Positions 1 through 64,000 of a stretch of 64,000 bases of DNA are shown here, one piece after another. Where the stretch lies: positions 2,080,001 to 2,144,000 of the forward strand of contig OZ252149.1 in NCBI GenBank assembly GCA_965248755.1. The letters run 5' to 3'. A program made the position numbers and the translations under genes. Each line of letters begins with the position of its first letter. Position 1 is the stretch's first letter. This DNA is from Candidatus Latescibacterota bacterium. GTDB lineage: Bacteria > Latescibacterota > CBDEFO01. The notes under the pieces were generated by a model. The model saw only the letters and a list, made by a program, of their open reading frames with translations, did not search any database and was not told the origin of the DNA.

Positions 1-3
1 TCA

Positions 4-39
4 GTGAGATTGCTTCGGGGTGAAAGCCCTCGCAATAAC
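4..39. repeat. REP-like palindromic element, GAGATTGCTTCG...CTCGCAATRAC family
   Basis: gtgagattgcttcggggtgaaagccctcgcaataac; related copies at ~5459-5530, 5544-5578 (inverted), 9631-9663, 21978-22011 (inverted) and ~36575-36607 (inverted). Confidence 0.65.
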
Positions 40-116
40 TCCGGTAAAGTAACGGTCATTGTGAATCGACTACTACGGCCATCGCTAGTAGCTCCTCTGT
101 GTCAGTGCGACCCCGT

Positions 117-135
117 CCGATTGAATCTATCGGGG
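117..135. repeat. Short palindromic element copy (CCGATTGAATCTATCGGGG)
   Basis: Member of the 21-bp-core family described in findings. Confidence 0.75.
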
Positions 136-549
136 TTAGATCGGGGGAAGGAAACGATCTCACTTACGCTGTTTATCCCTGCATTAGTGTCCGAAATATT
201 TTGATCTGATACTTAGAATTCAGTATTAGAAGAACCCAGTTGTTGCGGAATAATACAAATAGAATGTCAAAACGTGACCCAGATCACAAACTTTGATTTT
301 AGATATGCGTATCGTTCTGTTGATGTTTCTTATGGGATCATGTATTTTTATTTATTTGTTCCCCCCTTCCAGCAGCGAAATCTCCCAAATTAAAGCGGGA
401 GGTTAATTGATGGTCGGATAGATTAACTATGTACAAATGTAGCTGCAGAAGGAAGGAGATTAAAGCGGATCAGCAACAACTACTAATGGTGCACGAACTT
501 TCTTATTTTTTTTGTTTCTACAGATATTTCCACAGTAAAGGAGAGCTTT

Positions 550-2136
550 ATGATGTTAAACTTACGAAAGTCTGTTCTAGCGCTGGCGGCTATTACTTTT
601 TTCTTCGGAATCATTACGAGTGCTCACGCCCAACTGACCAACCCGAGCTTCGAGACAGGTGACCTAAAGGGTTGGCACTCCTCTGGATCTGTCACAGTCG
701 TTAGGTTCGGTGGTGGTAATTACCCAAAAGACGGCAAGTACTTTGCCTTTCTCACGGCCAGTGTGTACGGTAGCACCATTTCGCAGACATTCACTGCAAA
801 TGCGGGAGACAAAATCTCAGGCTGGGCCTTCTTCAACGCGCAAAGCGGGTCGGCGCAGGTGCAGATCACAGAGAGCAGGTCCAAGGGTGTCTTTAAAACC
901 TCAATTACGAGCCCTAAGTGGACCAGTTGGGAGTACAGGTTTAAGAAGAAGGGAAAGTACACCATAAAGGCGCTTCTCTTGCTCAAGAAGGGAGTCAAAG
1001 TCAAGAAGGGCAGCGGCATGGGGTTGGACGGCCTTGTACTTGACAGCAGGAACCGCCCGCCGACGGCAGATGCTGGTCCTGACCAAAAGGTAGAATGCGT
1101 GGGTCCCGCAGGAACAAAGGTAACCCTGGACGGATCGGGATCAAGAGATCCTGATAAGAATTATCTTAGGTACACTTGGAACGGATCCTTCGGGACGGTC
1201 ACCGGCGCGAGTCCGACGGTAGTCCTCTCCCACGACATCCACACCATCACGCTTACGGTGGATGACGGCAAGGGCGGGAAGGATTCAGACAAGGTGGTCA
1301 TCACGATTGTGGACACCAAGCCTCCTGAAGTCACCGCCGCGTTGGATCCCATCCAAGGGGAAGATGATGATGGGGACGAGGACGACAAGAACGATTACGC
1401 CGTTGTGTATAGTGCTACCGATGCCTGCGATCCCAATCTGAGCCTTGAGGCAGTGATTGAGTTGCCGGATCTGGCGAATCCGAAGGTCAAATTTAAAGTG
1501 AAGGACCGCAACAAAATCAAGATTGATCTGAAGAAGAACAAGGTGACGCTGGAAGGCCCTGATCCTGAGGGACTCTGGGTACAGATTCAGAGTGCCGGCG
1601 GGATTGAGGTCGCCAATGGGCAGGAGCTGTCTATAAAGGTCAAGACCGGCTATAATAAGTATGAATACAAGTTCGATAAGGACGGGAATCTGGTGAAGGT
1701 CAAAGCTCCGGAGGCGACGTTACTGTGCACGGCCACCGATGCGTCTGGCAATGTGGGAACGGCTACGGCCAGTCTGCCTCTGGTGGTGGCAGAGGGTGAT
1801 GATGGCGACGATGATGATATTCCTGGAAAGGGAAAAGGGAAGCCGTCTCTATTACCTGAGGGCTATGCCTTACAGCAGAACCATCCGAATCCGTTCAACC
1901 CTGAGACGATGATTACGTATTCACTCCCGGAGGAAACACACATCCGACTGGTGGTCTACAACCAGATGGGTCAGATTGTACGAACGTTGGTGGATGGACA
2001 CAGATCAGCAGGAAGCTACTCTATAGTCTGGGATGGCAGGGATAGTAACGGAGAGAGCCTCGCCAGCGGAATCTATCTGTATCGAATAGAGGCGGATGGA
2101 TTTGTACAGACGAGGAAAATGAGTTTAATGAGGTAG
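550..2136 (+). CDS. Secreted multidomain protein: CBM-like N-terminus, PKD/REJ domain, HYR-like region, C-terminal FlgD-Ig/T9SS type A-like sorting domain
   Basis: Signal peptide (SAHA-Q); LTNPSFETGDL; PPTADAGPDQ...LDGSGSRDPD; C-terminal QNHPNPFNPET...WDGRD...SGIYLYRI...TRKM; GGAG RBS. Confidence 0.85.
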   Translation: MMLNLRKSVLALAAITFFFGIITSAHAQLTNPSFETGDLKGWHSSGSVTVVRFGGGNYPKDGKYFAFLTASVYGSTISQTFTANAGDKISGWAFFNAQSGSAQVQITESRSKGVFKTSITSPKWTSWEYRFKKKGKYTIKALLLLKKGVKVKKGSGMGLDGLVLDSRNRPPTADAGPDQKVECVGPAGTKVTLDGSGSRDPDKNYLRYTWNGSFGTVTGASPTVVLSHDIHTITLTVDDGKGGKDSDKVVITIVDTKPPEVTAALDPIQGEDDDGDEDDKNDYAVVYSATDACDPNLSLEAVIELPDLANPKVKFKVKDRNKIKIDLKKNKVTLEGPDPEGLWVQIQSAGGIEVANGQELSIKVKTGYNKYEYKFDKDGNLVKVKAPEATLLCTATDASGNVGTATASLPLVVAEGDDGDDDDIPGKGKGKPSLLPEGYALQQNHPNPFNPETMITYSLPEETHIRLVVYNQMGQIVRTLVDGHRSAGSYSIVWDGRDSNGESLASGIYLYRIEADGFVQTRKMSLMR

Positions 2137-2370
2137 GTTCTTTGTCCCATCTCACACAAGCTCACAGAATGTCTAACAAACATCCCGTCAGAAATGGCGG
2201 GCTGTCTCTTTGGTCATTTATAGGACTGACCATTGAGTCAGAGTGGCAAAACCGCATTGCAGGATTGTAACAACAATTTCAAGACGTGTTTGAGGCTCTG
2301 GGCGCTACACAGTACTAGGAAGGCACAGGGGATTATGCCAGCACAGAATAAGCTTATCATTCTAATACCG

Positions 2371-3471
2371 ATGAATAAAACGAAAAGACCGATTTTCTAC
2401 ACTGGCCTGATGCTCTTTATCGCCTTGAATACACTTGTCTGCACAGGGGATCTTTTCGGATCTCAGTCCCCGATTGAATCTATCGGGGACAAGCTCGTGG
2501 GCGATTTCGACGGAGACAATGACGTAGATCTCTCTGATTTTGTTCTTTTTGTGGATGTGTTTGGAACGACGTTCAGTTCAGCGGATTGGAATCCTGTGTT
2601 CGATTTGGATGATGATGGCGAGATCAGTTTGTCCGACTTTGTGATCTTTGTGCACAACTTCGGCAAGAGTGTAGAGAAAAATGTCTCCGTCAAAACTGAA
2701 AATCAAAGAACTATATTGTCTTTTCCCGACTATACCCTCGCGGTACAGTATGGCGAACCCGTTGGCATTGTTTCGCTTAAACTTACTGATCAACAGACGG
2801 ATTTTGTGCACCGGAACCTGCCCTTAGGAGACTAGGAATGGTTCAAGATAGATCTGAACGGTAGTCAGGTATGGCTAAAACTGATTATGCCTGAGTGGAG
2901 TAGCCCTGTTCTGCAAACGGCTGGTGATCCTGTTGTCCTGAGGTTTACCAGAGAAAACGCAATTGCTCCAGGTATCACTCTGGGGATCGAATACATCCTG
3001 AAGCGCGACAGACCAGAATTCGATATACACTATTCTATCATCAATTCATCTGGACAGACGCTGAAAAAGCCTTATGTGATGATCGGCTTTCCGGGATTCT
3101 CAAATTACGAACAGGTTTCCTCTGTTGAAACTGCGCTTGAAACCCGTGTCACCGCAAGCCCTTACACCAATTTCCGCGATGAGGCAATTGCGCTTAATAG
3201 AGCTGAATACCTGCTGTTGCGTCACGATGTGTCTCCTCGTTCAGGTTCCCTCGATGTCCTAAAGGGAGTTGTCTCTATTAAAGAATCCAGCCGGATCATC
3301 ACACTGGAATCTTCTTTTGTGCCTGACAAGACATACAGTGAGGTCTACTCTGCCCATGTCAATAAACCTGCGTACTTGACGAGCCACATCTATGCCTTTC
3401 TCACCGATATCCCGAATGGAGAAGAAAGAAGAATCACTATCCATTACACCGTCTATGAGAAAGAACCATAG
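2371..3471 (+). pseudogene. Secreted dockerin-like (paired EF-hand) protein interrupted by an in-frame TAG at 2833-2835
   Basis: ORFs 2233-2835 and 2887-3471 share a frame and read ...LPLGD*EWFKIDLNG...KLIMPEW; GDFDGDNDVDLSDF...DLDDDGEISLSDF motifs. Confidence 0.7.
2468..2488. repeat. Short palindromic element inside CDS, in frame (encodes SPIESIGD)
   Basis: ccccgattgaatctatcgggg. Confidence 0.85.
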
Positions 3472-3510
3472 GTAAGGGACAGATAAGGCAAGATTGCTTC
3501 GCCACTTCCT

Positions 3511-5313
3511 TTATCTTCTCTCTCCGAAGTGGTCCAGAAAGACAACAAAGTCACTGAGCTCTACTTTATCGTCTCCATCGAGGTCGAATTTCTCGTCGAA
3601 TGCGGTACCACCTAAGCTTGATCCGAAGGCATCAAGGAATAGAACAAAGTCAGCAAGTCCCACCTCGTCATCTTCGTTGAAATCCCCTATAATTTCAGGG
3701 ACGTTCTTTACAACAATTCTCACAGAGTGGGCTTGACTATCCGCTTGTCCGTCGCTGACGACAAGTGTAAAGGTTAATACTAAAGTCTCCGCAACATCAG
3801 GAACAATAAATGTCGGACTTTGAGTTGTTCTGTCTGATAACGTGACCACAGGACCTGACACCTGACTCCAAAGATATGTCAAAAGATCTCCATCAGGATC
3901 GCTGCTGCCAAAACCGTCCAGAATCACCCTGACCCCCTCGTCCACTCTCTGATCCACTCCAGCATTGGCTATTGGAGGCTTGTTGACATCGTTTACGGTA
4001 ATGCTCACAGAGTCGGGCAAACTCTCCAGTTCCCCATCGTTGACAACAAGAACAAACGTTAATAGTTCTGTCTTTGTGACCTCAGGGGCTACAAATGTCG
4101 GACTCTGAGTTGTTCTGTCTGATAAAGTGACCATAGGGCCTGATAACTGACTCCAAAGATATGTTAAAACATCTCCATCAGGATCGCTGCTGCCCGAACC
4201 GTCCAGAATCAACGTGTCCCTCTCGTCCACTCTCTGATCCACTCCAGCATTGGCTATTGGAGTCTTGTTGACATCGTTTACGGTAATGCGCACAGAGTCG
4301 GGCAAACTCTCCAGTTCCCCATCGTTGACGACAAGTGTAAACGTTAATATTAAAGTCTGCACAACCTCAGGAGCGACAAATGTCGGACTCTGAACCGTAT
4401 CGCTCGACAGCGTGACCGAAGGACCTGACACCTGAATCCAAAGATATGACAGAATATCTCCATCAGGATCGCTGCTGCCAAAACCGTCCAGAAGCACCCT
4501 GTCCCCCTCGTCCACTCTCTGATCCACTCCAGCATTGGCTATTGGAGGCTTGTTGACATCGTTTACGGTAATGCTCACAGAGTCGGGCTGACTCTCCAGT
4601 CCCCCATCGTTGACGACAAGTGTAAACGTTAGTATTTCTCTCCTTGTAACCTCAGGAGCTACAAACGTCGGACTTTGAGACACATCGCTCGAAAGCGTGA
4701 CCGAAGGTCCTGACACCTGAATCCAAAGATATGACAGAATATCTCCATCAGGATCGCTACTGGCCGAACCGTCCAGAACTAGCGTGTCTCCCTCGTTTAC
4801 AGTGGTGTCTACGCCGGAGTATGCGGTGGGAAGCTCCGGGAAGAAGACCGTCCTGGTCAAAATTGAAACAGCGACTCCCCCTTCATTTACCTCAAATCTA
4901 TCGATCGTAAAGTTCCCGATGCCCTGGGGATCTATCACCTTGAAAGGAATTCGCAGGATCTCACCGGATCCCTCTATTGGAGAAGCCGAAGCAAATGCCA
5001 CCTTTACTGTATTTCCGACAGTGTTTGGAAAAAACAGAAAGCTACCTGTTATTGCGTGGGTTATTTCATCGGTTATTACATTGAACACATCGCTGCTGAA
5101 TGTGATAAATATCTCGATAGAGTTTACACTGTCCTCCAAAGCGATAGTATCTACAACGACGGTGATGAATAAGGTGCTATCGGTCATCTCTTGAACAGGA
5201 CCGAGCCAGACGTTGATGTCACCATAGGCAGTGTGTGCAGTCGAGATAACCAGACCCACAGCGAAAGTGGACAAACCCGAAAAGATGGCCAAGACATTTT
5301 TGAATCTTTCCAT
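3511..5313 (-). CDS. Secreted cohesin-like + 4x PKD/REJ + C-terminal dockerin-like protein
   Basis: Signal peptide; cohesin-like segment (VKVAFASASPIEGSGEILRIPF); four ~95-aa ANAGVDQRVDEG...LDGSGSSDPDGD repeats; GDFNEDDEVGLADF...DLDGDDKVELSDF; start placed at ATG 5313. Confidence 0.8.
   Translation of the reverse strand: MERFKNVLAIFSGLSTFAVGLVISTAHTAYGDINVWLGPVQEMTDSTLFITVVVDTIALEDSVNSIEIFITFSSDVFNVITDEITHAITGSFLFFPNTVGNTVKVAFASASPIEGSGEILRIPFKVIDPQGIGNFTIDRFEVNEGGVAVSILTRTVFFPELPTAYSGVDTTVNEGDTLVLDGSASSDPDGDILSYLWIQVSGPSVTLSSDVSQSPTFVAPEVTRREILTFTLVVNDGGLESQPDSVSITVNDVNKPPIANAGVDQRVDEGDRVLLDGFGSSDPDGDILSYLWIQVSGPSVTLSSDTVQSPTFVAPEVVQTLILTFTLVVNDGELESLPDSVRITVNDVNKTPIANAGVDQRVDERDTLILDGSGSSDPDGDVLTYLWSQLSGPMVTLSDRTTQSPTFVAPEVTKTELLTFVLVVNDGELESLPDSVSITVNDVNKPPIANAGVDQRVDEGVRVILDGFGSSDPDGDLLTYLWSQVSGPVVTLSDRTTQSPTFIVPDVAETLVLTFTLVVSDGQADSQAHSVRIVVKNVPEIIGDFNEDDEVGLADFVLFLDAFGSSLGGTAFDEKFDLDGDDKVELSDFVVFLDHFGERR
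3720..4820. repeat. Four ~285-bp intragenic tandem repeats (PKD domains)
   Basis: Near-identical blocks such as tccactctctgatccactccagcattggctattgga recur at ~285-bp spacing. Confidence 0.85.
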
Positions 5314-5498
5314 AGCTTCTGGTGCCGAGGGAAGATCCCGACTCACCCGGGGTGAGGAATCAGCACTTTCTCCTTTCTAAGTATCGGGTCAAAATAGTCT
5401 GGAGGTGACTATAGCGATCCAGAATAGCACACACCAAATGGTAGACCAGGCATTTTAAGTGAGATTGTTTCGCTGACCCTTCGCTTTGCTCTGGGCTT

Positions 5499-5519
5499 CC
5501 CCGATAGATTCAATCGGGG
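5499..5519. repeat. Short palindromic element nested in a REP-like element
   Basis: ccccgatagattcaatcgggg (reverse orientation) inside gagattgtttcg...ctcccaatgat. Confidence 0.8.
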
Positions 5520-5828
5520 CTCCCAATGATATCTCTTACCTTCAGTGATCGCGAGGGCTGAAACCGCGTGGCAATCTGAACGGAAGGGAGGATCTGTCTC
5601 TTACTACCATATGCTGTCTATGGTTTACTTACTATAATATATCATCCTTTCCTTGGATAGGCAATATCCTTTCTTGCTTGAGACAATTTCTGATATATGA
5701 ACAGGAAGAAAAGCTTGCTGCGAAGTTGAATCCTCTTTACATCCTGAAAGAAATTTAGTAGTATAGCTCAAGTTGTGCCCTCGTACTAAGACGCCAAACT
5801 CATCAGAACTCAGTTCAAAGGATAACAA

Positions 5829-6371
5829 ATGAAGCGGATAATTTCGTATGCCGTTCCGGCACTATTGCTCGCTTTGAATCCGACTATCCATGCACAAATC
5901 CTGCTCGGACCTACAGCCACCAGTGTCGGGAGACAACCTTCGTCAATCTTTACCACGGATTTAGATAGAGATGGAGATAACTATCTGGCTGTAGCTCTTG
6001 GAACCGCCAATGGTATATCAGTGTTGTTCAATAATGGAGATGGGACATTCCCAGACAAGTTGAACTATAGAACTGGGAACGGTCCCAGATCAGTTTTCAG
6101 CGTAGACTTAGATAGAGATGGAGATAATGACCTGACTGGAGCAATTGGGCTCAGCAAGAGTGTATCAGTGTTGCTGAATAACGGTGATGGAACATTTGCC
6201 CCTAAGGTGGACTATAAAACTGGGGATAGTCCCGGTTCAGTATTCAGTGCAGATTTAGTTGGAGATGGGGATAAATACCTGGCTGTGGCTAATAAGGGAA
6301 TCTTTGATAAGAACACCCTTAAACTCATCAGTACCGTCTCAGCGTTGTTGAACCTGTCTATTCAACCCTGA
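5829..6371 (+). CDS. Secreted FG-GAP/VCBS repeat protein (short, possibly truncated)
   Basis: Signal peptide; three DLDRDGDND-type repeats with VLLNNGDGTF. Confidence 0.75.
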   Translation: MKRIISYAVPALLLALNPTIHAQILLGPTATSVGRQPSSIFTTDLDRDGDNYLAVALGTANGISVLFNNGDGTFPDKLNYRTGNGPRSVFSVDLDRDGDNDLTGAIGLSKSVSVLLNNGDGTFAPKVDYKTGDSPGSVFSADLVGDGDKYLAVANKGIFDKNTLKLISTVSALLNLSIQP

Positions 6372-6584
6372 GACTCCCATCCATTACCACCTTGCCACGC
6401 GAAGCTGTGTTGATATATCTGTCTATAATACGATGGGACAGAAGGTAGGGACATTGGTGTCCTGACGGGGTAACGGGGTATTAGAGGAGGAGACGGCTGT
6501 GAATAAGATAAAGGAGAGCAAGACGAAAGCATTTAATGTCTTATTGTGCATAGCTGTTCTAATCTTGATCGGATGTGGTGATAG

Positions 6585-7215
6585 TGTCAAGGGATTAGAT
6601 TCGCGAAGCCTATAAGGAAGCCGCCTCGCTACCTTACACAAGAAGAGATAGACGCTCTGATTTCGGAGTGTCCCCCACATCTTTATCCTATCGTGGTTAT
6701 CGCTCTTTATACAGGAATGAGAAAAGGAGAGATATTCAACCTGAAGTGGGAGGATGTAGATTTCAAGCGGGGAGTAATATCGGTCAATAACCGGGAGGAC
6801 TTCCACACACAAAACTTTGATAACCGGATTATGACGCCCCTTCCTGCTACGAGTGCGGGGCGAAACCGGATGCATCCGGTTGTAGGAGAAGCGCTAAGCA
6901 GACATCCACGTTACATCTCCAGCCCTTACCTGTTCTGTAACAAAAACAACGAGCCCTATAAAGATGTAAAAAGGAGCTTTGCAGGCGCTCTTACAAGGGC
7001 AGGTATTACCAACTTCAGATTTCACGCTCTACGACATACATTCGGCTCGTGGCTTGTAATGTCTGGTGTTGATCTGGCTACAGCACAGGAACTTATGGGG
7101 CATAAGACAATTTCGATGACATTACATTAGGCCCATCTTGCCGCAGGCCCATCTTGCCGCAGGCCCATCTTGCCCCGAGTCACCTGAAGGATGCCATAGA
7201 CAAACTGAATCTGAG
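6585..7215 (+). pseudogene. Tyrosine recombinase/integrase C-terminal remnant
   Basis: ALYTGMRKGEI, FHALRHTFGS, LMGHK...MTLH*AHL: the catalytic Tyr position is TAG; followed by a 16-bp tandem repeat (7129-7174); N-terminus missing; adjacent to the tRNA-Thr 3' end. Confidence 0.85.
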
Positions 7216-7304
7216 TGGACACTATCGGGACACGCAGAAGAAAAAGAAAAGCACTTAGCTTGGAAGTTAGTTCTTCTAAGTGCTTTATTGTGAACGAGAT
7301 ATAC

Positions 7305-7380
7305 TGGAGCCGGCGAAGGGACTCGAACCCCCGACCTGCTCATTACAAGTGAGCTGCTCTACCAGCTGAGCTACACCGGC
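7305..7380 (-). tRNA. tRNA-Thr(TGT)
   Basis: Reverse complement GCCGGTGTAGCTCAGCTGGTAGAGCAGCTCACTTGTAATGAGCAGGTCGGGGGTTCGAGTCCCTTCGCCGGCTCCA; cloverleaf with CCA. Confidence 0.97.
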
Positions 7381-7394
7381 GTAAGCTGGAATTA

Positions 7395-7423
7395 AATCTA
7401 AACCGTCAGTCTCGATATGTCAA
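7395..7423 (-). promoter_or_regulatory. Sigma70-like promoter for tRNA-Thr
   Basis: TTGACA-17 bp-TAGATT on the minus strand. Confidence 0.65.
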
Positions 7424-7449
7424 GCAAAAAAGTAGACAGGGTACCGCGT

Positions 7450-8946
7450 TTAGCTGAAAGCTGTCCAGTTGTCTTTGTGTTTCCATGTAGTTCCTTCCGT
7501 CCTGTCTTCTAACTCTACTCCCCTTTCAGAAAGCTGATCCCTTATCTTATCGGACAGCTCCCACTCTTTCTTCTCTCTCATCTTTGACCTAACTTCCACC
7601 AGCAGATCTATTAGACGATCTATATTCTGTGAATCGTCTTTACCGGCAAATTCCAGTTTCAGGCCTAAGACGTCCGAGATCAGTTTTATCCTATCCTGGA
7701 CCCTTAAAAGTAGTGCCCCTCTGGTCTCGTTCCTCTCCATCTGGGTCACTACATTTGCGCGCTTAGAGAGGTCGAACAATACCGAAAGAGCCTGCGGAGC
7801 GTTGAAATCGTCATCCATCGCCTTCTCGAATCGCTCTTTCGCACTTTCTGTCTCCTCAAATAGTTCCCTATCCTCACTTGATAACGAAGCCTCACAAATA
7901 TCTGCCTTCCTTGATGCGCCCTGTGAGGATAGATGGATGTTTCTGGAGGCATTTATCAACCTCTCCAGTCCGCTTTGCGCACCTTTGAGCGCTTCTTCTG
8001 AGATCTCCACCGGACTTCTGTAGTGACCGCTTAATATCAGCAATCTGACAGCCTGTGGGCTATACTTTTTGAAAGCGTCCTTTATGGTCAGGAAATTCCC
8101 AAGGGACTTGCTCATCTTCACGCCGTCCACAGTCACCATGTTATTGTGCATCCAATACCGCACAAAAGGACTCCCCGTAGATCCCTCGCTTTGCGTTATC
8201 TCACACTCGTTGTGAGGGAAGATATTTTCCATTCCCCCGCCGTGGATATCGGTCGTCTCTCCCAGGTACTTCATCGCCATAGCCGAGCATTCCACGTGCC
8301 AGCCTGGATAGCCCCAGCCCCAAGGGCTCGGCCACTTTAATATATGACCCTCCCGAGCTTTCTTCCACAAAGCAAAGTCAACAGGGGCCTCCTTTTCGGG
8401 ATTGACCTTAACTCTGGCGCCCTCTTTAAGCTCCTCTACCTTCCTACCTGAAAGCTTCCCGTACTGGGAAAAACTCGACACCCTGAAGTACACAGAACCG
8501 TTGACTTCGTAAGCGTGCCCTCTTTCAATCAGGGTCTTTATAAGCTCTATCTGCTCGCAGATGTGTCCACTTGCACGGGGAGAGATATCGGGCCTTAGGA
8601 CGTTTAAGGCATCCATGTCCTCAAAATAGCTCCTCGTATAGGTCTCGGCTAGTTCCATAGGTTCGACCCTTTCGAGTGCAGCCCTTTTTATAAGCTTATC
8701 CTCACCCTCGTCCGAATCGTCTGTCAGATGCCCTACGTCTGTGATGTTCTGAACATACCTTACCTTATATCCTGAATACCTTAAATACCTTACAATTACA
8801 TCAAAGCTTATGTAGCATTTGGCGTGTCCTAAGTGAGCGTGGTCGTAGACCGTAGGACCGCACACATACATACTCACTCTGCCCGTCCTTAAAGGCTCAA
8901 ACTCCTCTTTTTTCCTCGTCAGGCTGTTGTACACCATCAGAGCCAT
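7450..8946 (-). CDS. cysS: Cysteine--tRNA ligase
   Basis: [35 protein letters not shown]. Confidence 0.97.
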
Positions 8947-8977
8947 TTCAGTCTCCCGATAGACATTCTTTTACCGT

Positions 8978-9586
8978 TTACACTTGAACTTTTCTTTTGC
9001 GCCAGTAGAGGACAGACCCGACGCAGACCAAAAGTGCCATGATTATAAAAGCTGCTGTGTTATACCTTCTGAAGAGCTGGGCAGCCATCTCCCAGTTTTC
9101 TCCCGCTATCAGCCCGGCAAACACCAAAAGTCCGTTCCATATGATCATCCCTACAGAACCGTAGAGGGCTATCTTGCCTGCTGACATCTTGCTTGCCCCT
9201 GCAAGGGGGGAGATAATCGACCTGACTCCCGGAAGGAACCTGTTAATCAGTATCACTTTATATCCGTATCTGCTCAGCCACCTTTGCGCCTTCGCTGTGT
9301 TCTTGGGGGAAAAGAGCCTCTTCCTCCTCTCATCTGAGAAGAACGCATTACCCAGATAGAGTCCGACGTAATAGACGAACATAAACCCTATAATACTCCC
9401 GAGAAGGGCCGCGCCGATCATTGGAGTCAGCTTCAAGACCCCTATCCCGACTAAATAGGCCCCGAAAATTGTCACAAGATCGCCCGGTACGGGAGGGACA
9501 ACGTTCTCCAAGAAAGAATTCAAAAATAAGAGGATGTAGATAGTCTCTGGGCCCAGGGATGATATGAAGTTTGTAACTTCCTGCAC
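8978..9586 (-). CDS. DedA/VTT family membrane protein
   Basis: ENVVPPVPGD, RFLPGVRS motifs; hydrophobic. Confidence 0.9.
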   Translation of the reverse strand: MQEVTNFISSLGPETIYILLFLNSFLENVVPPVPGDLVTIFGAYLVGIGVLKLTPMIGAALLGSIIGFMFVYYVGLYLGNAFFSDERRKRLFSPKNTAKAQRWLSRYGYKVILINRFLPGVRSIISPLAGASKMSAGKIALYGSVGMIIWNGLLVFAGLIAGENWEMAAQLFRRYNTAAFIIMALLVCVGSVLYWRKRKVQV

Positions 9587-9688
9587 TTATTGCCCCCGAA
9601 ATAAGTAGAAAAGGCACATGCTCTTCCCATGAGTTTGCTTCGGGTTTGGGACCTCGCAATAACCAAAAGCCGAAGATATGCACCGTCA

Positions 9689-9723
9689 TTGCCATCCCCG
9701 AATGAATCTATCGGGGATGGCAA
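9689..9723. repeat. Short palindromic element with extended stem (possible terminator)
   Basis: ttgccatccccgaatgaatctatcggggatggcaa. Confidence 0.8.
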
Positions 9724-9734
9724 AACAACCTCAC

Positions 9735-10205
9735 TTAGAATGCCTTTCCCTGTACACTTTCTACTGATTTATGGCGGACAGTGCCGCCGACAACTATTCC
9801 AGCACTGATCAAAATCAAATTTTTGATAATATACTGCCCTGCAAGGGTAAGACCGTAAGGAAAATGGGTAAAACACACGTCAGGTAACAGGACTAAAGGG
9901 AGCATTGTCCCCGGCATCTGCAAGAAAAGCAAAAAAAGAGCGGCGCGGATAAGTGGACGAAACAGCAAGCCCACGCCGATGGCTACCTCCCACCATCCAA
10001 GGATAGGAACGAATAGATCAGGAGGTAACCAATAGACTGTCCTTTTTACCAGTTCTGCCGCGGGGCTGATCCCTAAAGGCTTTAATATTCCAAACCAGAT
10101 GAATATGATCCCCAGGGACATTCTAAGAAGAAAGTGACCGTACCTTCTCATCCATCCGGCAATGGACCGATCAATCTGGTCAAACGCTGTAAACATATTT
10201 GCCAC
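9735..10205 (-). CDS. DoxX/DUF417-like membrane protein
   Basis: LRMSLGIIFIWFGILK...GQYIIKN. Confidence 0.8.
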   Translation of the reverse strand: MANMFTAFDQIDRSIAGWMRRYGHFLLRMSLGIIFIWFGILKPLGISPAAELVKRTVYWLPPDLFVPILGWWEVAIGVGLLFRPLIRAALFLLFLQMPGTMLPLVLLPDVCFTHFPYGLTLAGQYIIKNLILISAGIVVGGTVRHKSVESVQGKAF

Positions 10206-10307
10206 TCTTGCCCGGTCCCCCCAAAGTTACCCATGTCAGACATGCCTGCCTGACATGAAACAGGAACAGAGCTGAATTTCTGTCGACCAATGACGGGAAA
10301 AAAGAAA

Positions 10308-11479
10308 CTATACGATATTAAGAGCGGCGTTGATATCGTCCTGATAGACTGTATGCCGATCTTCTATAACATCGGTGACTAAAAGAGGTCGATTTTGAGC
10401 TGAGGATTCGATCACAGCGTAGGATAAAGCCATTGCTTCCAGCCCCGACTGTCCATCGGTTTCAAACTCCACCTCTCCATTGATAGCTCTGAGGAACTCG
10501 AGCAACTCCAAAGTGACTGGATTGGTTAATCCTCCGGGAAACTGGGATTTTTTGAGTTCTGTTGGCGCGTTTGCCTTGTAATATTCGACTAGGCCGATTC
10601 TCTTCCCGCCATCGAGGAAGAGCGTGTCCTCCTTCAGACATCCCTCTTCGCCGTAGATGGTGTAAGGGACGCTTGTAGATTCTCCCCCGTGTCCCCACAA
10701 GGTCAGGACCCACACTCCTGTCGCGCCGCATTCGAACTCCAAAAGTGAGAACGACGCATCCTCCACGCTGTTTTCAAAGGGCTCAGATTTGATACCTAAT
10801 TCGTCGCGAAGATATCGGAACGGAACGAAATGTCGCGCCATTCCGAAGACCTGTTTGACCTCTCCAATATGAAGCCTGAAAAGATCGGCGTGGTGTACAC
10901 CCATGTCGAGCACCCATCCCGCTCCGGCATCCATCTTTCGATGTCTCCAGGGAGTGCCTGCGACGACGGAATCGGGAACACCCTCAATACGACCTGAATC
11001 ATTATCTTCGGCTCTCCGAGCAGCCCCTGATCGACAGCGTACTTCCGAGCGCTCTGATTCAACCCGCGTCTGGTATTTTCCGCTACTCATAAGATCTTAC
11101 CTGTCCTCTTGGCCGTTTCGATCATACGGCGTCCTGCGCGGATAGTTATGGCAAAAGGCTTCTCCACCATGCAATCTATCCCGGCCTCCAGAGAGTCGAT
11201 GGCGATAGTGTGGTGGCTTTTGTGATCCGTTACTATATCCACCGCGTCCACTATCCTTTCATCGAGCACCTGACGGTAGTCAGTAAAGACCTTAGGGCGA
11301 TATCTGAGCCGCTCCTCTGCGGCATCTGCAGCGGTCTGGGCACGCTCCTCTACTATGTCGCATACGGCTGTCAACTCGCCGATATTAAACCCTGAATCAA
11401 TGATGTCCTTGAGACATTGTGACCTTGACTGCGCCATCCCTCCGGTGCCGATGATTCCTATACGAACCTTCTGGCTCAT
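10308..11479 (-). pseudogene. Gfo/Idh/MocA oxidoreductase, disrupted
   Basis: IGIIGTG, VEKPFA; in-frame TGA at 11087-11089 (KIL*VAENTRR...GLLGEP), then a frameshift near 10990 into WRH...GAGWVLDMGVHHADL. Confidence 0.85.
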
Positions 11480-11703
11480 TCAGCTTTCACCTGTTTTTCA
11501 ACTTCTGTTCCCGCGATGAGTTCCCTAAAATCGATGCCTAAGATACGGGCTAACTTCTTGACCACCTCCACTCTCGGAACGAAGCCGTGGTCTATCTTGC
11601 TCAGGTAACCCTGGGCTATGCCCGCCTTTTCGGAAAGCTCTTTTTTGCCTATCCCTTTTTCTTTGATAATCTTATTAAGTCGCTCACTGAGCGATCCCTC
11701 CAT
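11476..11703 (-). CDS. XRE-family HTH transcriptional regulator
   Basis: KKELSEKAGIAQGYLSKID; AAGGAGG RBS. Confidence 0.85.
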   Translation of the reverse strand: MEGSLSERLNKIIKEKGIGKKELSEKAGIAQGYLSKIDHGFVPRVEVVKKLARILGIDFRELIAGTEVEKQVKAE

Positions 11704-11728
11704 GGCTTGTCCTCCTTGTGGGATTACT

Positions 11729-12919
11729 TCAGTTTTTCAGACTATGATGCACTGTAGATACAGCGTAAGCCCCTATGCCCTCACCTCTTCCCAAATAGCC
11801 TAATCCCTCAGTCGTCGTTGCCTTTACAGAGATTCTGTCCTTATCTATGCTCAGGGCGTCGGCTATGTTCTTGCGCATTTGAGATATGAACTTTGAGACT
11901 TTCGGCCTCTGCGCAGCAATAGTAGAATCCACGTTCACAATGGAAAAGCCCCTATCATCCAATATCTTCCTTACGCTCTCCAGAATAATCAGACTCGAGA
12001 TCCCTTCAAATTCGGGGTCAGAATCGGGGAAATGTCTTCCGATGTCGCCTAAAGCTGCAGCGCCTAAAAGGGAATCCGCAATGGCGTGACAGAGCACGTC
12101 CGCATCCGAATGACCCAAAAGCCCCTTTTCAAAGGGAATCTGAACTCCGCCTAATATCAGCTTTCTGTCATCTTGGAGCCTGTGAACGTCGAATCCGTGA
12201 CCTATCCTCAAATTCGGAGCGCCTGTTCTATTGGCGCTCTCCATCCTGCCCAAGATCAACTCTCCGACCTCCATATCCTCAGGCGTAGTAATCTTTATGT
12301 TATCGTATGACCCCTCCACAATCCCTACGCTGTGTCCTAACCTCTCAACCAAAGCCGCCTCATCAGTCCCGTAGAATCCATCTTCAAACGCCCTTTCAAA
12401 CGCCCTCTCTAATATCGTCCTCTCGAATACCTGGGGAGTCTGTGCGCACCATAGACTTTCTCTGTCCAGAGTGCGCTCCACAAATTTGTCCCTGCAGAAC
12501 TTCACCGTATCCACAGCCCGTACAGCCACGATAACAGCCCCCGCATCTTTGCAAAGCTCCACAGCCTTATCTATCAAGTCCGGTTCTATAAATGGCCTCA
12601 CAGCGTCGTGAACGACAACTATATCGATGTCCTTTTCTAAAACCTTCAGCCCCTCGTAGACAGAATCTTGTCTCTGTCTACCGCCAGTCACAACCTTTGA
12701 GACTTTGCCGAATCCCGCTCCAACCTCATCCCGGCATAGTTCCACATATCCTTTTGGGGCAACTACCACCACTCTGTCTATTGACTTGCAGTCTTCAAGT
12801 TTTTTGAGCGTATGAGCCAGAATCGTCCTCCCGCACAACTTTCTGAACTGCTTTGCTCTTTTTTCTCCCATCCTAACCCCCGCCCCAGCCGCAGGAATGA
12901 CAGCCCCGACCACAGACAA
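11729..12919 (-). CDS. ispDF: Bifunctional IspD/IspF (MEP cytidylyltransferase / MEcPP synthase)
   Basis: [50 protein letters not shown]. Confidence 0.95.
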
Positions 12920-13593
12920 ATTTTGGATCCTTCAAGATTATGTTTTTCGACTACAGGTGCAGTCATCAGATATGTTCAGATAGTTCGTATTTCGTCTTTG
13001 AGACGTTTCTACTCAATGGAAGAATGTTGCAACCACAGCAAATCGGTTCCACATACGATATCTTGGCTTTGACAGCTAAGATAAGAAAGAAGTTACCGGA
13101 TGTCAATAAGAGACCTTATGTAAACTCCCATATCGAAGAACACCCCATGTCAGGGCCAGTCGACACCAATTTCTGAGCACTTCGGAGAGAGCTTGTGGGA
13201 AGTGAACCATTCTTAGGGGTTGATTTGACAACTCACGGTTCTTACAGTTACTAAAGTTCACTCGATTCAGGCTTAAAGTGGCTGGAGACATGTGAGAGGG
13301 GAGACATTGTGCTCCGACTCCCTCCCTGGGGCGAGGATTCTTCTGTCCATCGTCGCACAGAGACGAGGTTCGACCAACGTTCTGATGAAGCCTGCGTGGC
13401 TCTTTTTAAGCTTTCTCTTGCAGGTTACCACGGTCTGCCCATGACTGCCGCGTGGACGACAGTTATCAAAAGCATGGATAGTATTGGGGCGTCAGAAGAG
13501 CCATATATCTGAGGGTGAATAACAGTACTGAACAGAGCAAAATGACATATCGTCTGAGTCGGATTCTCAAACATTTAAGGGACACATTGGACG

Positions 13594-14033
13594 CTACGGC
13601 TGATCTTGTTGAATTTCAGCTCCTTTCTGCTTCTCATATAACAGCAGATCGGCTATACTAGACTTTTCCAGCAACTCAAGCATCTTCTCCTCTGCCTCTA
13701 ACCACACATCGCACAGGGCACAATCCCTTTCGTGAGGCCACCCCTCCCATCTCAATATGCACCGGCGAAACACAACAGGTCCATCTATCGCTTCCACCAC
13801 CTGCCGCATCGTAAGCTCATCAGCATCACAAGCCAAGAAAAATCCCCCTTTGGCCCCCCTTCTGGACCTGACAAAACCTGCCTTGAATAAATCTTGCAGG
13901 ATCTTGGCAAGGAAACTTTTGGGTGTATTTTCTGCTTGGCTATTCGGTTGATAAGGACTGCCTTTGGACTAGGCTGAGAAGCCAGATACATAAGTGCCCG
14001 CGTGGCATAATCTACAGCTATAGTTAACTGCAT
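13594..14033 (-). pseudogene. Rrf2-family transcriptional regulator, frameshifted
   Basis: MQLTIAVDYATRAL... shifts frame near 13936 to ENTPKSFLAKILQDL...RGAKGGFFL...VEAIDG. Confidence 0.85.
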
Positions 14034-14060
14034 TTCCACTTCTCCTCTGTGCAAAATGGC

Positions 14061-14089
14061 TTGACTACAAGCAGTTTGTTTATTAAAAT
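14061..14089 (+). promoter_or_regulatory. Sigma70-like promoter
   Basis: TTGACT-17 bp-TAAAAT. Confidence 0.5.
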
Positions 14090-14214
14090 AACTACATCTG
14101 TATCTATATTCACCACTTTGATAGATTCGTTTGGAACTAAAAATGAACCTCGCCTGCTGTTGTCACCTCCAAGGGGTTTAGCGACAGAGCACCTGAACTT
14201 AAGGGTAACGTTTC

Positions 14215-14243
14215 AATATAATCCAAAGATGTTGAGTTGTCAA
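14215..14243 (-). promoter_or_regulatory. Sigma70-like promoter upstream of the rrf2 pseudogene
   Basis: TTGACA-17 bp-TATATT on the minus strand. Confidence 0.55.
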
Positions 14244-14563
14244 GCACTAAAGTAAGGTAAATAATACAATTATAGTCATCTGTTTTGCGCCAACATGGTT
14301 GTATGCCCTCAAAAGTTGCATGGCCCTTCGTCTCATACGGCTAAATAACTGCAAAGAGACAATGTCTGCAGGCAGCTGTGATATCATCAGTTACGATCTA
14401 CAAGACGTTTGCCTATTTTATCACACTGCGTGCCTTGAAGGACAAAGGTGATGTCTTTTTGCTTGAGCTTTTTTACAGGGATCCAAACATGGGAGGTATC
14501 CGATGACATCATACGAACGGTTTATGTGCGCCCTTGAAACATGAGGGGCTTGGGTTCGGCGTG

Positions 14564-14612
14564 GTAGGCCAGACATTCTTGTCTGACATGGGCGAGGAGA
14601 CCTCGCCCCTAC
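14564..14612. repeat. GTAG-type REP doublet
   Basis: gtagg-cagacattcttgtctg...gggcgaggagacctcgccc-ctac. Confidence 0.6.
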
Positions 14613-14643
14613 ACTACTTTACTTGAGGAGGAAGATTGCCGTA

Positions 14644-15591
14644 ATGTCAGAAGAACTCATATCAAAATTGGACAACTGGGAGGTGCTATTGCTTGTGGGA
14701 GGTGCCTTCAAGGCGGGCATATTTGACCTCTTGTCCGACGGTCCGATGTCCGCGCCGGAGATTGAAAGTGGTCTTAAAGGAGATCAAAGAGCTATCACAG
14801 CTGTCGCTGACGCTCTTGTGGAGGAGGGTTATCTGGATAAACACGAGGAAAAGTATCACATAAGCGACAGAGCAAGGGATATCTTTGTAGATTCTGCAAG
14901 TCCCATCTATTCGGCCGGCAGGATTATGCTTCGGTACGAACTGGTGGAACGCTGGCTGAATATCCCTGAACTTATAAAGGGAGATAAGACCCCCCAAGGA
15001 TTCAGATCCGAAGAGGAGCTCAAAATCTTCGTGGCGGCTATGGCACAAAGACCGAAAGAGTCGGTCCGGGAAGCTGTGGACATCTGCCTTGAATACGTCC
15101 CAAATATGAAGACCCTGTTAGATCTGGGAGGAGGTCCGGGGGCACACGCTGTAGAATTTGCCGCAAGGGGCATCAGGGTAACTGTCTTGGATACACCCGA
15201 AGTGATAGATATTGTCAGAGCTGTTCTCGGGATGGAGAAGAGGATAGATTTAGTTGTGGGCGATTTCTTGGAGTCGGTCCCCCAAGGACCCTTTGACCTT
15301 ATCTTTATGGGCAACATAACCCATATATATGGCCCCGAGGATAACAAGGCGCTTTTCAACAAAGCGGGCCAATCTCTCGCCTCTGATGGATACGTGGCGA
15401 TCCTAGACTTTGTGCGGGGTCGAAGCCCTTACGCCCCGCTATTTGCGGTCAATATGCTGGTCAACACGGAAAGTGGAGGCACGTGGACCCGAGGGGAGTA
15501 TGGCGCATGGCTCAAAGAAGCGGGCTTTGAAGAGATAAAGATAGAGGATATTGAAGACAAGGACGTACAACTCATATTCGCTAAAAGGTGA
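14644..15591 (+). CDS. SAM-dependent O-methyltransferase (family 2, N-terminal wHTH dimerisation domain)
   Basis: LLDLGGGPG, GDF, FAVNMLVNTESG. Confidence 0.9.
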   Translation: MSEELISKLDNWEVLLLVGGAFKAGIFDLLSDGPMSAPEIESGLKGDQRAITAVADALVEEGYLDKHEEKYHISDRARDIFVDSASPIYSAGRIMLRYELVERWLNIPELIKGDKTPQGFRSEEELKIFVAAMAQRPKESVREAVDICLEYVPNMKTLLDLGGGPGAHAVEFAARGIRVTVLDTPEVIDIVRAVLGMEKRIDLVVGDFLESVPQGPFDLIFMGNITHIYGPEDNKALFNKAGQSLASDGYVAILDFVRGRSPYAPLFAVNMLVNTESGGTWTRGEYGAWLKEAGFEEIKIEDIEDKDVQLIFAKR

Positions 15592-18488
15592 CTATACTTT
15601 CTGACAGTACCTCTTACACATATCGCCTCGGCGTGGACATCGGCGGCACATTTACTGATATAATGCTTATGGATGACCGGACCGGAAAGCTAATAATCGA
15701 GAAGGTTCCCACCACGGCAGAAGATCCATCTGTAGCCGTAGTAGATGGTCTTTCCGACATCCTCAAGGAAAATGCAATATCCCCCCAGGACATAGCCAAC
15801 GCCATACACGGCACCACACTCGTTACGAACGCCATTATAGAGAGGAGGGGAGCAAAGGCAGGCCTTATAACCACAGAGGGCTTTAGAGACGCCCTGGAGA
15901 TAGGAAGAGAAAGGCGGTACGACATATACGACCTTTTTCTCGAACTGCCAGAACCCCTGATCCCCAGATATCTGAGATGCGAAATAGATGAGAGGCTCGA
16001 TAGCGAGGGGAACGTCATGAAAGAGCCCGATGGCGATGAAGTCTCAGAAAAGATCGAATACCTGCTGTCCCAGGCCGTGGAGGCGATAGCTGTCTGTCTC
16101 CTCCATTCCTACCGAAATCCCGCTCACGAGGTTGCCGTAAGGGATGCCATAGCTAAAATCGCACCCGAGATGTCAGTATCCCTCTCATCTGACGTCGTGC
16201 CTGAGATAAGAGAGTACGAAAGGACATCCACCACAGTCGCCAACGTTTACGCCAAGCCCCTCTGTGAGAGATATCTCGGCTCTCTTCAATCTGAATTGAA
16301 AGACCTCGGGGTTCAAAGCGATCTGTATATAATGCTTTCCAACGGGGGGATAGCCACCTGCGAGACAGCCGGAGAGTTCCCGGTAAGAATAGTGGAATCT
16401 GGTCCCGCAGCAGGTGCACTCGCCGCTGTCTTCTACGGTAAACTTACAGATACGCCTGACATAATCTCATTCGACATGGGAGGCACTACCGCCAAGACCT
16501 GCATCATAACTGACAATCTCCCAACATATACCACCGATTTCGAGATCGCACGCGTCCACCGGTTCAAAAAGGGCAGCGGACTGCCCATAAAGGTACCGGT
16601 CATAGAGATGATCGAAATAGGGGCAGGCGGCGGGAGCATCGCCTCGATAGACAAGATGGGACTCTTGAAGGTCGGTCCCCAAAGTGCAGGATCAGATCCC
16701 GGTCCTGTCTGCTGCGATAGAGGCGGAGATGATCCCACAGTCACAGACGCAGACCTAATCCTCGGTTACCTCAACCCCGACTACTTCCTCGGCGGCAGGA
16801 TGAAGCTGAACGTTCAAAAGGCCGTGGACGCTATACGGACTAAAATAGCAGAACCCCTCGGATTAGGTCTGGCTCACGCCGCTTTCGGAATTCATCAGGT
16901 AGTAAACGAGAACATGGCCAACGGCTCAAGAATACACGCCGTCGAAAAGGGCAAAGATCTCAGAAGGTACGTCCTTGCGGCGTTCGGAGGGGCCGGTCCT
17001 GTGCACGCCTCTCGGATCGCTGAAAAGCTCAGAATAGAAAAGATAATAGTCCCCCTTGCCGCCGGAGCCACGTCTGCCTTCGGCTTATTGACCGCCCCGA
17101 TCTCCTTCGATTTGGTGCGCACGTACATTTCTTCCCTTGGGGAACTCGATATAGATCGACTCAATAGTAAATTCGGCGATATGGAAAGGTCAGTCCTGAG
17201 TCTGCTTGAAAACGCCAGAGTCCCGGAACAAGATGTAATCATAATCAGGTCAGCCGACATGCGCTACAAGGGACAGGGCTTCGAGATCAATGTCCTTGTA
17301 CCTTCGGGAGAGATAACCTCCGAGGCGATTCCAACTTTGCAGAGAGCCTTTGAAGAAGAATACCTCAGGAACTACAAGAGACTGAATAGGGGGTTTGAGA
17401 TAGAAGCCCTGAACTGGAGAGTGTTCGCATCTGGACCCAAGCCCGAGGTTAAACTAAACTTTCATACGCCCTTGCAGGGCAGCTTAGACGACGCCCTTAA
17501 GTCCCGTCGGAAGGTCTATTTCGACGAGTACGGAGAATACATAGACTGTCCTGTCTACGACCGATACGCTCTCGCCCCCGGATCCAGCTTCAAAGGCCCA
17601 GCCATTGTGGAGGAGAGGGAATCCACGGCGGTAGTCTGCCCTCAATGGGAGGCACATACGGATCGATACAACAACCTTATTATGACCCGATGCGATCCCC
17701 GATTGAATCTATCGGGGAGCAAAAAAGACGTCGCAAGGACTCAGTTCGGAAGACAGGCCGAGCGATACGCCCATAGCTCCGTTCACGCAAGTGGTGAGAC
17801 GCTCTCTGCAATCGTACAGTTGGCCGGTCCGACCCGCAAAGACAAAAGCCTGGACGTAGCCACAGGCACAGGCTTCACCGCCTTCGCCGTAGCGGAATCG
17901 GCAGGATCCGTTATTGCCACGGACATAACTCCTCCCATGCTCGACCAGGCGAGGAAGATAGCAGAGGAACGTCGTATTTCCAACGTGATCTTTCAACTTG
18001 CCGATTCGGAGAATCTCCCCTTTAAGGATCGAACCTTCGATATTGTAACCTGCCGAAGTGCGCCCCATCACTTCGGGGATGTCCCCGCATTTCTCATGGA
18101 ATCGGCAAGGATCTTAAGACGGGGCGGACGCCTCGTCGTATCCGACCCATCCTCGCCTGAAGACGATGAAATTGACCGATGGATCAATAGGTTGGAATCG
18201 ATCCGCGACCCCTCGCATGTGAGAATGTATCGTCCCACAGAATGGAAGAGCATGCTCGAAGGAGCCGGACTCATTCTTAAAGATGAACTCCTCAGCGTTT
18301 CTTACGACCAGACCTTTGTCCGATGGACAGACAGAGCCGGAGTCGGCTCCAAAGTTAAAGAAAAGCTCAAAGAGATGTTTCTGAACGCCCCCGACAAGGT
18401 AAAGGCCGCCTTCGGAATCGAATGCGACAGTGACGACATAAAATTTCGCTGGAACGCATACGTCTTCAGAGCTGAAAGAGAAGACTGA
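15588..18488 (+). CDS. Hydantoinase A/oxoprolinase subunit fused to a C-terminal class I SAM methyltransferase
   Basis: GVDIGGTFTD, HGTT..TNA, SGPAAG, DMGGTT, GAGGGS, FGGAGP; after ~aa 710 LDVATGTG...AENLPF..FDIVTCRSAPHHF. Confidence 0.88.
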   Translation: MTILSDSTSYTYRLGVDIGGTFTDIMLMDDRTGKLIIEKVPTTAEDPSVAVVDGLSDILKENAISPQDIANAIHGTTLVTNAIIERRGAKAGLITTEGFRDALEIGRERRYDIYDLFLELPEPLIPRYLRCEIDERLDSEGNVMKEPDGDEVSEKIEYLLSQAVEAIAVCLLHSYRNPAHEVAVRDAIAKIAPEMSVSLSSDVVPEIREYERTSTTVANVYAKPLCERYLGSLQSELKDLGVQSDLYIMLSNGGIATCETAGEFPVRIVESGPAAGALAAVFYGKLTDTPDIISFDMGGTTAKTCIITDNLPTYTTDFEIARVHRFKKGSGLPIKVPVIEMIEIGAGGGSIASIDKMGLLKVGPQSAGSDPGPVCCDRGGDDPTVTDADLILGYLNPDYFLGGRMKLNVQKAVDAIRTKIAEPLGLGLAHAAFGIHQVVNENMANGSRIHAVEKGKDLRRYVLAAFGGAGPVHASRIAEKLRIEKIIVPLAAGATSAFGLLTAPISFDLVRTYISSLGELDIDRLNSKFGDMERSVLSLLENARVPEQDVIIIRSADMRYKGQGFEINVLVPSGEITSEAIPTLQRAFEEEYLRNYKRLNRGFEIEALNWRVFASGPKPEVKLNFHTPLQGSLDDALKSRRKVYFDEYGEYIDCPVYDRYALAPGSSFKGPAIVEERESTAVVCPQWEAHTDRYNNLIMTRCDPRLNLSGSKKDVARTQFGRQAERYAHSSVHASGETLSAIVQLAGPTRKDKSLDVATGTGFTAFAVAESAGSVIATDITPPMLDQARKIAEERRISNVIFQLADSENLPFKDRTFDIVTCRSAPHHFGDVPAFLMESARILRRGGRLVVSDPSSPEDDEIDRWINRLESIRDPSHVRMYRPTEWKSMLEGAGLILKDELLSVSYDQTFVRWTDRAGVGSKVKEKLKEMFLNAPDKVKAAFGIECDSDDIKFRWNAYVFRAERED
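17697..17717. repeat. Short palindromic element in frame at the domain junction
   Basis: ccccgattgaatctatcgggg (encodes PRLNLSG). Confidence 0.85.
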
Positions 18489-18489
18489 T

Positions 18490-20181
18490 ATGGAAAAATT
18501 AGACCCCATACAATTAGAAGTCCTCTGGAACAGGCTGATCTCCATCACACAGGAGCAGGCCGCCGCTCTGATACGGTCGTCCTTCACCACGGTCGTGAGA
18601 GAGGCGGAGGACATATCGGCCGGGGTGTTCGACACGAGGGGCAACATGGTAGCCCAGGCGATCACGGGGACTCCGGGCCATATAAATAGCATGGCAAACG
18701 CAGTCAGATTCTTCCTTGAGAGGTATCCTTTAGAGTCCCTCAGACCCGGAGACACGCTCATTAGCAACGATCCCTGGCTTACGTCGGGACATCTCAACGA
18801 CATCACTGTAGTCACTCCTACTTTCAAAGGTGACAGACCTGTAGGTCTCTTTGCGAACATCTGCCACGCTATGGACATTGGCGGAAGGACGATGGGAGCC
18901 GATGCCCGCGAGGTCTTCGAAGAGGGACTCTACATCCCTGTTATGAAGCTCTGCAACAAGGGTGAATTCGATCAGACCTTAATTAGACTCATCCGGGCTA
19001 ACGTCCGAGTCCCTGACCTGGTAATGGGTGATATAACCGCCCAGGTATCGGCCAACGAAGTCGGTTCTGAAAAACTTTCTGAGTGCATGGACGAATATGG
19101 TCTCGATACCATCGAGCCCCTATCAGATGCGATAATCGATCGCTCGGAAGAGGCCATGAGAGATGCTATATCAGAGATCCCGAACGGCACGTATAGAGAT
19201 GAAATACGCATGGACGGCTTCGACGAAGACATAATCGTCAAAGTGGCCATAACCGTCGAGGACAGAGACATCAACGTGGACTACACGGGGACGTCTCAAG
19301 AATCCGACAGGGGCATAAACGTGGTGTTCAACTACTGCCACGCCTACACCACATATCCGCTCAAGTGCGCTGTCAACCCCGAAGTCCCCAACAACGAAGG
19401 AAGCTTCAGACCCGTGACGGTCCATGCTCCCGAAGGTTGCATACTCAACGCCCTGTGGCCTGCACCAGTAAGCGGAAGACACATACTCGGACACTTCCTC
19501 TACGGTGCTATCTTCGGCGCCCTTTCCAAGGTCATGCCCGAAAGGGTCACAGCCGAAGGCTCGTCCAACTTATGGAACACGCAGTTTGACGGATACGATC
19601 AAAATGGTCAGAAGTTTGCATACATCTACTTTTCATCGGGAGGGACAGGCGCCCGCCCCACCTCAGATGGTATCTCCGCTGCGGCATTCCCCAGCGGCGT
19701 CCTCGGAGTCCCGGCCGAGGTCATAGAGAACGTATCCCCGCTCTTTATGAAAAGGCGGGAGCTCATCTCCGACTCAGGCGGACCCGGTAAATTCAGGGGC
19801 GGCCTCGGACAGAAGATGGTCATAAGCGTAAGGAGCGACAGGCCCGCCGTACACTCCTGTATGTACGACCGCATAAAGAATCCGGCCAGAGGGTTTGCAG
19901 GTGGCAGTCCCGGAAGACCCGGAAGCTTTTATCTTTCCCATGGAACTTATCCACATCCAAAACGTAGGTACGTATTGGAGCCCGGAGTCGAAGTCCATCT
20001 GGACCTCCCCGGCGGGGGCGGCTTCTACCTGCCTTCTGAAAGGGACGCCGAAATGGTCCTAAAAGACGTGATAAACGGACTCGTCTCCGTAAAGAGCGCA
20101 AAAGAGGACTACAAAGTGTGGATAGATGAGAAGGCTATGACTATAGATTACGAAAAGACGGAGCAACTACGCTTAAAGTAG
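18490..20181 (+). CDS. Hydantoinase B/oxoprolinase family protein
   Basis: DPIQLEV, NDPW..SGHLND, DSGGPGKFRGGLG, PGGGG. Confidence 0.92.
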   Translation: MEKLDPIQLEVLWNRLISITQEQAAALIRSSFTTVVREAEDISAGVFDTRGNMVAQAITGTPGHINSMANAVRFFLERYPLESLRPGDTLISNDPWLTSGHLNDITVVTPTFKGDRPVGLFANICHAMDIGGRTMGADAREVFEEGLYIPVMKLCNKGEFDQTLIRLIRANVRVPDLVMGDITAQVSANEVGSEKLSECMDEYGLDTIEPLSDAIIDRSEEAMRDAISEIPNGTYRDEIRMDGFDEDIIVKVAITVEDRDINVDYTGTSQESDRGINVVFNYCHAYTTYPLKCAVNPEVPNNEGSFRPVTVHAPEGCILNALWPAPVSGRHILGHFLYGAIFGALSKVMPERVTAEGSSNLWNTQFDGYDQNGQKFAYIYFSSGGTGARPTSDGISAAAFPSGVLGVPAEVIENVSPLFMKRRELISDSGGPGKFRGGLGQKMVISVRSDRPAVHSCMYDRIKNPARGFAGGSPGRPGSFYLSHGTYPHPKRRYVLEPGVEVHLDLPGGGGFYLPSERDAEMVLKDVINGLVSVKSAKEDYKVWIDEKAMTIDYEKTEQLRLK

Positions 20182-20277
20182 GGGAGAACCCATCAGATAG
20201 TAGCCGGAGAGGTGGAGCAGCGATCCACGAAGTGGTTCGCCCAAATTTAAAGGGCAGACACACGGGTCTGCCCCTAC
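20178..20277. repeat. GTAG-type REP doublet (left unit interrupted)
   Basis: gtaggggagaaccc...gtggttcgccc...agggcagacacacgggtctgcccctac. Confidence 0.6.
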
Positions 20278-20302
20278 CCACTTATTAGGAGACCGATCCC
20301 CT

Positions 20303-21778
20303 ATGATTTTCCGCAGTCTTACTATCGCCATAGTTCCAGTCTTAGCATTTTTCTCGTGTGTTTCCGCGCAAAAAGTTAAACTCGACCTGTATGAAATGAG
20401 CCTCTGTCCCCACTGTGCAGAGGCGGAAAGGGTTATCCATCGGGTTATACAAGACCTTTCGGGATACATCAACTTTGACCTGTACTACGTGGCAGATTTA
20501 AGAGAAGACGGAACGATAGAGAGCCTCAGGGGAGAAGAGGAAGTAAACGAGGACCTTCGCCGCATAGCCATTTGGGAACTCTATGCCGAAAAATTCTGGG
20601 ACTATACACAGCTGAGAAATGTCACTGTTCCAGAGGCTCCCTGGCAGGAATCGGCTCTGAAAGTTGAGATCGCTCCTAAACAAATTGAAGCCTACATCGA
20701 AAGTGGTAAAGCCGAAGAGAGCTTGCGATCGCACATATCGAGGACCGACAGTCTCAAAATCTTCGATTCTCCGACCATCTATATAGACGGAAAACCCTAC
20801 GAAGATTCTATAGAACGGTTCGCTCTCCTCAAGGCCATCTGCGCAAGATTAGATTATGAACCGCTAGCCTGCAAATCCGTCCCCACGTGTTCCCGAGACG
20901 CGGACTGCTTAAAAGAGGGCTACATCGGGACCTGCCTAAAGCCGGGGACTTTGGAATCCAGATGCATTTACGAGAAGACCAGACCTATCCCTCTGACGAT
21001 CGTCTATCACAAAGATGCGCACTTCACCAACGAAGCCCAGATCGTCCAGTCCACAAAGGTACTCTTCCCTGGGGTACGGATCAGGAGAGTTTCCCACAAC
21101 TCCTACGAGGGCAAACTACTCATCATACAACACAACCTAAGGAAGCTTCCCGCCTACATATTCGGAGAGGGACTGCTTGAGGACAAGAACTTCCCTCAGA
21201 TCAAGAGTAGGATCTATGAGAGCCGGGGTGTTTATCTTATCTTCCCTGAAGCCGTCGGAGCGTCTGTTCTGATCGAAAGAGAAAGGACTCCCGGGCGGGC
21301 TGACATCTTCGTTTCGAGCGTCTCCTCAAGAGCGTTAGGAGTCATCAGAGATACAATGGCACACATGGAGGGCTATGAAGGACCCCAAAACGTCTACATC
21401 CACTACGTAACCCGAAAGAATAGAGATGGCGAACTTGTCGCCGGCGGCGGCAGATACGAAGTTGAAGAATCGATAAGACAGCTTGTAGTCAACAAGTTCT
21501 ATGCTGAAAAATATCCGGAATATATAAGGGCCAAGATTCGGTCCGGGGGAAGCTCGTACTGGGAGGAGACTGTAGAAGCCGTAGGCCTGGATCCTGATAC
21601 GATAAAGGCAATAGCAAGAAGCGAAACCGGGCTATCGCTCCTTAAAGAGGACGCCCGGCTATCTGAAGAACTCGGCATAACTGGCGAAATAGTCTTTCTG
21701 ATAGACAACCAGGAACTGGTCACCATCGCTGAAAAAGAACAACTCCAAACTATCTTAAACTACATTTTTCCAAGGTAA
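20303..21778 (+). CDS. Exported multi-thioredoxin-fold (GILT/DsbA-like) protein with Cys-rich linker
   Basis: Signal peptide; LDLYEMSLCPHC; SPTIYIDG; CSRDADC...C...C; second fold lacks CxxC. Confidence 0.7.
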   Translation: MIFRSLTIAIVPVLAFFSCVSAQKVKLDLYEMSLCPHCAEAERVIHRVIQDLSGYINFDLYYVADLREDGTIESLRGEEEVNEDLRRIAIWELYAEKFWDYTQLRNVTVPEAPWQESALKVEIAPKQIEAYIESGKAEESLRSHISRTDSLKIFDSPTIYIDGKPYEDSIERFALLKAICARLDYEPLACKSVPTCSRDADCLKEGYIGTCLKPGTLESRCIYEKTRPIPLTIVYHKDAHFTNEAQIVQSTKVLFPGVRIRRVSHNSYEGKLLIIQHNLRKLPAYIFGEGLLEDKNFPQIKSRIYESRGVYLIFPEAVGASVLIERERTPGRADIFVSSVSSRALGVIRDTMAHMEGYEGPQNVYIHYVTRKNRDGELVAGGGRYEVEESIRQLVVNKFYAEKYPEYIRAKIRSGGSSYWEETVEAVGLDPDTIKAIARSETGLSLLKEDARLSEELGITGEIVFLIDNQELVTIAEKEQLQTILNYIFPR

Positions 21779-21878
21779 TAGACAGCGTACAGAGCAGGTC
21801 TGCTTCCTTGCGAAAAACAACGACGGTAAATACGGATGGGAGCAGGTGCCGCTTTCTACTGACTACGAGCTTGCTTGG

Positions 21879-21923
21879 CTGTCCCCGACCCCCAATTGAA
21901 TCTAATGGGGGCTCAATCGGAGA
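21879..21923. repeat. Nested pair of short palindromic elements
   Basis: ctgtccccga[cccccaattgaatctaatggggg]ctcaatcggaga. Confidence 0.65.
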
Positions 21924-22068
21924 TCGCAGTGACGTTGCGTGGCTTATACCTTAAATCATGGAGCGCTCTTTCTTTTTGTCATTGCGAGGTGCCAAACCCT
22001 GAAGCAATCTCACCTGTCCACTGAATAGACAAGAATCTCTGTTTTACTGTCTACTGATTTTTCAAGTT

Positions 22069-23076
22069 CTATTTCACTCTTGAGATCAACTCTTGAGTAA
22101 ACTCAGTCGTGCTCAAATTTCCCCCCAGGTCGCGAGTACTTTTCCCCTCCTTCAGAAGATCCCAAAGGCAGTCCTTTACAGTATTGGCGGTCTGGACTTC
22201 ATGCAGATGCTCAATGAGCATCGTTAAAGCTAAAAAGGCTGCCGTAGGATTTGCAACGTCCTTTCCCGCTATATCAGGAGCTGTCCCTCCCACAGGATCG
22301 AACATAGCAAAACGCACGCGCCCTTTGCTGTCAAAGGCATACGACCCGCTTGCCCCAAGCCCAATTGAGCCCACAAGCCCGCACGCCATATCGGATAGAA
22401 AATCTCCGTATTCGTTGGGGACAACTATAACATCGAAGTCCTGGGGATTCAGGATAATCTCGGCTAAAAGGGCATCGAAAAGTTCAACTCTATATTCCAC
22501 ATCGGGATAGTCTTTGGCCACGTCCGCCACTACCTTTTGAAAGAGGCCATCTGTGGCTTTCTGGATAGTATACTTAGAGGACGATGTCACTGTTTTCCCT
22601 GTCTTCCGCGCCAGTTCAAAAGCATAGATCGCAGCCTTTCTGCAGGGATCCTTTTCGATGATCCTGATTGAGACGGCGCCATCTTTTCCTATCAATATTC
22701 CGGGGTCTTCGTACGTCCCTCCCGTCGCCACCCGTATAACATCCAGCTTTAGCGCCTTTTTGAAATTGCTCTGCACTCCGGGGATCGTAGCCACCGGGCG
22801 ATGGATCAGGCTGAAGTCGAACATCCGCCTCAAGACAACGTTAGGGCTTTTCTTTTGTGTTATCGTCGGATATTTTAGAGCCACTTTCGTCATTTTTATA
22901 GAGTCGTGGGCTCTGTCATATATCTTTCTGTCCTCCTGCTCTCGCCTTTCTACACTCAGATCCACAGGGAAAAACTTCAGTTCCACAGGTAAAGCGTCTG
23001 ATAACGTTTGGACTGCTCGTCTCAGTTCATCCGATATACCGTCTCCCAGGAACTCCGTAACCTGATGAGTTATCAT
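22069..23076 (-). CDS. Isocitrate/isopropylmalate dehydrogenase family protein
   Basis: GDGI, PNEYGDFLSD, GTAPDIAGKDVANP, TRDLGG. Confidence 0.9.
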   Translation of the reverse strand: MITHQVTEFLGDGISDELRRAVQTLSDALPVELKFFPVDLSVERREQEDRKIYDRAHDSIKMTKVALKYPTITQKKSPNVVLRRMFDFSLIHRPVATIPGVQSNFKKALKLDVIRVATGGTYEDPGILIGKDGAVSIRIIEKDPCRKAAIYAFELARKTGKTVTSSSKYTIQKATDGLFQKVVADVAKDYPDVEYRVELFDALLAEIILNPQDFDVIVVPNEYGDFLSDMACGLVGSIGLGASGSYAFDSKGRVRFAMFDPVGGTAPDIAGKDVANPTAAFLALTMLIEHLHEVQTANTVKDCLWDLLKEGKSTRDLGGNLSTTEFTQELISRVK

Positions 23077-23675
23077 CAGATATCCTTTACAGTATCCCTG
23101 TAGGCATCTCCAATAATCTGCCAGTCCTGGTACATCATCTTCTTTTTAGCCTTTATGGTTTCGGGATCTCCGTATAGAGCGCTGGCAGGGTTAAACGTTA
23201 GAAACGTCTTGTACTCCTTATCCTTTGTCTGGGTCACGTACCAGCCCCTCAGTTCCTCAAGCTTCCCCTGTAAATTAAGCAGATGGAGCATAGGGAGTCT
23301 TCCCATCGCCACTGCAAAAGTAGGATCCACCAATTCTATCTCTGTTATAAGCCTATCGTGACAGGCTCTTATCTCTGAAACCCTTGGCGATCTATCGTTG
23401 GGAGCCCGGCACAACACTACATTTGTGAGATATGCGTCACTCTTGGGGATTTCCACTTTAGGCGCCGCAAGGATCTTGTCCAAAAGCTCGCCAGCGGATC
23501 CGCTAAAAGGTATCCCTGTTGCCTCATCGTTCCTGACCGGTCTTTCTGCTACAAGGAGCACCTTCGAATGGGGGAAGCCCCACCCGAACACCACTTTTTT
23601 CCTGCTCTTATGCAGATCGCATAGTTCGCAATTCTTATAGTTCCTCTCAAGCTCACGAAGTGTTAGTCTATTCAT
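23076..23675 (-). CDS. Uracil-DNA glycosylase family 4 (Fe-S type)
   Basis: CELCDL..SR..VVFG, PFSGSAG, TNVVLCR, C(H). Confidence 0.88.
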   Translation of the reverse strand: MNRLTLRELERNYKNCELCDLHKSRKKVVFGWGFPHSKVLLVAERPVRNDEATGIPFSGSAGELLDKILAAPKVEIPKSDAYLTNVVLCRAPNDRSPRVSEIRACHDRLITEIELVDPTFAVAMGRLPMLHLLNLQGKLEELRGWYVTQTKDKEYKTFLTFNPASALYGDPETIKAKKKMMYQDWQIIGDAYRDTVKDI

Positions 23676-24339
23676 CACACATAAACCCAAATTGAAAATA
23701 TGTAGCGCCTGAACTCTTATAACTTAACAGCTGTTGGGGATGTCCCTCCACAGAGGAAGCACAACTCGGCTTAAAGTTCTGAGTAGCCGAGAAGTCCCAT
23801 CCTACGAAGAAATTCACTTTGAAGTTTCCCCCCCGAAGTTCCTGCTGATCACACTTGCCGGACCATAAACTGTCAGCGTCTTAAACCTTAAGTAGTAGTA
23901 AACCATGGCTCTTGGAGCACTACTGTCGCCCTCGATTGGGCGATACGCTCTGCAAAGAGGAACCCCTTTTCCGCCTCACTCGGAAACGACACGCCCTTTG
24001 CTTCAGAAGTCACCGGACGTATTTTATATATTCCCCGAAAAGAACGTGCACCCACATCTCGTACAGCCTTCGTTAAAGAACAGTACCAAGAAAGACTCTA
24101 CTTCATGCAAATTAAAGAGGACAAGCTAGAAAGTCAAGCAAAAAAGCTAACTAGACGAAACAAACAGAAAGATATATCTATCGAATAATCGTCCGGTAAA
24201 GGCACATGATATGCACTCTTGACATAGTTAGAGAGTCGAGAGTCGAGAGTCAAGATTGGGAAGTTAAAAAGTTGAGGGTCGAGGTTTTCTGTGCGTTCGT
24301 GTTGGGCGGCTATTTGTAAAGTGGTTTTGAAGTCTTTGT

Positions 24340-24920
24340 AGCTATTATGTCTTTGGGTATTGAACAGCCATTGATAGGTTTGGAGTTTTAGACAGAGGTT
24401 GGAACGGTTGATAGTCTTGATGGTGTCGTAGAATTCATATTCGATTAGGCCGTGGGCGCGTTCTACATCGGATTGGTGGGTAGTTGCTCCAGGTGGGATG
24501 CGTTTATGTTTTACTCCTTGTCGTTCGATAAGGATGGTAAAGAGGGTCTTTTTGAGGGCATCCTTCTGTATTGACGAATTGGCTGCCGTTGTCGGTTTGG
24601 ATCTTTCGTGGATAGACCTTGTGGTCTTCCAGGTGTTGGAGTAATGCTTCGGCGAAGATGCAGGAGTTGATGAGGGTCTGTTCGTCTGCCAGGCTTACAA
24701 AAAGAGCCCCTGTTTTGACGTCTCTGGCAGTATACTGGAACATAGGGAGTTGGGCACCTGTTTTGTAGTGTTGTTTCAGGTAGTTGGGGATGTCGCACAG
24801 ATGTTTGACATCGATCTGGATATGTTCATAGGGACGTAATTTCTTCTCGCACTGGTAAGCCAGCACTTTTCTTTTCCACTTTCGTTTACGTCTTTTAAAG
24901 AGATCATGCTTATCTAGTTA
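24340..24920 (-). mobile_element. IS481-like (rve/DDE) transposase remnant, frameshifted
   Basis: IQIDVKHL, QYTARD, IQTDNGSQF; in another frame IPPGATTHQSDVERAHGLIEYEFY. Confidence 0.75.
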
Positions 24921-25330
24921 GCCTAAGCAGTCGGTTTGGAAGGTATTTGACTGACTTGAACATTGTGTGTTCGGAGGAAACCTGGTAGATATGGGTATCC
25001 CAAACAAGCATAGACCTGTCGGAACTCTACAAAAAGCTATTTGATTTTCTTTGGGAAGGCATATTAAGGTTTATTGGTGCTTTGGTGTCATTTGGTAGAC
25101 TCTTGATGGATCGATCTTGTCGATAGCAGTTGAGCTACTTTCTGACGCTCTGGACCACCTTTTTCGCAGCTCGACAGGATTACGATTAAGAACAAGAACA
25201 TCGCTATAAGTGATTGCATTCTCCATGGTATCTACCCTCCTTTTTTCAGTCCTCACCTAAATATAGGCAAAATTATCCCGTGAGGGTGGATACCATGTGC
25301 CTTTACTCTTCTAAAATCACAATTTCTCAC

Positions 25331-25359
25331 TTGACTTAAACCCACAGCTATCTTATCTT
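25331..25359 (+). promoter_or_regulatory. Sigma70-like promoter of the nuo cluster
   Basis: TTGACT-17 bp-TATCTT. Confidence 0.55.
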
Positions 25360-25380
25360 TTAAACCTTAACCCTTTTCCC

Positions 25381-25470
25381 CAAAAAAGTTCTTCGACCAC
25401 TTCGCCACTTCGTGCCCCCTGCAAAAAGGGGGTCGCAGCGACGCACGCAGTGCCCACGCTACCTTTGGGG
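25381..25470 (+). repeat. ~90-bp structured element, left copy of the inverted repeat flanking the nuo cluster
   Basis: Aligns to the reverse complement of 33934-34023 (roughly 80% by eye; identical run cgacgcacgcagtgccca). Confidence 0.85.
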
Positions 25471-25523
25471 AGGACCTTCAAAGCCCAAAATTACATTCTA
25501 TAAAGTTAAGGAGCTAGAAAGCC

Positions 25524-25907
25524 ATGCTCACAGATTATGCAGGTGTACTTATCTTCCTTACGGTCGGGACACTCTTTATTTTGGTAAGTCTGACTTTAGC
25601 CAGAATCTTCCGCGCTAATGATCCGACACCTGAAAAGCTGACGCCCTACGAGTGCGGCGAGGAACCTGAGGGCGGAGCCTGGATACAGTTCAACATAAGG
25701 TTTTACATTATAGCTTTGATTTTCATAATATTCGACGTAGAGATCGTCTTCCTCTTCCCCTGGGCTGTGGTCTACAAGAGTCTGGGCTTTTTCGCCCTTG
25801 TGGAGATGATGATCTTTGTATCTATACTCCTTGTGGGGCTTGCCTATGTCTGGAAGAAAGGTGACCTTGAATGGGTCAAGCCTCAGTCGCCTTATGGAAA
25901 CAAGTAG
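25524..25907 (+). CDS. nuoA: NADH-quinone oxidoreductase subunit A
   Basis: PYECGE, FYIIALIFIIFDVE..FLFPWA. Confidence 0.95.
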   Translation: MLTDYAGVLIFLTVGTLFILVSLTLARIFRANDPTPEKLTPYECGEEPEGGAWIQFNIRFYIIALIFIIFDVEIVFLFPWAVVYKSLGFFALVEMMIFVSILLVGLAYVWKKGDLEWVKPQSPYGNK

Positions 25908-25915
25908 ACAGTAGC

Positions 25916-25936
25916 CCACGATAGATTCAATCGGGG
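25916..25936. repeat. Short palindromic element between nuoA and nuoH
   Basis: ccacgatagattcaatcgggg. Confidence 0.75.
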
Positions 25937-25989
25937 GTAGAAAGAGGCGACACTTCCTATCCCTTTACCGTTTACTAATGTAGAGAAAT

Positions 25990-27093
25990 ATGGAATCCTT
26001 TGTAGACACGGTCATCGACTTAGTATCCCCTTTATCCCAACTTTCCCGGGATTGGGTGTATCTGGGGCTTACTCTGCAGGATTGGGTATATCTGGGGCTT
26101 ACTCTGGTCGGATGCGCCTCCGTTTTGGGATTTATCTCGGTCTTTGCCCTATTTGCTATCTGGCTGGAGCGCAAGGTCTCAGCCCATATGCAGGACAGAC
26201 TCGGACCCATGAGGGTCGGGGGATGGCACGGTTGGGCGCAGACTATCGCTGACGGGATTAAACTCTTTTTGAAAGAGGACATCATCCCGGCTATGGCGGA
26301 CAGAAAGCTCTTCACCTTAGCTCCTCTTGTCGTATTTGTCGGCTCATTCGCGGTCTTTGTGGCCGTTCCCTTCGGGGATAGATTGATAGTTCGGGATCTG
26401 AACATAGGGATCTTTTATATCCTTGCGATATCCTCCCTGGTGGTTATTGGGGTTGTAATGGCAGGTTGGTCATCTAACAACAAGTGGTCGCTTTTGGGGG
26501 CTATGCGCTCTGCCGCCCAGGTAGTAAGTTACGAAATACCCGTTGCGCTTGCCCTTTTATCCGTCATAATGATAGTCGGAAGCTTGAGTATGCAGGACAT
26601 AGTCAAAGACCAGAGTGGCGGATTTTTGAACTGGTTCATCTTCAGGAACCCGTTCACTTTTTTGGCCTTCTTCATATACTTTGTGGCCTCGCTTTCTGAG
26701 GTCAACCGGACCCCTTTTGACATCCCAGAAGCCGAGTCAGAATTGGTTGCAGGATACCACACGGAATACAGCGGAATGAGATTTTCCTTCTTTTTTATAG
26801 CCGAATACGCAAACATGTTCGCCGTCAGCGCCATAGCGACCACGATCTTTTTGGGAGGATGGCAAGCGCCCTGGGGAGACCCCATAGTCGCGGATGGCGC
26901 CATCTGGTTTATAGGCAAAGCCACCTTCCTTGTCTTTGTGCAGATGTGGATTAGGTGGACACTCCCAAGACTCAGAGTAGATCAACTTATGTACATCGGA
27001 TGGAAAGTCCTTACGCCATTTTCGTTTGCCAATATAATTGGAGTAGGATTATGGATGTACATCTTCGACTTGTTTGATAAAGTGCAAGGATGA
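25990..27093 (+). CDS. nuoH: NADH-quinone oxidoreductase subunit H
   Basis: [47 protein letters not shown]. Confidence 0.96.
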
Positions 27094-27094
27094 G

Positions 27095-27610
27095 ATGACC
27101 GCCTCAGATATAATATTCTACATCTTCGCTTTCATAACCGTCGGTTCGGGGGCCGTCGTAGTCTTTTCAAAAAGGATAGTCTATTCGGCCTTTGCCCTCC
27201 TCTTTACCTTCTTCGGAGTTGCAGGACTCTACATCTTACTTTCCGCTGACTTCCTCGCCGCCACACAGGTCATAATCTACGTAGGAGGCATACTGGTCCT
27301 CCTTTTATTCGGAGTTATGATGACCCACAGAGTATATGACGTCCAGATCAGACAGCAGAGGATCAATTTTCTACCTGGAATGTTAGTGGTAATCTTCGTC
27401 TTCGCCATGCTGCTGACAGTTATCTTCAACAAAGATTCCTGGATGCCTCCCGTCGAGAAGGAGATTACGTCTACGACGTCACAGATCGGAAACATGCTTA
27501 TGACGGACTTCCTACTCCCGTTTGAAGTAGCCTCGGTTCTTTTGTTGATCGCACTTATGGGGGCTGCACTTATAGCGCGAAGAGAAAAAGGCGAGGGAGG
27601 GAAAAGATGA
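27095..27610 (+). CDS. nuoJ: NADH-quinone oxidoreductase subunit J
   Basis: QVIIYVGGI.VL.LF.VM, LPFEVASVLLL. Confidence 0.93.
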   Translation: MTASDIIFYIFAFITVGSGAVVVFSKRIVYSAFALLFTFFGVAGLYILLSADFLAATQVIIYVGGILVLLLFGVMMTHRVYDVQIRQQRINFLPGMLVVIFVFAMLLTVIFNKDSWMPPVEKEITSTTSQIGNMLMTDFLLPFEVASVLLLIALMGAALIARREKGEGGKR

Positions 27611-27912
27611 TAACTTTGGAACACTACCTTGTAGTGAGCGCAATTCTCTTTTGCCTTGGAGCCTTCGGCGTAATAACCAGAAGGAACGCTGTAAGCATCC
27701 TTATGGGGATAGAGCTTATCTTAAACTCTGCCAATATAAATTTTGTAGCTTTTGCTCGCTATACCGCGCAGGGACTCGAAGGGCAGGTGGTGGCGATCTT
27801 CGTGATCACATTGGCCGCCGCCGAAGCCGCAGTAGCATTAGCGATTGTGCTGAACATATACAGGAGCTTCCACATTATAGATGTAGACGAGGCGGACGCC
27901 CTGAAAGAGTGA
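27607..27912 (+). CDS. nuoK: NADH-quinone oxidoreductase subunit K
   Basis: RRNA..ILMGIELILN, AAAEAAV. Confidence 0.95.
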   Translation: MITLEHYLVVSAILFCLGAFGVITRRNAVSILMGIELILNSANINFVAFARYTAQGLEGQVVAIFVITLAAAEAAVALAIVLNIYRSFHIIDVDEADALKE

Positions 27913-27946
27913 CTTGTGGCAGGTTTATGCAGACTGTATAATCACA

Positions 27947-28737
27947 GTTAGGGCGACTCGCACGCACATGCACAACGCAATATGAGGAGAAATATGCTTG
28001 ATCGAATCTCAGACGGGCGCACCGACTTGGTGTTCGATTATCTATCAGAAGGCCATGCCGCCAACTCCGTGGACAGAAATGGAGTGTCTCTAATCAAATG
28101 GTGCGCTTATTACGGCGATGTCAGTGCAATACGATTCCTGCTCGCCAACGGTGAATCACTCGAGTCGTTCGGAGAAAACCTCGACCTCAACGGCGCTGCG
28201 TTTCAAGGGCACTGGCAACTATGCCAGTTTCTCATCGAAAATGGCGCTGACGTAAATCATCCTCTGCCGGATACAGGAGAGACGCCACTGCACGCGGCCT
28301 TATGCAAAGCCAATCGCCCTGCATACAACCACGTCATCAAAATTCTACTCGCCAATGGTGCGAATCCCAATTGCGTGACAAAGGAATCCGTTGAAACGGG
28401 TTGCTTCATGCGAGATTGCAGAACGAAAGCCGAAACACCCCTCCATCGTGCCGCCGCCTTTGGCACCGAAGAGGCCATCCAACTTCTTCTGGATGCAGGC
28501 GCGACCATCGATGCCAAAGACATGAATGGAGATTCTCCGATCACCTGGGCCAGTTGGCACCTGCGCCCGGACTTCATTCTCAAGAAACTCTGTTACGGTG
28601 ACTTTTCCATTCATCCAGATAGAATAGCGCGCTCCATAAGCTACCGCGGCACCGGCTGGAGTCCCATGGAATCCTTTCTACTTGGGGAACCACATGTCTG
28701 ACACTGTTTGTCGGCCTAACAAGCGCATGAAGCTGAC
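27947..28737 (+). mobile_element. Orphan integron-type gene cassette with truncated attC
   Basis: 5' GTTAGGGCGAC (27947-27957) is 10/11 complementary to GTCGGCCTAAC (28710-28720); GCCTAAC-AAGCG-CATGAAGCTGAC resembles an attC left arm. Confidence 0.65.
27994..28701 (+). CDS. Ankyrin repeat protein
   Basis: GETPLHAA, ETPLHRAA, LLDAGA.IDAKD..GDSP; AGGAG RBS. Confidence 0.92.
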   Translation: MLDRISDGRTDLVFDYLSEGHAANSVDRNGVSLIKWCAYYGDVSAIRFLLANGESLESFGENLDLNGAAFQGHWQLCQFLIENGADVNHPLPDTGETPLHAALCKANRPAYNHVIKILLANGANPNCVTKESVETGCFMRDCRTKAETPLHRAAAFGTEEAIQLLLDAGATIDAKDMNGDSPITWASWHLRPDFILKKLCYGDFSIHPDRIARSISYRGTGWSPMESFLLGEPHV

Positions 28738-28779
28738 AGGAGATTTTGAGAGTTATATGAGAACACAGCGGGAAACACA

Positions 28780-30801
28780 ATGATAGAATTGGCCTGTATA
28801 GTACTGCTTTTACCTCTCTTGGCCTTCACCATACAGATATTTGTGGGCAAAAGACTCCCAAGAGGGGGAGACTGGCTCCCCACTGGGGCTATGTTTCTTT
28901 GTCTGGGACTCTCCGTAGTAATCTTGGCCAAAGTGTTAGCGGCGTACGATCCCGACTATAAAGAGACCTTTTCCTTTATGTGGATCGATATCGGCGACTT
29001 CAGAGTTGAAGGGGGCATCCTCTTGGACAACGTCACGGCCATTATGCTTGTGGTCGTGACTCTGGTAAGTGCTCTTGTGCACCTCTACTCTATAGGCTAC
29101 ATGCACGATGATCCACTCTACTCTCGCTTCTTCGCGTACTTGGGTCTATTCTCTTTTTCGATGTTAGGGCTTGTGCTCTCTGATAATTTTCTTTTCTTAT
29201 ACTGCTTCTGGGAGCTTGTGGGGCTTACCTCATATCTCTTGATAGGCTTCTGGTTCGAACGCCCTGCCGCCGCCTCTGCCGGAAAGAAAGCCTTTATCGT
29301 TACAAGGATAGGCGACGTGGGGATGTTCATAGGGATAATGATAATCTTCAGTCAGATCGGTAAATTCGGCTATCAGGGCGTATTCGACAGCGTGGCACAG
29401 GGAGAACTCAGCGGAACGCTTTTGACCGTTGCCGGTGTTTGCATCTTCTTCGGAGCAGTCGGGAAATCCGCGCAGTTTCCGCTCCACGTCTGGCTCCCGG
29501 ATGCGATGGAGGGTCCCACTCCCGTTAGTGCGCTTATACACGCCGCAACGATGGTCGCAGCAGGCGTCTATCTTGTGGTCAGGGTGTTTCCATTCCTCTC
29601 ACCCGATGCACTCACGTTCATCGCATATACAGGAGTCATAACAGCCTTCCTCGGCGCGACCATAGCGATAGCCCAAAACGACATAAAGCGCGTCCTTGCC
29701 TACTCCACCATAAGCCAACTTGGATATATGATGCTCGGACTCGGCGTCGGAGCATATGTAGCAGGCTTCTTTCATCTGGTAACACACGCGGCATTTAAGG
29801 CATGCCTCTTCCTCTGCTCAGGCTCTGTCATCCACGCCCTCGGCACGCAGGATATGAGAGAGATGGGCGGGCTCAAAGATAAGATGCCCATAACTTTCAA
29901 GACGATGCTCATCGCCACGTTAGCAATTTCCGGCGTCCCTTTGACATCGGGGTTTTTAAGCAAAGACGCCATCCTTGCGGGAAGTTTGGGATTCGGCTTC
30001 TTCGAGCAACCCCGGCACATGCTGTTGCCGCTATTAGGATTTATCACCGCCGGAATGACGGCATTCTATATGTTCAGACTGATATTTATGACCTTCTACG
30101 GCCAACCCAGAGACAGAGAAAAATATGAGCACGCACACGAATCTCCAAAGTCGATGACGATACCTTTGGTAGTCCTTTCGTCTTTGACTTTTTTCTTTTT
30201 CTACACATTTAACTTCAACCCCTTCTCCACATCTGGCTGGTTCTATGATATAATCCATAAGCCCGCATCGAGCGTCCACCAAGCTGTGGGAACAGTGGAT
30301 GCAGGCTATGTCCTCGCCTCATCGGAAGCCCACGACCCTGCGCACATTCCCGCCCTGATGCTCTCCCTCCTTATAGCAGCAGGGGGCATATATCTTGCTT
30401 ATTTGACCTATTACAAGGGAAGAATCTCGGCGGACGCTTGGGCTGACAGATTCAGCTTCACCTATAGACTCATATATAACAAATGGTACTTCGATGAACT
30501 TTATCACTTTATAGTCATCCGACCTACACTTGCCATCAGATCGTTTTTAGGATGGTTCGACCAGAAGGTCATCGACGGCGTCGTCAACGGAGCCGCCCGC
30601 ATCACCACGTTCATTTCATTCCTTGAGGGACGCTTCGACAATATAGTTATAGACGGACTCGTCAACCAGACTGCAGGAGCTGTAATAGGGGCAGGATCTA
30701 TCTTCAGAAAGATACAGACAGGAAGGGTACAGACATATATTATGTTCGCCCTTGTGGGAGCGATTATCATATTTTTGATACGTGTGGCTGTAGAAAAATA
30801 A
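28780..30801 (+). CDS. nuoL: NADH-quinone oxidoreductase subunit L
   Basis: GKSAQFPLHVWLPDAMEGPTPVSALIHAATMV. Confidence 0.96.
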   Translation: MIELACIVLLLPLLAFTIQIFVGKRLPRGGDWLPTGAMFLCLGLSVVILAKVLAAYDPDYKETFSFMWIDIGDFRVEGGILLDNVTAIMLVVVTLVSALVHLYSIGYMHDDPLYSRFFAYLGLFSFSMLGLVLSDNFLFLYCFWELVGLTSYLLIGFWFERPAAASAGKKAFIVTRIGDVGMFIGIMIIFSQIGKFGYQGVFDSVAQGELSGTLLTVAGVCIFFGAVGKSAQFPLHVWLPDAMEGPTPVSALIHAATMVAAGVYLVVRVFPFLSPDALTFIAYTGVITAFLGATIAIAQNDIKRVLAYSTISQLGYMMLGLGVGAYVAGFFHLVTHAAFKACLFLCSGSVIHALGTQDMREMGGLKDKMPITFKTMLIATLAISGVPLTSGFLSKDAILAGSLGFGFFEQPRHMLLPLLGFITAGMTAFYMFRLIFMTFYGQPRDREKYEHAHESPKSMTIPLVVLSSLTFFFFYTFNFNPFSTSGWFYDIIHKPASSVHQAVGTVDAGYVLASSEAHDPAHIPALMLSLLIAAGGIYLAYLTYYKGRISADAWADRFSFTYRLIYNKWYFDELYHFIVIRPTLAIRSFLGWFDQKVIDGVVNGAARITTFISFLEGRFDNIVIDGLVNQTAGAVIGAGSIFRKIQTGRVQTYIMFALVGAIIIFLIRVAVEK

Positions 30802-30841
30802 CCGCGAACTATATATCCAAACTCAGGAGGAACATTAGCTG

Positions 30842-32317
30842 ATGCCGATACTTACACCCATAGTATTCGTCCCGCTGCTGGGAGCTTTGATAATCCTGCT
30901 GATCCCTAAGCAAAACGAAAGGGCCATTAAGATCGTAGCCCTCATAGCCACAGCGGCATGCGTCCTCCTTGCTTTCAATCTATACAATTCGTTTGACCGA
31001 AGTACGACTGAAATGCAGTTTGTCGAACGGCACAGTTGGATCGAATCCTTCAATATAGAATATTTTCTGGGGATAGATGGACTCTCAGTCACGATGGTCC
31101 TTCTGACCGCCCTTTTATCCTTCCTATGCATCCCCGTATCGTGGAAGATTAGCAAAGGTATAAAGGGCTACTTTGCGCTCTTTCTGCTCTTGGAGACCGG
31201 GATGCAGGGCGTATTCTGTTCTCTGGACTTCTTTTTGTTCTACGTATTCTGGGAGGTAATGCTTTTGCCGATGTACTTCCTCATAGGGGTATGGGGCGGC
31301 CCGCGGCGCGAATATGCGGCCATCAAGTTTTTCCTCTACACCCTTTTAGGGAGCGTCGTTCTCTTGTTGGCGATGCTGGCGTTCTACTTCACGACGGAGC
31401 CTCACACGTTCGATATGACGGCACTCATGACCCACAGATACGGCTTCACGTTCCAGATTGCGGTCTATGTAGCTATGTTTATCGGTTTTGCCATTAAGGT
31501 TCCGATATTTCCTTTCCATACGTGGCTCCCCGATGCGCACGTGGAGGCCCCGACAGCCGTAAGCGTCATTTTAGCTGGCGTCCTTTTGAAGATGGGGACT
31601 TACGGCATCCTGCGTTTTAACTTTCAGATGCTCCCAGACGCTACTAAGTACTTCGCAATTCCACTGGCTATACTCGGAGTCATAAACATAATCTACGGGG
31701 CGCTGTGTGCGATGGCACAAACGGATCTCAAGAAGTTGGTGGCATATTCGAGCATAAGCCATATGGGATTCGTACTCCTGGGTGCCGCTTCGTTGACCTC
31801 GGCCGGGATAAACGGAGCCGTCCTTCAGATGTTCAATCACGGCACTACTACGGCCATGCTCTTCTTGCTCGTCGGCGTCATCTACGACAGAGCGCACCAC
31901 AGAGACATTAATGGATTCGGAGGTCTTGGCTCTAAGATGCCCATCTACACGGGCATCACATCATTGGCTTTCTTCGCTTCGCTGGGGCTTCCGGGTCTTT
32001 CCAGCTTCATAAGCGAAGTTTTATGTTTCCTGGGCGCCTTCCAAAAATACTGGGCAGATCCCATGTACAGATGGATAGTGATAATACCTACTCTCGGAGT
32101 AGTCCTGACAGCGGGATATTTCCTCTGGACGTTTCAGAGAATGTTTCTGGGACCTTTGAATCCTAAATATGAAGACCTCCCCGAAATAAACAAAAGAGAG
32201 ATCTTCAGCCTGGCTCCATTAGGGGCCATAGTCATATTCCTCGGCGTCTATCCGATGCCCGTTTTGAACCTTATGAGAACATCTTTAAACAATATCATAA
32301 AGATGGTTGGACCCTGA
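30842..32317 (+). CDS. nuoM: NADH-quinone oxidoreductase subunit M
   Basis: FHTWLPDAHVEAPT, LKMGTYG, AYSSISHMG. Confidence 0.96.
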   Translation: MPILTPIVFVPLLGALIILLIPKQNERAIKIVALIATAACVLLAFNLYNSFDRSTTEMQFVERHSWIESFNIEYFLGIDGLSVTMVLLTALLSFLCIPVSWKISKGIKGYFALFLLLETGMQGVFCSLDFFLFYVFWEVMLLPMYFLIGVWGGPRREYAAIKFFLYTLLGSVVLLLAMLAFYFTTEPHTFDMTALMTHRYGFTFQIAVYVAMFIGFAIKVPIFPFHTWLPDAHVEAPTAVSVILAGVLLKMGTYGILRFNFQMLPDATKYFAIPLAILGVINIIYGALCAMAQTDLKKLVAYSSISHMGFVLLGAASLTSAGINGAVLQMFNHGTTTAMLFLLVGVIYDRAHHRDINGFGGLGSKMPIYTGITSLAFFASLGLPGLSSFISEVLCFLGAFQKYWADPMYRWIVIIPTLGVVLTAGYFLWTFQRMFLGPLNPKYEDLPEINKREIFSLAPLGAIVIFLGVYPMPVLNLMRTSLNNIIKMVGP

Positions 32318-32457
32318 AAAGGTAGACTTGGCACCGTCTTCGTTCCCTATAAAACAGTGAACGTATATAGAGACCAACCTGTGCGTTCACCCATTTGGGA
32401 AAAACAAAGGGAGAAGGATGTGCCTTACCTACTGTCTACTTCGAAAGCGAGAGCTTC

Positions 32458-33930
32458 GTGTTAGAAGAAATTATCAGAAGTAACATAGACAGTCTCAAAT
32501 ATATCTATCCTGAGATCGTCGTCGTACTCACGCTGGTTACTGTGATAATAACGGACCTGCTCCTTAAAAGGAGTAGACAGGCCCCCGTGGCGATTGTTTC
32601 CACGATAGGGCTTATCATAGCCCTCGTTTTGATCGGTCAGCTCTACTCTGAGGAGAGTCGTTCTCTCTTTGCCGGAATGATGGCACTCGATCCATTTTCC
32701 CTCTTTTTTAAGGCTGTCTTTTGCCTTGCCACCATAATAATAACGCTCTTTTCCATTACGTCTCCTGAGGTGCCAGAAGAACGCTCCGGTGAGTATTATG
32801 CTCTCTTGCTGGGGATTGTCCTCGGTGGTTTTATGATGGCCTCCGCGACCAATCTCTTGATGATGTACCTTTCGCTTGAACTTGTCAGCATTCCCTCATA
32901 TGTGCTTGCTTGCTTCCTCAAAAACGACCGCCGCTCTTCAGAGGCCGGGCTTAAATACTCAATCTACGGAGGCGTATCCTCAGGAGCAATGATTTACGGT
33001 ATGTCTCTGCTCTACGGGGCTACGGGTTCAATTAATATTTATCAGATTAGCCAGAGCATAAGTCAGTCACAACATTACGATTTAACGCTTGTGGTATCCA
33101 TCATCCTCATAATGGCCGGACTCGGATACAAGATAGCCTCAGTGCCCTTCCACTTTTGGACTCCCGACGTCTATGAAGGAGCACCCACACCTGTAACAGC
33201 CTATTTTTCAATCGTTCCCAAGGCCGCGGGATTTGCGATGCTCTCCAGATTCTTCTACTCCGGTGTATCCACATCAGAATGGATGCCGCAGATAGACTGG
33301 CCCTATCTTTTGGCCATAATATCCGCTGCCACCATGACGCTCGGCAATTTTGTGGCTATCTGGCAGGACAACTTAAAGAGGCTTCTTGCCTACTCAAGTA
33401 TAGCGCACGCAGGATATATCCTTATGGGGGTTGTAATGCTCTCCCCTGATGGGCTCAAAGCCGTTATGTTCTACATCGCAGTCTACCTGTTTATGAATTT
33501 AGGAGCCTTTCTGGTCGTCATAGCTATCTCCCAAAAGCTCAACACAGAAGACATAAAGGGCTACAGCGGTCTTGGATGGAGATCGCCCTTTGTCGCCGTC
33601 GCCATGACAATCTTCCTCTTCTCACTTACCGGGCTTCCACCTACAGGCGGATTTGTGGGGAAATTTTACCTCTTTGCCGCAGTCATAAAGGGCAAATACT
33701 ACTGGCTCGCCATCGTAGGTGTCCTCAACAGTGTCGTCTCTTTGTACTACTACGCAAGGATAGTAAAGGTTATGTTCTTGGAGGATGCCCTAACAGACGA
33801 AAAAGTGGTAATATCTACTTTGCATACAGTCCTTCTAACTCTGTTGGTTATACCTACGGTTCTGTTGGGAGTTTACTTTGTCCCTCTTGTCAAGCTGGCC
33901 GATAAATCTTTAGAGCTTTTGGGATACTAA
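32458..33930 (+). CDS. nuoN: NADH-quinone oxidoreductase subunit N
   Basis: VPFHFWTPDVYEGAP, KRLLAYSSIAHAGY; start uncertain (GTG 32458 chosen). Confidence 0.95.
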   Translation: MLEEIIRSNIDSLKYIYPEIVVVLTLVTVIITDLLLKRSRQAPVAIVSTIGLIIALVLIGQLYSEESRSLFAGMMALDPFSLFFKAVFCLATIIITLFSITSPEVPEERSGEYYALLLGIVLGGFMMASATNLLMMYLSLELVSIPSYVLACFLKNDRRSSEAGLKYSIYGGVSSGAMIYGMSLLYGATGSINIYQISQSISQSQHYDLTLVVSIILIMAGLGYKIASVPFHFWTPDVYEGAPTPVTAYFSIVPKAAGFAMLSRFFYSGVSTSEWMPQIDWPYLLAIISAATMTLGNFVAIWQDNLKRLLAYSSIAHAGYILMGVVMLSPDGLKAVMFYIAVYLFMNLGAFLVVIAISQKLNTEDIKGYSGLGWRSPFVAVAMTIFLFSLTGLPPTGGFVGKFYLFAAVIKGKYYWLAIVGVLNSVVSLYYYARIVKVMFLEDALTDEKVVISTLHTVLLTLLVIPTVLLGVYFVPLVKLADKSLELLGY

Positions 33931-33933
33931 TAA

Positions 33934-34023
33934 CCCCAAGAAAGTGGTCTGGGCACTGCGTGCGTCGATGCCAACCCTTTTTGCAAAGGGTACGAAGTGG
34001 TTAAGTGGTCGGAGAGCTTCTTG
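33934..34023 (-). repeat. ~90-bp structured element, right inverted copy
   Basis: Starts 4 bp after the nuoN stop; inverted homolog of 25381-25470. Confidence 0.85.
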
Positions 34024-34125
34024 AAAAAGAAGATAATGGGTAGAGTCCGACTGTAATGAATCCTTGACATTTCTTGTGAGTTACAGCATTTTGGTTGTAG
34101 TTTATCAAAGTTACTCGGAACGATT

Positions 34126-34201
<76 letters not shown>

Positions 34202-34289
34202 ATAATTCCATCATAATCAATAAGTTGTGATGGATTTCTTCTTGCCGTTAATATTTAAGTTAATGGAGTAGGAAAGCTGAACTTGGTAC

Positions 34290-35110
34290 GTTGAGAATTT
34301 GTTGATCTGTAGCGATATTGGGGACATGAAAAATTGACCTCGCTGCAGAGGAAGAACATTTTGAGTACTATAAGACTGGTCGGCTGCGTTGTCGTAAGTG
34401 TAAATTGATCCCCAATAGACTCAATTGGGGATTGACCAGAAAACTGGCCACTACCTTTCTGAGAGAAGAGTCGAATTACTCCCCCCGATAGATTCAATCG
34501 GGGGTGCGATACCAGGTTCCATACACAAGGAAGACCATGGAACGCTGGTATAGGATCATCAGAAAGGCAATCTACCATCACACTTTCAAGGAGTTTGAAC
34601 CCCTAGAAGGTGAACTTGAGATGGATGAAACTCTCTTCGGTGGTAGGAGACCTGGTAAAAGAGGTTGGGGTTCCGAAGGCAAACAGATAGTCTTTGGCAT
34701 CTATCAGAGAAAGGGTAAGGTGTTGACCTTTGCTGTCCCCTCAAGGAGTCGTGACTCACTACTGCCTCTTATTACCTAACACAGCAGACCAGGGAGCTTG
34801 TATTACACCGATAGTTGGATAGCCTACGCCTCGCTTTCTATCAGCGGCAACCGCCTGGTAGTGCCAAAAGAGAAGGGCATAGCGAAGGGAAAAGATCACC
34901 TCAATGGGGTGGAAGGCTTCTGGTCGTATGCCAAACACTGGCTCCATCAATATCAAGGCGTTGACAAAAGCTTCTTCCACCTTTACCTTAAAGAGGTAGA
35001 GTGGCGTTTCAACCACCGCCACGAAAATCTACTTCCTCTTATGAGAAAGCTACTCGATCAACAGGCTGTAAGTGACATGAGTTAGTGGAACTTTAGTTAT
35101 GCATTACCCT
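34290..35110 (+). mobile_element. IS1595-family transposase pseudogene
   Basis: Degenerate Zn ribbon (*PRC...CRKC), GELEMDETLFGG..GKRGWG, in-frame TAA at 34777-34779, YTD, HLNGVEGFWS, YLKE.EWRFN; two palindromic elements inside (34410-34430, 34483-34503); boundaries approximate. Confidence 0.85.
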
Positions 35111-35368
35111 AATCAAAAATTCTTTTCGGGTGATGACAATGTCCCGGCAGTAAACTCGGACCACCCCCTTCGCACCCTGCTATCGGCGTGGGCGGCAGAA
35201 ATGGGGAATTCTGGTTAACATGGATAGGCCACTATGACAACACAAAAAGACTCATCCTTTGACGTTGAGAGCAAGAGTAAACAAAGCGTTCAGCTTGGGA
35301 GCCCGAGCCAACGGTCTGCACTTCGATTCACGAAAGACGGACTCACTCCTGACCAGTCCCAATAACCG

Positions 35369-36376
35369 GTGGATCGTCAGCCAATAAACGAGTACGCAGA
35401 GTTGAAACAGTTGGTTAGACAACGCGGACTCTTGGATAAGCAACTCGCTTACTACACCTATAAACTACTCTCAACATTAGGGTTGCTGGCCATCAGCCTT
35501 ACAATCCTTGCACTCGTAGATACCCTCTGGGTGCAGCTCATAAATGCTGGTTTTCTGGCCTTCGTCTTCGCCCAGTTAGGTTTCATCGGCCACGATGCAG
35601 GCCATAGGCAGATCTTTGGGTCGGACCGCAACAATGAAATCGCAGGCCTTGCCGTCTGCTTCTTGTTGGCTTTTGAGTGTAGCTGGTGGATCGATAAGCA
35701 CAATCGCCATCACAACAATCCCAATCACCTGGCTCTGGACCCAGATGCAGACTTTCCCGTTCTGGCTTTCACGAAGGAACAGGCCCTTAAAAAGAAGGGG
35801 TTTTTCAGGTTCATCGTAAAATACCAGGCCTTCCTCTTTTACCCGATGTTGCTTCTCGAGGGACTGGGCCTGCGACTAGCAGGGATTCAATACGTATTTG
35901 CCAACAAAATCAAATATCCTGTAGCAGAACCACTGCTCATGATGTGCCACTTCGCGGTCTACCTTGGCTTCTTATTCTTTTTCTTAAGTCCTTGGCACGC
36001 CGTGTTGTTTATCATAATTAACCAAGCGGTATTGGGTCTGATTGTGGGGTCGGTATTTGCGCCCAATCACAAAGGTATGCTTATGGTGGGCAAAAACGAA
36101 GAGATGGACTTCCTCCGGCGTCAGGTGCTAACTGCTCGAAATGTAAAAGGCCATCCTCTTACTGATTTCTGGTATGGGTGTCTCAACTATCAGATTGAGC
36201 ATCACTTGTTCCCCAACATGCCTCGCAATAATCTGAAGGAAACGCAGGAAATTGCAAAAGCGTTCTGTAAGGAACACTCCATCCCGTATCACGAGACAGG
36301 AATCGTTCAATCTGTGAAGGAAATCCTGCAGCATTTGCACCAGGAAAGCGCGCCATTACGGGAGAGAAAGGCATAA
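35369..36376 (+). CDS. Membrane fatty acid desaturase (front-end type, no cytochrome b5 domain)
   Basis: HDAGH, HNRHH and QIEHHLFP His boxes. Confidence 0.9.
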   Translation: MDRQPINEYAELKQLVRQRGLLDKQLAYYTYKLLSTLGLLAISLTILALVDTLWVQLINAGFLAFVFAQLGFIGHDAGHRQIFGSDRNNEIAGLAVCFLLAFECSWWIDKHNRHHNNPNHLALDPDADFPVLAFTKEQALKKKGFFRFIVKYQAFLFYPMLLLEGLGLRLAGIQYVFANKIKYPVAEPLLMMCHFAVYLGFLFFFLSPWHAVLFIIINQAVLGLIVGSVFAPNHKGMLMVGKNEEMDFLRRQVLTARNVKGHPLTDFWYGCLNYQIEHHLFPNMPRNNLKETQEIAKAFCKEHSIPYHETGIVQSVKEILQHLHQESAPLRERKA

Positions 36377-36768
36377 CATTCCGTCTAATGTTCTTCTAGC
36401 CAGAGAGCCTATGGAGAGATGCGATAGTACAGACAAGAGGCGGCAATCTATTCGAGCATGAAATGAAAAATCCGGGTTGAAAGCCAAGGTTGAAGCGCCT
36501 TGCGTGATGCGCTTTGTGGCGGAGCAGGGGTGCACCGCTGCGGCCCCTGTTTGCTGGGGGACGAAGTGCCAGAAAACCGCGAAGCGGCGAAGTGGGCGAA
36601 GCAATCTGACTTAGGTTTCCTCTCCCTGTGTGTGGGCTACTATTTAGGATCCCTATAAACTTGTGCCTACTATTTTGACGCGATACTTGGCTTTTACCTG
36701 AAGGGAGGGAACCCTGATGTCAAACTCCTTTAATCACGGGCAGTCAGACCGTTTAATCTCCAAATGGG

Positions 36769-38910
36769 GTGATAAAAATGTCTTGGTGTGCAAGAATGGG
36801 TAGTATTTTATGTAAGCTGGCAGGGTTGATTCTGCTTGCTTTGATGGTCACCGCCATCTTTTTAGATGACGCCACCTGTGCGACTATCTACAGGATCGGA
36901 AAGCCCTTTTCGGATGCAGAAAGGACCAGTCTCGAGGGGATAGGGATTGAGGTCCAGCAGTTCAGCTGGGAAGTTTATGAGTCGGTGAAGAACCTGGATG
37001 TGGACTCTCTGAAGGCGGCACATGGCGGCTCAATTGAACCCAAGTTTATCAGGCCGGGTGAGAGCATAGCCGCAACGGCTCTGGACAGAGGAGGATGGAT
37101 AGCCGAAGGTACCCAAGACGATGAGAGGCTAAGCTTCAAAGAGGGATATGAAATCGAAGGCAACGTTGCGAATAACATGATAGACGGGGATCCGACCACG
37201 GCTTTTGTGTGGCCTAGGCCGGCGCCCCCGGGTTGGAAAAGAAACGGCGGAAGATGTCATAAAGCGCCTCACCGGATAGTTATTAACTTAGGCGGACAAT
37301 TTGTCGTCGACAAAGTAAGATTCTACCCTCGTGAAGGAATATCCCCTGATGGTGAGGAATATAAGACTCACTTCATAGAGGACTACCAATTGGGTACCAG
37401 TCAAGGCCGCAGGCCGCAGGATTTCGTCGAGACCTACTTGTGTCGAGGATCAGCTTTCATCCCGAGCTTCCGACAGTTTGCCCAGTACACTCACCCAGGA
37501 ACCGATCTTGACCAATCTGGAGGTCCATCTGGCAAAAGTGAAGACCATGATGATGTTGAAAATATATTTACTGAAGTTATAATACCGCTTGACCCTCCGG
37601 AGAAAATCTCTTATGTCGCGTTGTTGATCTGGCTCCCAATTGTGAAGACGATAGAGATCGCCGAGTTTGAGGTCTTTGGGCCGGAGGGCTTTATAGAAGA
37701 AGCCGCTTATATAGCTGACGTAATTGAGTTGGACGACATCGCCAGTTTCGGCGAGCTCACCTGGTCAGGGAGTCGTGATCCCAGGGCGGAGGCCAATATC
37801 CGAACCAGGAGCGGGACAGATCCTCAGCCGATTGTTTACTGGATACTCAAAGGTCAGCTGCGAACGCAGGTAGTTTTGCCTTCGACCAATGAGGAAGGAG
37901 AAGAGCTCAGCTTAGAGGAGTACAGAAGTGCTTTCTACAAACTCCCGGAAAATGTTTGGGCTGACTCGACTTACGATACGGAAAACTGGAGCTTCTGGTC
38001 TGCTCCTTACAAGTTTGAAAGTCCGGGAGCACCTATCGTCTCTCCTGGTCCCCGCAAATTCCTTCAGATCGGCGTGGATTTTGCCTCCGAAGTTAACGAT
38101 GGCAGCCGGATCGAGTATTTACAGTTTAAGGCCTCTGTGCCTCCTGCGGCTCGAGAGATAGTAGGTGAGATCTTCCCTACAGAAGTCGAGATAGGGAAGG
38201 TAACACACAAGTTCAGCTATTTTGTCAAGGCAACGATGACAGCTGTGGATAAAGGATTCGACACCTTGGAGATCACCACACCTTATGGGGTTAGTTCGGT
38301 CGATTCGCTAAGTGTAGATGGAATCAATCAGGACGGTTTCACCTGGGTGAAAAAGGCCGACGATTCTGGCTTTGAGGTCACATTACCCAGGAAGTTGGAT
38401 ACAGGAGACAGCGGAGTCATAGTTGAAGTGGTCTTCCAAGCTCCTGTTTTGAGGGAGCGCGGGACCTTTTTTGACGGCAGTGTGTTCGACAGCGCACAGC
38501 CTCACGAAGTTCATCAGAAGATCAAGGCTGGCAACGTGGCAGATGAGATCGAAAGCGATGTCCTTACGGTGATAACGTCTTTGGCCGAATCGATATTGTC
38601 CTCACCAGAGGTCTCTCCAAATCCCTTTACACCGAATGGCGACGGTGTCAATGATGTACTGAACCTATCTTATACCATTTTGAGGCTGACTGCCCCTGTT
38701 CCTGTCTCAATCGATATATACGATCTTTCCGGTGTCTTTATAAAGACAGTCTATTCTGGGAACGACTCCGTAGGACAATACCCCCGGCAATGGGATGGTA
38801 GAGACAGCGAGGATAATCTTGTTCCACCCGGGATATATGTGTATCGCGTATCGGTAGAGGCTCAGGAAGGGGAGGAGACGGCGACAGGGACTGTCTCTGT
38901 CGCCTATTAA
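36769..38910 (+). CDS. Secreted protein, discoidin-like N-terminal region + FlgD-Ig/CHU_C-like C-terminus (paralog 1)
   Basis: Signal peptide; MIDGDPTT, KVRFYPR, EIAEFEVFG; PNPFTPNGDGVND...WDGRD...PPGIYVYRV. Confidence 0.8.
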   Translation: MIKMSWCARMGSILCKLAGLILLALMVTAIFLDDATCATIYRIGKPFSDAERTSLEGIGIEVQQFSWEVYESVKNLDVDSLKAAHGGSIEPKFIRPGESIAATALDRGGWIAEGTQDDERLSFKEGYEIEGNVANNMIDGDPTTAFVWPRPAPPGWKRNGGRCHKAPHRIVINLGGQFVVDKVRFYPREGISPDGEEYKTHFIEDYQLGTSQGRRPQDFVETYLCRGSAFIPSFRQFAQYTHPGTDLDQSGGPSGKSEDHDDVENIFTEVIIPLDPPEKISYVALLIWLPIVKTIEIAEFEVFGPEGFIEEAAYIADVIELDDIASFGELTWSGSRDPRAEANIRTRSGTDPQPIVYWILKGQLRTQVVLPSTNEEGEELSLEEYRSAFYKLPENVWADSTYDTENWSFWSAPYKFESPGAPIVSPGPRKFLQIGVDFASEVNDGSRIEYLQFKASVPPAAREIVGEIFPTEVEIGKVTHKFSYFVKATMTAVDKGFDTLEITTPYGVSSVDSLSVDGINQDGFTWVKKADDSGFEVTLPRKLDTGDSGVIVEVVFQAPVLRERGTFFDGSVFDSAQPHEVHQKIKAGNVADEIESDVLTVITSLAESILSSPEVSPNPFTPNGDGVNDVLNLSYTILRLTAPVPVSIDIYDLSGVFIKTVYSGNDSVGQYPRQWDGRDSEDNLVPPGIYVYRVSVEAQEGEETATGTVSVAY

Positions 38911-39036
38911 TTACACTATTACCGGTGGTCAAGCAAGAATTCCCCCGTTCAAAGTGTTAAGGATTCGTTATATCAGCAGAAATTAGATAGATAGCAGTAT
39001 CCAAATCAGGTGTATGTTAGTGAAAGATTGCATAAA
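38911..39036. repeat. Duplicated 3' flank (second copy at 41243-41368)
   Basis: ttcaaagtgttaaggattcgttatatc...tccaaatcaggtgtatgttagt present in both. Confidence 0.8.
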
Positions 39037-39109
39037 GGATTCATGTCAGCCAGCTCTTTATGAAGTTCTGTCAATCAATAAAGGGCAAACTAATTAACAT
39101 TCTTAGTGG

Positions 39110-41242
39110 GTGATGACAATGTCCTGGTTTACAAGAAATAGCAGTGTTCTATCAAAGCTGACAGGATTGATTCTTCTTGCTTTGGTAGTCATCAGTATCT
39201 TTTCAGATGAAGCCACCTGTGCGACTATCTACAGGATCGGAAGGCCGTTTTCACAAGCAGAGAGAGACAGTCTCGAGAGGATAGGGATTGAGGTCCAGCA
39301 GTTCAGCTGGGAAGTTTATGAGTCGGTGCAGAGTCTCGATGTGGACTCTCTGAAAGCGGCGGATGGCGGCTCAATTGAACCCAAGTTTATCAGGGAGGGT
39401 GAGAGCATAGCCGCAACGGCTCTGGACAGAGGAGGATGGATAGCCGAAGGTACCCAATCCGATGAGACGCTAGGCACCCTTGAGAGATATAAAATCCAAG
39501 GCAACATTGGGAACAACATGATAGATGGGGATCCGACCACGGCTTTTGTGTGGCCTTGGCCGCCGCCCCCGGGGGAGCAAAGAGGCGGCGCAAGATGTCA
39601 TAATGCGCCTCACCGGATAGTTATTTACTTAGGCGGACTATTTGTCGTCGATAAAGTAAGATTCTACACTCGTGAAGGAATATCCCCTGAGGGTGAGGAA
39701 TATGAGACTCACTTCATAGAGGACTATGAATTGGGTACCAGCCTTGGCCGCAGGCCGCAGGATTTCTTCGAGAGCTACTTGTGTCGAGGATCAGCTTACA
39801 TCCCGAGCTTCCGACAGTTTGCCAAGTACACTCTCTCACGCACTAATACGCATGAGCCGATTGAAAATATATTTTCTGAAGTTATAATACCGCTTGATCC
39901 TCCGGAGAAAATCTCTTATGTCGCGTTGTTGATCTATACCCCAAATTTGAAGACGATAGAGATCGCCGAGTTTGAGGTCTTAGGCTTACGAGAGAGCTTT
40001 ATAGAAGAATCCGCTTATATAGCTGACATAATTGAGTTGGACGACATCGCCAGTTTCGGCGAGATCACCTGGTCGGGGAGTCGTGATCCCAGGGCGGAGG
40101 CTAATATCCGAACCAGGAGCGGGACAGATCCTCAGCCGATTGTTTACTCGATACTCAAAGGTCCGCTGCTAACGCAGGTAGTTTTGCCTTCGACCGATCA
40201 GAAAGGAGAAGAGCTCAGCTTAGAGGAGTACAGAAGTGACTTCTACAAACTCCCGGATAATGTTCGGGCTGACTCGACTTACGATACGGAAAACTGGAGC
40301 TTCTGGTCTGCTCCTTACAAGTTTGAAAGTCCGGGAGCACCTATCGTCTCTCCTGGTCCCCGCAAATTCTTTCAGATCGGCGTGGATTTTGCCTCCGAAG
40401 TTAACGATGGCAGCCGGATCGAGTATTTACAGTTTAAGGCCTCTGTGCCTCCTGCGGCGCGAGAGATAGTTGGTGAGATCTTCCCTGCGGAAGTCGAGAT
40501 AGGGAAGGTAACACACAAGTTCAGCTATTTTGTCAAGGCAACGATGACAGCTGTGGATAAAGGATTCGACAGTGTTGAGATCACCACACCTTATAGGTTT
40601 AGTTCGGTGGATTCGCTAAGAGTAGATGGCATCAATCAGGACGGTTTCGACTTGAAGGTAAAGGAGGACAGCTTAGGCTTTGAGGTCACATTACCTACGG
40701 ATCCGGAAACTGGACTTCCTAGGAAGTTGGATACAGGAGATAGCGGAGTCATAGTTGAAGTGGTCTTCCAAGCTCCTGTTTTGAGGGAGCGCGGGACCTT
40801 TTTTGACGGCAGGGTGTTCGTCAAGGCAGAGCCTCACGAAGTTCGTCAGAGGATCAAGCCTGGCAACGTTGCAGATGAGATCGAAAGCGATGTCCTTACC
40901 GTGATAACGTCTTTGGCCGAATCGATATTGTCCTCTCCCCAGGTCTCTCCAAATCCCTTTACACCCAATGGCGATGGGGTCAATGACCTATTGAACATAT
41001 CTTATGCTATTCTGAGGTTGACTGCCCCTGTTCCTGTCTCAATCGATATATACGATCTTTCCGGTGACTTTATAAAGACAGTCTATTCTGGGAACGACTC
41101 CGTAGGACAATATATCCGGCATTGGGATGGGGGAGACAATAAGGATAATCTTGTTCCACCCGGGATATATGTGTATCGCGTATCGGTAGAGGCTCAGGAA
41201 GGGGAGGAGACGGCGACAGGGACTATCTCTGTTGTCTATTAA
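39110..41242 (+). CDS. Secreted FlgD-Ig/CHU_C-like protein (tandem paralog 2)
   Basis: Colinear with and highly similar to 36769-38910. Confidence 0.8.
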   Translation: MMTMSWFTRNSSVLSKLTGLILLALVVISIFSDEATCATIYRIGRPFSQAERDSLERIGIEVQQFSWEVYESVQSLDVDSLKAADGGSIEPKFIREGESIAATALDRGGWIAEGTQSDETLGTLERYKIQGNIGNNMIDGDPTTAFVWPWPPPPGEQRGGARCHNAPHRIVIYLGGLFVVDKVRFYTREGISPEGEEYETHFIEDYELGTSLGRRPQDFFESYLCRGSAYIPSFRQFAKYTLSRTNTHEPIENIFSEVIIPLDPPEKISYVALLIYTPNLKTIEIAEFEVLGLRESFIEESAYIADIIELDDIASFGEITWSGSRDPRAEANIRTRSGTDPQPIVYSILKGPLLTQVVLPSTDQKGEELSLEEYRSDFYKLPDNVRADSTYDTENWSFWSAPYKFESPGAPIVSPGPRKFFQIGVDFASEVNDGSRIEYLQFKASVPPAAREIVGEIFPAEVEIGKVTHKFSYFVKATMTAVDKGFDSVEITTPYRFSSVDSLRVDGINQDGFDLKVKEDSLGFEVTLPTDPETGLPRKLDTGDSGVIVEVVFQAPVLRERGTFFDGRVFVKAEPHEVRQRIKPGNVADEIESDVLTVITSLAESILSSPQVSPNPFTPNGDGVNDLLNISYAILRLTAPVPVSIDIYDLSGDFIKTVYSGNDSVGQYIRHWDGGDNKDNLVPPGIYVYRVSVEAQEGEETATGTISVVY

Positions 41243-41524
41243 TTGCACTATTACCGGTGGTCACGCAAAACTTACCCCCTTCAAAGTGTTAAGGATTCGT
41301 TATATCCACAGAAATTGGATAGATAGCAGTATCCAAATCAGGTGTATGTTAGTCTAATTTTGCATAAACGGTTTATGGGAACTAACTCTTATGGGAGAAA
41401 ATTACTCTATAACGGATCGTAGTTCATCGTATACTCCCCAACGGATGAGGAGGTGGAGCAAAGTATCGGGGATTAGTGGTTATTCCACAACAGTTAATAT
41501 CAATCCTAAAGGGGAATTCTGAAA

Positions 41525-43666
41525 ATGAGATTTGTAGTCTCATGTACTATTCTGATTATGTCGGTTGCTCTGAACGCTTCTGCATATACTCAAGAGAACT
41601 TGTTGGTAAACAGTGACTTGCGCCAAGGAGAGCCCGGCGAGAATAATTTCGGCTGGGTGATGGATTTGGCCAAGGACCAGAAGAGTGAATGCACCGTTGT
41701 CAACGGTCGCAGGCCCGGAAGTCGGGCTATACGCATCTACAACGACGAACTGGGCGAATCTTACATCATACAAGAGATCGCCGTTCGACCCTGGCGCTGG
41801 TACGTAGCGGAGGTGTGGGTCAACAGCGAGGGGATGCGTAACCTCGGTTTTGCCCCGTACCTTATGCTGCAGGGAGGCCGCGGTGTGAGCGGAAGACATA
41901 ATTTTGATGACGCATGGGAATTGCCGAAGGCGGGTTGGCACCAGCTGCGATTGATCGAACACACAACTGATTCAGATCGTCTGACATTGAAGTTAGGAGG
42001 CCAAGGCTGGAGCGGTGAGATGCTATTCACTGAACCAGTGGTCCGCGAATCCAGCATGCTTGAGGCCACCCGGGCGCTCTGGCAGACTCATCATCCGGCA
42101 CCTACCCCTTACGAGCACCACCTTATCCCTTGGGAGCCTAAAGGCGATCAGGGTCCGCGTGGGTACGCCTTCCACAAACGCAACTTCGCCAGGGTGGCTC
42201 GCAACTATCCTAACTCTTTCGAAATCTGGGGTCGCTTTAACCCAAGCCCAGACCCGGAGGGACGTATCTCGTTGTGGCTGCCGCCTGGCAAGTGCGAGAT
42301 GGTGATCGACAGCGACCTGGAAGCGGGCGAGTTGGCAGTCGGATATGTCCAGTACGAATGGCACGGTGGTTCTCAGCTCCCGATGCCGATCTACTTCCAG
42401 GGGGTCGAGCCGCCGCAGGTAACCCCTCCGAAAAGAGCGGTCACGATGATCACCGTGGCTCCGGAGACTTTCAACAACTGGGAAGGTGGACGAGGGGCCA
42501 TGGTGCGCGACTTAAAACGCTTCGGCTTCACCCGTATGGAAGTATGGGGACGCAGTGATGTTCGACCGTATTACGCCGAGGGGATATCCAGCGCCAACCA
42601 ATGGTCACCGAACTGGGACTTCGATGCCGAAAAGTACCCCGATGCCCGCGGGGTTAGCCTGAATGGAAAACACGCTAAACTGATGTGCCCATCCTACCGA
42701 GGTCCAGCTTTCACCCTTCAACTCGCCAACGCTAAAGAATCTTCCCGCTACGCCTCCGCCCTGTCCCTGGACGACGAGTGGTACGCCATGAGAGGCAGCC
42801 AAAGTCCGACGATATGCTTCGGCGACCGCTGTATGGAACGTTGGAATGGGTGGGTCTCTGAACATAAACCCGAGCTGGAGAAGGTGAGTCCGAAGATCTT
42901 CGCCAGGCAGCCGCACAAATATCCCGGGCACTACGATGCGTGGCTTCTTTTCCGCGGTTACCTGGTCGCCGAGAAATATGCTCTGATCCGGCAAGCGTTC
43001 TTTGAAGCCCTCAAGGAGACCCAGGTGAAAACGACTCCGTATCCGTGGGTGCAGGCTTACATAGGCGGCGGGCCAGTCATCGGCCTGCATTCAAACAAGT
43101 CTCTGGCAGAGGCTCTGGATTATGTCGCTAACATGGACTACTCAAGCGCGCGCGTATTGCGGGAGAACGTTGCCAGATTGGCGCCCCAGACCGGCAAGAA
43201 ACTCTTATTCACTATCTCGCCGGGATACCTGGGAAGCCCACCTGGTGACGCGCGCTCCCAGGTACTCGAAGTAGTCATGGGTGGTTCACAAGGAGTCCAC
43301 GTCTGGTGCTATCACATAGGGACTGACACCGGTCACATGGTAGATATGGCCGAGGCCATCAAGATGTTCTCCCCCGTGGAAGACATAATCCTGGACGGCG
43401 CGGTTCAGGCCGGCTACACGAGCGACACAAACTCGGTGAACCTGTTGGCCAGAGTGAAAGACGACGAAAGCGTCTTGCTCGTGTCGGACTACTCACCGAA
43501 CCCCGGCCGCATGAAGGTGTCGGTGCCCGGCGAGGCGGAGTTGGAAGTCACCGACCTGTTCACCGACCAAGTCGTCGCACGCCTGGACGCAAAGGAACGA
43601 TCGTTCGCGACAACCCTGAAGCGGACCTTCACAGCAAGGCTGTACCACTTGCAGTCCACAAAGTGA
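41525..43666 (+). CDS. Secreted CBM-like + putative glycoside-hydrolase-like protein (array paralog A)
   Basis: Signal peptide; NLLVNSD, RPWRWYVAEVWV, MCPSYRGP, LDDE, SPPGDARSQVLE. Confidence 0.7.
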   Translation: MRFVVSCTILIMSVALNASAYTQENLLVNSDLRQGEPGENNFGWVMDLAKDQKSECTVVNGRRPGSRAIRIYNDELGESYIIQEIAVRPWRWYVAEVWVNSEGMRNLGFAPYLMLQGGRGVSGRHNFDDAWELPKAGWHQLRLIEHTTDSDRLTLKLGGQGWSGEMLFTEPVVRESSMLEATRALWQTHHPAPTPYEHHLIPWEPKGDQGPRGYAFHKRNFARVARNYPNSFEIWGRFNPSPDPEGRISLWLPPGKCEMVIDSDLEAGELAVGYVQYEWHGGSQLPMPIYFQGVEPPQVTPPKRAVTMITVAPETFNNWEGGRGAMVRDLKRFGFTRMEVWGRSDVRPYYAEGISSANQWSPNWDFDAEKYPDARGVSLNGKHAKLMCPSYRGPAFTLQLANAKESSRYASALSLDDEWYAMRGSQSPTICFGDRCMERWNGWVSEHKPELEKVSPKIFARQPHKYPGHYDAWLLFRGYLVAEKYALIRQAFFEALKETQVKTTPYPWVQAYIGGGPVIGLHSNKSLAEALDYVANMDYSSARVLRENVARLAPQTGKKLLFTISPGYLGSPPGDARSQVLEVVMGGSQGVHVWCYHIGTDTGHMVDMAEAIKMFSPVEDIILDGAVQAGYTSDTNSVNLLARVKDDESVLLVSDYSPNPGRMKVSVPGEAELEVTDLFTDQVVARLDAKERSFATTLKRTFTARLYHLQSTK

Positions 43667-43697
43667 ACTCTAGAAAATCTGGGAGACCTTTAGGTGA

Positions 43698-44201
43698 ATG
43701 GCGTTGCCAACAGTGACCCAAGCGCTCGCAGGCAATTTTGGTATGAATAGCGTTGTTGAGGAGATCTATATTGCCCCCAATGGCGGCGACCCGATGGAAA
43801 GGGTGGAGCAGATTGAAGCCGTGGTCGACTGTGGCCTCTATGGGGATCGCTATATGAGACGGACGGGATACTGGTCTGGGGTCGATGAATGCCAGGTTAC
43901 TTTGATCGAAAAGGAAGATATCGAATCGATTAGGAAGGAGAGCGATATTCAGATTGCCAACGGTCAACACCGACGCAACATTGTCACGCAGTGTGTTCGC
44001 CTTGAGAAGCTGAGGGGTAAGCAATTTGCCGTCGGAGAGGCCGTACTGGAATATGATTGTCCCCGCCCACCGTGCAGCTACATTCAGGGGATTACCCAGA
44101 AAGGAATGACGAAAGCCCTGGGACGGACGCGAGGCGGTATCTGTGCCCGTGTAGTGAAGTCCGGAGTCATACGAGTAGGGGACTCCATTCAAGTACTTTA
44201 A
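43698..44201 (+). CDS. MOSC domain protein
   Basis: GLYGDRY, RRNIVT, PPCSY, GGICARVVKSGVIRVGD. Confidence 0.9.
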   Translation: MALPTVTQALAGNFGMNSVVEEIYIAPNGGDPMERVEQIEAVVDCGLYGDRYMRRTGYWSGVDECQVTLIEKEDIESIRKESDIQIANGQHRRNIVTQCVRLEKLRGKQFAVGEAVLEYDCPRPPCSYIQGITQKGMTKALGRTRGGICARVVKSGVIRVGDSIQVL

Positions 44202-44707
44202 GCAGTCTTGTGCAATTATTTACTGCAAGCCTGCACAAAAAATGAAATCGTGTCCAGATCGAAGGCCCGCCTGGTGATAGAACCCTCAGTAGTAAGCCTG
44301 ACCTCCCAATTCGAAGCATCCCTTATCTGGCCCGCAGTCCTCCGTGCACACAGAGTCGTTATCAGGGCCGACTACCAGCATCGTCTTGAGACACCAATAT
44401 TGAGTTTCCGGACTCGTCTCTGTCAGGTACAGGGGCGACCTTTCTGCCGGAACGTATGACGCCTTCGCCCTGAGATACTGGCATATTGCTTGCACCATTG
44501 CTACTTCCTTCGGCACTATCAAGCTTTCAAAGCAGACAAGATAGCATGTCTGAGCAACGTCTTGGCCAAGTTCACCTTGTTGGCGTGGTCCTCGCCGTTC
44601 TGGGTGGACGCGGGGTAGGAGTATGCGCGCACAGGAAATAACATGACTGAATTGGAAATCTATCACGTTGATGTTCAGGGCTTACCGATTCTCGACGACA
44701 TGCATGA

Positions 44708-44913
44708 CCACGATCAGCCGCTGGAAGTGCGTATCAACGGCATCCCCTGCTCATGGCCGGGACTAGCCGAACACGTTAAAGCGTCAGGATGAGAAAGAGC
44801 CTCAGCCGCGCCGGCACGTCTATGACGTATCCCCGGAGGCCCTGAGCGACGGCTACAACCTGTCGAGGTGAGCGCCAAGCACATGATCACGTGGGTAGAG
44901 ATCTCGGTGCGAT
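44708..44913 (+). pseudogene. Relic copy of the 3' end of gene 45077-46660
   Basis: Matches 46442-46660 (cacgatcagccgctgga...gatcacgtgggtagagatctcggtgcgatag) with a stop and indels. Confidence 0.8.
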
Positions 44914-44997
44914 AGGTTTCATGGATACGCGGGGAAGCTTCCATAGGCGGGCGATCTCCGCTAGAGCTTCAGTTGTTGGGATGGGTTTGCGGAAAGT

Positions 44998-45024
44998 CCT
45001 GTCCTCGAATGACTCTATCGGGGG
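44998..45024. mobile_element. 27-bp palindromic insertion element
   Basis: Absent from the homologous site 46742/46743. Confidence 0.85.
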
Positions 45025-45076
45025 ATGGATTTTCAAACGTAATCGGCGTTCGTTTAGAGAGAAAGAGGAGTTGGCC

Positions 45077-46660
45077 ATGAAGAGTGTCTGGATGGGGATG
45101 TTGATTCTGGGTCTGGCCGGTGTTTCCGCCTCCGACAATGACGGCAACCTGCTTGCAAACAGTGATTCCAAAGGAGAAGCCAACATGAATGATGCTAATG
45201 CTGCCCGAGGGAAGGTCATCTACAACCTGGACTGCACTCAGTTCTTTATGGGGTCGTTCGGTCCCATTGTCCCCGAGACGATCGACAAGTTCGTGGACAC
45301 GCACGCTGCTCTCGGAGTCACGGATCTCTTCATCAACGTCAACGCAAAGCGCACCAACTACCGGAGCGATGTATGGGAATCATATTGGGACGGCTACGAT
45401 CCGAGCGTCGGCGACGACCAGGCGTTCTTCGCGGGACTTGACCCGAAACGCAGGTTCGAGACGGGGTTGTTCAAGAACATGCTGGCGCTTCACGAGCAGG
45501 GATGCGACTACCCGAAGAGAATGATCGACCGTGCGAGGCGAAATCGAGTAAAGGGGTGGATCTCGCTGCGAATGAACGACGACCACAACCCCCATCTCGC
45601 GGATCATCCGGCCCACAGCACGATCTGGAAGTCACATCCGGAATGGCGCCTTGCATATGGCCTGGACTACGAACAGCCCGAGGTGCGTGAGCACTATATG
45701 AAACTCGTCCGGGAGGTGTGTTCTCGCTACGACCTGGACGGTCTGGAACTGGATTTTCTGCGTTTCTGGCTCTACTTTCGCGCCGGACGCGAGCACGAAG
45801 GTGCGAAGCTAATGACAGCTTTTGTGGAGCAGGCGCGGCAGGCGACAGAAGAAGCCGCGAAGCGATTGGGGCATCCCGTCGAACTCGCCGTGCGCGTACC
45901 GACAACTCCGTGGATCGCCCGCAGGCACGGATTGGATGCGATCGCCTGGGCTAAGAGAGGGCTAGTGGACCTGATTGTGGTCGGATCGTTTTGGTTCTCC
46001 GTCGATAGTGACATGCCTATCGAGACCTGGAAAGGTCTGCTCATCGGTACGGACGTTGCCGTCGCAGTGCATCTGGAAGACGGGATCAATTCGGGCGACA
46101 GCGGTCGTCATACGATGACGCATGAGGAGATGCGCGGGGTATTGGTGAGCGCTCTGCACCGCGGGGCCGACGCGGTATACTTCTTCAATCTCTTTACGGG
46201 ACCGCATCAGCGCTGGCCGCGTGAGGATCATGACCGGCTGCTGAGGGACGCAGGGTCCTATGCAGAGCTTCGCGCTGGGCCGCGGCGGCATGCGATCACC
46301 ATCATGAACCCCTGGGCGGAGGGTGAGCCGGGTGAAGCCAGGTCGCTCCCTTACGCCGGCATGCACGGTGTCTTCCGCCTTCACATCGGACCGAAGCCAC
46401 TCTCACAACAGAACGCCCGGATTGAGCTGGTGGCGCCGGAACACGATCAGCCGCTGGAGGTACGTCTCAATGGCATCCCCTGTAAATGGTCAGGCCTTGT
46501 CGAAGCCGAACACGTTAAAGCGTCAGGATGGAAAGAGCCTGAACCGCGCCGACACATCTATGACGTGCTCCCGGAGGCCCTGAGCGACGGGTACAATCTG
46601 ATCGAAGTGACCTCCGAGGAAGATGTCAAGATCACGTGGGTAGAGATCTCGGTGCGATAG
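45077..46660 (+). CDS. Secreted GHL10/DUF187-like TIM-barrel glycosyl hydrolase-like protein
   Basis: ISLRMND.H, LDYEQPEVR, RYDLDGLELDFLR, GADAVYFFN; start reassigned to ATG 45077 after GAGGAG. Confidence 0.75.
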   Translation: MKSVWMGMLILGLAGVSASDNDGNLLANSDSKGEANMNDANAARGKVIYNLDCTQFFMGSFGPIVPETIDKFVDTHAALGVTDLFINVNAKRTNYRSDVWESYWDGYDPSVGDDQAFFAGLDPKRRFETGLFKNMLALHEQGCDYPKRMIDRARRNRVKGWISLRMNDDHNPHLADHPAHSTIWKSHPEWRLAYGLDYEQPEVREHYMKLVREVCSRYDLDGLELDFLRFWLYFRAGREHEGAKLMTAFVEQARQATEEAAKRLGHPVELAVRVPTTPWIARRHGLDAIAWAKRGLVDLIVVGSFWFSVDSDMPIETWKGLLIGTDVAVAVHLEDGINSGDSGRHTMTHEEMRGVLVSALHRGADAVYFFNLFTGPHQRWPREDHDRLLRDAGSYAELRAGPRRHAITIMNPWAEGEPGEARSLPYAGMHGVFRLHIGPKPLSQQNARIELVAPEHDQPLEVRLNGIPCKWSGLVEAEHVKASGWKEPEPRRHIYDVLPEALSDGYNLIEVTSEEDVKITWVEISVR

Positions 46661-46788
46661 GTTTCATGCATACGCGGGGAAGCCTTGATAGGGGGGCGAT
46701 CTCCGCTAGAGCTTCAGTTGTTGGGATGGGTTTGCGGAAAGTATGGATTTTCAAACGTAACCGGCATTTATGAAAGGAGAAAGAGCAC

Positions 46789-49059
46789 ATGGCTATGGAG
46801 ATTCTCTTGATGGTGATGGTGATTCTGGGTCTGGCCCGAATTTCTGCCGCCGACAATGACGGGAACTTGCTTGTGAACAGCGATTTCAGCCAGGGCAATC
46901 CGAGCGAGGAGAGTTTCGGCTGGACGGTGGAGCTGGCTGAGGGAGAGAAGAACGAGTGCACCGTGGTAGAAGGGCACCAGCCGGAAACTTACGCAGTACG
47001 TATTTACAATGACGAAAGGAGTTCATCGGGCATCAGTCAGAATGTGGCTGTTAGACCCTGGCGCTGGTATGTGGCCGAGGTGTGGGTTAAGAGCGACGGG
47101 ATGTATCCTTCCGTAGTTGGCTTCTCTTTAAAAGGTGGCCGTAAGAATGGCGTGTGGCGGTACAAAATGGATCTTTATCACAGGCCGAAATCAGGATGGC
47201 GCATGATACGGGTGTACGATCACTCGGGGGACAGTGAGCGGCTGACACTATGGATAGGCGGTGATGCCTGGAGCGGCGAGCTGCTCTTAAGCGAACCCGT
47301 CGTCCGTGAGTGCAGCCAGGTGGAAGCGCTCTCGTACCACCCCAAACCAGCTGACCGCCATCCAGCATATGGCGGTCCTCCCATCGATCCTGAGAAGGGA
47401 CTGCCCGGGTATGCCTTCCTGCGAGCGGACGTCCGCCGGGTAGCTCGTGACTTCCCGAATGCGTTGCGGATCTCGATGGACATCCCGGACCCTGAGGACT
47501 CTGAGGGGAGGGTCGCGTTGTGGCTGCCGGCGGGCATTCGCTTCCTTAAACTGCGACCTCATGGCGGAGGGAAGAGACCCCCAAAAGTGACAGATCTATC
47601 GGGCGGCACAGATGCCCGGGGCGGCATGTACCTCGAGCTGCATACGGGCCCTGGCGAGAGCAACCTGCTGATCGAATCCGACCTGGAGCCGGGCGAGCGG
47701 GCAACGGGGTACGTCTATTACGAGTGGAACGGCGGCTTTCAGCTTCCCAGGCCGGTTGCATTTGAAGGGGTAGAACTGCCGAAGGTCACTGCGCCGAGGC
47801 GAATCGTCACTGCACTTGATGTCTACGGTGCTGCTTACCTGAATTGGGAGAACTTCAAACCTGGCCTGGACGGGCGGGAGGCTATGGTCCGGGACATGAA
47901 ACGTTTGGGCTTCAACCGGTTACAACTATGGGGTGGGGATCCTCGACCCTACGCCAGCATGGGCCTGCAGGGCGCCACCTCCTACGGAGGGAGCTTTTCC
48001 GTGGATGCGGAAAAATACCCTGAGTCGGTCGCTGTCGCATTGAATGGAGAACGTACGAAGGTGATGTGCCCGTCATATCGGGGTCCGGGTTTTAAGACTA
48101 ACCCATGGCTGGAGCGCTTGAGAGACACTGCTGCGATCACTTCGGCGGTGAATCTGGACGACGAGGTTTACCTGATGTCCGGCGTTGGCCCGGTCATCTG
48201 TTTCGACGACCGTTGTATTAAACGTTGGAAAGAGTGGGTGAGCGAGCACAAGCCTGGCCTGGCCGGTATTACCCCCAGGGAGTTCTTCAAGCGGGCGCAC
48301 AACTATCCGGAGCACTACGAGGCATGGTTGAGATTTCGCTGTGATCTGGTGGCCGAGCGGTTTGGCATACTGCGGCAGGTGTTCCATGAAGCGGTCAAGA
48401 AATCCGGTGTGAAGACGACGCCCGAGCCAGAGTTGGGGGCGTTCACAGGCGAGGAGATGTTGATGGGTCTGTCTTCAATTGAGGCCTTGAGCGGGGCTCT
48501 GGATTTTATTTCACCCATGATCTATCTGAATGGGGACGGTGTGCGCAAAGAAGTTGCCAAGATTGCACCAATTAGCGGCGGGAAGCTAGTGGTCTGCCTG
48601 GCACCGGGATATGGCAATAGTCCGCCCGGTGACGCCAGGTCGCAGGTACTTGAAACCGTGATGGGTGGTGCAAGGGGCTTTGTCGCCTGGAACTATGACA
48701 TCGGCCCGATGACTACCGGTCACCTGGCGGATATGTCCGAGGCGATCAAGATGTTTTCCCCCGTTGAGGACATCATTCTAGACGGCGAGCTTCAGCCTGG
48801 ATACGCCGCTGACACTGAATCAGCGAATCTGCTGGCAAGGAAACAGGGAGACGAAACTGTCTTACTTGTCTCGGACTACACACCTGGAGGTGCGCGGGCT
48901 AAGGTAACGGTACCGGGGCAGGCCAGTCTGGAGGTGGTCGATCTTTTCACCGATGAGGTGGTGGCTCGTTTGGATACGAGAAAACGGACTTTTGAAGTCA
49001 AACTCAGACGTGACTTTCAAGCACGTCTCTACCACCTGCGGCCGGCAGGTAGCTCATAG
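46789..49059 (+). CDS. Array paralog B
   Basis: Same motifs as 41525-43666. Confidence 0.75.
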   Translation: MAMEILLMVMVILGLARISAADNDGNLLVNSDFSQGNPSEESFGWTVELAEGEKNECTVVEGHQPETYAVRIYNDERSSSGISQNVAVRPWRWYVAEVWVKSDGMYPSVVGFSLKGGRKNGVWRYKMDLYHRPKSGWRMIRVYDHSGDSERLTLWIGGDAWSGELLLSEPVVRECSQVEALSYHPKPADRHPAYGGPPIDPEKGLPGYAFLRADVRRVARDFPNALRISMDIPDPEDSEGRVALWLPAGIRFLKLRPHGGGKRPPKVTDLSGGTDARGGMYLELHTGPGESNLLIESDLEPGERATGYVYYEWNGGFQLPRPVAFEGVELPKVTAPRRIVTALDVYGAAYLNWENFKPGLDGREAMVRDMKRLGFNRLQLWGGDPRPYASMGLQGATSYGGSFSVDAEKYPESVAVALNGERTKVMCPSYRGPGFKTNPWLERLRDTAAITSAVNLDDEVYLMSGVGPVICFDDRCIKRWKEWVSEHKPGLAGITPREFFKRAHNYPEHYEAWLRFRCDLVAERFGILRQVFHEAVKKSGVKTTPEPELGAFTGEEMLMGLSSIEALSGALDFISPMIYLNGDGVRKEVAKIAPISGGKLVVCLAPGYGNSPPGDARSQVLETVMGGARGFVAWNYDIGPMTTGHLADMSEAIKMFSPVEDIILDGELQPGYAADTESANLLARKQGDETVLLVSDYTPGGARAKVTVPGQASLEVVDLFTDEVVARLDTRKRTFEVKLRRDFQARLYHLRPAGSS

Positions 49060-49074
49060 CACTTTTTTGGAGGT

Positions 49075-49261
49075 TAGCCCATGGCCAAACCTTTCCGAAA
49101 CCGAACACGTCAGAGCATCCGGATGGAAAGATCCTCAGCCGTGACGGGGGAGTTTATGACGTGCGCCCGGACGCCAACAGCCTCTGCTAGAATCTGATCG
49201 AAGTAAGCGCCAAGCACGGTGTTAAGATCACGTGGGCAGGGATCTCGGCGCGACAGGTGTG
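49075..49261 (+). pseudogene. Relic of the GHL10-like 3' end
   Basis: WPNLSETEHVRASGWKDPQP*...KITWAGISAR with internal stops. Confidence 0.75.
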
Positions 49262-49288
49262 CCTGTCCCCGAATGACTTTATCGGGGA
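49262..49288. mobile_element. 27-bp palindromic insertion element
   Basis: Absent from the homologous site 51936/51937. Confidence 0.85.
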
Positions 49289-49366
49289 TTGCTTCCGCCG
49301 GGAAGCGTCGATTGGCGGCCGATCTCTGCTATGGTCTCAGTTGTTGGTACTGGGCTTGTCCAAAGT

Positions 49367-49393
49367 CCTGTCCCCGAATGACTTTATCGGGGG
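49367..49393. mobile_element. 27-bp palindromic insertion element
   Basis: Same site as 44998 and 52015; empty at 46742/46743. Confidence 0.85.
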
Positions 49394-49439
49394 ATGGATT
49401 TTCAAATGTAACCGGCATTCACACAGGAAGAAAGAGGAG

Positions 49440-51731
49440 ATGACTATGAAGAGTGTCTGGGCGGTGATGTTGATTCTGGGCCTGTCCCCGAATGACTCTA
49501 TCGGAGATCTGGCCTCTGCTGCTGCCGCCAACAATCACGGGAACCTGCTTGTAAACAGCGATTTCAGCCAGGGCAAACCGAGCCAGGAGAGTTTCGTCTG
49601 GAGAGTGGAGCTGGCTGAGGGAGAGAAGAACGAGTGCTCCGTTGTAGAAGGGCCTCGCCCGGGAACTAGCGCCGTACGCATTTACAATGACGAACGGAGT
49701 TCATCGGGCATCGACCAAAAGTTCGCTGTTCGGCCCTGGCGGTGGTATGTGGCCGAGGTGTGGGTTAAGAGCGACGGAATGTATCCGTCCGTTGTTGGCA
49801 TGTCTTTGCAAGGTGGCCGTAAGAGTGGTGGGTGGCGGTACTTCATGGATTTGTATCACAGGCCGAAATCCGGATGGCGGATGATACGGGCGTATGATCA
49901 CTCGGGGGACAGTGAGCAGCTGACATTATCGATAGGCGGTGGTGACTGGAGCGGCGAGCTGCTCTTAAGCGAACCGGTTGTACATGAAATAAGCCTAGTA
50001 GAAGCTGTTGGCTACCACCGGTTGCCGGGATACCATCGTAACCCGGCACGGTACGGTCCTTCCTCGGACCCTGCGAAGGGACAGTATGGGTACGCCCACC
50101 AGGAAGGTGATGTCAGCCGGGTAGCCCGCAACTTCCCGAACCCGTTCTATATCAGTGGCCGTATGGACGCCAATGCGCCTGAGGGGAGGATCTCGTTGTG
50201 GCTGCCGGCGGGCATTCGCTTCCTTAAGCTTCGACCTCATGGCGGAGGGAAGAGGCCCCCAAAGGTGACAGATCTATCGGGCGGTGTGGATGCCCGGAGC
50301 GGCATGTACCTCGAGCTGCATACGGGGCCTGGCGAGGGCCAGTTGCTGATCGAGTCCGACCTGGAGCCGGGCGAGCGGGCAATCGGTTACGTCTACTACG
50401 AGTGGAAGGGAGGCTATCAACTTCCGAGGCCAGTCGTGTTCGAAGGAGTGGTACTACCGAAGGTCACCGCGCCGAGACGAATCGTCACTGCACTTGATGT
50501 CTACCGGGCTGCTTACCTGAATTGGGAGAACTTCAAACCTGGCCTCGACGGGCGGGAGGCTATGGTCCGGGACATGAAGCGTTTGGGCTTCAACCGCTTA
50601 CAGCTATGGGGCGGGGATCCTCGACCCTACGCCAGCATGGGCCTGGAGGGCGCCTCCTCCTACGGAGGCAGCTTTTCCGTGGATGCGGAAAAATACCCTG
50701 AGTCAGTCGCTGTCGCATTGAATGGAGAACGTACGAAGGTGATGTGCCCGTCATATCGGGGTCCAGGTTTCAAGGCAAACCCATGGCTGGAGCGCCTGAG
50801 AGAAACTGCTAGCAGAACTTCCTCGGTGAATCTGGACGACGAGGTTTACCTGATGTCTGGCGTTGGCCCGGTCATCTGTTTCGACGACCGTTGTATTAAA
50901 CGTTGGAAAGAGTTGGTGAGCGAGCACAAGCCTGGCCTGGCCGGTATTCCCCCTAAGGAGTTCTTCAAGCGGGCGCACAAGTATCCGGAGCACTACGAGG
51001 CATGGTTGAGATTTCGCTGTGATCTGGTGGCCGAGCGGTTTGGCATACTGCGGCAGGTGTTCCATAAAGCAGTGGAGGAATCCGGTGTGAAGACGACGCC
51101 TGAGCCCGAGTTGGGGGCGTTCACAGGGGAGGAGATGTTGGTGGGTCTGTCTTCAATTGAGGCCTTGAGCGATGCTCTGGATTTTATTTCGCCCATGATC
51201 TATCTGGATGGGGACGGCGTGCGCAAAGAAGTTGCCAAGATTGCACCAATTAGTGGCGGGAAGCTGGTGGTCTGCCTGGCGCCGGGATATCTAGGCAGTC
51301 TGCCTGGCGATGTACGTTCCCAGGTACTTGAAACCGTGATGGGTGGTGCAAGGGGCTTTGTCGCCTGGAATTATGACATCAGGATGACTACCGGTCATCT
51401 GGTGGATATGGCTGAGGCGATCAAAATGTTTGCCCCCGTTGAGGACATCATTCTAGACGGAGAGCTTCAGACTGGATACGCCGCTGACACTGTATCAGCG
51501 AATCTGCTTGCAAGGAAACAGGGTGACGAAAGTGTGTTACTTGTCTCGGACTACTCACCTGGAGGCGCGCGGGTGAAGGTAACGGTACCTGGGCAGGACA
51601 GTCTGGAGGTGGTTGATCTTTTCACCTATGAGCCGGTGACTCGTTTGGATGCGAGCAAACGGACTTTTGAAGTCAAACTCAGACGTGACTTTCAAGCACG
51701 TCTCTACCACCTTCGGCCGGCAGGTAGCTGA
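49440..51731 (+). CDS. Array paralog C
   Basis: Start reassigned to ATG 49440 after GAGGAG; near-identical to B except for a central block. Confidence 0.75.
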   Translation: MTMKSVWAVMLILGLSPNDSIGDLASAAAANNHGNLLVNSDFSQGKPSQESFVWRVELAEGEKNECSVVEGPRPGTSAVRIYNDERSSSGIDQKFAVRPWRWYVAEVWVKSDGMYPSVVGMSLQGGRKSGGWRYFMDLYHRPKSGWRMIRAYDHSGDSEQLTLSIGGGDWSGELLLSEPVVHEISLVEAVGYHRLPGYHRNPARYGPSSDPAKGQYGYAHQEGDVSRVARNFPNPFYISGRMDANAPEGRISLWLPAGIRFLKLRPHGGGKRPPKVTDLSGGVDARSGMYLELHTGPGEGQLLIESDLEPGERAIGYVYYEWKGGYQLPRPVVFEGVVLPKVTAPRRIVTALDVYRAAYLNWENFKPGLDGREAMVRDMKRLGFNRLQLWGGDPRPYASMGLEGASSYGGSFSVDAEKYPESVAVALNGERTKVMCPSYRGPGFKANPWLERLRETASRTSSVNLDDEVYLMSGVGPVICFDDRCIKRWKELVSEHKPGLAGIPPKEFFKRAHKYPEHYEAWLRFRCDLVAERFGILRQVFHKAVEESGVKTTPEPELGAFTGEEMLVGLSSIEALSDALDFISPMIYLDGDGVRKEVAKIAPISGGKLVVCLAPGYLGSLPGDVRSQVLETVMGGARGFVAWNYDIRMTTGHLVDMAEAIKMFAPVEDIILDGELQTGYAADTVSANLLARKQGDESVLLVSDYSPGGARVKVTVPGQDSLEVVDLFTYEPVTRLDASKRTFEVKLRRDFQARLYHLRPAGS
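49481..49507. mobile_element. 27-bp element in frame inside the signal peptide
   Basis: LG[LSPNDSIGD]LA versus LGLA at 45111/45112 and 46829/46830. Confidence 0.85.
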
Positions 51732-51742
51732 TAGCATTTATT

Positions 51743-51937
51743 TTGGAGGAGAGCTCGTGGCCAAACCTTTCCGAAGCCGAACACGTCAGAGCATCCGGAT
51801 GGAAAGAACCTCAGCCGAGGCGCCACGTCTACGATGTGCGCCCGGACGCCATCGGCCTCGGCTACAATCTGATCGAAGTAAGCGTCAAGCACGATGTTAA
51901 GATCACGTGGGCAGGGATCTCGGCGCGACAGGTGTGA
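51743..51937 (+). pseudogene. Relic (64-aa open frame) of the GHL10-like 3' end
   Basis: AEHVRASGWKEPQPRRHVYDV.P.A...GYNLIEV...VKITW matches the C-terminus of 45077-46660. Confidence 0.75.
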
Positions 51938-52014
51938 TGCTTCCGCCGGGAAGCGTCGATTGGCGGCCGATCTCTGCTATGGTCTCAGTTGTTGGTAATG
52001 GGCTTGTCCAAAGT

Positions 52015-52041
52015 CCTGTCCCCGAATGACTCTATCGGGGA
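52015..52041. mobile_element. 27-bp palindromic insertion element
   Basis: cctgtccccgaatgactctatcgggga. Confidence 0.85.
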
Positions 52042-52087
52042 ATGCATTTTCAGACGTAAGCGACATTCATGAAAGGAGAAAAAGGAG

Positions 52088-54406
52088 ATGACTATGAAGA
52101 GTGTCTGGATGGGGATGTTGATTCTGGGCCTGTCCCCGAATGACTTTATCGGGGATCTGGCCTGTGCTGCTGCCGCCGACAATGACGGGAACCTGCTTGT
52201 AAACAGCGATTTCAGCCAGGGCAAACCCAGCGACAGCGACTTCGGATGGAAGCTGGAGATAGCCAAGGACCAGAAGAGCGAGTGCACGGTGGAGACTGTC
52301 AGGCAGCCGGCAGAAGTTGTAGGCACCTCCTACAGACCGGTACTGCCAGGCCAGCGGCCGGGCGCTACAGCCATTCGCATCTACCACGACGAGTTGGGCG
52401 CCTCCCGCATCAGTCAGGAGATCGAGGTTCAGCCCTGGCGCTGGTACGTTGCCGAGATCTGGGTGAACACGGAGGGTATGGCCACCTTTGACTTCTCCCC
52501 CACCATCGCCCTGGAGGGCGGCCGCAGCATTGCCGGTGAGAGCTTTATCTACGATTCCTTCGACTGGCCCCAGAAAGGGTGGCGCCCTCTTCACGTGATC
52601 GCCCATTCGGCGGATCAGGATCGCATAACCCTGACGATGGGTGGGGGCGGGCACACAGTGCGAGTCGGCGGCGGATGGAGCGGGGAGCTGCTCTTTTCGG
52701 CGCCGTCGGTCCGTGAGGTCAGCCTCGTCGAGGCCGCTGGGTACTACCCGTCGGTTAGTAATCGCCACCCCTTCGCGTATAGTCCGCCCATCAACCCGGA
52801 GCGCAATGAGCACGGGTATGCCCTCCAGAAAGGAGATCTCTGCCGCGTGGCCAAAGGGTTCCCGAATCCCCTGTACATCACCGACGGGATGAATACGGAG
52901 GCGCCGGAGGGGCGAGTTTCGTTAGCCCTTCCGCCCGGCATGCGCTTCCGAAAGCACCAGAACAGAAAAATCACCCCGAGCGTCAGCCAGATGTCAAATG
53001 GATTCCAGCGCGTCGAGCTGCCGGCGGGAGGCAACAATTTGGTGGTCGACAGCGAACTCGCCCCCGGCGAGGACGCAGTGGGATACATCCAGTTCGAGTG
53101 GAAGGGCGGGTATCAGCTCCCGACTCCTGTGCGGTTCAAGGGCATCGCGATGCCGGATGTCGCCGCGCCCAAGCGCGCCATGATGACCCTCGGCATTGGC
53201 GGTGGGACGGTCTATAACTGGGACGACAACCAACCGGCCATGGTCCGTGACCTCAAGCGTTTCGGGTTCAACCACCTTGAGACGTGGGGCGGTGACCCTC
53301 GCGGGTTCTACAAGAACGGCATTTACGGCGTTACCGCCTGGGGCGGCGGACCTCGCGTCATGGAGAAGAACCCCGAGGCCCTGGCAGTCACGTTGGACGG
53401 GAATCCCACCAAGGAGGACCTGATATCCCCTTCATACCGGGGCCCCGCCTTGCAGCCCTTTATCGACCGTATCAAGCACACGGCCACGAGGTCGTCGGCC
53501 CTGACTCTCAACGACGAGAACTACCTCGCCTCGGCCAAGAGCGCCGCCATCGGTTTTCACCCCCGCACCATCGAGCGCTGGAAGGAGTGGGTAGCCGGGC
53601 ACGAGCCGGAGCTAACGGGCGTTGACCCCAGCGTGTTCGCCAGACGGCCGCACAAGTACCGCAAGCATTACGATGCATGGCTGCGATTCCGCTCTGACCT
53701 GGTGGCCGAAATGTACGGGATCATGCGGGATGTATTCCACAAGGCCGTCGAAGAGAGCGGCGTGAAGACGACGGAGCGGACGATGCTCGGAGCCTACATC
53801 GGGGGCGGGCCGCTCCACGGCCTGCACGCGAACAAATCACTAGCGCCCGTGCTGGACTACGTCGCGAACATGGTCTATGAGGACGGCTACGGCGTGCGCA
53901 AGACAGTCGCCCGGCTTGCACCGCTGACGGGTAAGAAGCTCGTGATCGCGATTTCCCCCGGGTACCAGTGGAGCCCGCCGGGCGACGCCCGGTCTCAGGT
54001 GCTCGAAGCCCTCATGGGCGGCTCGCAGGGCGTGATTGCCTGGGGATACTACATGGGAGCGACCACCGGTCACCTGGCGGATATGTCCGAGGCGATCAAG
54101 ATGTTTGCCCCCGTTGAGGACATCATTCTAGACGGCGGGATTCAGGCTGGATACGCCGCTGACACTGAATCGGCGAATCTGCTGGCAAGGAAACAGGGTG
54201 ACGAAACTGTGTTACTTGTCTCGGACTACACACCTGGAGGTGCGCGGGCTAAGGTAACGGTACCGGGGCAGGCCAGTCTGGAGGTGGTTGATCTTTTCAC
54301 CGATGAGGTCGTGGCTCGTCTGGATGCGAGAAAACGGACTTTTGACGTCAAACTCAGACGTGACTTTCAAGCACGTCTCTACCACCTGCGGCCGGCAGGC
54401 TTATAG
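52088..54406 (+). CDS. Array paralog D
   Basis: Same family; C-terminal ~110 aa nearly identical to paralog B. Confidence 0.75.
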   Translation: MTMKSVWMGMLILGLSPNDFIGDLACAAAADNDGNLLVNSDFSQGKPSDSDFGWKLEIAKDQKSECTVETVRQPAEVVGTSYRPVLPGQRPGATAIRIYHDELGASRISQEIEVQPWRWYVAEIWVNTEGMATFDFSPTIALEGGRSIAGESFIYDSFDWPQKGWRPLHVIAHSADQDRITLTMGGGGHTVRVGGGWSGELLFSAPSVREVSLVEAAGYYPSVSNRHPFAYSPPINPERNEHGYALQKGDLCRVAKGFPNPLYITDGMNTEAPEGRVSLALPPGMRFRKHQNRKITPSVSQMSNGFQRVELPAGGNNLVVDSELAPGEDAVGYIQFEWKGGYQLPTPVRFKGIAMPDVAAPKRAMMTLGIGGGTVYNWDDNQPAMVRDLKRFGFNHLETWGGDPRGFYKNGIYGVTAWGGGPRVMEKNPEALAVTLDGNPTKEDLISPSYRGPALQPFIDRIKHTATRSSALTLNDENYLASAKSAAIGFHPRTIERWKEWVAGHEPELTGVDPSVFARRPHKYRKHYDAWLRFRSDLVAEMYGIMRDVFHKAVEESGVKTTERTMLGAYIGGGPLHGLHANKSLAPVLDYVANMVYEDGYGVRKTVARLAPLTGKKLVIAISPGYQWSPPGDARSQVLEALMGGSQGVIAWGYYMGATTGHLADMSEAIKMFAPVEDIILDGGIQAGYAADTESANLLARKQGDETVLLVSDYTPGGARAKVTVPGQASLEVVDLFTDEVVARLDARKRTFDVKLRRDFQARLYHLRPAGL
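52129..52155. mobile_element. 27-bp element in frame inside the signal peptide
   Basis: cctgtccccgaatgactttatcgggga; encodes LSPNDFIGD. Confidence 0.85.
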
Positions 54407-54498
54407 TTTTGGGGATGAAATCTAGCGTACCGTGCGTGTATTTTCGTAGCCGGACTGTCCTGAGTCCGGAATTTTGGGCTGATTGAAGGGAGGTCTCT

Positions 54499-55133
54499 AT
54501 GAACATCGACGGGGCCGCGACGCTCGGGTTTTCGGCCTTCGACTTCGAAACGATGGTATCTTGAGACAGCTCGTGAATTGGACGTGACGGTCGTCACGTG
54601 GCCCACGGCTCGCCGCGCATTTGGCGATAAGTGGGCACGACAAATGCACCCGGCGTGCGAGACATACCGCGCCATCGCCAACATTGCGCAGCAGTTCGAC
54701 ATCAGCTTGCATCTGGAGGTGCCGCACCTCTTTCAGATAATTGAGACGGTCGAACATGTGTCGGAACTCTTCGACCAGATCGATCACCCGGCGGTGGGCG
54801 CGACTGTGGATTGCAGCCATTGGGGCATCATCGGCTAGGACCTGGATGCGTTTTTCCAAATGCTCGGGGCCCCGTCTGCGTCACGTGCACCTGCGTGACA
54901 GCACCGGCCCGGATACCAAGGATGGCAAACAGCAGCTCGAGAGGACTCCAGGACAGGGCGTCGTTGACTTCACGCATTTTCGAGAAGCGCTCCAACGAGC
55001 CGGCTATAATGGGAACGTCACGCTCGACTTCGAATACCGCGGCGCCGATCTGGAACAGATAAGAAACGAATACCGGGAAGGCTTGCGCGTGCTGAGTGAA
55101 CACGGTTGGGATTTCGATCCGCACGGACATTAA
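54499..55133 (+). pseudogene. Sugar phosphate isomerase/epimerase (AP-endonuclease-2 TIM barrel) remnant
   Basis: LHLEVPH...VGATVDCSHW..G*, frameshift, then HVHLRDS..PGQGVVDF...GYNGNVTLDFE. Confidence 0.75.
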
Positions 55134-55235
55134 CCAATACAGCAGGATAGCCGCTGATTCTCGCCGAGTCGGCGGCCACACTGGGGCTCGTGGGGATTCA
55201 CGAGTTCGAGGAGAAAACCTCGGGAGGGACGACAC

Positions 55236-56801
55236 ATGAGCTACCTGGACAGCGTCGCACTTGGGATTGGAAACTTCACGCAGCTGTTTCTGGATAACGC
55301 GATCGTGGAGGCTTCGCAGGAGCTGACCAAGACCTTCCATGAGCCGCGCAAGGAGGAATCGCGGAACCCGCTCCTGAAGAAGGACAGGCCGTGGGAGCAC
55401 GTTCCTTACTTTACGTGCAGCAACCACGTGGTGAGGAGAGACTCCCGCAGTGGCCTCTTCAAGTGCTGGTACGAGGATCTGATTGACCACAGCCATGAGC
55501 ACCCGAAGTGGCTGATCGCGGCGCGGCAGTGCTACGCCGAAAGTGAGGACGGCCTGGAGTGGACGAAGCCGCAACTGGACGTGGTCGAGGAGGACGGCCG
55601 CCGGACGAACATAGTTCTGGGGGGGAGCAATGGGCTCGAGCAAGTCCACTCGTGCAACGTGATCGAGGACCCCAATCCTATAGATGATTCGCAACGATAC
55701 CGGGCCCTCTTCTCCCACTACCCCCCGTACTCGGGGGAGATGCGGGCGGCGCACTCGCCGGACGGGATCCACTGGGAAGTCGAGGAAGACCTCCCGGTGT
55801 TCGGCAGCCTCGGCCAGAGGCTGGGAGATGTCTGCACTCTGCACTACGACCGGTTCAGCCGCAACTTCGTGGTCGTCACCCGTCACTGGTTACAATGCGC
55901 TCCCCCTCTGAATCCGCGGAACCCGGTGGGCCCGACGAATCCCGGGCCGCGGTACCCGCACGATTTCTCGAAGCAGAACCGGCGGCGTATCTGGCAGTCC
56001 GAGAGCCCGGATATGCTCCACTGGGGCGAGCCGTACCTGCTGCTCCGGCCGGACGATGAGGAGGACAATATCGATGACGGGTTCTACGGAATGACGCAGT
56101 ATGAGCTGGGAAACCTGTACGTGGGTTTCCTGAATGTCCTTCATAGGGTCGCCAACAAGATGGACGTGCAGCTCGTTTTCAGCCGGGACCGCAAGAGATG
56201 GCAGCGGCTCAACAAACGACAGCCCTGGCTGACCTTCGGCCAGCCGGACGCCTGGGACCAGGGGATGGTGACGATCTGCTCGCCGCCGATCGATGCGGGC
56301 GACGAACTGCTTATCTACTACGGGGGATGCTTCTGCCATCACGACTACTGGATGTGGGGACCGCGTGAGGGAATGAACCACCCCGAGATCGAGGATCCCG
56401 GGCTGGTTCGGTTCGGTCTCGGGGTGGCGCGCCTCCGGAAGGACGGGTTTGTCTCGTTCGACGCCGGGCCGGTGCGCGAAGGACTCCTCGTGACGAGGCC
56501 GTTACTGTCCGATGGGGAGGCGCTTGACATCAACGCTCGTTGCCGCAAGGACGGCTACATCAAGGTGGAGGTAGTCGACCATGGGGACGACCAACTTCCG
56601 GGGCGCGGCCGAGAGGACTGCGACGTCTTCACCGGTGACAGCACGTGTCACCGGGTTACCTGGGAGGGAGACGGCACGATTCCTGTCGCTCTCCCGGACT
56701 TCGGCGGGGATACAGTGTTCCCGTGGAAGAAGCAGAAGCCCTTTCGCAAACTCCGCTTCTTCATGAAGAACGCCGAACTCTACTCGTTCCGGATGGCGTA
56801 G
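55236..56801 (+). CDS. Glycoside hydrolase-like beta-propeller protein (GH32/43/130-like clan)
   Basis: QLFLDN, YAESEDGLEWTKP, HSPDGIHW, FSRD..RW, IYYGG, GVARLRKDGFVS. Confidence 0.7.
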   Translation: MSYLDSVALGIGNFTQLFLDNAIVEASQELTKTFHEPRKEESRNPLLKKDRPWEHVPYFTCSNHVVRRDSRSGLFKCWYEDLIDHSHEHPKWLIAARQCYAESEDGLEWTKPQLDVVEEDGRRTNIVLGGSNGLEQVHSCNVIEDPNPIDDSQRYRALFSHYPPYSGEMRAAHSPDGIHWEVEEDLPVFGSLGQRLGDVCTLHYDRFSRNFVVVTRHWLQCAPPLNPRNPVGPTNPGPRYPHDFSKQNRRRIWQSESPDMLHWGEPYLLLRPDDEEDNIDDGFYGMTQYELGNLYVGFLNVLHRVANKMDVQLVFSRDRKRWQRLNKRQPWLTFGQPDAWDQGMVTICSPPIDAGDELLIYYGGCFCHHDYWMWGPREGMNHPEIEDPGLVRFGLGVARLRKDGFVSFDAGPVREGLLVTRPLLSDGEALDINARCRKDGYIKVEVVDHGDDQLPGRGREDCDVFTGDSTCHRVTWEGDGTIPVALPDFGGDTVFPWKKQKPFRKLRFFMKNAELYSFRMA

Positions 56802-57002
56802 TCACGGTATTCGTCCACCACAGGGCATCGGAATCAGGCTGATGATCGATGGGGCGACAGATCCAGATTCCAGTGAGTTCAACGTCGTCAGCCGGATGTA
56901 GGAGGCATGAGATGAGAAGTCATGGAATTCCGGCGGCTACGCCGATCGCGGCTGTGTTGCTGGGGCCGTCGCTCGAAGACGAAGCGCGCGCCGAGGACCC
57001 GG

Positions 57003-57085
57003 AGGCACCGAGAGTCTCGTCGCTTTTGTCGCATCCCGATGCATACGTGCGTCTGGGCGCAACGTATGCCCTCACCTGCATGAAG
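57003..57085 (+). repeat. Diverged copy of a HEAT-repeat segment of the downstream gene (59088-59170)
   Basis: APRVSSLLSHPDAYVRLGATYAL versus APRVSSLLSHTDAYVRLGATFTL. Confidence 0.75.
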
Positions 57086-57229
57086 CGTCCGCCAAGATGG
57101 CGATGCAAACGGCTACATGTCCGATAATCGGGTGGACATTGGAATAAAGGGCCCTAATCTGGAAAAGAGAATTGGCCGGTCGCAGCATGCGGACAAAGCG
57201 GCTCTTAACTCGCCGGAAGGAGATGGAAT

Positions 57230-59896
57230 ATGAAAAAACGGAGCATCGTTGCCTGTACAGCGCTGGCCGTTGGATTAACGGCCTGCAATGTCAGCGGAGA
57301 GGGGGAAGCTAACATGCAGGATAATTCAGATGCACCCATAGAGTGGACGAAACTGGATAGAGACAAGGGCTACGTTGTCTTTAATTACAGCACGCTGAAG
57401 AACCTGCCGCCTTCCCACGTGCCCACTCCGGACGACGTTGCCAAGAAGATTTCGTGCGCGTTAGCCAGGGATGAGTACGAGTCGATTCAGTTCGGCGTGC
57501 ACGCGATCTCAGACGGAGTGAAGGATGTCCGGATCGAGGTGGAATCGGACCTCGAGGTAACCGTTTATCATCGCATCGAACCCGGCGTTAAAGAGAAGCT
57601 AGTCAAAACGGACATGTCGTGGCTGAGCTCGGTGCCCGCTGAAATATATCTGCAACGAGGTGAGGTGGTAGCGGATCTTCCCAGGGGCAGCAGCGTCAAT
57701 TTCTGGCTGACGTTCCGTGCGGATCGCGAGGCGTCCCAGGGTTTACACAAGGGCCAGGTACGGATCCAGCCCGCGAACAAGCCAGCTACTATCCTGGAAC
57801 TGGAGCTTGAAGTCAGGCCCTTCGAACTGGCTCCGGCGCGAATCCCCTTCGGCATGTACTATCGGGAGGACATGCTGCTGGAGCGCTTTGGCGGCTGGGC
57901 GGTGAGCGAGCAACTGGAGCTGGAGCTCTACCGGGACATGACGACGCACAGCCAGAATTCGGTGCACTTCTACATGGCCGGGGACTTCGCGGAATTGCCG
58001 CCTCGAGCCTGGAAGAAAATGGTGCCGCTGGAGAAACGCGTCTCGCTGGCGGCTGAAGCGGGGCTCGTCCACCAGGACATCCCCTGCGTCATCGCCCAAC
58101 ACAATATCGCGGATTGTTGTCTTTCCGAGGAGCAAAAGGCAGCAGCGGCAGACTGGCTGCAAAGACAGCACAGGGAGCACGGGTGGCCGGAGATTCTGAT
58201 CTACGGCTGGGATGAACCACCTTATCCGGCGCCCGGGCTGCGGGAGAGCTACGCTCCCCTTCGCACGCTGCCCATCCGCCTGACGACGGCCATCAGTGCG
58301 GAGGCGGCGTACCCCTATGGCGACGTATTCGACGTGTGGATCGTACTTGGGGGGGAGGTGACGCCAGAGATGCGGGCCGAGGCGTCGCGCCGCGGGGCGC
58401 AGGTATGGACGTATTCGTTTCGCATACTGAGAGAAGGTTTCAAGCCGCTTCGTCAGCGTTACTATGCTGGGCTATACACCTGGGCTCACCGGCTCGGAGG
58501 TAATTACGTCTGGGCTTACTCACACGGACATCACGGTCACGTCTGGTGGGAACCCGAAAGCACCGAGCCCCTGCCTATCACCGGTTGGGAGGCGCGTCGC
58601 GAGGGAGTTGACGATTTCCGCTACCTTCAGATGGTGGAGGACGCCGTGGCGGCGATGCCCGCCGGGGTGACCGCCATAGAGGCGGCTGCGTGGTTGGAGT
58701 CTCTCCGGGCTCGCCTCCTTGGCTTTGATCCGCACGATGCGGAGCCCGGCAAGCCTCTGGAGATCGAAGAATATGAGGAGATTCGTGCCAGGGCTTCCGA
58801 CTATATCCATAGGCTGGGTCCTGTGCCGGCGGGCGCGGTACAGCCTGCCCCCGTTACCTATGTAAGGGACGAGGCAGCCCCCTTCCGCAACAGGTCTGTA
58901 AAGGAGTGCATTGCGGGGTTGCGTAGTTCCCAGGCCTCCGAGCGTCGAAGTGCTGCCTGGGCGCTCTTTGAAATGGGGCCGGAGGCAGCCCCGGCGGTGG
59001 ATGCCCTGGAAGAGGTGCTTGAGGATCCGGAAGTTCGCATTCCCGCTCTGCGAGCTCTTGAGGGGATCGGCCCGGATGCGTACTCAGCGGCGCCGAGAGT
59101 TTCGTCGCTTCTGTCGCATACCGATGCCTACGTGCGTCTGGGAGCAACCTTCACCCTCAGCAAAATGGCGCGACCGCAAAGCTGGAATGAAGAAGTCAAA
59201 GGCTACCTGCCGGATGACGGGGCGCTCTCGGCTCGCGCTCTCGTGGCACCGCTGCGCCAGGCGCTGCGCGACAGGGACGAGGCGGTCGTGACGTTGGCCG
59301 CGCTCGGGCTGTTCCTCTGCGGCGAGGCCGCGGCACCCGCGCTGCCTGACGCGTTGGCTCTGCTGGGAACCCACTATGATGGTCCTTTCCCTCTTTACCT
59401 CCGTAAGGCGGTCGGCTTGCAGGTGCTATCGGGCATGGGTCCGGGGGCTGCGAGTGCTGTTCCCACCCTCGCGAAGGCGTACGAAGAATCCGAAGGCAAT
59501 GAGAATCTGATCGCCCGCGCGCTGGCGGCGATAGGGCCGGCGGCCTCTGAGGCCGTCCCGGTCCTGGAGAAGTATCGAACGCCGGAAAACCGGTTCCTGG
59601 CCGACGTCTGCTACGCCCTCTACTGCATTCGTGGGGGCGAGTCGGAGCTCGTGACCCTGGCGGAGCTCGTGGGAGATGATACACGGCCAAGGGGCTACGC
59701 GGGGAGGAGTGGGGAGTGGCAGGATGCTGCCAGATTCCTCTCGGCCCTGGGTGGGGAGGCCGCGTCGGTCGTCCCCTTGGTCAGGGAACGCCTCCCACTT
59801 CTAGATACCGAGCCTACGCTAAGGCGCTACATCGAGGAGGTTTTCTTCAAGAGAGTGGAGGAAGGGGCGCCACCTCTCAGATTGCTGTTGCGGTGA
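57230..59896 (+). CDS. Lipoprotein: GH123/DUF4091-like domain + C-terminal HEAT repeats
   Basis: Lipobox LTAC; ARDEYESIQF, YGWDEP, WEARREGVDDFRYL; repeated ALxxIGPxAxxAVPxL. Confidence 0.72.
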   Translation: MKKRSIVACTALAVGLTACNVSGEGEANMQDNSDAPIEWTKLDRDKGYVVFNYSTLKNLPPSHVPTPDDVAKKISCALARDEYESIQFGVHAISDGVKDVRIEVESDLEVTVYHRIEPGVKEKLVKTDMSWLSSVPAEIYLQRGEVVADLPRGSSVNFWLTFRADREASQGLHKGQVRIQPANKPATILELELEVRPFELAPARIPFGMYYREDMLLERFGGWAVSEQLELELYRDMTTHSQNSVHFYMAGDFAELPPRAWKKMVPLEKRVSLAAEAGLVHQDIPCVIAQHNIADCCLSEEQKAAAADWLQRQHREHGWPEILIYGWDEPPYPAPGLRESYAPLRTLPIRLTTAISAEAAYPYGDVFDVWIVLGGEVTPEMRAEASRRGAQVWTYSFRILREGFKPLRQRYYAGLYTWAHRLGGNYVWAYSHGHHGHVWWEPESTEPLPITGWEARREGVDDFRYLQMVEDAVAAMPAGVTAIEAAAWLESLRARLLGFDPHDAEPGKPLEIEEYEEIRARASDYIHRLGPVPAGAVQPAPVTYVRDEAAPFRNRSVKECIAGLRSSQASERRSAAWALFEMGPEAAPAVDALEEVLEDPEVRIPALRALEGIGPDAYSAAPRVSSLLSHTDAYVRLGATFTLSKMARPQSWNEEVKGYLPDDGALSARALVAPLRQALRDRDEAVVTLAALGLFLCGEAAAPALPDALALLGTHYDGPFPLYLRKAVGLQVLSGMGPGAASAVPTLAKAYEESEGNENLIARALAAIGPAASEAVPVLEKYRTPENRFLADVCYALYCIRGGESELVTLAELVGDDTRPRGYAGRSGEWQDAARFLSALGGEAASVVPLVRERLPLLDTEPTLRRYIEEVFFKRVEEGAPPLRLLLR

Positions 59897-60665
59897 AGCA
59901 AGAGAACTTGCATGCGGCAGTCGAAGCGTCCTGAGTGTGGTGATGGGCAGCTGGCAGACCTACGCCTTTGAGGTAGCGGCGCATGCAGGCCGGGAAGACA
60001 GCAACGTTGATGGCGAGGAAGTGTCGTTGAAAACGTGGCTCATGCGGCATATTGACGAGAATCGTAGCTGCCGACCTCGCGATCTCTGACTCTACCTTCA
60101 GTGGATCTCTAAACGTACTTGCTTGAACACTACCGATTGGAAACTGATTACGTCCCCCTTGATGAGGCGAACGATTAGCATGTTTAGTGCCTCTGCAAGG
60201 GTGGGCCAGATACTTCAAACTGAATGAGTGCCCGACACGGCCTCGCCCGATATCGTATTGTGATACACCTTCTCTGCAAAGAGCTGATAGCCCCAACTGT
60301 ACCTGAATATGCGACGGGACTCCAAACGGACCGCGTCCCAGTTGAACTGACATCTGCCTCACCCTCGTCCCCCAGGTTGTCAAATCCCAAGCTGAGGATG
60401 CCCCGTTCTAGGAATCCCTCGCCCCTTTCCTCCTCTACCTTGTGGGTGATGTCCAGACCTAAGACCGAACCGGCGCGGGATGACGTCTCCTCCATGAACA
60501 CCGGAAGGGAATCACATACCTGAACGCCCGTTATGAGCGTTCTTCGACCTAACCCGGTCGGCGTGGTCTAGGTTGTAACGAATGTTGAGGAGGGAAAAAC
60601 CTATCCTGATCAACGAACTCACCCCGCACCCACTTCCCAGATACTCCTCGTCAATTGCCGAAAAC

Positions 60666-60695
60666 TCACTGGTTCAAATCAAGTACTGCCCACCA
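60666..60695 (+). other. tRNA 3'-end fragment (att-like scar)
   Basis: tcactggttcaaatcaagtactgcccacca: T-arm plus acceptor strand and CCA, with no 5' half. Confidence 0.6.
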
Positions 60696-60859
60696 CAAAA
60701 AAACAACGGGCTACGATGATTGGTTCCTATCCCGTTTTTTGCCTGGCGCCCAAGCTGTACGCAACATCGGGACTTTGACTTCAGCTACAAACTCAGTGAC
60801 TTAATTCAGTGATTTAATTATGAACAAAGCCTTTCCGAATCATAGATACAAAGATTTAC

Positions 60860-60888
60860 TTGACTTTAGGACAACTTTTTTGTAACTT
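60860..60888 (+). promoter_or_regulatory. Sigma70-like promoter
   Basis: TTGACT-17 bp-TAACTT; AGGAGG RBS before 60955. Confidence 0.45.
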
Positions 60889-60954
60889 ATACTCAAAGTT
60901 ACAATATGTGTGCTGTAATTTGATAACGTCGATGACTTTAGGAGGCGATTTGGT

Positions 60955-63168
60955 ATGGAAATTAAAAGAGAAATGATACTACTTCCTCTGGCTGGTTTGA
61001 TCTATCTTTCATTGTTAATCGGCGGTGTCCAGGCAAAGGAAATAATCATCCTCGGCGGAGATGAGGGGAATTCGTGGGCAGACGGCGGCGGAGGCATCAC
61101 ACCTGTCTTTATAGTGGGTCCCAAGGAAGTGGAACTCGGAAACACGCCGGGCGGAGTAATCGATTTTGATTTCGAGGACAGAACAGACTGGGTATTTCCC
61201 GAAAGATCGGATCCGACGAAAAATATCGCAATAGGGCTCATCGACAGGGGAGGTTCGATAGAAGACAACCTGTTTGACACCACCGAGGGCGATTTGATAC
61301 AAATGATAGACAACAACGCCGAAACCGCCTTTGAAAGGAAGAGTACTGAGCTAAAGATGGTCTTCACTTTTGGGGTAATAATAACATTCGATTTAGGATC
61401 GCGGTTCGGTGTGGGTAGGCTGAAGTTTTTCCCCAGAAACGCCGATCCTGACTTTGCTGCATCGGACTTTCCGTTTCAGGACGATTTTATAAGAGCATAT
61501 GAGATCTTTTTCAACGATGGCAGCGAAGAGACCCAAAGCGGTGGCAGACCGATATTTACAAGCTTCCTGCTTGAGCAGCAAAACGATCAAGCTGTGGTGG
61601 ATATGTCGATAGTCCCTCAGTATATTCGCTTTATCAGGATCAGGTCGCAGACGACCGTCGGTTTTGAAATATCGGAGTTCCAGGTCTTCGGAGTGGGGTT
61701 CGTGCCTGTTGCGGAGTATCAATCTGACATATTCGATTTAGGGGAGGGGTTAGCCCTCTGGGGGAACATACGCTGGGAGGAGGATATAATAGGCGATGCT
61801 GTCCTCTCCGGCGCTGCGATAAGGACAAGGAGCGGAATAGACGACAGCCCTGTGCTGTTCAATCGAATCAGAGACGACCTTGCAGAAGTGCCGTGGAAAA
61901 GGGAAGGAGACCTCGAGGGTTCAAGGGAAAGGGAGATAGTAGCAGAGCTCGACAGCCCCGATCTGAATGTGAGGGAGGCTATGCTTACGTTCAGCGAATT
62001 GACTCCGGAGGAGAGGAACAGTATATCTCTTACGCGGTCTGACCACACCGGCCTGTCATCAACCAAGAAGGGTTCGGTAAGGGACGACATAGAAAACTGG
62101 AGTCTTTGGACGCCGCCCTATTCTCCCGCGGGGATAGTGACATCGGGGGAGGTGGCAGCAGGGGAAGGGGGCGTCAGGATTCTCTCTCCGGGGCCACGCC
62201 GGTTCTTCCAGGTTAAGATAGACTTTTCCAACGACGAACTCTTTGCGTCAAGGGGCATCGGCGCACTATCCTTTGACTTTTCCAGCCCGCCCCTCGCAGA
62301 GGAGATATTAGCTGAAATATCCCCCCGACAGGTAGATTTAGGGGAAATTACAGAGTTTTCTTATTGGATCTTGCCCCACATACGGCCGGGATTTGACAAA
62401 GGGTTCAACTCCTTTGAGATCACGACCCCTGTCAGGGTGACATCTATTGACAAGATAGAGATGAGCTTTCCGGATGGGACAAAGGTCACTGAGGACTTTT
62501 CCGATGCAGACCTTACCAACTTGCCCGTAAGTCGTGGTAATTTTAGCATAGACCTTGTGGAGGAAGATCGCTTCGGAATCAGCTTCCCCAGGGTTGAAAA
62601 CAGCAATGTAGAGACACGGGAGATGACAACTGTAAATGTGACCTTCAAGGGCGTAGTGCTGAGAATCGGGACGGCGTTCACAGGCAGGGCGTTAAACAGC
62701 CTCACTGGAGAGCTCGAACTCCCTCAGGAGGTGATAGGGGCAAACGTGGTCGACCTGAGCCAGGAAGAACTCAATGTAGCCCATCTGCGGAACCAGGCAA
62801 ACCTTGTGGTGCAGGTCGCGATAGAGGAGGATCTTCTGATTAACGTCAAGGCAGTTCCGAATCCTTTCACGCCAAACGGGGATGGTATCAACGACTTTAC
62901 AGACATAAACTACGATATTACGAGCTTAACCAGCAAGGGGAAGGTTACGGTAGGTGTCTACGACCTTTCGGGGAGGCTCCTCAAAGAGTTATACTCGGGT
63001 CGTGACGCGAGCGGAAGTTATTCCAGTCAGAATCGTGAATCATTGAGATGGGAGGGGAGGGATAAAGATGGGAATCTACTGCCGCCGGGGATATATATCT
63101 TCAGGGTAGAGATAGATGCCGACGCAGATAACGAAGGAGCAAGCGGAACTGTAGCGGTAGTATATTAG
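60955..63168 (+). CDS. Secreted FlgD-Ig/CHU_C-like protein (distant paralog 3)
   Basis: IRTRSG.D, ENWS.W..PY, SPGPRRFFQ, PNPFTPNGDGIND, WEGRD..G.LLPPGIY. Confidence 0.8.
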   Translation: MEIKREMILLPLAGLIYLSLLIGGVQAKEIIILGGDEGNSWADGGGGITPVFIVGPKEVELGNTPGGVIDFDFEDRTDWVFPERSDPTKNIAIGLIDRGGSIEDNLFDTTEGDLIQMIDNNAETAFERKSTELKMVFTFGVIITFDLGSRFGVGRLKFFPRNADPDFAASDFPFQDDFIRAYEIFFNDGSEETQSGGRPIFTSFLLEQQNDQAVVDMSIVPQYIRFIRIRSQTTVGFEISEFQVFGVGFVPVAEYQSDIFDLGEGLALWGNIRWEEDIIGDAVLSGAAIRTRSGIDDSPVLFNRIRDDLAEVPWKREGDLEGSREREIVAELDSPDLNVREAMLTFSELTPEERNSISLTRSDHTGLSSTKKGSVRDDIENWSLWTPPYSPAGIVTSGEVAAGEGGVRILSPGPRRFFQVKIDFSNDELFASRGIGALSFDFSSPPLAEEILAEISPRQVDLGEITEFSYWILPHIRPGFDKGFNSFEITTPVRVTSIDKIEMSFPDGTKVTEDFSDADLTNLPVSRGNFSIDLVEEDRFGISFPRVENSNVETREMTTVNVTFKGVVLRIGTAFTGRALNSLTGELELPQEVIGANVVDLSQEELNVAHLRNQANLVVQVAIEEDLLINVKAVPNPFTPNGDGINDFTDINYDITSLTSKGKVTVGVYDLSGRLLKELYSGRDASGSYSSQNRESLRWEGRDKDGNLLPPGIYIFRVEIDADADNEGASGTVAVVY

Positions 63169-63237
63169 TAGATAGGAAGGGAGAAAGACGATCTGTCTAC
63201 TAGCTACCGTCTACCACTTTGGACAGGGGGTATCCTA

Positions 63238-64000
63238 ATGTTAAAAAGCTATAAGATCTTAGTGATTTTTCTCCTTTTAGCTGTGATTTTTGGCGATAGC
63301 GCCTATGCTCAGCAGTACGGTGTCCGTACAGGAGAAAGACGGGGCGGCGCAGTCACATTCGAACCCAGAGGCCCAGGGGTGCTCTTCGGACCGCTAGATC
63401 CTGTGGTGAAAAAATGGTACGTCCCTCAGGAGCTCTACCAGGAGTACCAGTGGAAATCGTGGGAGTACTCCAATTATGCCAGGGACCCCTACGAGCGCTA
63501 CGTGGACATCGCACGTGAGGGCGACTACTTTTACGATCTCTATGGAAACTATGTGACAAAGGGCTGGCTCATCTATGACTGGAGGCAGGAGGCTCCAGCT
63601 CCCCTTGGAAGTTCTCTTTTCAAGGATACAAGGTACAATACATGGTTCAGCAGCGTCCTGGCCTCCTCCGACTCGAAAGGGTCCCACTACTACTCTATAA
63701 CCGTAGGCGACCGGATCAGGACTACTTTAACCCCTCTGACCTTTTCAAAGCCCCGCTACAACGGGATACAGTTGGACCTTGCGTCGGATAGGTATGAGGC
63801 TACCGTTTTACTTTCACGGATCAGCAGCCCTGTAGTTGGCTCAAGCGGTACGACACCAAGAACGCGGACTAATAGTACAAATTTGATCGGAGGCAGGGCG
63901 ACAGCTCAGGTGGGAGATTTTGTCAAAGTCGGAGCGACCTTTATCAACGCTCACAACTCCCGGAGCACCGTGGACGCCTTCAGCGGCAACAGCTTTAAGG
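63238..64000 (+). CDS. Exported protein of unknown function, partial (runs off the window; absent from the ORF track)
   Basis: Open frame MLKSYKILVIFLLLAVIFGDSAYA-QQYGVRTGERRGGAVTFEPRGPGVLFGPLDPVVKKWYVPQELY...TLTPLTFSKPRYNGIQLD...NLIGGRATAQVGDFVKVGATFINAH with no stop. Confidence 0.85.
   Translation, partial: MLKSYKILVIFLLLAVIFGDSAYAQQYGVRTGERRGGAVTFEPRGPGVLFGPLDPVVKKWYVPQELYQEYQWKSWEYSNYARDPYERYVDIAREGDYFYDLYGNYVTKGWLIYDWRQEAPAPLGSSLFKDTRYNTWFSSVLASSDSKGSHYYSITVGDRIRTTLTPLTFSKPRYNGIQLDLASDRYEATVLLSRISSPVVGSSGTTPRTRTNSTNLIGGRATAQVGDFVKVGATFINAHNSRSTVDAFSGNSFK

Follow-up and report, generated by a model that had tools for sequence, protein, structure and literature searches.

The two inverted repeats that flank nuo genes in the genome of a Candidatus Latescibacterota bacterium (G000, 4.54 Mb) very probably belong to a family of about 45 modular intergenic hairpin repeats that is restricted to the genus, and their inverted placement most likely goes back to two independent old insertions. 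A profile search of the genome yielded 45 copies at E<=0.01, of which 38 reached E<1e-3; the same profile gave no match at E<0.1 in the reversed genome, used as a control. The bracketing of the nuo operon by two of these copies is most likely incidental.

The inverted repeats at the nuo locus

The window, i.e. the whole stretch of 64,000 bp that was analysed, contains the features listed in Table 1; here and throughout, genes were called with our own codon model. Positions 25381-25470 (plus strand) matched the reverse complement of 33934-34023 in 73 of 92 aligned columns, confirming the inverted homology described in an earlier note on this DNA. The core of the match showed 84% identity across 74 nt (BLAST E 2.6e-15 in a genome search). 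No longer inverted repeat occurs in the window; the two copies are 8.5 kb apart and share an identical run of about 20 nt. The homologous unit, given earlier as about 90 bp, measures about 100-105 nt. The nuoN stop codon (33928-33930) is followed by a second TAA and then, from 33934, by the nuoN-side copy. The pair does bracket nuo genes, but not an entire nuo operon: only nuoA, H, J, K, L, M and N and an ankyrin-repeat ORF lie inside.

Copy 1 lies between divergent genes, within the predicted nuoA leader, and ends 47 nt upstream of the nuoA ATG. Its position between a predicted promoter and nuoA, also noted before, was upheld: a sigma-70-like site is present upstream and is conserved in the only congeneric species compared (G001), although with 4 such sites in the region against 2.6 expected by chance the call is weak alone. 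Copy 2 is placed as is typical of the family, directly 3' of a stop codon and with the coding strand carrying the reverse form. Downstream of the nuo genes, the first terminator-like site was found only past tRNA-Phe. The small hairpin in the nuoA-nuoH spacer belongs to a family with 928 pattern matches across the genome. A third copy of the family under study, beyond the bracketing two, is also present in the window. The second nuoN-like cluster of the genome (near 4.10 Mb) had no family copy in the profile-search list.

Table 1. Features at the nuo locus (positions in the window)
Feature	Position	Strand	Remarks
Predicted sigma-70 promoter of nuoA	25331..25359	+	TTGACT-17-TATCTT; outside the repeat
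Repeat copy 1	25373..25477	+	K-type outer arms and short inner module
nuoA	25524..25907	+	NF005839, E 2e-42, under the curated cut-off
Small 21-23-nt hairpin	25914..25936		Different repeat family; between nuoA and nuoH; absent in G001
nuoH	25990..27093	+	Profile match
nuoJ + nuoK	27074..27912	+	Profile match
Ankyrin-repeat ORF	27994..28701	+	Variable slot between nuoK and nuoL
nuoL, nuoM, nuoN	28780..33930	+	Profile match
Repeat copy 2	33931..34031	-	K-type outer arms and short inner module, as copy 1
tRNA-Phe(GAA)	34126..34198	+	95 nt past copy 2
Repeat copy 3, truncated	36530..36607	-	CGTC-REP-type left arm; 2.5 kb past copy 2

Copies across the genome

The 38-45 scattered copies support one of three options raised in the earlier note, a dispersed structured repeat. 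Many copies spread through the genome were half of what that note had named as speaking against a dedicated pair; the other half, nuo clusters of relatives lacking the pair, was found beyond the genus, where distant nuo loci lack the family, but not in the congener, which keeps both copies. The best match of the nuoA copy is not its partner but a copy at genome position 1,348,498, 757 kb away (score 113 versus 87), while that of the nuoN copy is the nuoA copy; the nuo pair ranks 15th in similarity among 990 copy pairs.

Nearly all copies (43 of 45) were not entirely within a called gene. After subtraction of the three in the window and one adjacent match, 41 loci remained, one of which was left out; at the other 40 the neighbours were miscellaneous and had no shared function. 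The spacers occupied include those of ribosomal, flagellar, lipid and fumarate-reductase operons, with copies between rpsH/rplF, infA/rpsM, fliL/fliM, fliR/flhB, frdB/frdC, pheT/zapB, uppS/cdsA and plsX/fabH (names inferred from Pfam). No bias for replichore or replication strand was seen (19 and 19 copies).

In co-directional gaps 28 of 34 copies shared one orientation (p=2e-4), and 17 of 32 copies started within 40 nt of a stop codon. Such a strong bias in orientation and the nearness of stop codons, together with positions common to the two species, would fit a functional cis-acting RNA element that many operons retain on their coding strand as a stabiliser, an attenuator or a binding site for a protein. 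We consider such a function unlikely: insertion preference or loss of harmful insertions can also give orientation bias, the neighbours share no function, no copy was found in 148 other genomes of the phylum, and substitution was at a neutral level with a heavy indel load (see below).

Among 44 copies, five adjacent pairs were inverted and less than 10 kb apart, and four of these five bracketed co-directional genes. Random placement would give one or more adjacent inverted pairs with P=0.83, and one or more around a run of co-directional genes with P=0.58. An inverted pair around an operon is thus to be expected in a genome with dozens of repeat copies, and should be interpreted with caution. 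Close pairs were nevertheless in excess of random placement (10 versus 3.9, P=0.003), as were inverted close pairs (5 versus 1.7, P=0.026) and inverted pairs bracketing co-directional genes (4 versus 0.85). We read the excess of close pairs as local clustering, though selection for brackets might also contribute.

Modular build, folding and substitution

The family is modular, with two kinds of outer arm (K-type or CGTC-REP-type) around variable inner hairpin modules. The CGTC-REP-type arm had 341 matches in the genome against 9 in the control. K-type copies have imperfect terminal arms of about 10 bp, and the minimal K hairpin was oriented toward the downstream gene in 20 of 28 intergenic matches; as a promoter, its spacing matches that of no sigma factor known to us.

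Each nuo copy had been proposed to fold as a three-way junction with one covarying hairpin. MFE folding of the 5' copy does give the junction, but neither copy, folded in that sense, was more stable than its shuffles (z = -0.74 and +0.15). In 26 copies (mean column identity 72%, which also speaks against a conserved RNA), the covariation scores of three candidate folds were reached by 53, 120 and 344 of 500 shuffles, so that the hairpin did not covary above shuffled controls, and RNAalifold returned no consensus pairs. The proposed closing stem showed 10 two-sided changes where 6.3 were expected (reached in 29 of 500 shuffles), which would fit a cis-acting RNA. In Rfam, a search of window positions 24000-36000 at E<=5 gave tRNA-Phe and chance matches only, none on either copy.

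Between G000 and G001, at the 15 of 45 loci that were comparable, 96 of 1668 positions in the elements were substituted (5.8%), compared with 5.0% in other intergenic DNA, 6.3% at third codon positions and 3.8% in coding DNA; gap columns numbered 221 in the elements versus 38. On these sequence counts the family appears to drift at about the neutral rate between the two congeneric species. With no Rfam match, no covariation and near-neutral drift, the suggestion that the repeat is an ncRNA was not sustained.

Orientation of the nuo segment in the congeneric species

G001 retains both nuo copies, uninverted and in the same orientation relative to both outer flanks, and nearly all other family copies examined, in a comparison that ran up to the second-last of 30 loci. 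Persistence of both nuo copies in the congener is an observation that counts against incidental bracketing, as does the rank of the nuoA copy as best match of the nuoN copy.

The earlier note had also offered the copies as the ends of a respiratory module that could be inverted or mobilised, in which case they would serve as recombination sites. Two inverted homologous stretches separated by 8.5 kb, with the identical run given above, could in principle permit rare homologous inversion, but we regard this reading as highly improbable. Besides the constant orientation, synteny with G001 breaks at IS copies and not at the repeats; one break lies about 100 nt before copy 1, the other past tRNA-Phe. 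Contigs of four runs, in which rare variants are dropped, span the copies and have the reference orientation, and the 15 joints listed, out of 44, were all skips, with no inversion joint among them. A scan of 26 window ORFs named no recombinase, the promoter is not part of the segment, and the inner modules appear to be oriented opposite to the hairpins of a hairpin-ssn-hairpin unit.

Possible pairing of the two copies in one transcript

As a further option, the copies could be former repeats now in use, the leader and trailer of a nuo mRNA of about 8.6 kb pairing as a long processing or stability stem. Both would share a transcript, given the promoter-like site upstream of copy 1 and a terminator-like site only past tRNA-Phe, and a duplex of -139 kcal/mol (net -70 after local folds) was predicted, so that on co-folding energies pairing is thermodynamically possible. 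In G000 the 5' and 3' copies are colinear, and the same geometry occurs in two other pairs, around other genes. However, any inverted pair of a repeat family yields such a duplex, and pairing is stronger with the copy at a distance of 757 kb (net -79). In the congener the net duplex is -48; two inserts add about 41 bases to its 5' copy, whose left arm has decayed, and its 3' copy shows no matching change. At an unrelated locus (L035) the two species differ by the same short deletion, and the nuoA ribosome-binding site would lie outside the stem. Nothing in these comparisons pointed to selection for pairing, and we hold a paired leader and trailer to be improbable. The corresponding model, in which two selfish repeats were exapted, the 8.6-kb complex I membrane-arm mRNA being looped by a processing stem of about 80 bp and the excess of bracketing inverted pairs reflecting the same device at other operons, is likewise improbable; if true, a bacterial mRNA would have gained from repeats a processing stem like those of rRNA, which would be rare.

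Relation to known repeats and probable origin

Returning to dispersed repeats inserted independently, the family resembles several known systems. CGTC-tagged REPs are palindromes of 20-40 bp with an 8-9-bp stem, a 4-5-nt loop and an unpaired CGTC-like tag at one end, located mostly between co-directional genes, close to 3' ends (Di Nocera et al. 2013, PMC3733652). The family is likewise dispersed, intergenic, palindromic and mostly in co-directional gaps near gene 3' ends, and about a quarter of its copies share an ATTGC/GCAAT stem with a GTC end. In contrast, the K-armed nuo copies are about 100 nt long, with a different outer arm and nested modules, and lack the CGTC tag and the short stem and loop. 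BOX elements of streptococci are composite, with ends resembling those of ISSpn2 (Croucher et al. 2011, PMC3049150). Both have fixed ends, inner modules that vary in number through gain or loss between relatives, and predicted stem-loops, whereas for the family no matching IS was found and there is no enrichment between convergent genes (4 of 45 copies); the likeness is one of build, and no sequence relation is expected. With MITEs (RUP, Correia elements) it shares non-coding units of about 100-200 nt and short imperfect terminal inverted arms, but its length is not uniform, and neither a transposase with like ends nor a signal of target-site duplication was found. For the last, the mean longest common flank word of 45 copies was 4.22 versus 4.24 when shuffled (P=0.57), although decay of old copies could mask one.

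Ssn-related motifs are hairpin repeats spread in genomes that flank a single-domain GIY-YIG gene (PMC11893778). G001 contains such a gene flanked by hairpins (L300), but these have an ATTCCC stem and not the arms of the family. In G000, a 235-bp MITE holds nine codons similar to an Ssn start, with an ATTGC hairpin facing outward on either side of them. Unlike in Ssn and REP-RAYT systems, no cognate nuclease or transposase gene was flanked by the family repeat in G000, G001 or five Clostridia genomes with the K hairpin. G000 has no PF01797 or PF04480 match, no short GIY-YIG gene and a single PF01541 match, in a 608-aa frame; no transposase with like ends was noticed there. In one Clostridia genome (L318) an IS200 gene lies 266 nt from a K hairpin; it has its own ends and was rejected as a partner.

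The family presumably spread before the split of the two species, likely as REP/BOX-like selfish hairpin DNA helped by a single-strand nuclease or transposase no longer found in G000. Its mobility is inferred rather than demonstrated, as the G000/G001 comparison gave no clean empty site: a replaced segment surrounds one G001 copy, and the other comparable loci were occupied in both. Module-sized indels separate the copies of the two species, and a long form of about 200 nt likely shrank repeatedly via deletions between short direct repeats, which would explain the present likeness of the two nuo copies. Transcribed copies would form local hairpins, at most tuning mRNA decay or termination, as REPs do.

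The family was also absent from 80 metagenomic nuoH loci, the NuoH relatives found being all distant (54-71% identity), and viral contigs gave no match to the inner module or the K hairpin. A literature search, which is weak evidence of absence, found no description of it. It appears to be an undescribed, REP/BOX-like family, a modest addition from a little-studied phylum. Among 20 of 58 Clostridia-type loci, Rfam matches above threshold were tRNAs only. We know of no mobilising enzyme for the 27-nt outer K hairpin. A point of interest is that gut Christensenellales, which belong to a different phylum, have dispersed repeats with exactly this hairpin.

The inverted repeat pair around the nuo genes

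The earlier note placed an inverted repeat of about 90 bp on either side of the nuo cluster, and the pair was found there: 25381-25470 aligned with the reverse complement of 33934-34023 at 73 of 92 identical columns, and no inverted repeat in the window is longer. The homologous unit, however, is slightly longer than was claimed (see table). Both copies are built as a K-type outer arm, a short inner module and a second K-type arm, a class comprising 6 of the 45 copies in the genome. The observation is real and its cause very probably ordinary: both copies are old members of a modular repeat family scattered through the genome.

Table. Features of the window and of related sequences
Feature	Location	Strand	Remarks
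Isocitrate/isopropylmalate dehydrogenase-like gene, part	window 22125-22986		860 bases skipped by contigs of sequencing runs X4 and X6
Integrase-core (rve) transposase remnant	window 24300-25240		decayed; upstream of the nuo promoter; E 7e-5
Repeat, nuoA (5') copy	window 25373-25477	+	
nuo genes			enclosed by the two copies, in order: nuoA, H, J, K, ankyrin ORF, L, M, N
Hairpin of another family	window 25914-25936		between nuoA and nuoH
Variable slot in nuo operon	window 27907-28774		between nuoK and nuoL
Repeat, nuoN (3') copy	window 33931-34031	-	
tRNA-Phe			starts 95 nt past the second copy
Series of paralogous ORFs	window 36769-54406		590-820 aa; long direct repeats
MITE, ~235 bp (example)	genome contig C1, 49396-49628		TA-bounded; terminal inverted repeats ~20 bp
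Hairpin-ssn-hairpin unit	congener locus L300, 1410-1770		short GIY-YIG gene between inverted ATTCCC hairpins
IS (DUF772 + DDE)	congener locus L031, 2892-4292 and 13230-14631		two direct copies flanking nuoA-N and tRNA-Phe

A dispersed modular repeat family

A dispersed repeat was one of the options raised earlier, and the genome-wide search for the 90-mer returned dozens of scattered copies. BLAST and iterated nhmmer detected 38 copies with E<1e-3, and 45 when the threshold was relaxed to E<=0.01, in the genome, whose single 4.54-Mb contig contains the window; the reversed-genome control had no match at E<0.1. The genes flanking 40 further copies were mutually unrelated. Operons such as rpsH-rplF and fliL-fliM are compact in other organisms; here several copies occupy the spacers of such operons, which suggests insertion. 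A sequence-only model built on 26 copies yielded 30 matches in this genome (G000) and at least 33 in the sole congener compared (G001). It matched nothing in another 148 genomes from the phylum. The family was not found at 80 metagenomic nuoH loci (54-71% identity; 752 kb in total, many of them short), and no published description of it was found in the literature searched.

Copies range from 59 to 198 nt. The K-type outer arm consists of a pyrimidine run, CCCCAAAAAGTTCTTCG ... CCTTTTTGGGG, and the alternative arm is the ATTGC/GCAAT stem of CGTC-type REPs, which probably matches a numbered CGTC family, going by the published descriptions. The interior holds one or two hairpin modules, some of them with nested hairpins from other repeat families. 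The minimal 27-nt K hairpin, which has no inner module, is likewise scattered through the genome, with 40 pattern matches vs 4 in the control; these are split 30 to 10 between the + and - strands and follow no replichore pattern. In the species collection the exact 27-mer was present in 58 stretches. All but one of them (57) are Clostridia/Bacillota records, mostly Christensenellales, where it stands at the end of larger variable repeats. The five such genomes tested contained 3-13 copies each, and tRNA genes lay within 1.5 kb of the hairpin in 9 of 20 loci scanned.

According to our own gene calls, 34 copies lie in co-directional gaps; in 28 of them the coding strand carries the nuoN-type sense (p=2e-4). 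Of 32 such copies, 17 start at most 40 nt from a stop codon. The nuoN copy is thus typical of the family. The nuoA copy lies in a divergent gap, where both senses occur. The copies showed no replichore bias.

RNA structure

Each copy had been proposed to fold as a three-way junction with one covarying hairpin. The junction was indeed the minimum free energy fold of the first copy, but its stability did not exceed that of shuffled sequence (z -0.96 to +0.15, four strands). In the 26-copy alignment the proposed fold and two alternatives paired 73-74% of cells, the same as shuffles, and their covariation scores were matched by 53, 120 and 344 of 500 shuffles; the best single measure, that of the proposed fold, was reached by 29 of 500. 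Covariation was thus not upheld across the 26 copies. RNAalifold predicted no pairs on this alignment, and no Rfam family matched the copies. It is very unlikely that the family is a functional cis-RNA.

Possible pairing and inversion of the two nuo copies

Five adjacent inverted pairs within 10 kb were present among 44 copies; four enclose co-directional genes, and two others have a geometry identical to that of the nuo pair. Under random placement in intergenic gaps, one or more inverted pairs arose with P=0.83, and one or more that enclosed a co-directional run with P=0.58. Close pairs exceeded random placement (10 vs 3.9, P=0.003), half of them direct and half inverted, which we read as local clustering. 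The nuo pair ranked 15th among 990 pairs, the nuoA copy scoring higher against a copy at genome position 1,348,498 than against the nuoN copy (113 vs 87).

Co-folding of the two UTRs, also suggested earlier, would draw on a strong predicted duplex (-139 kcal/mol, net -70), but the duplex of the nuoA copy with the distant copy at 1,348,498 is stronger (net -79) and that of the congener's pair weaker (net -48). A functional UTR duplex of the two copies is considered highly improbable.

The pair had also been read as the ends of an invertible module. Contigs from four runs in three studies, one of them likely of the sample from which the genome came, span the copies in the reference orientation, though contigs lose rare variants. 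Each of the 15 joints in the main listing, which leaves a further 29 outside it, was a skip. The congener's synteny breaks fall at IS copies, beyond the repeats. Inversion of the nuo segment via the copies is extremely unlikely.

Comparison with the congener

The nuo region is ~95% identical in G001, with a different 5' flank. Both copies are kept, and they face the same way as in G000 with respect to the promoter region and tRNA-Phe. The 3' copy differs at 3 positions; in the 5' copy the left arm has decayed and two inserts add ~41 bases. The first insert is a segment carried by most copies, the second part of a hairpin found complete at the same site in loci L036 and L045, once per species. 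The direction of change that we infer is from an ancestral ~200-nt form which would have lost pieces between short direct repeats, so that the close likeness of the G000 nuo copies may be partly convergent.

The element was present in both species at nearly all alignable loci, several loci having yielded no joint alignment; one copy lay within a replaced segment. Divergence over 15 of 45 loci was 5.8% for elements, 5.0% for other intergenic DNA, 6.3% for third codon positions and 3.8% for coding sequence, with no sign of purifying selection on the elements in these substitution rates. The small hairpin between nuoA and nuoH is absent from G001, a clean presence/absence site for the other family to which it belongs.

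Mobility and relation to known elements

The family may have been spread by an enzyme. No target duplication was detected. Neither a Y1 transposase nor a DUF559 was found in G000, and its one GIY-YIG match lies in a 608-aa frame. In G001 the short GIY-YIG gene and its hairpins form an intact-looking hairpin-ssn-hairpin unit within a ~440-bp duplication; the matching G000 site is without the unit. The ~235-bp MITE of G000 (~41 candidate copies) contains two outward-facing ATTGC hairpins (CGTC-type) flanking nine codons that resemble the start of Ssn, the single-domain GIY-YIG nuclease, and are possibly a remnant of its gene. Together, the unit and these codons indicate that Ssn-type units pass through the lineage. 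No such unit was found tied to the K arm in either genome.

The element works like REP/BOX-type composite repeats (PMC3733652, PMC3049150). The nuo copies fall outside the formal definitions of CGTC-REPs (PMC3733652) and, judged by target duplication, of MITEs. The counterpart of the ssn genes and their associated Ssn-related motifs (SRM; PMC11893778) is the G001 unit with its ATTCCC hairpins, to which the K arm has no tie.

Other features of the window

The slot between nuoK and nuoL holds an ankyrin ORF in G000. The site just before the ORF has look-alikes at 6 places in the genome, which end in GTTAGGG; an attC-like half site comes after the ORF. In G001 and two other runs the slot contains 645 different bases with, by eye, a toxin-antitoxin-like gene pair lacking a Pfam match. 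Some of the paralogous ORFs downstream carry C-terminal FlgD/T9SS-like domains.

What the first reader, a model, noticed from the sequence alone, without database searches (positions are those of the whole stretch)
44998..52155. A 27-bp frame-preserving palindromic element caught in filled/empty site pairs
Seen: CCTGTCCYCGAATGACTYTATCGGRGR is present in some paralogous copies and precisely absent in others, at three independent sites. (i) Leader: filled at 44998, 49367 and 52015, empty at ggaaagt|atggat 46742/3. (ii) Signal peptide: filled at 49481 and 52129, empty at ctggg|tctggcc 45111/2 and 46829/30. (iii) Filled at 49262, empty at ggtgtg|atgc 51936/7 (one flanking mismatch). Each indel is exactly 27 nt (9 codons) with no consistent target-site duplication. 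Established: TSD-free movement of hairpin-bearing ssDNA is characteristic of HUH enzymes (IS200/IS605 TnpA, RAYT/REP), and Rickettsia RPEs insert in frame but are ~100+ bp. Inference: a minimal non-autonomous mobile unit that adds short peptides to proteins. No mobilising enzyme is visible in this window.
Basis: partly seen in the sequence, partly recalled or inferred. Interest (0 to 1): 0.9.

Follow-up and report, generated by a model that had tools for sequence, protein, structure and literature searches.

The report
Tiny mobile hairpin from nuclease-target repeats
The 27-base insert is one form of a 23-base DNA hairpin, apparently broken off from a known bacterial repeat, that has copied itself to hundreds of places in this genome, sometimes adding a few amino acids to proteins, by a mechanism that needs no transposase we could find.

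Summary
Observation confirmed: six 27-nt copies at three sites, each with empty twins. They are a minor subtype of a 23-nt hairpin with about 575 copies in this genome. It is mobile: sister genome G001 differs at 53 of 330 uniquely matched sites, including three in the window. But 27 nt is one product of several: net gains at 34 sites were +19/+20 (14), with 3-4 target bases replaced, and +27 (10), hairpin plus 4 nt, sometimes a true duplication. Frame-keeping is mostly selection. No HUH transposase was found in either genome. In other phyla the same hairpin is the stem-loop of CGTC-type REPs, some beside Ssn-type nuclease genes, and the tailed 27-mer sits precisely inside such REPs. One dispersed module gains or loses the hairpin with flanking variants kept 10-25 nt away, which points to short-patch copying of single-stranded DNA (inferred). 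The enzyme is unknown. The scan found this family before on other DNA of this genome. New variant of a known kind.

The parts
44998..45024 (+). Tailed hairpin (4-nt tail + 23-nt hairpin), site i, leader of the gene at 45077
45111..45112 (+). Empty site ii in the signal peptide of the gene at 45077; filled in the G001 ortholog
46742..46743 (+). Empty site i; filled in the G001 ortholog
46829..46830 (+). Empty site ii; also empty in G001
49262..49288 (+). Tailed hairpin, site iii (non-coding); also filled in G001
49367..49393 (+). Tailed hairpin, site i; also filled in G001
49481..49507 (+). Tailed hairpin, site ii, in frame in a signal peptide (+9 aa); empty in G001 and in a contig of run X7
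51936..51937 (+). Empty site iii
52015..52041 (+). Tailed hairpin, site i
52129..52155 (+). Tailed hairpin, site ii, in frame in a signal peptide (+9 aa); also filled in G001
45077..46660 (+). Host gene, predicted secreted protein with a GHL10 glycoside-hydrolase-like match
46789..49059 (+). Host gene, 756 aa paralog, no Pfam or NCBIfam match
49440..51731 (+). Host gene, paralog, no Pfam match
52088..54406 (+). Host gene, 772 aa paralog, no Pfam match
2468..2488 (+). Core of the commoner subtype, +27 nt against its empty G001 ortholog, 4-nt tail on the right
21890..21910 (+). Core nested inside another copy of the hairpin (net +19)
34410..34430 (-). Core flanked by a 4-nt direct repeat

Best explanation
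A non-autonomous 23-nt DNA hairpin (pyrimidine + 21-nt core + purine; 7-bp stem, 9-nt loop) that began as the stem-loop of a CGTC-type REP / Ssn-related motif and now spreads on its own (shown by comparison). The window copies are a subtype that carries a 4-nt 5' tail. It most likely spreads by short-patch copying (inferred): a single-stranded piece of about 25-55 nt, the folded hairpin plus a few bases of the donor's flank, pairs with exposed single-stranded target DNA through its flanks and is fixed by replication. Long flank homology gives repeated gain at the same spot of dispersed repeats and of the hairpin itself; microhomology gives new sites, with 3-4 target bases overwritten (+19/+20) or 4 extra bases that are either a duplication or donor carry-over (+27). 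Selection then keeps only multiples of three inside genes. What releases the piece is unknown; host repair and replication proteins would suffice for the rest.
For: Polymorphic at 28 of 167 and 25 of 163 uniquely matched sites between G000 and G001. Net gains peak at 19-20 and 27; 36 of 82 nested copies are +19, most by replacing the same 4 loop bases, in either orientation. Donor bases overwrite target bases at junctions and 4-nt tails occur on either side. In a 39-copy module 20 copies are filled, nearly all with one junction and mostly with one rare loop variant; at 5 orthologous loci G001 is filled and G000 empty while locus-specific variants 10-11 and 16 nt to the left and 25 nt to the right are kept. 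Nested double units appear as single differences (+38, +40). Hosts are enriched 3.6-5.8-fold for other short repeats. Outer base pair co-varies (406 of 542 complementary, 240 expected) as does pair 5:17 (30 double changes, 3.1 expected). Origin: 26 of 47 loci from other taxa have the core in CGTC-REP context; 4 of 27 loci fetched with an Ssn-type query have it within 250 nt of the gene.
Against: No intermediate or enzyme was seen. Microhomologies at new sites are only 2-6 nt, short for unaided annealing. The sharp 23-4 / 23+4 peaks and the YNNR form of all 22 four-base repeats look like an enzyme with a 4-nt stagger. Five of the six core stem pairs show no covariation. Neighbouring copies of the whole family do not share strand or loop variant (16 of 27 same strand; 4 same loop, 4.8 expected). 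The module result bounds the exchanged tract but rests on two loci with informative variants and does not give direction at each locus.
Confidence: 0.5

Rival explanations
1. An enzyme that makes 4-nt staggered cuts and exchanges strands (a type II topoisomerase, or a tyrosine recombinase working as in Tn916 coupling sequences; both recalled) inserts the hairpin; overlap regions resolved towards donor or target give duplication, foreign tail or replacement.
For: Net 23-4 and 23+4 classes; 22 four-base direct repeats, all YNNR; purine at -2 in 446 and pyrimidine at +2 in 400 of 542 copies; tails on either side.
Against: +20 is as common as +19 and other sizes occur; 3-nt repeats are also enriched (45 against 13.9); no hairpin copy lies next to the xerC/xerD-like or prophage integrase genes inspected, apart from two copies about 2 kb from one; no supporting paper found.
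Confidence: 0.2
2. An Ssn-type GIY-YIG nuclease cuts hairpin-bearing single-stranded DNA and so supplies the pieces or the primed ends that spread the hairpin (compatible with the best explanation, as its missing first step).
For: The hairpin is an SRM stem-loop in other taxa and flanks ssn-type genes; G001 has an intact ssn-type gene between NTS-type repeats, G000 six 5' remnants, one fused to tailed hairpins on both sides; SsnA cuts only single-stranded DNA near such hairpins and its authors note the IS-like layout (PMC11893778).
Against: Only 4 of 576 copies keep both the tag and the base after the stem that SsnA needs (PMC11893778); ssn-type genes are no commoner in core-bearing genomes (13 of 34) than in same-phylum genomes that nearly all lack the core (14 of 39); the published cut lies further upstream than the tail reaches; G000 has no intact gene.
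Confidence: 0.15
3. Replication template switching in cis copies a nearby hairpin into a new site, with no free intermediate.
For: The tailed subtype is tightly clustered (25 copies; none of 5000 random draws as clustered); three independent sites lie within 220 nt in one orientation.
Against: No neighbour sharing for the family as a whole; gains in modules scattered over the chromosome share one junction; clustering could come from import of DNA from a donor rich in this subtype, the commoner one in other taxa.
Confidence: 0.1
4. HUH (IS200/IS605 TnpA or RAYT) peel-and-paste.
For: Hairpin plus tetranucleotide tail, precise duplication-free insertion for the tailed subtype; GTAG-type REPs exist in the genome.
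Against: No PF01797 match in G000 or G001, while 6 of 14 control genomes ring, though sites differ between the two; no fixed target tetranucleotide; duplications and replacements are not HUH products (established knowledge).
Confidence: 0.05
5. Target-primed reverse transcription of a hairpin RNA.
For: Duplication-or-deletion at the target and variable tail length resemble non-LTR retroelement junctions (recalled); two RT genes exist.
Against: Both RTs are defence types (retron II-A with its effector, DRT8); no core copy between the retron genes or upstream of them; junction features occur on both sides of the loop.
Confidence: 0.05

Closest known systems
CGTC-tagged REPs (Di Nocera 2013, PMC3733652) and NTS / Ssn-related motifs (Chenal 2025, PMC11893778)
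   Same: The hairpin is the stem-loop of such a repeat in Deltaproteobacteria, Nitrospirota and other taxa; short palindrome, mostly intergenic, some in frame in genes; no dedicated transposase known.
   Different: In G000 the tag, the 3' tail and the dimer layout are gone (4 of 576 keep both determinants); the bare or 4-nt-tailed hairpin inserts into REPs, IS copies, genes and itself, with readable before/after junctions.
Cyanobacterial small dispersed repeats, SDR (Elhai 2008; paper not held, known from three citing passages and recall)
   Same: About 20-27 nt, dispersed, precise insertion into short targets, mechanism unknown; nesting in themselves and in heptamer repeats is recalled, not read.
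   Different: Other phylum; sequence relation untested; here a REP origin and the 19/20/27 junction spectrum are documented.
Rickettsia palindromic elements (RPE)
   Same: In-frame palindromic insertions translated in housekeeping proteins (PheS, Fmt, MeaB-like).
   Different: Far smaller than RPE-1; only 43 of 576 copies lie deep inside long ORFs, 320 expected.
Yeast mitochondrial GC clusters (GC42; PMC4478555, passages)
   Same: Short GC-rich palindromes, presence/absence among strains, exchange through homologous flanks, no known enzyme.
   Different: Organelle; 42 nt with fixed 2-3-nt repeats; here half that size with mixed junctions.
REP/REPIN-RAYT and IS200/IS605 systems
   Same: Single-stranded hairpin substrate is likely.
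   Different: No Y1 gene found; no GTAG tag or fixed target tetranucleotide.

Membership tests
CGTC-tagged REP / Ssn-related motif | Unpaired CGTC-like tag 5' of the stem and conserved base(s) 3' of it | tested here: not met
   Both present in 4 of 576 G000 copies, 5 SRM-like left contexts; met by 26 of 47 loci of other taxa
CGTC-tagged REP / Ssn-related motif | Short palindrome in high copy number, mostly outside genes | tested here: met
CGTC-tagged REP / Ssn-related motif | Flanks a cognate ssn gene | tested here: inconclusive
   Yes in 4 of 27 loci of other genomes; the G001 gene is flanked by NTS-type repeats instead; G000 has remnants only
CGTC-tagged REP / Ssn-related motif | Bound and cut by Ssn as single-stranded DNA | not testable with these tools
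   needs the in vitro assay
IS200/IS605 or RAYT (HUH) non-autonomous element | Y1 transposase in the genome | tested here: not met
   0 matches in G000 and G001
IS200/IS605 or RAYT (HUH) non-autonomous element | Fixed target tetranucleotide, no duplication or loss of target bases | tested here: not met
   varied targets, duplications and replacements
Cyanobacterial SDR | 20-27 nt dispersed unit with filled and empty sites | tested here: met
Cyanobacterial SDR | Sequence or structure shared with SDR1-8 | not tested
   paper not held; no sequences to compare
MITE | Fixed-length target duplication and terminal repeats of a cognate IS | tested here: not met
   only 22 of 542 distinct copies have a 4-nt repeat and 45 a 3-nt repeat

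The most novel reading that the evidence does not exclude
Stem-loops shed from Ssn recognition motifs form a cross-phylum class of 23-27-nt 'micro-homing' elements: an Ssn-type single-strand nuclease releases hairpin oligonucleotides that are pasted into new and homologous sites by short-patch annealing. Ssn would then be the missing mobiliser of CGTC REPs and of the smallest bacterial insertion elements, and a steady source of 6-9-residue insertions in proteins.
Probability: 0.2. Interest if true: 0.85.

Novelty: new variant of a known kind. Interest (0 to 1): 0.6.

Why it matters
How 20-30-nt palindromic repeats arise and move is an open question: CGTC REPs have no known transposase (PMC3733652) and the role of Ssn outside Neisseria is unsettled (PMC11893778). 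This family offers dozens of before/after junctions, a short exchanged tract, a traceable REP origin and named candidate proteins, so the question becomes testable with oligonucleotides and one small nuclease. It also shows a route by which housekeeping proteins gain 6-9-residue insertions.

Tried and rejected
Rfam: only two tRNAs in the window. Viral contigs: 0 exact matches. Mobilising genes in G000: no Y1 transposase, no IS110 family, no GxxExxY nuclease, GIY-YIG only in a 608-aa UvrC-type frame, two defence RTs, one broken four-helix-bundle gene flanked by heptamers, not hairpins. ORFs between close hairpin pairs (112 printed, read by eye, not scanned) and 139 ORFs beside copies in other taxa showed no recurring mobility gene. 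Targets are not generally hairpin loops (32 empty sites, p=0.56). A loop-as-guide idea fitted the window sites but not the 85 metagenome junctions. Local hopping does not hold for the family as a whole. Assembly artefact rejected: G001 and run X7 show the alternative alleles. Hairpin slippage deletion rejected as the general cause: empty alleles hold bases absent from filled alleles and outgroups are empty. Paper searches that found no description of this family or of its junction rule; the library lacks most subscription journals and the SDR paper.
Full report
OBSERVATION. Each gap is 27 nt. The four host genes are tandem paralogs with a shared leader and signal peptide; one has a GHL10-like match, three have no Pfam match. 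Only site ii is coding.

A GENOME-WIDE FAMILY. The genome (G000, 4.54 Mb, one contig) has seven exact 27-mers, six of them here, but 574 copies of the 21-nt core at up to 3 mismatches (576 with one more letter allowed at position 7), and none in the reversed or complemented genome. The bases just outside the core are complementary in 406 of 542 distinct copies (240 expected), so the unit is a 23-nt hairpin; pair 5:17 also co-varies (30 double changes, 3.1 expected), the other five core stem pairs do not. With one mismatch allowed, G000 has 402 and the same-genus genome G001 419 matches; 3 of 39 other genomes of the phylum have one each. The phylum is named Ca. Latescibacterota by an earlier finding (e1-7898494) and by the titles of many hits.

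MOBILITY AND POLARITY. I compared G000 with 2.0 of G001's 4.6 Mb. At uniquely matched sites of at least 88% identity, 28 of 167 G000 copies and 25 of 163 G001 copies lack a recognisable core in the other genome (a few of these are rearranged or nested forms). In the window, 45111/2 and 46742/3 are filled in G001 and 49481 is empty; a contig of run X7, another study, lacks exactly those 27 nt. The empty state is ancestral where it can be read: more distant paralogs are empty at sites i and iii; PheS, Fmt and a MeaB-like protein carry the translated hairpin as about +6, +7 and +7 residues against their best PDB matches; an IS with 10 empty copies in G000 has its transposase frame broken by the hairpin in G001; two other multi-copy elements are empty in 56 of 71 and 76 of 86 copies. 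The patchwork among the window's paralogs is best read as three insertions reshuffled by exchange among leaders (inference).

JUNCTIONS. Among 34 polymorphic sites with a net gain of 14-28 nt (rows under 88% identity, with poor anchors or repeating a junction were dropped; two rows are one junction with the loop flipped) the gains were 15 (2), 18 (3), 19 (6), 20 (8), 21, 22, 24, 25, 26 (1 each) and 27 (10). +19 is the hairpin replacing four target bases; +20 has one further base, often a purine foreign to the target; +27 is the hairpin plus four bases. Those four bases are sometimes a real duplication: exact 4-nt direct repeats flank 22 of 542 copies (shuffles 3.2, maximum 9), all of form YNNR, and 3-nt repeats 45 (13.9 expected). 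In the window subtype they are a foreign tail. Of 576 copies 82 sit inside another copy; 36 of these are +19, most replacing the same four loop bases, in both orientations. In-frame gains were 11 of 15 where the empty allele lies in a stop-free frame of 200 codons or more, 6 of 19 elsewhere (Fisher p=0.037), and only 43 copies lie deep inside long ORFs against 320 expected (crude ORF calls). Frame-keeping is therefore largely a filter, although +27 is a true peak (5 of 19 non-coding sites).

SHORT EXCHANGED TRACT. A dispersed module has 39 copies in G000, 20 filled, nearly all with one junction, mostly with one loop variant that is about 8% of the family, and three with the loop inverted. Of 22 module copies in the G001 stretches, 7 could be paired with a G000 locus: 5 filled only in G001, 2 in both. 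At two loci, variants private to the locus are kept by both alleles 10-11 and 16 nt left and 25 nt right of the junction. Two G000-only fills of this module were seen. The hairpin thus moves between homologous repeats with very little flank (inferred from these two loci).

ORIGIN AND RANGE. In 26 of the 47 the core is the stem-loop of a CGTC-type REP, in 11 it carries the window-type tail. A metagenome scan for the tailed form gave 114 stretches and 85 distinct junctions at 35-71% GC; removing exactly 27 nt restores an NTS-type REP in 26 of 85, removing 26 or 28 nt in 7-8.

ENZYME. No Y1 transposase in G000 or G001, no IS110, and both RTs are defence types. G001 has a 93-aa GIY-YIG gene between NTS-type repeats, the ssn layout of PMC11893778; G000 has six 5' remnants, one fused to tailed hairpins on both sides. 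Of 27 loci fetched with that protein, 4 have core-type REPs within 250 nt, one has a tailed hairpin inside its upstream NTS, and four are flanked by the REP type that hosts many G000 copies. Against Ssn as mobiliser: 13 of 34 core-bearing genomes and 14 of 39 same-phylum genomes have such a gene (p=1.0), and only 4 of 576 copies keep both recognition determinants.

MECHANISM. Shown: a discrete hairpin, gains at new and at homologous sites, overwriting and carry-over of flank bases, REP ancestry. Inferred: short-patch copying by a single-stranded piece (0.5). Rivals: a 4-nt-stagger strand-exchange enzyme (0.2), Ssn as the releasing step (0.15), template switching in cis (0.1; the tailed subtype is strongly clustered, the family is not), HUH and reverse transcription (0.05 each).

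LITERATURE. PMC11893778: parts 1, 2, 4 and 5 of 11 and passages, no supplements. PMC3733652: part 1 of 8 and passages. PMC4478555, PMC4390886, PMC2884548, PMC3116915: passages. Elhai 2008 on SDR elements is not held; what I say of it beyond those passages is recalled, and it may already describe similar junctions. Gyrase, Tn916 and retroelement parallels are recalled. Nine searches found no account of this family. Earlier reports of this scan describe the same family at other places of this genome and similar hairpins in other genomes.

VERDICT. Real and mobile; a new variant of very small palindromic mobile repeats, not a HUH element and not intrinsically frame-preserving. Interest 0.6.

Noticed in passing
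L080 (G001:C8:735001-755000), ortholog of the window's gene array: Hairpin copies mark rearrangement points: head-to-tail dimers joining the left flank of one site to the right flank of another, and a short tandem duplication of the leader; three near-identical extra paralogs follow.
   Followed up: partly
G000:C1 1272066, 1852182, 2714256, 2979151, 3031499, 3547848: Six 5' remnants of an ssn-type gene (NTS-type repeat plus first codons); four lie in two duplicated pairs.
   Followed up: partly
G000:C1:2579539-2579850: Single, broken four-helix-bundle gene directly after a xerD-like gene, flanked by the heptamer repeats that host about 19% of hairpin copies.
   Followed up: partly
L186:7484-9370 and L185:7787-9310: Retron II-A RT (266-aa frame, shorter than the model) with St85-type effector, and a DRT8-type RT.
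   Followed up: partly
window 41525-43666, 46789-54406: Four tandem 713-772-aa predicted secreted paralogs without Pfam match, beside a GHL10-like gene; possible uncharacterised glycoside hydrolases.
   Followed up: no
G000:C1:3558918-3560078, 1339169-1340119, 3866490-3867527: PheS, Fmt and a MeaB-like protein carry the translated hairpin in frame; in PheS it lies just before the conserved LLRT motif.
   Followed up: yes
window 115, 2468, 5499, 9696, 17697, 21890, 25916, 34410, 34483: Nine further copies of the core in this window.
   Followed up: partly
G000:C1 2.9-3.3 Mb: Highest density of copies (36 in 3.0-3.1 Mb) and a second cluster of the tailed subtype; may be imported DNA.
   Followed up: no
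L383: A 71-copy element, 15 copies carrying the hairpin at one junction; the 444-aa ORF beside the copy inspected has no Pfam match at 1e-5.
   Followed up: partly
window 7308-7380 (-), 34126-34198 (+): Two tRNA genes (Rfam).
   Followed up: no
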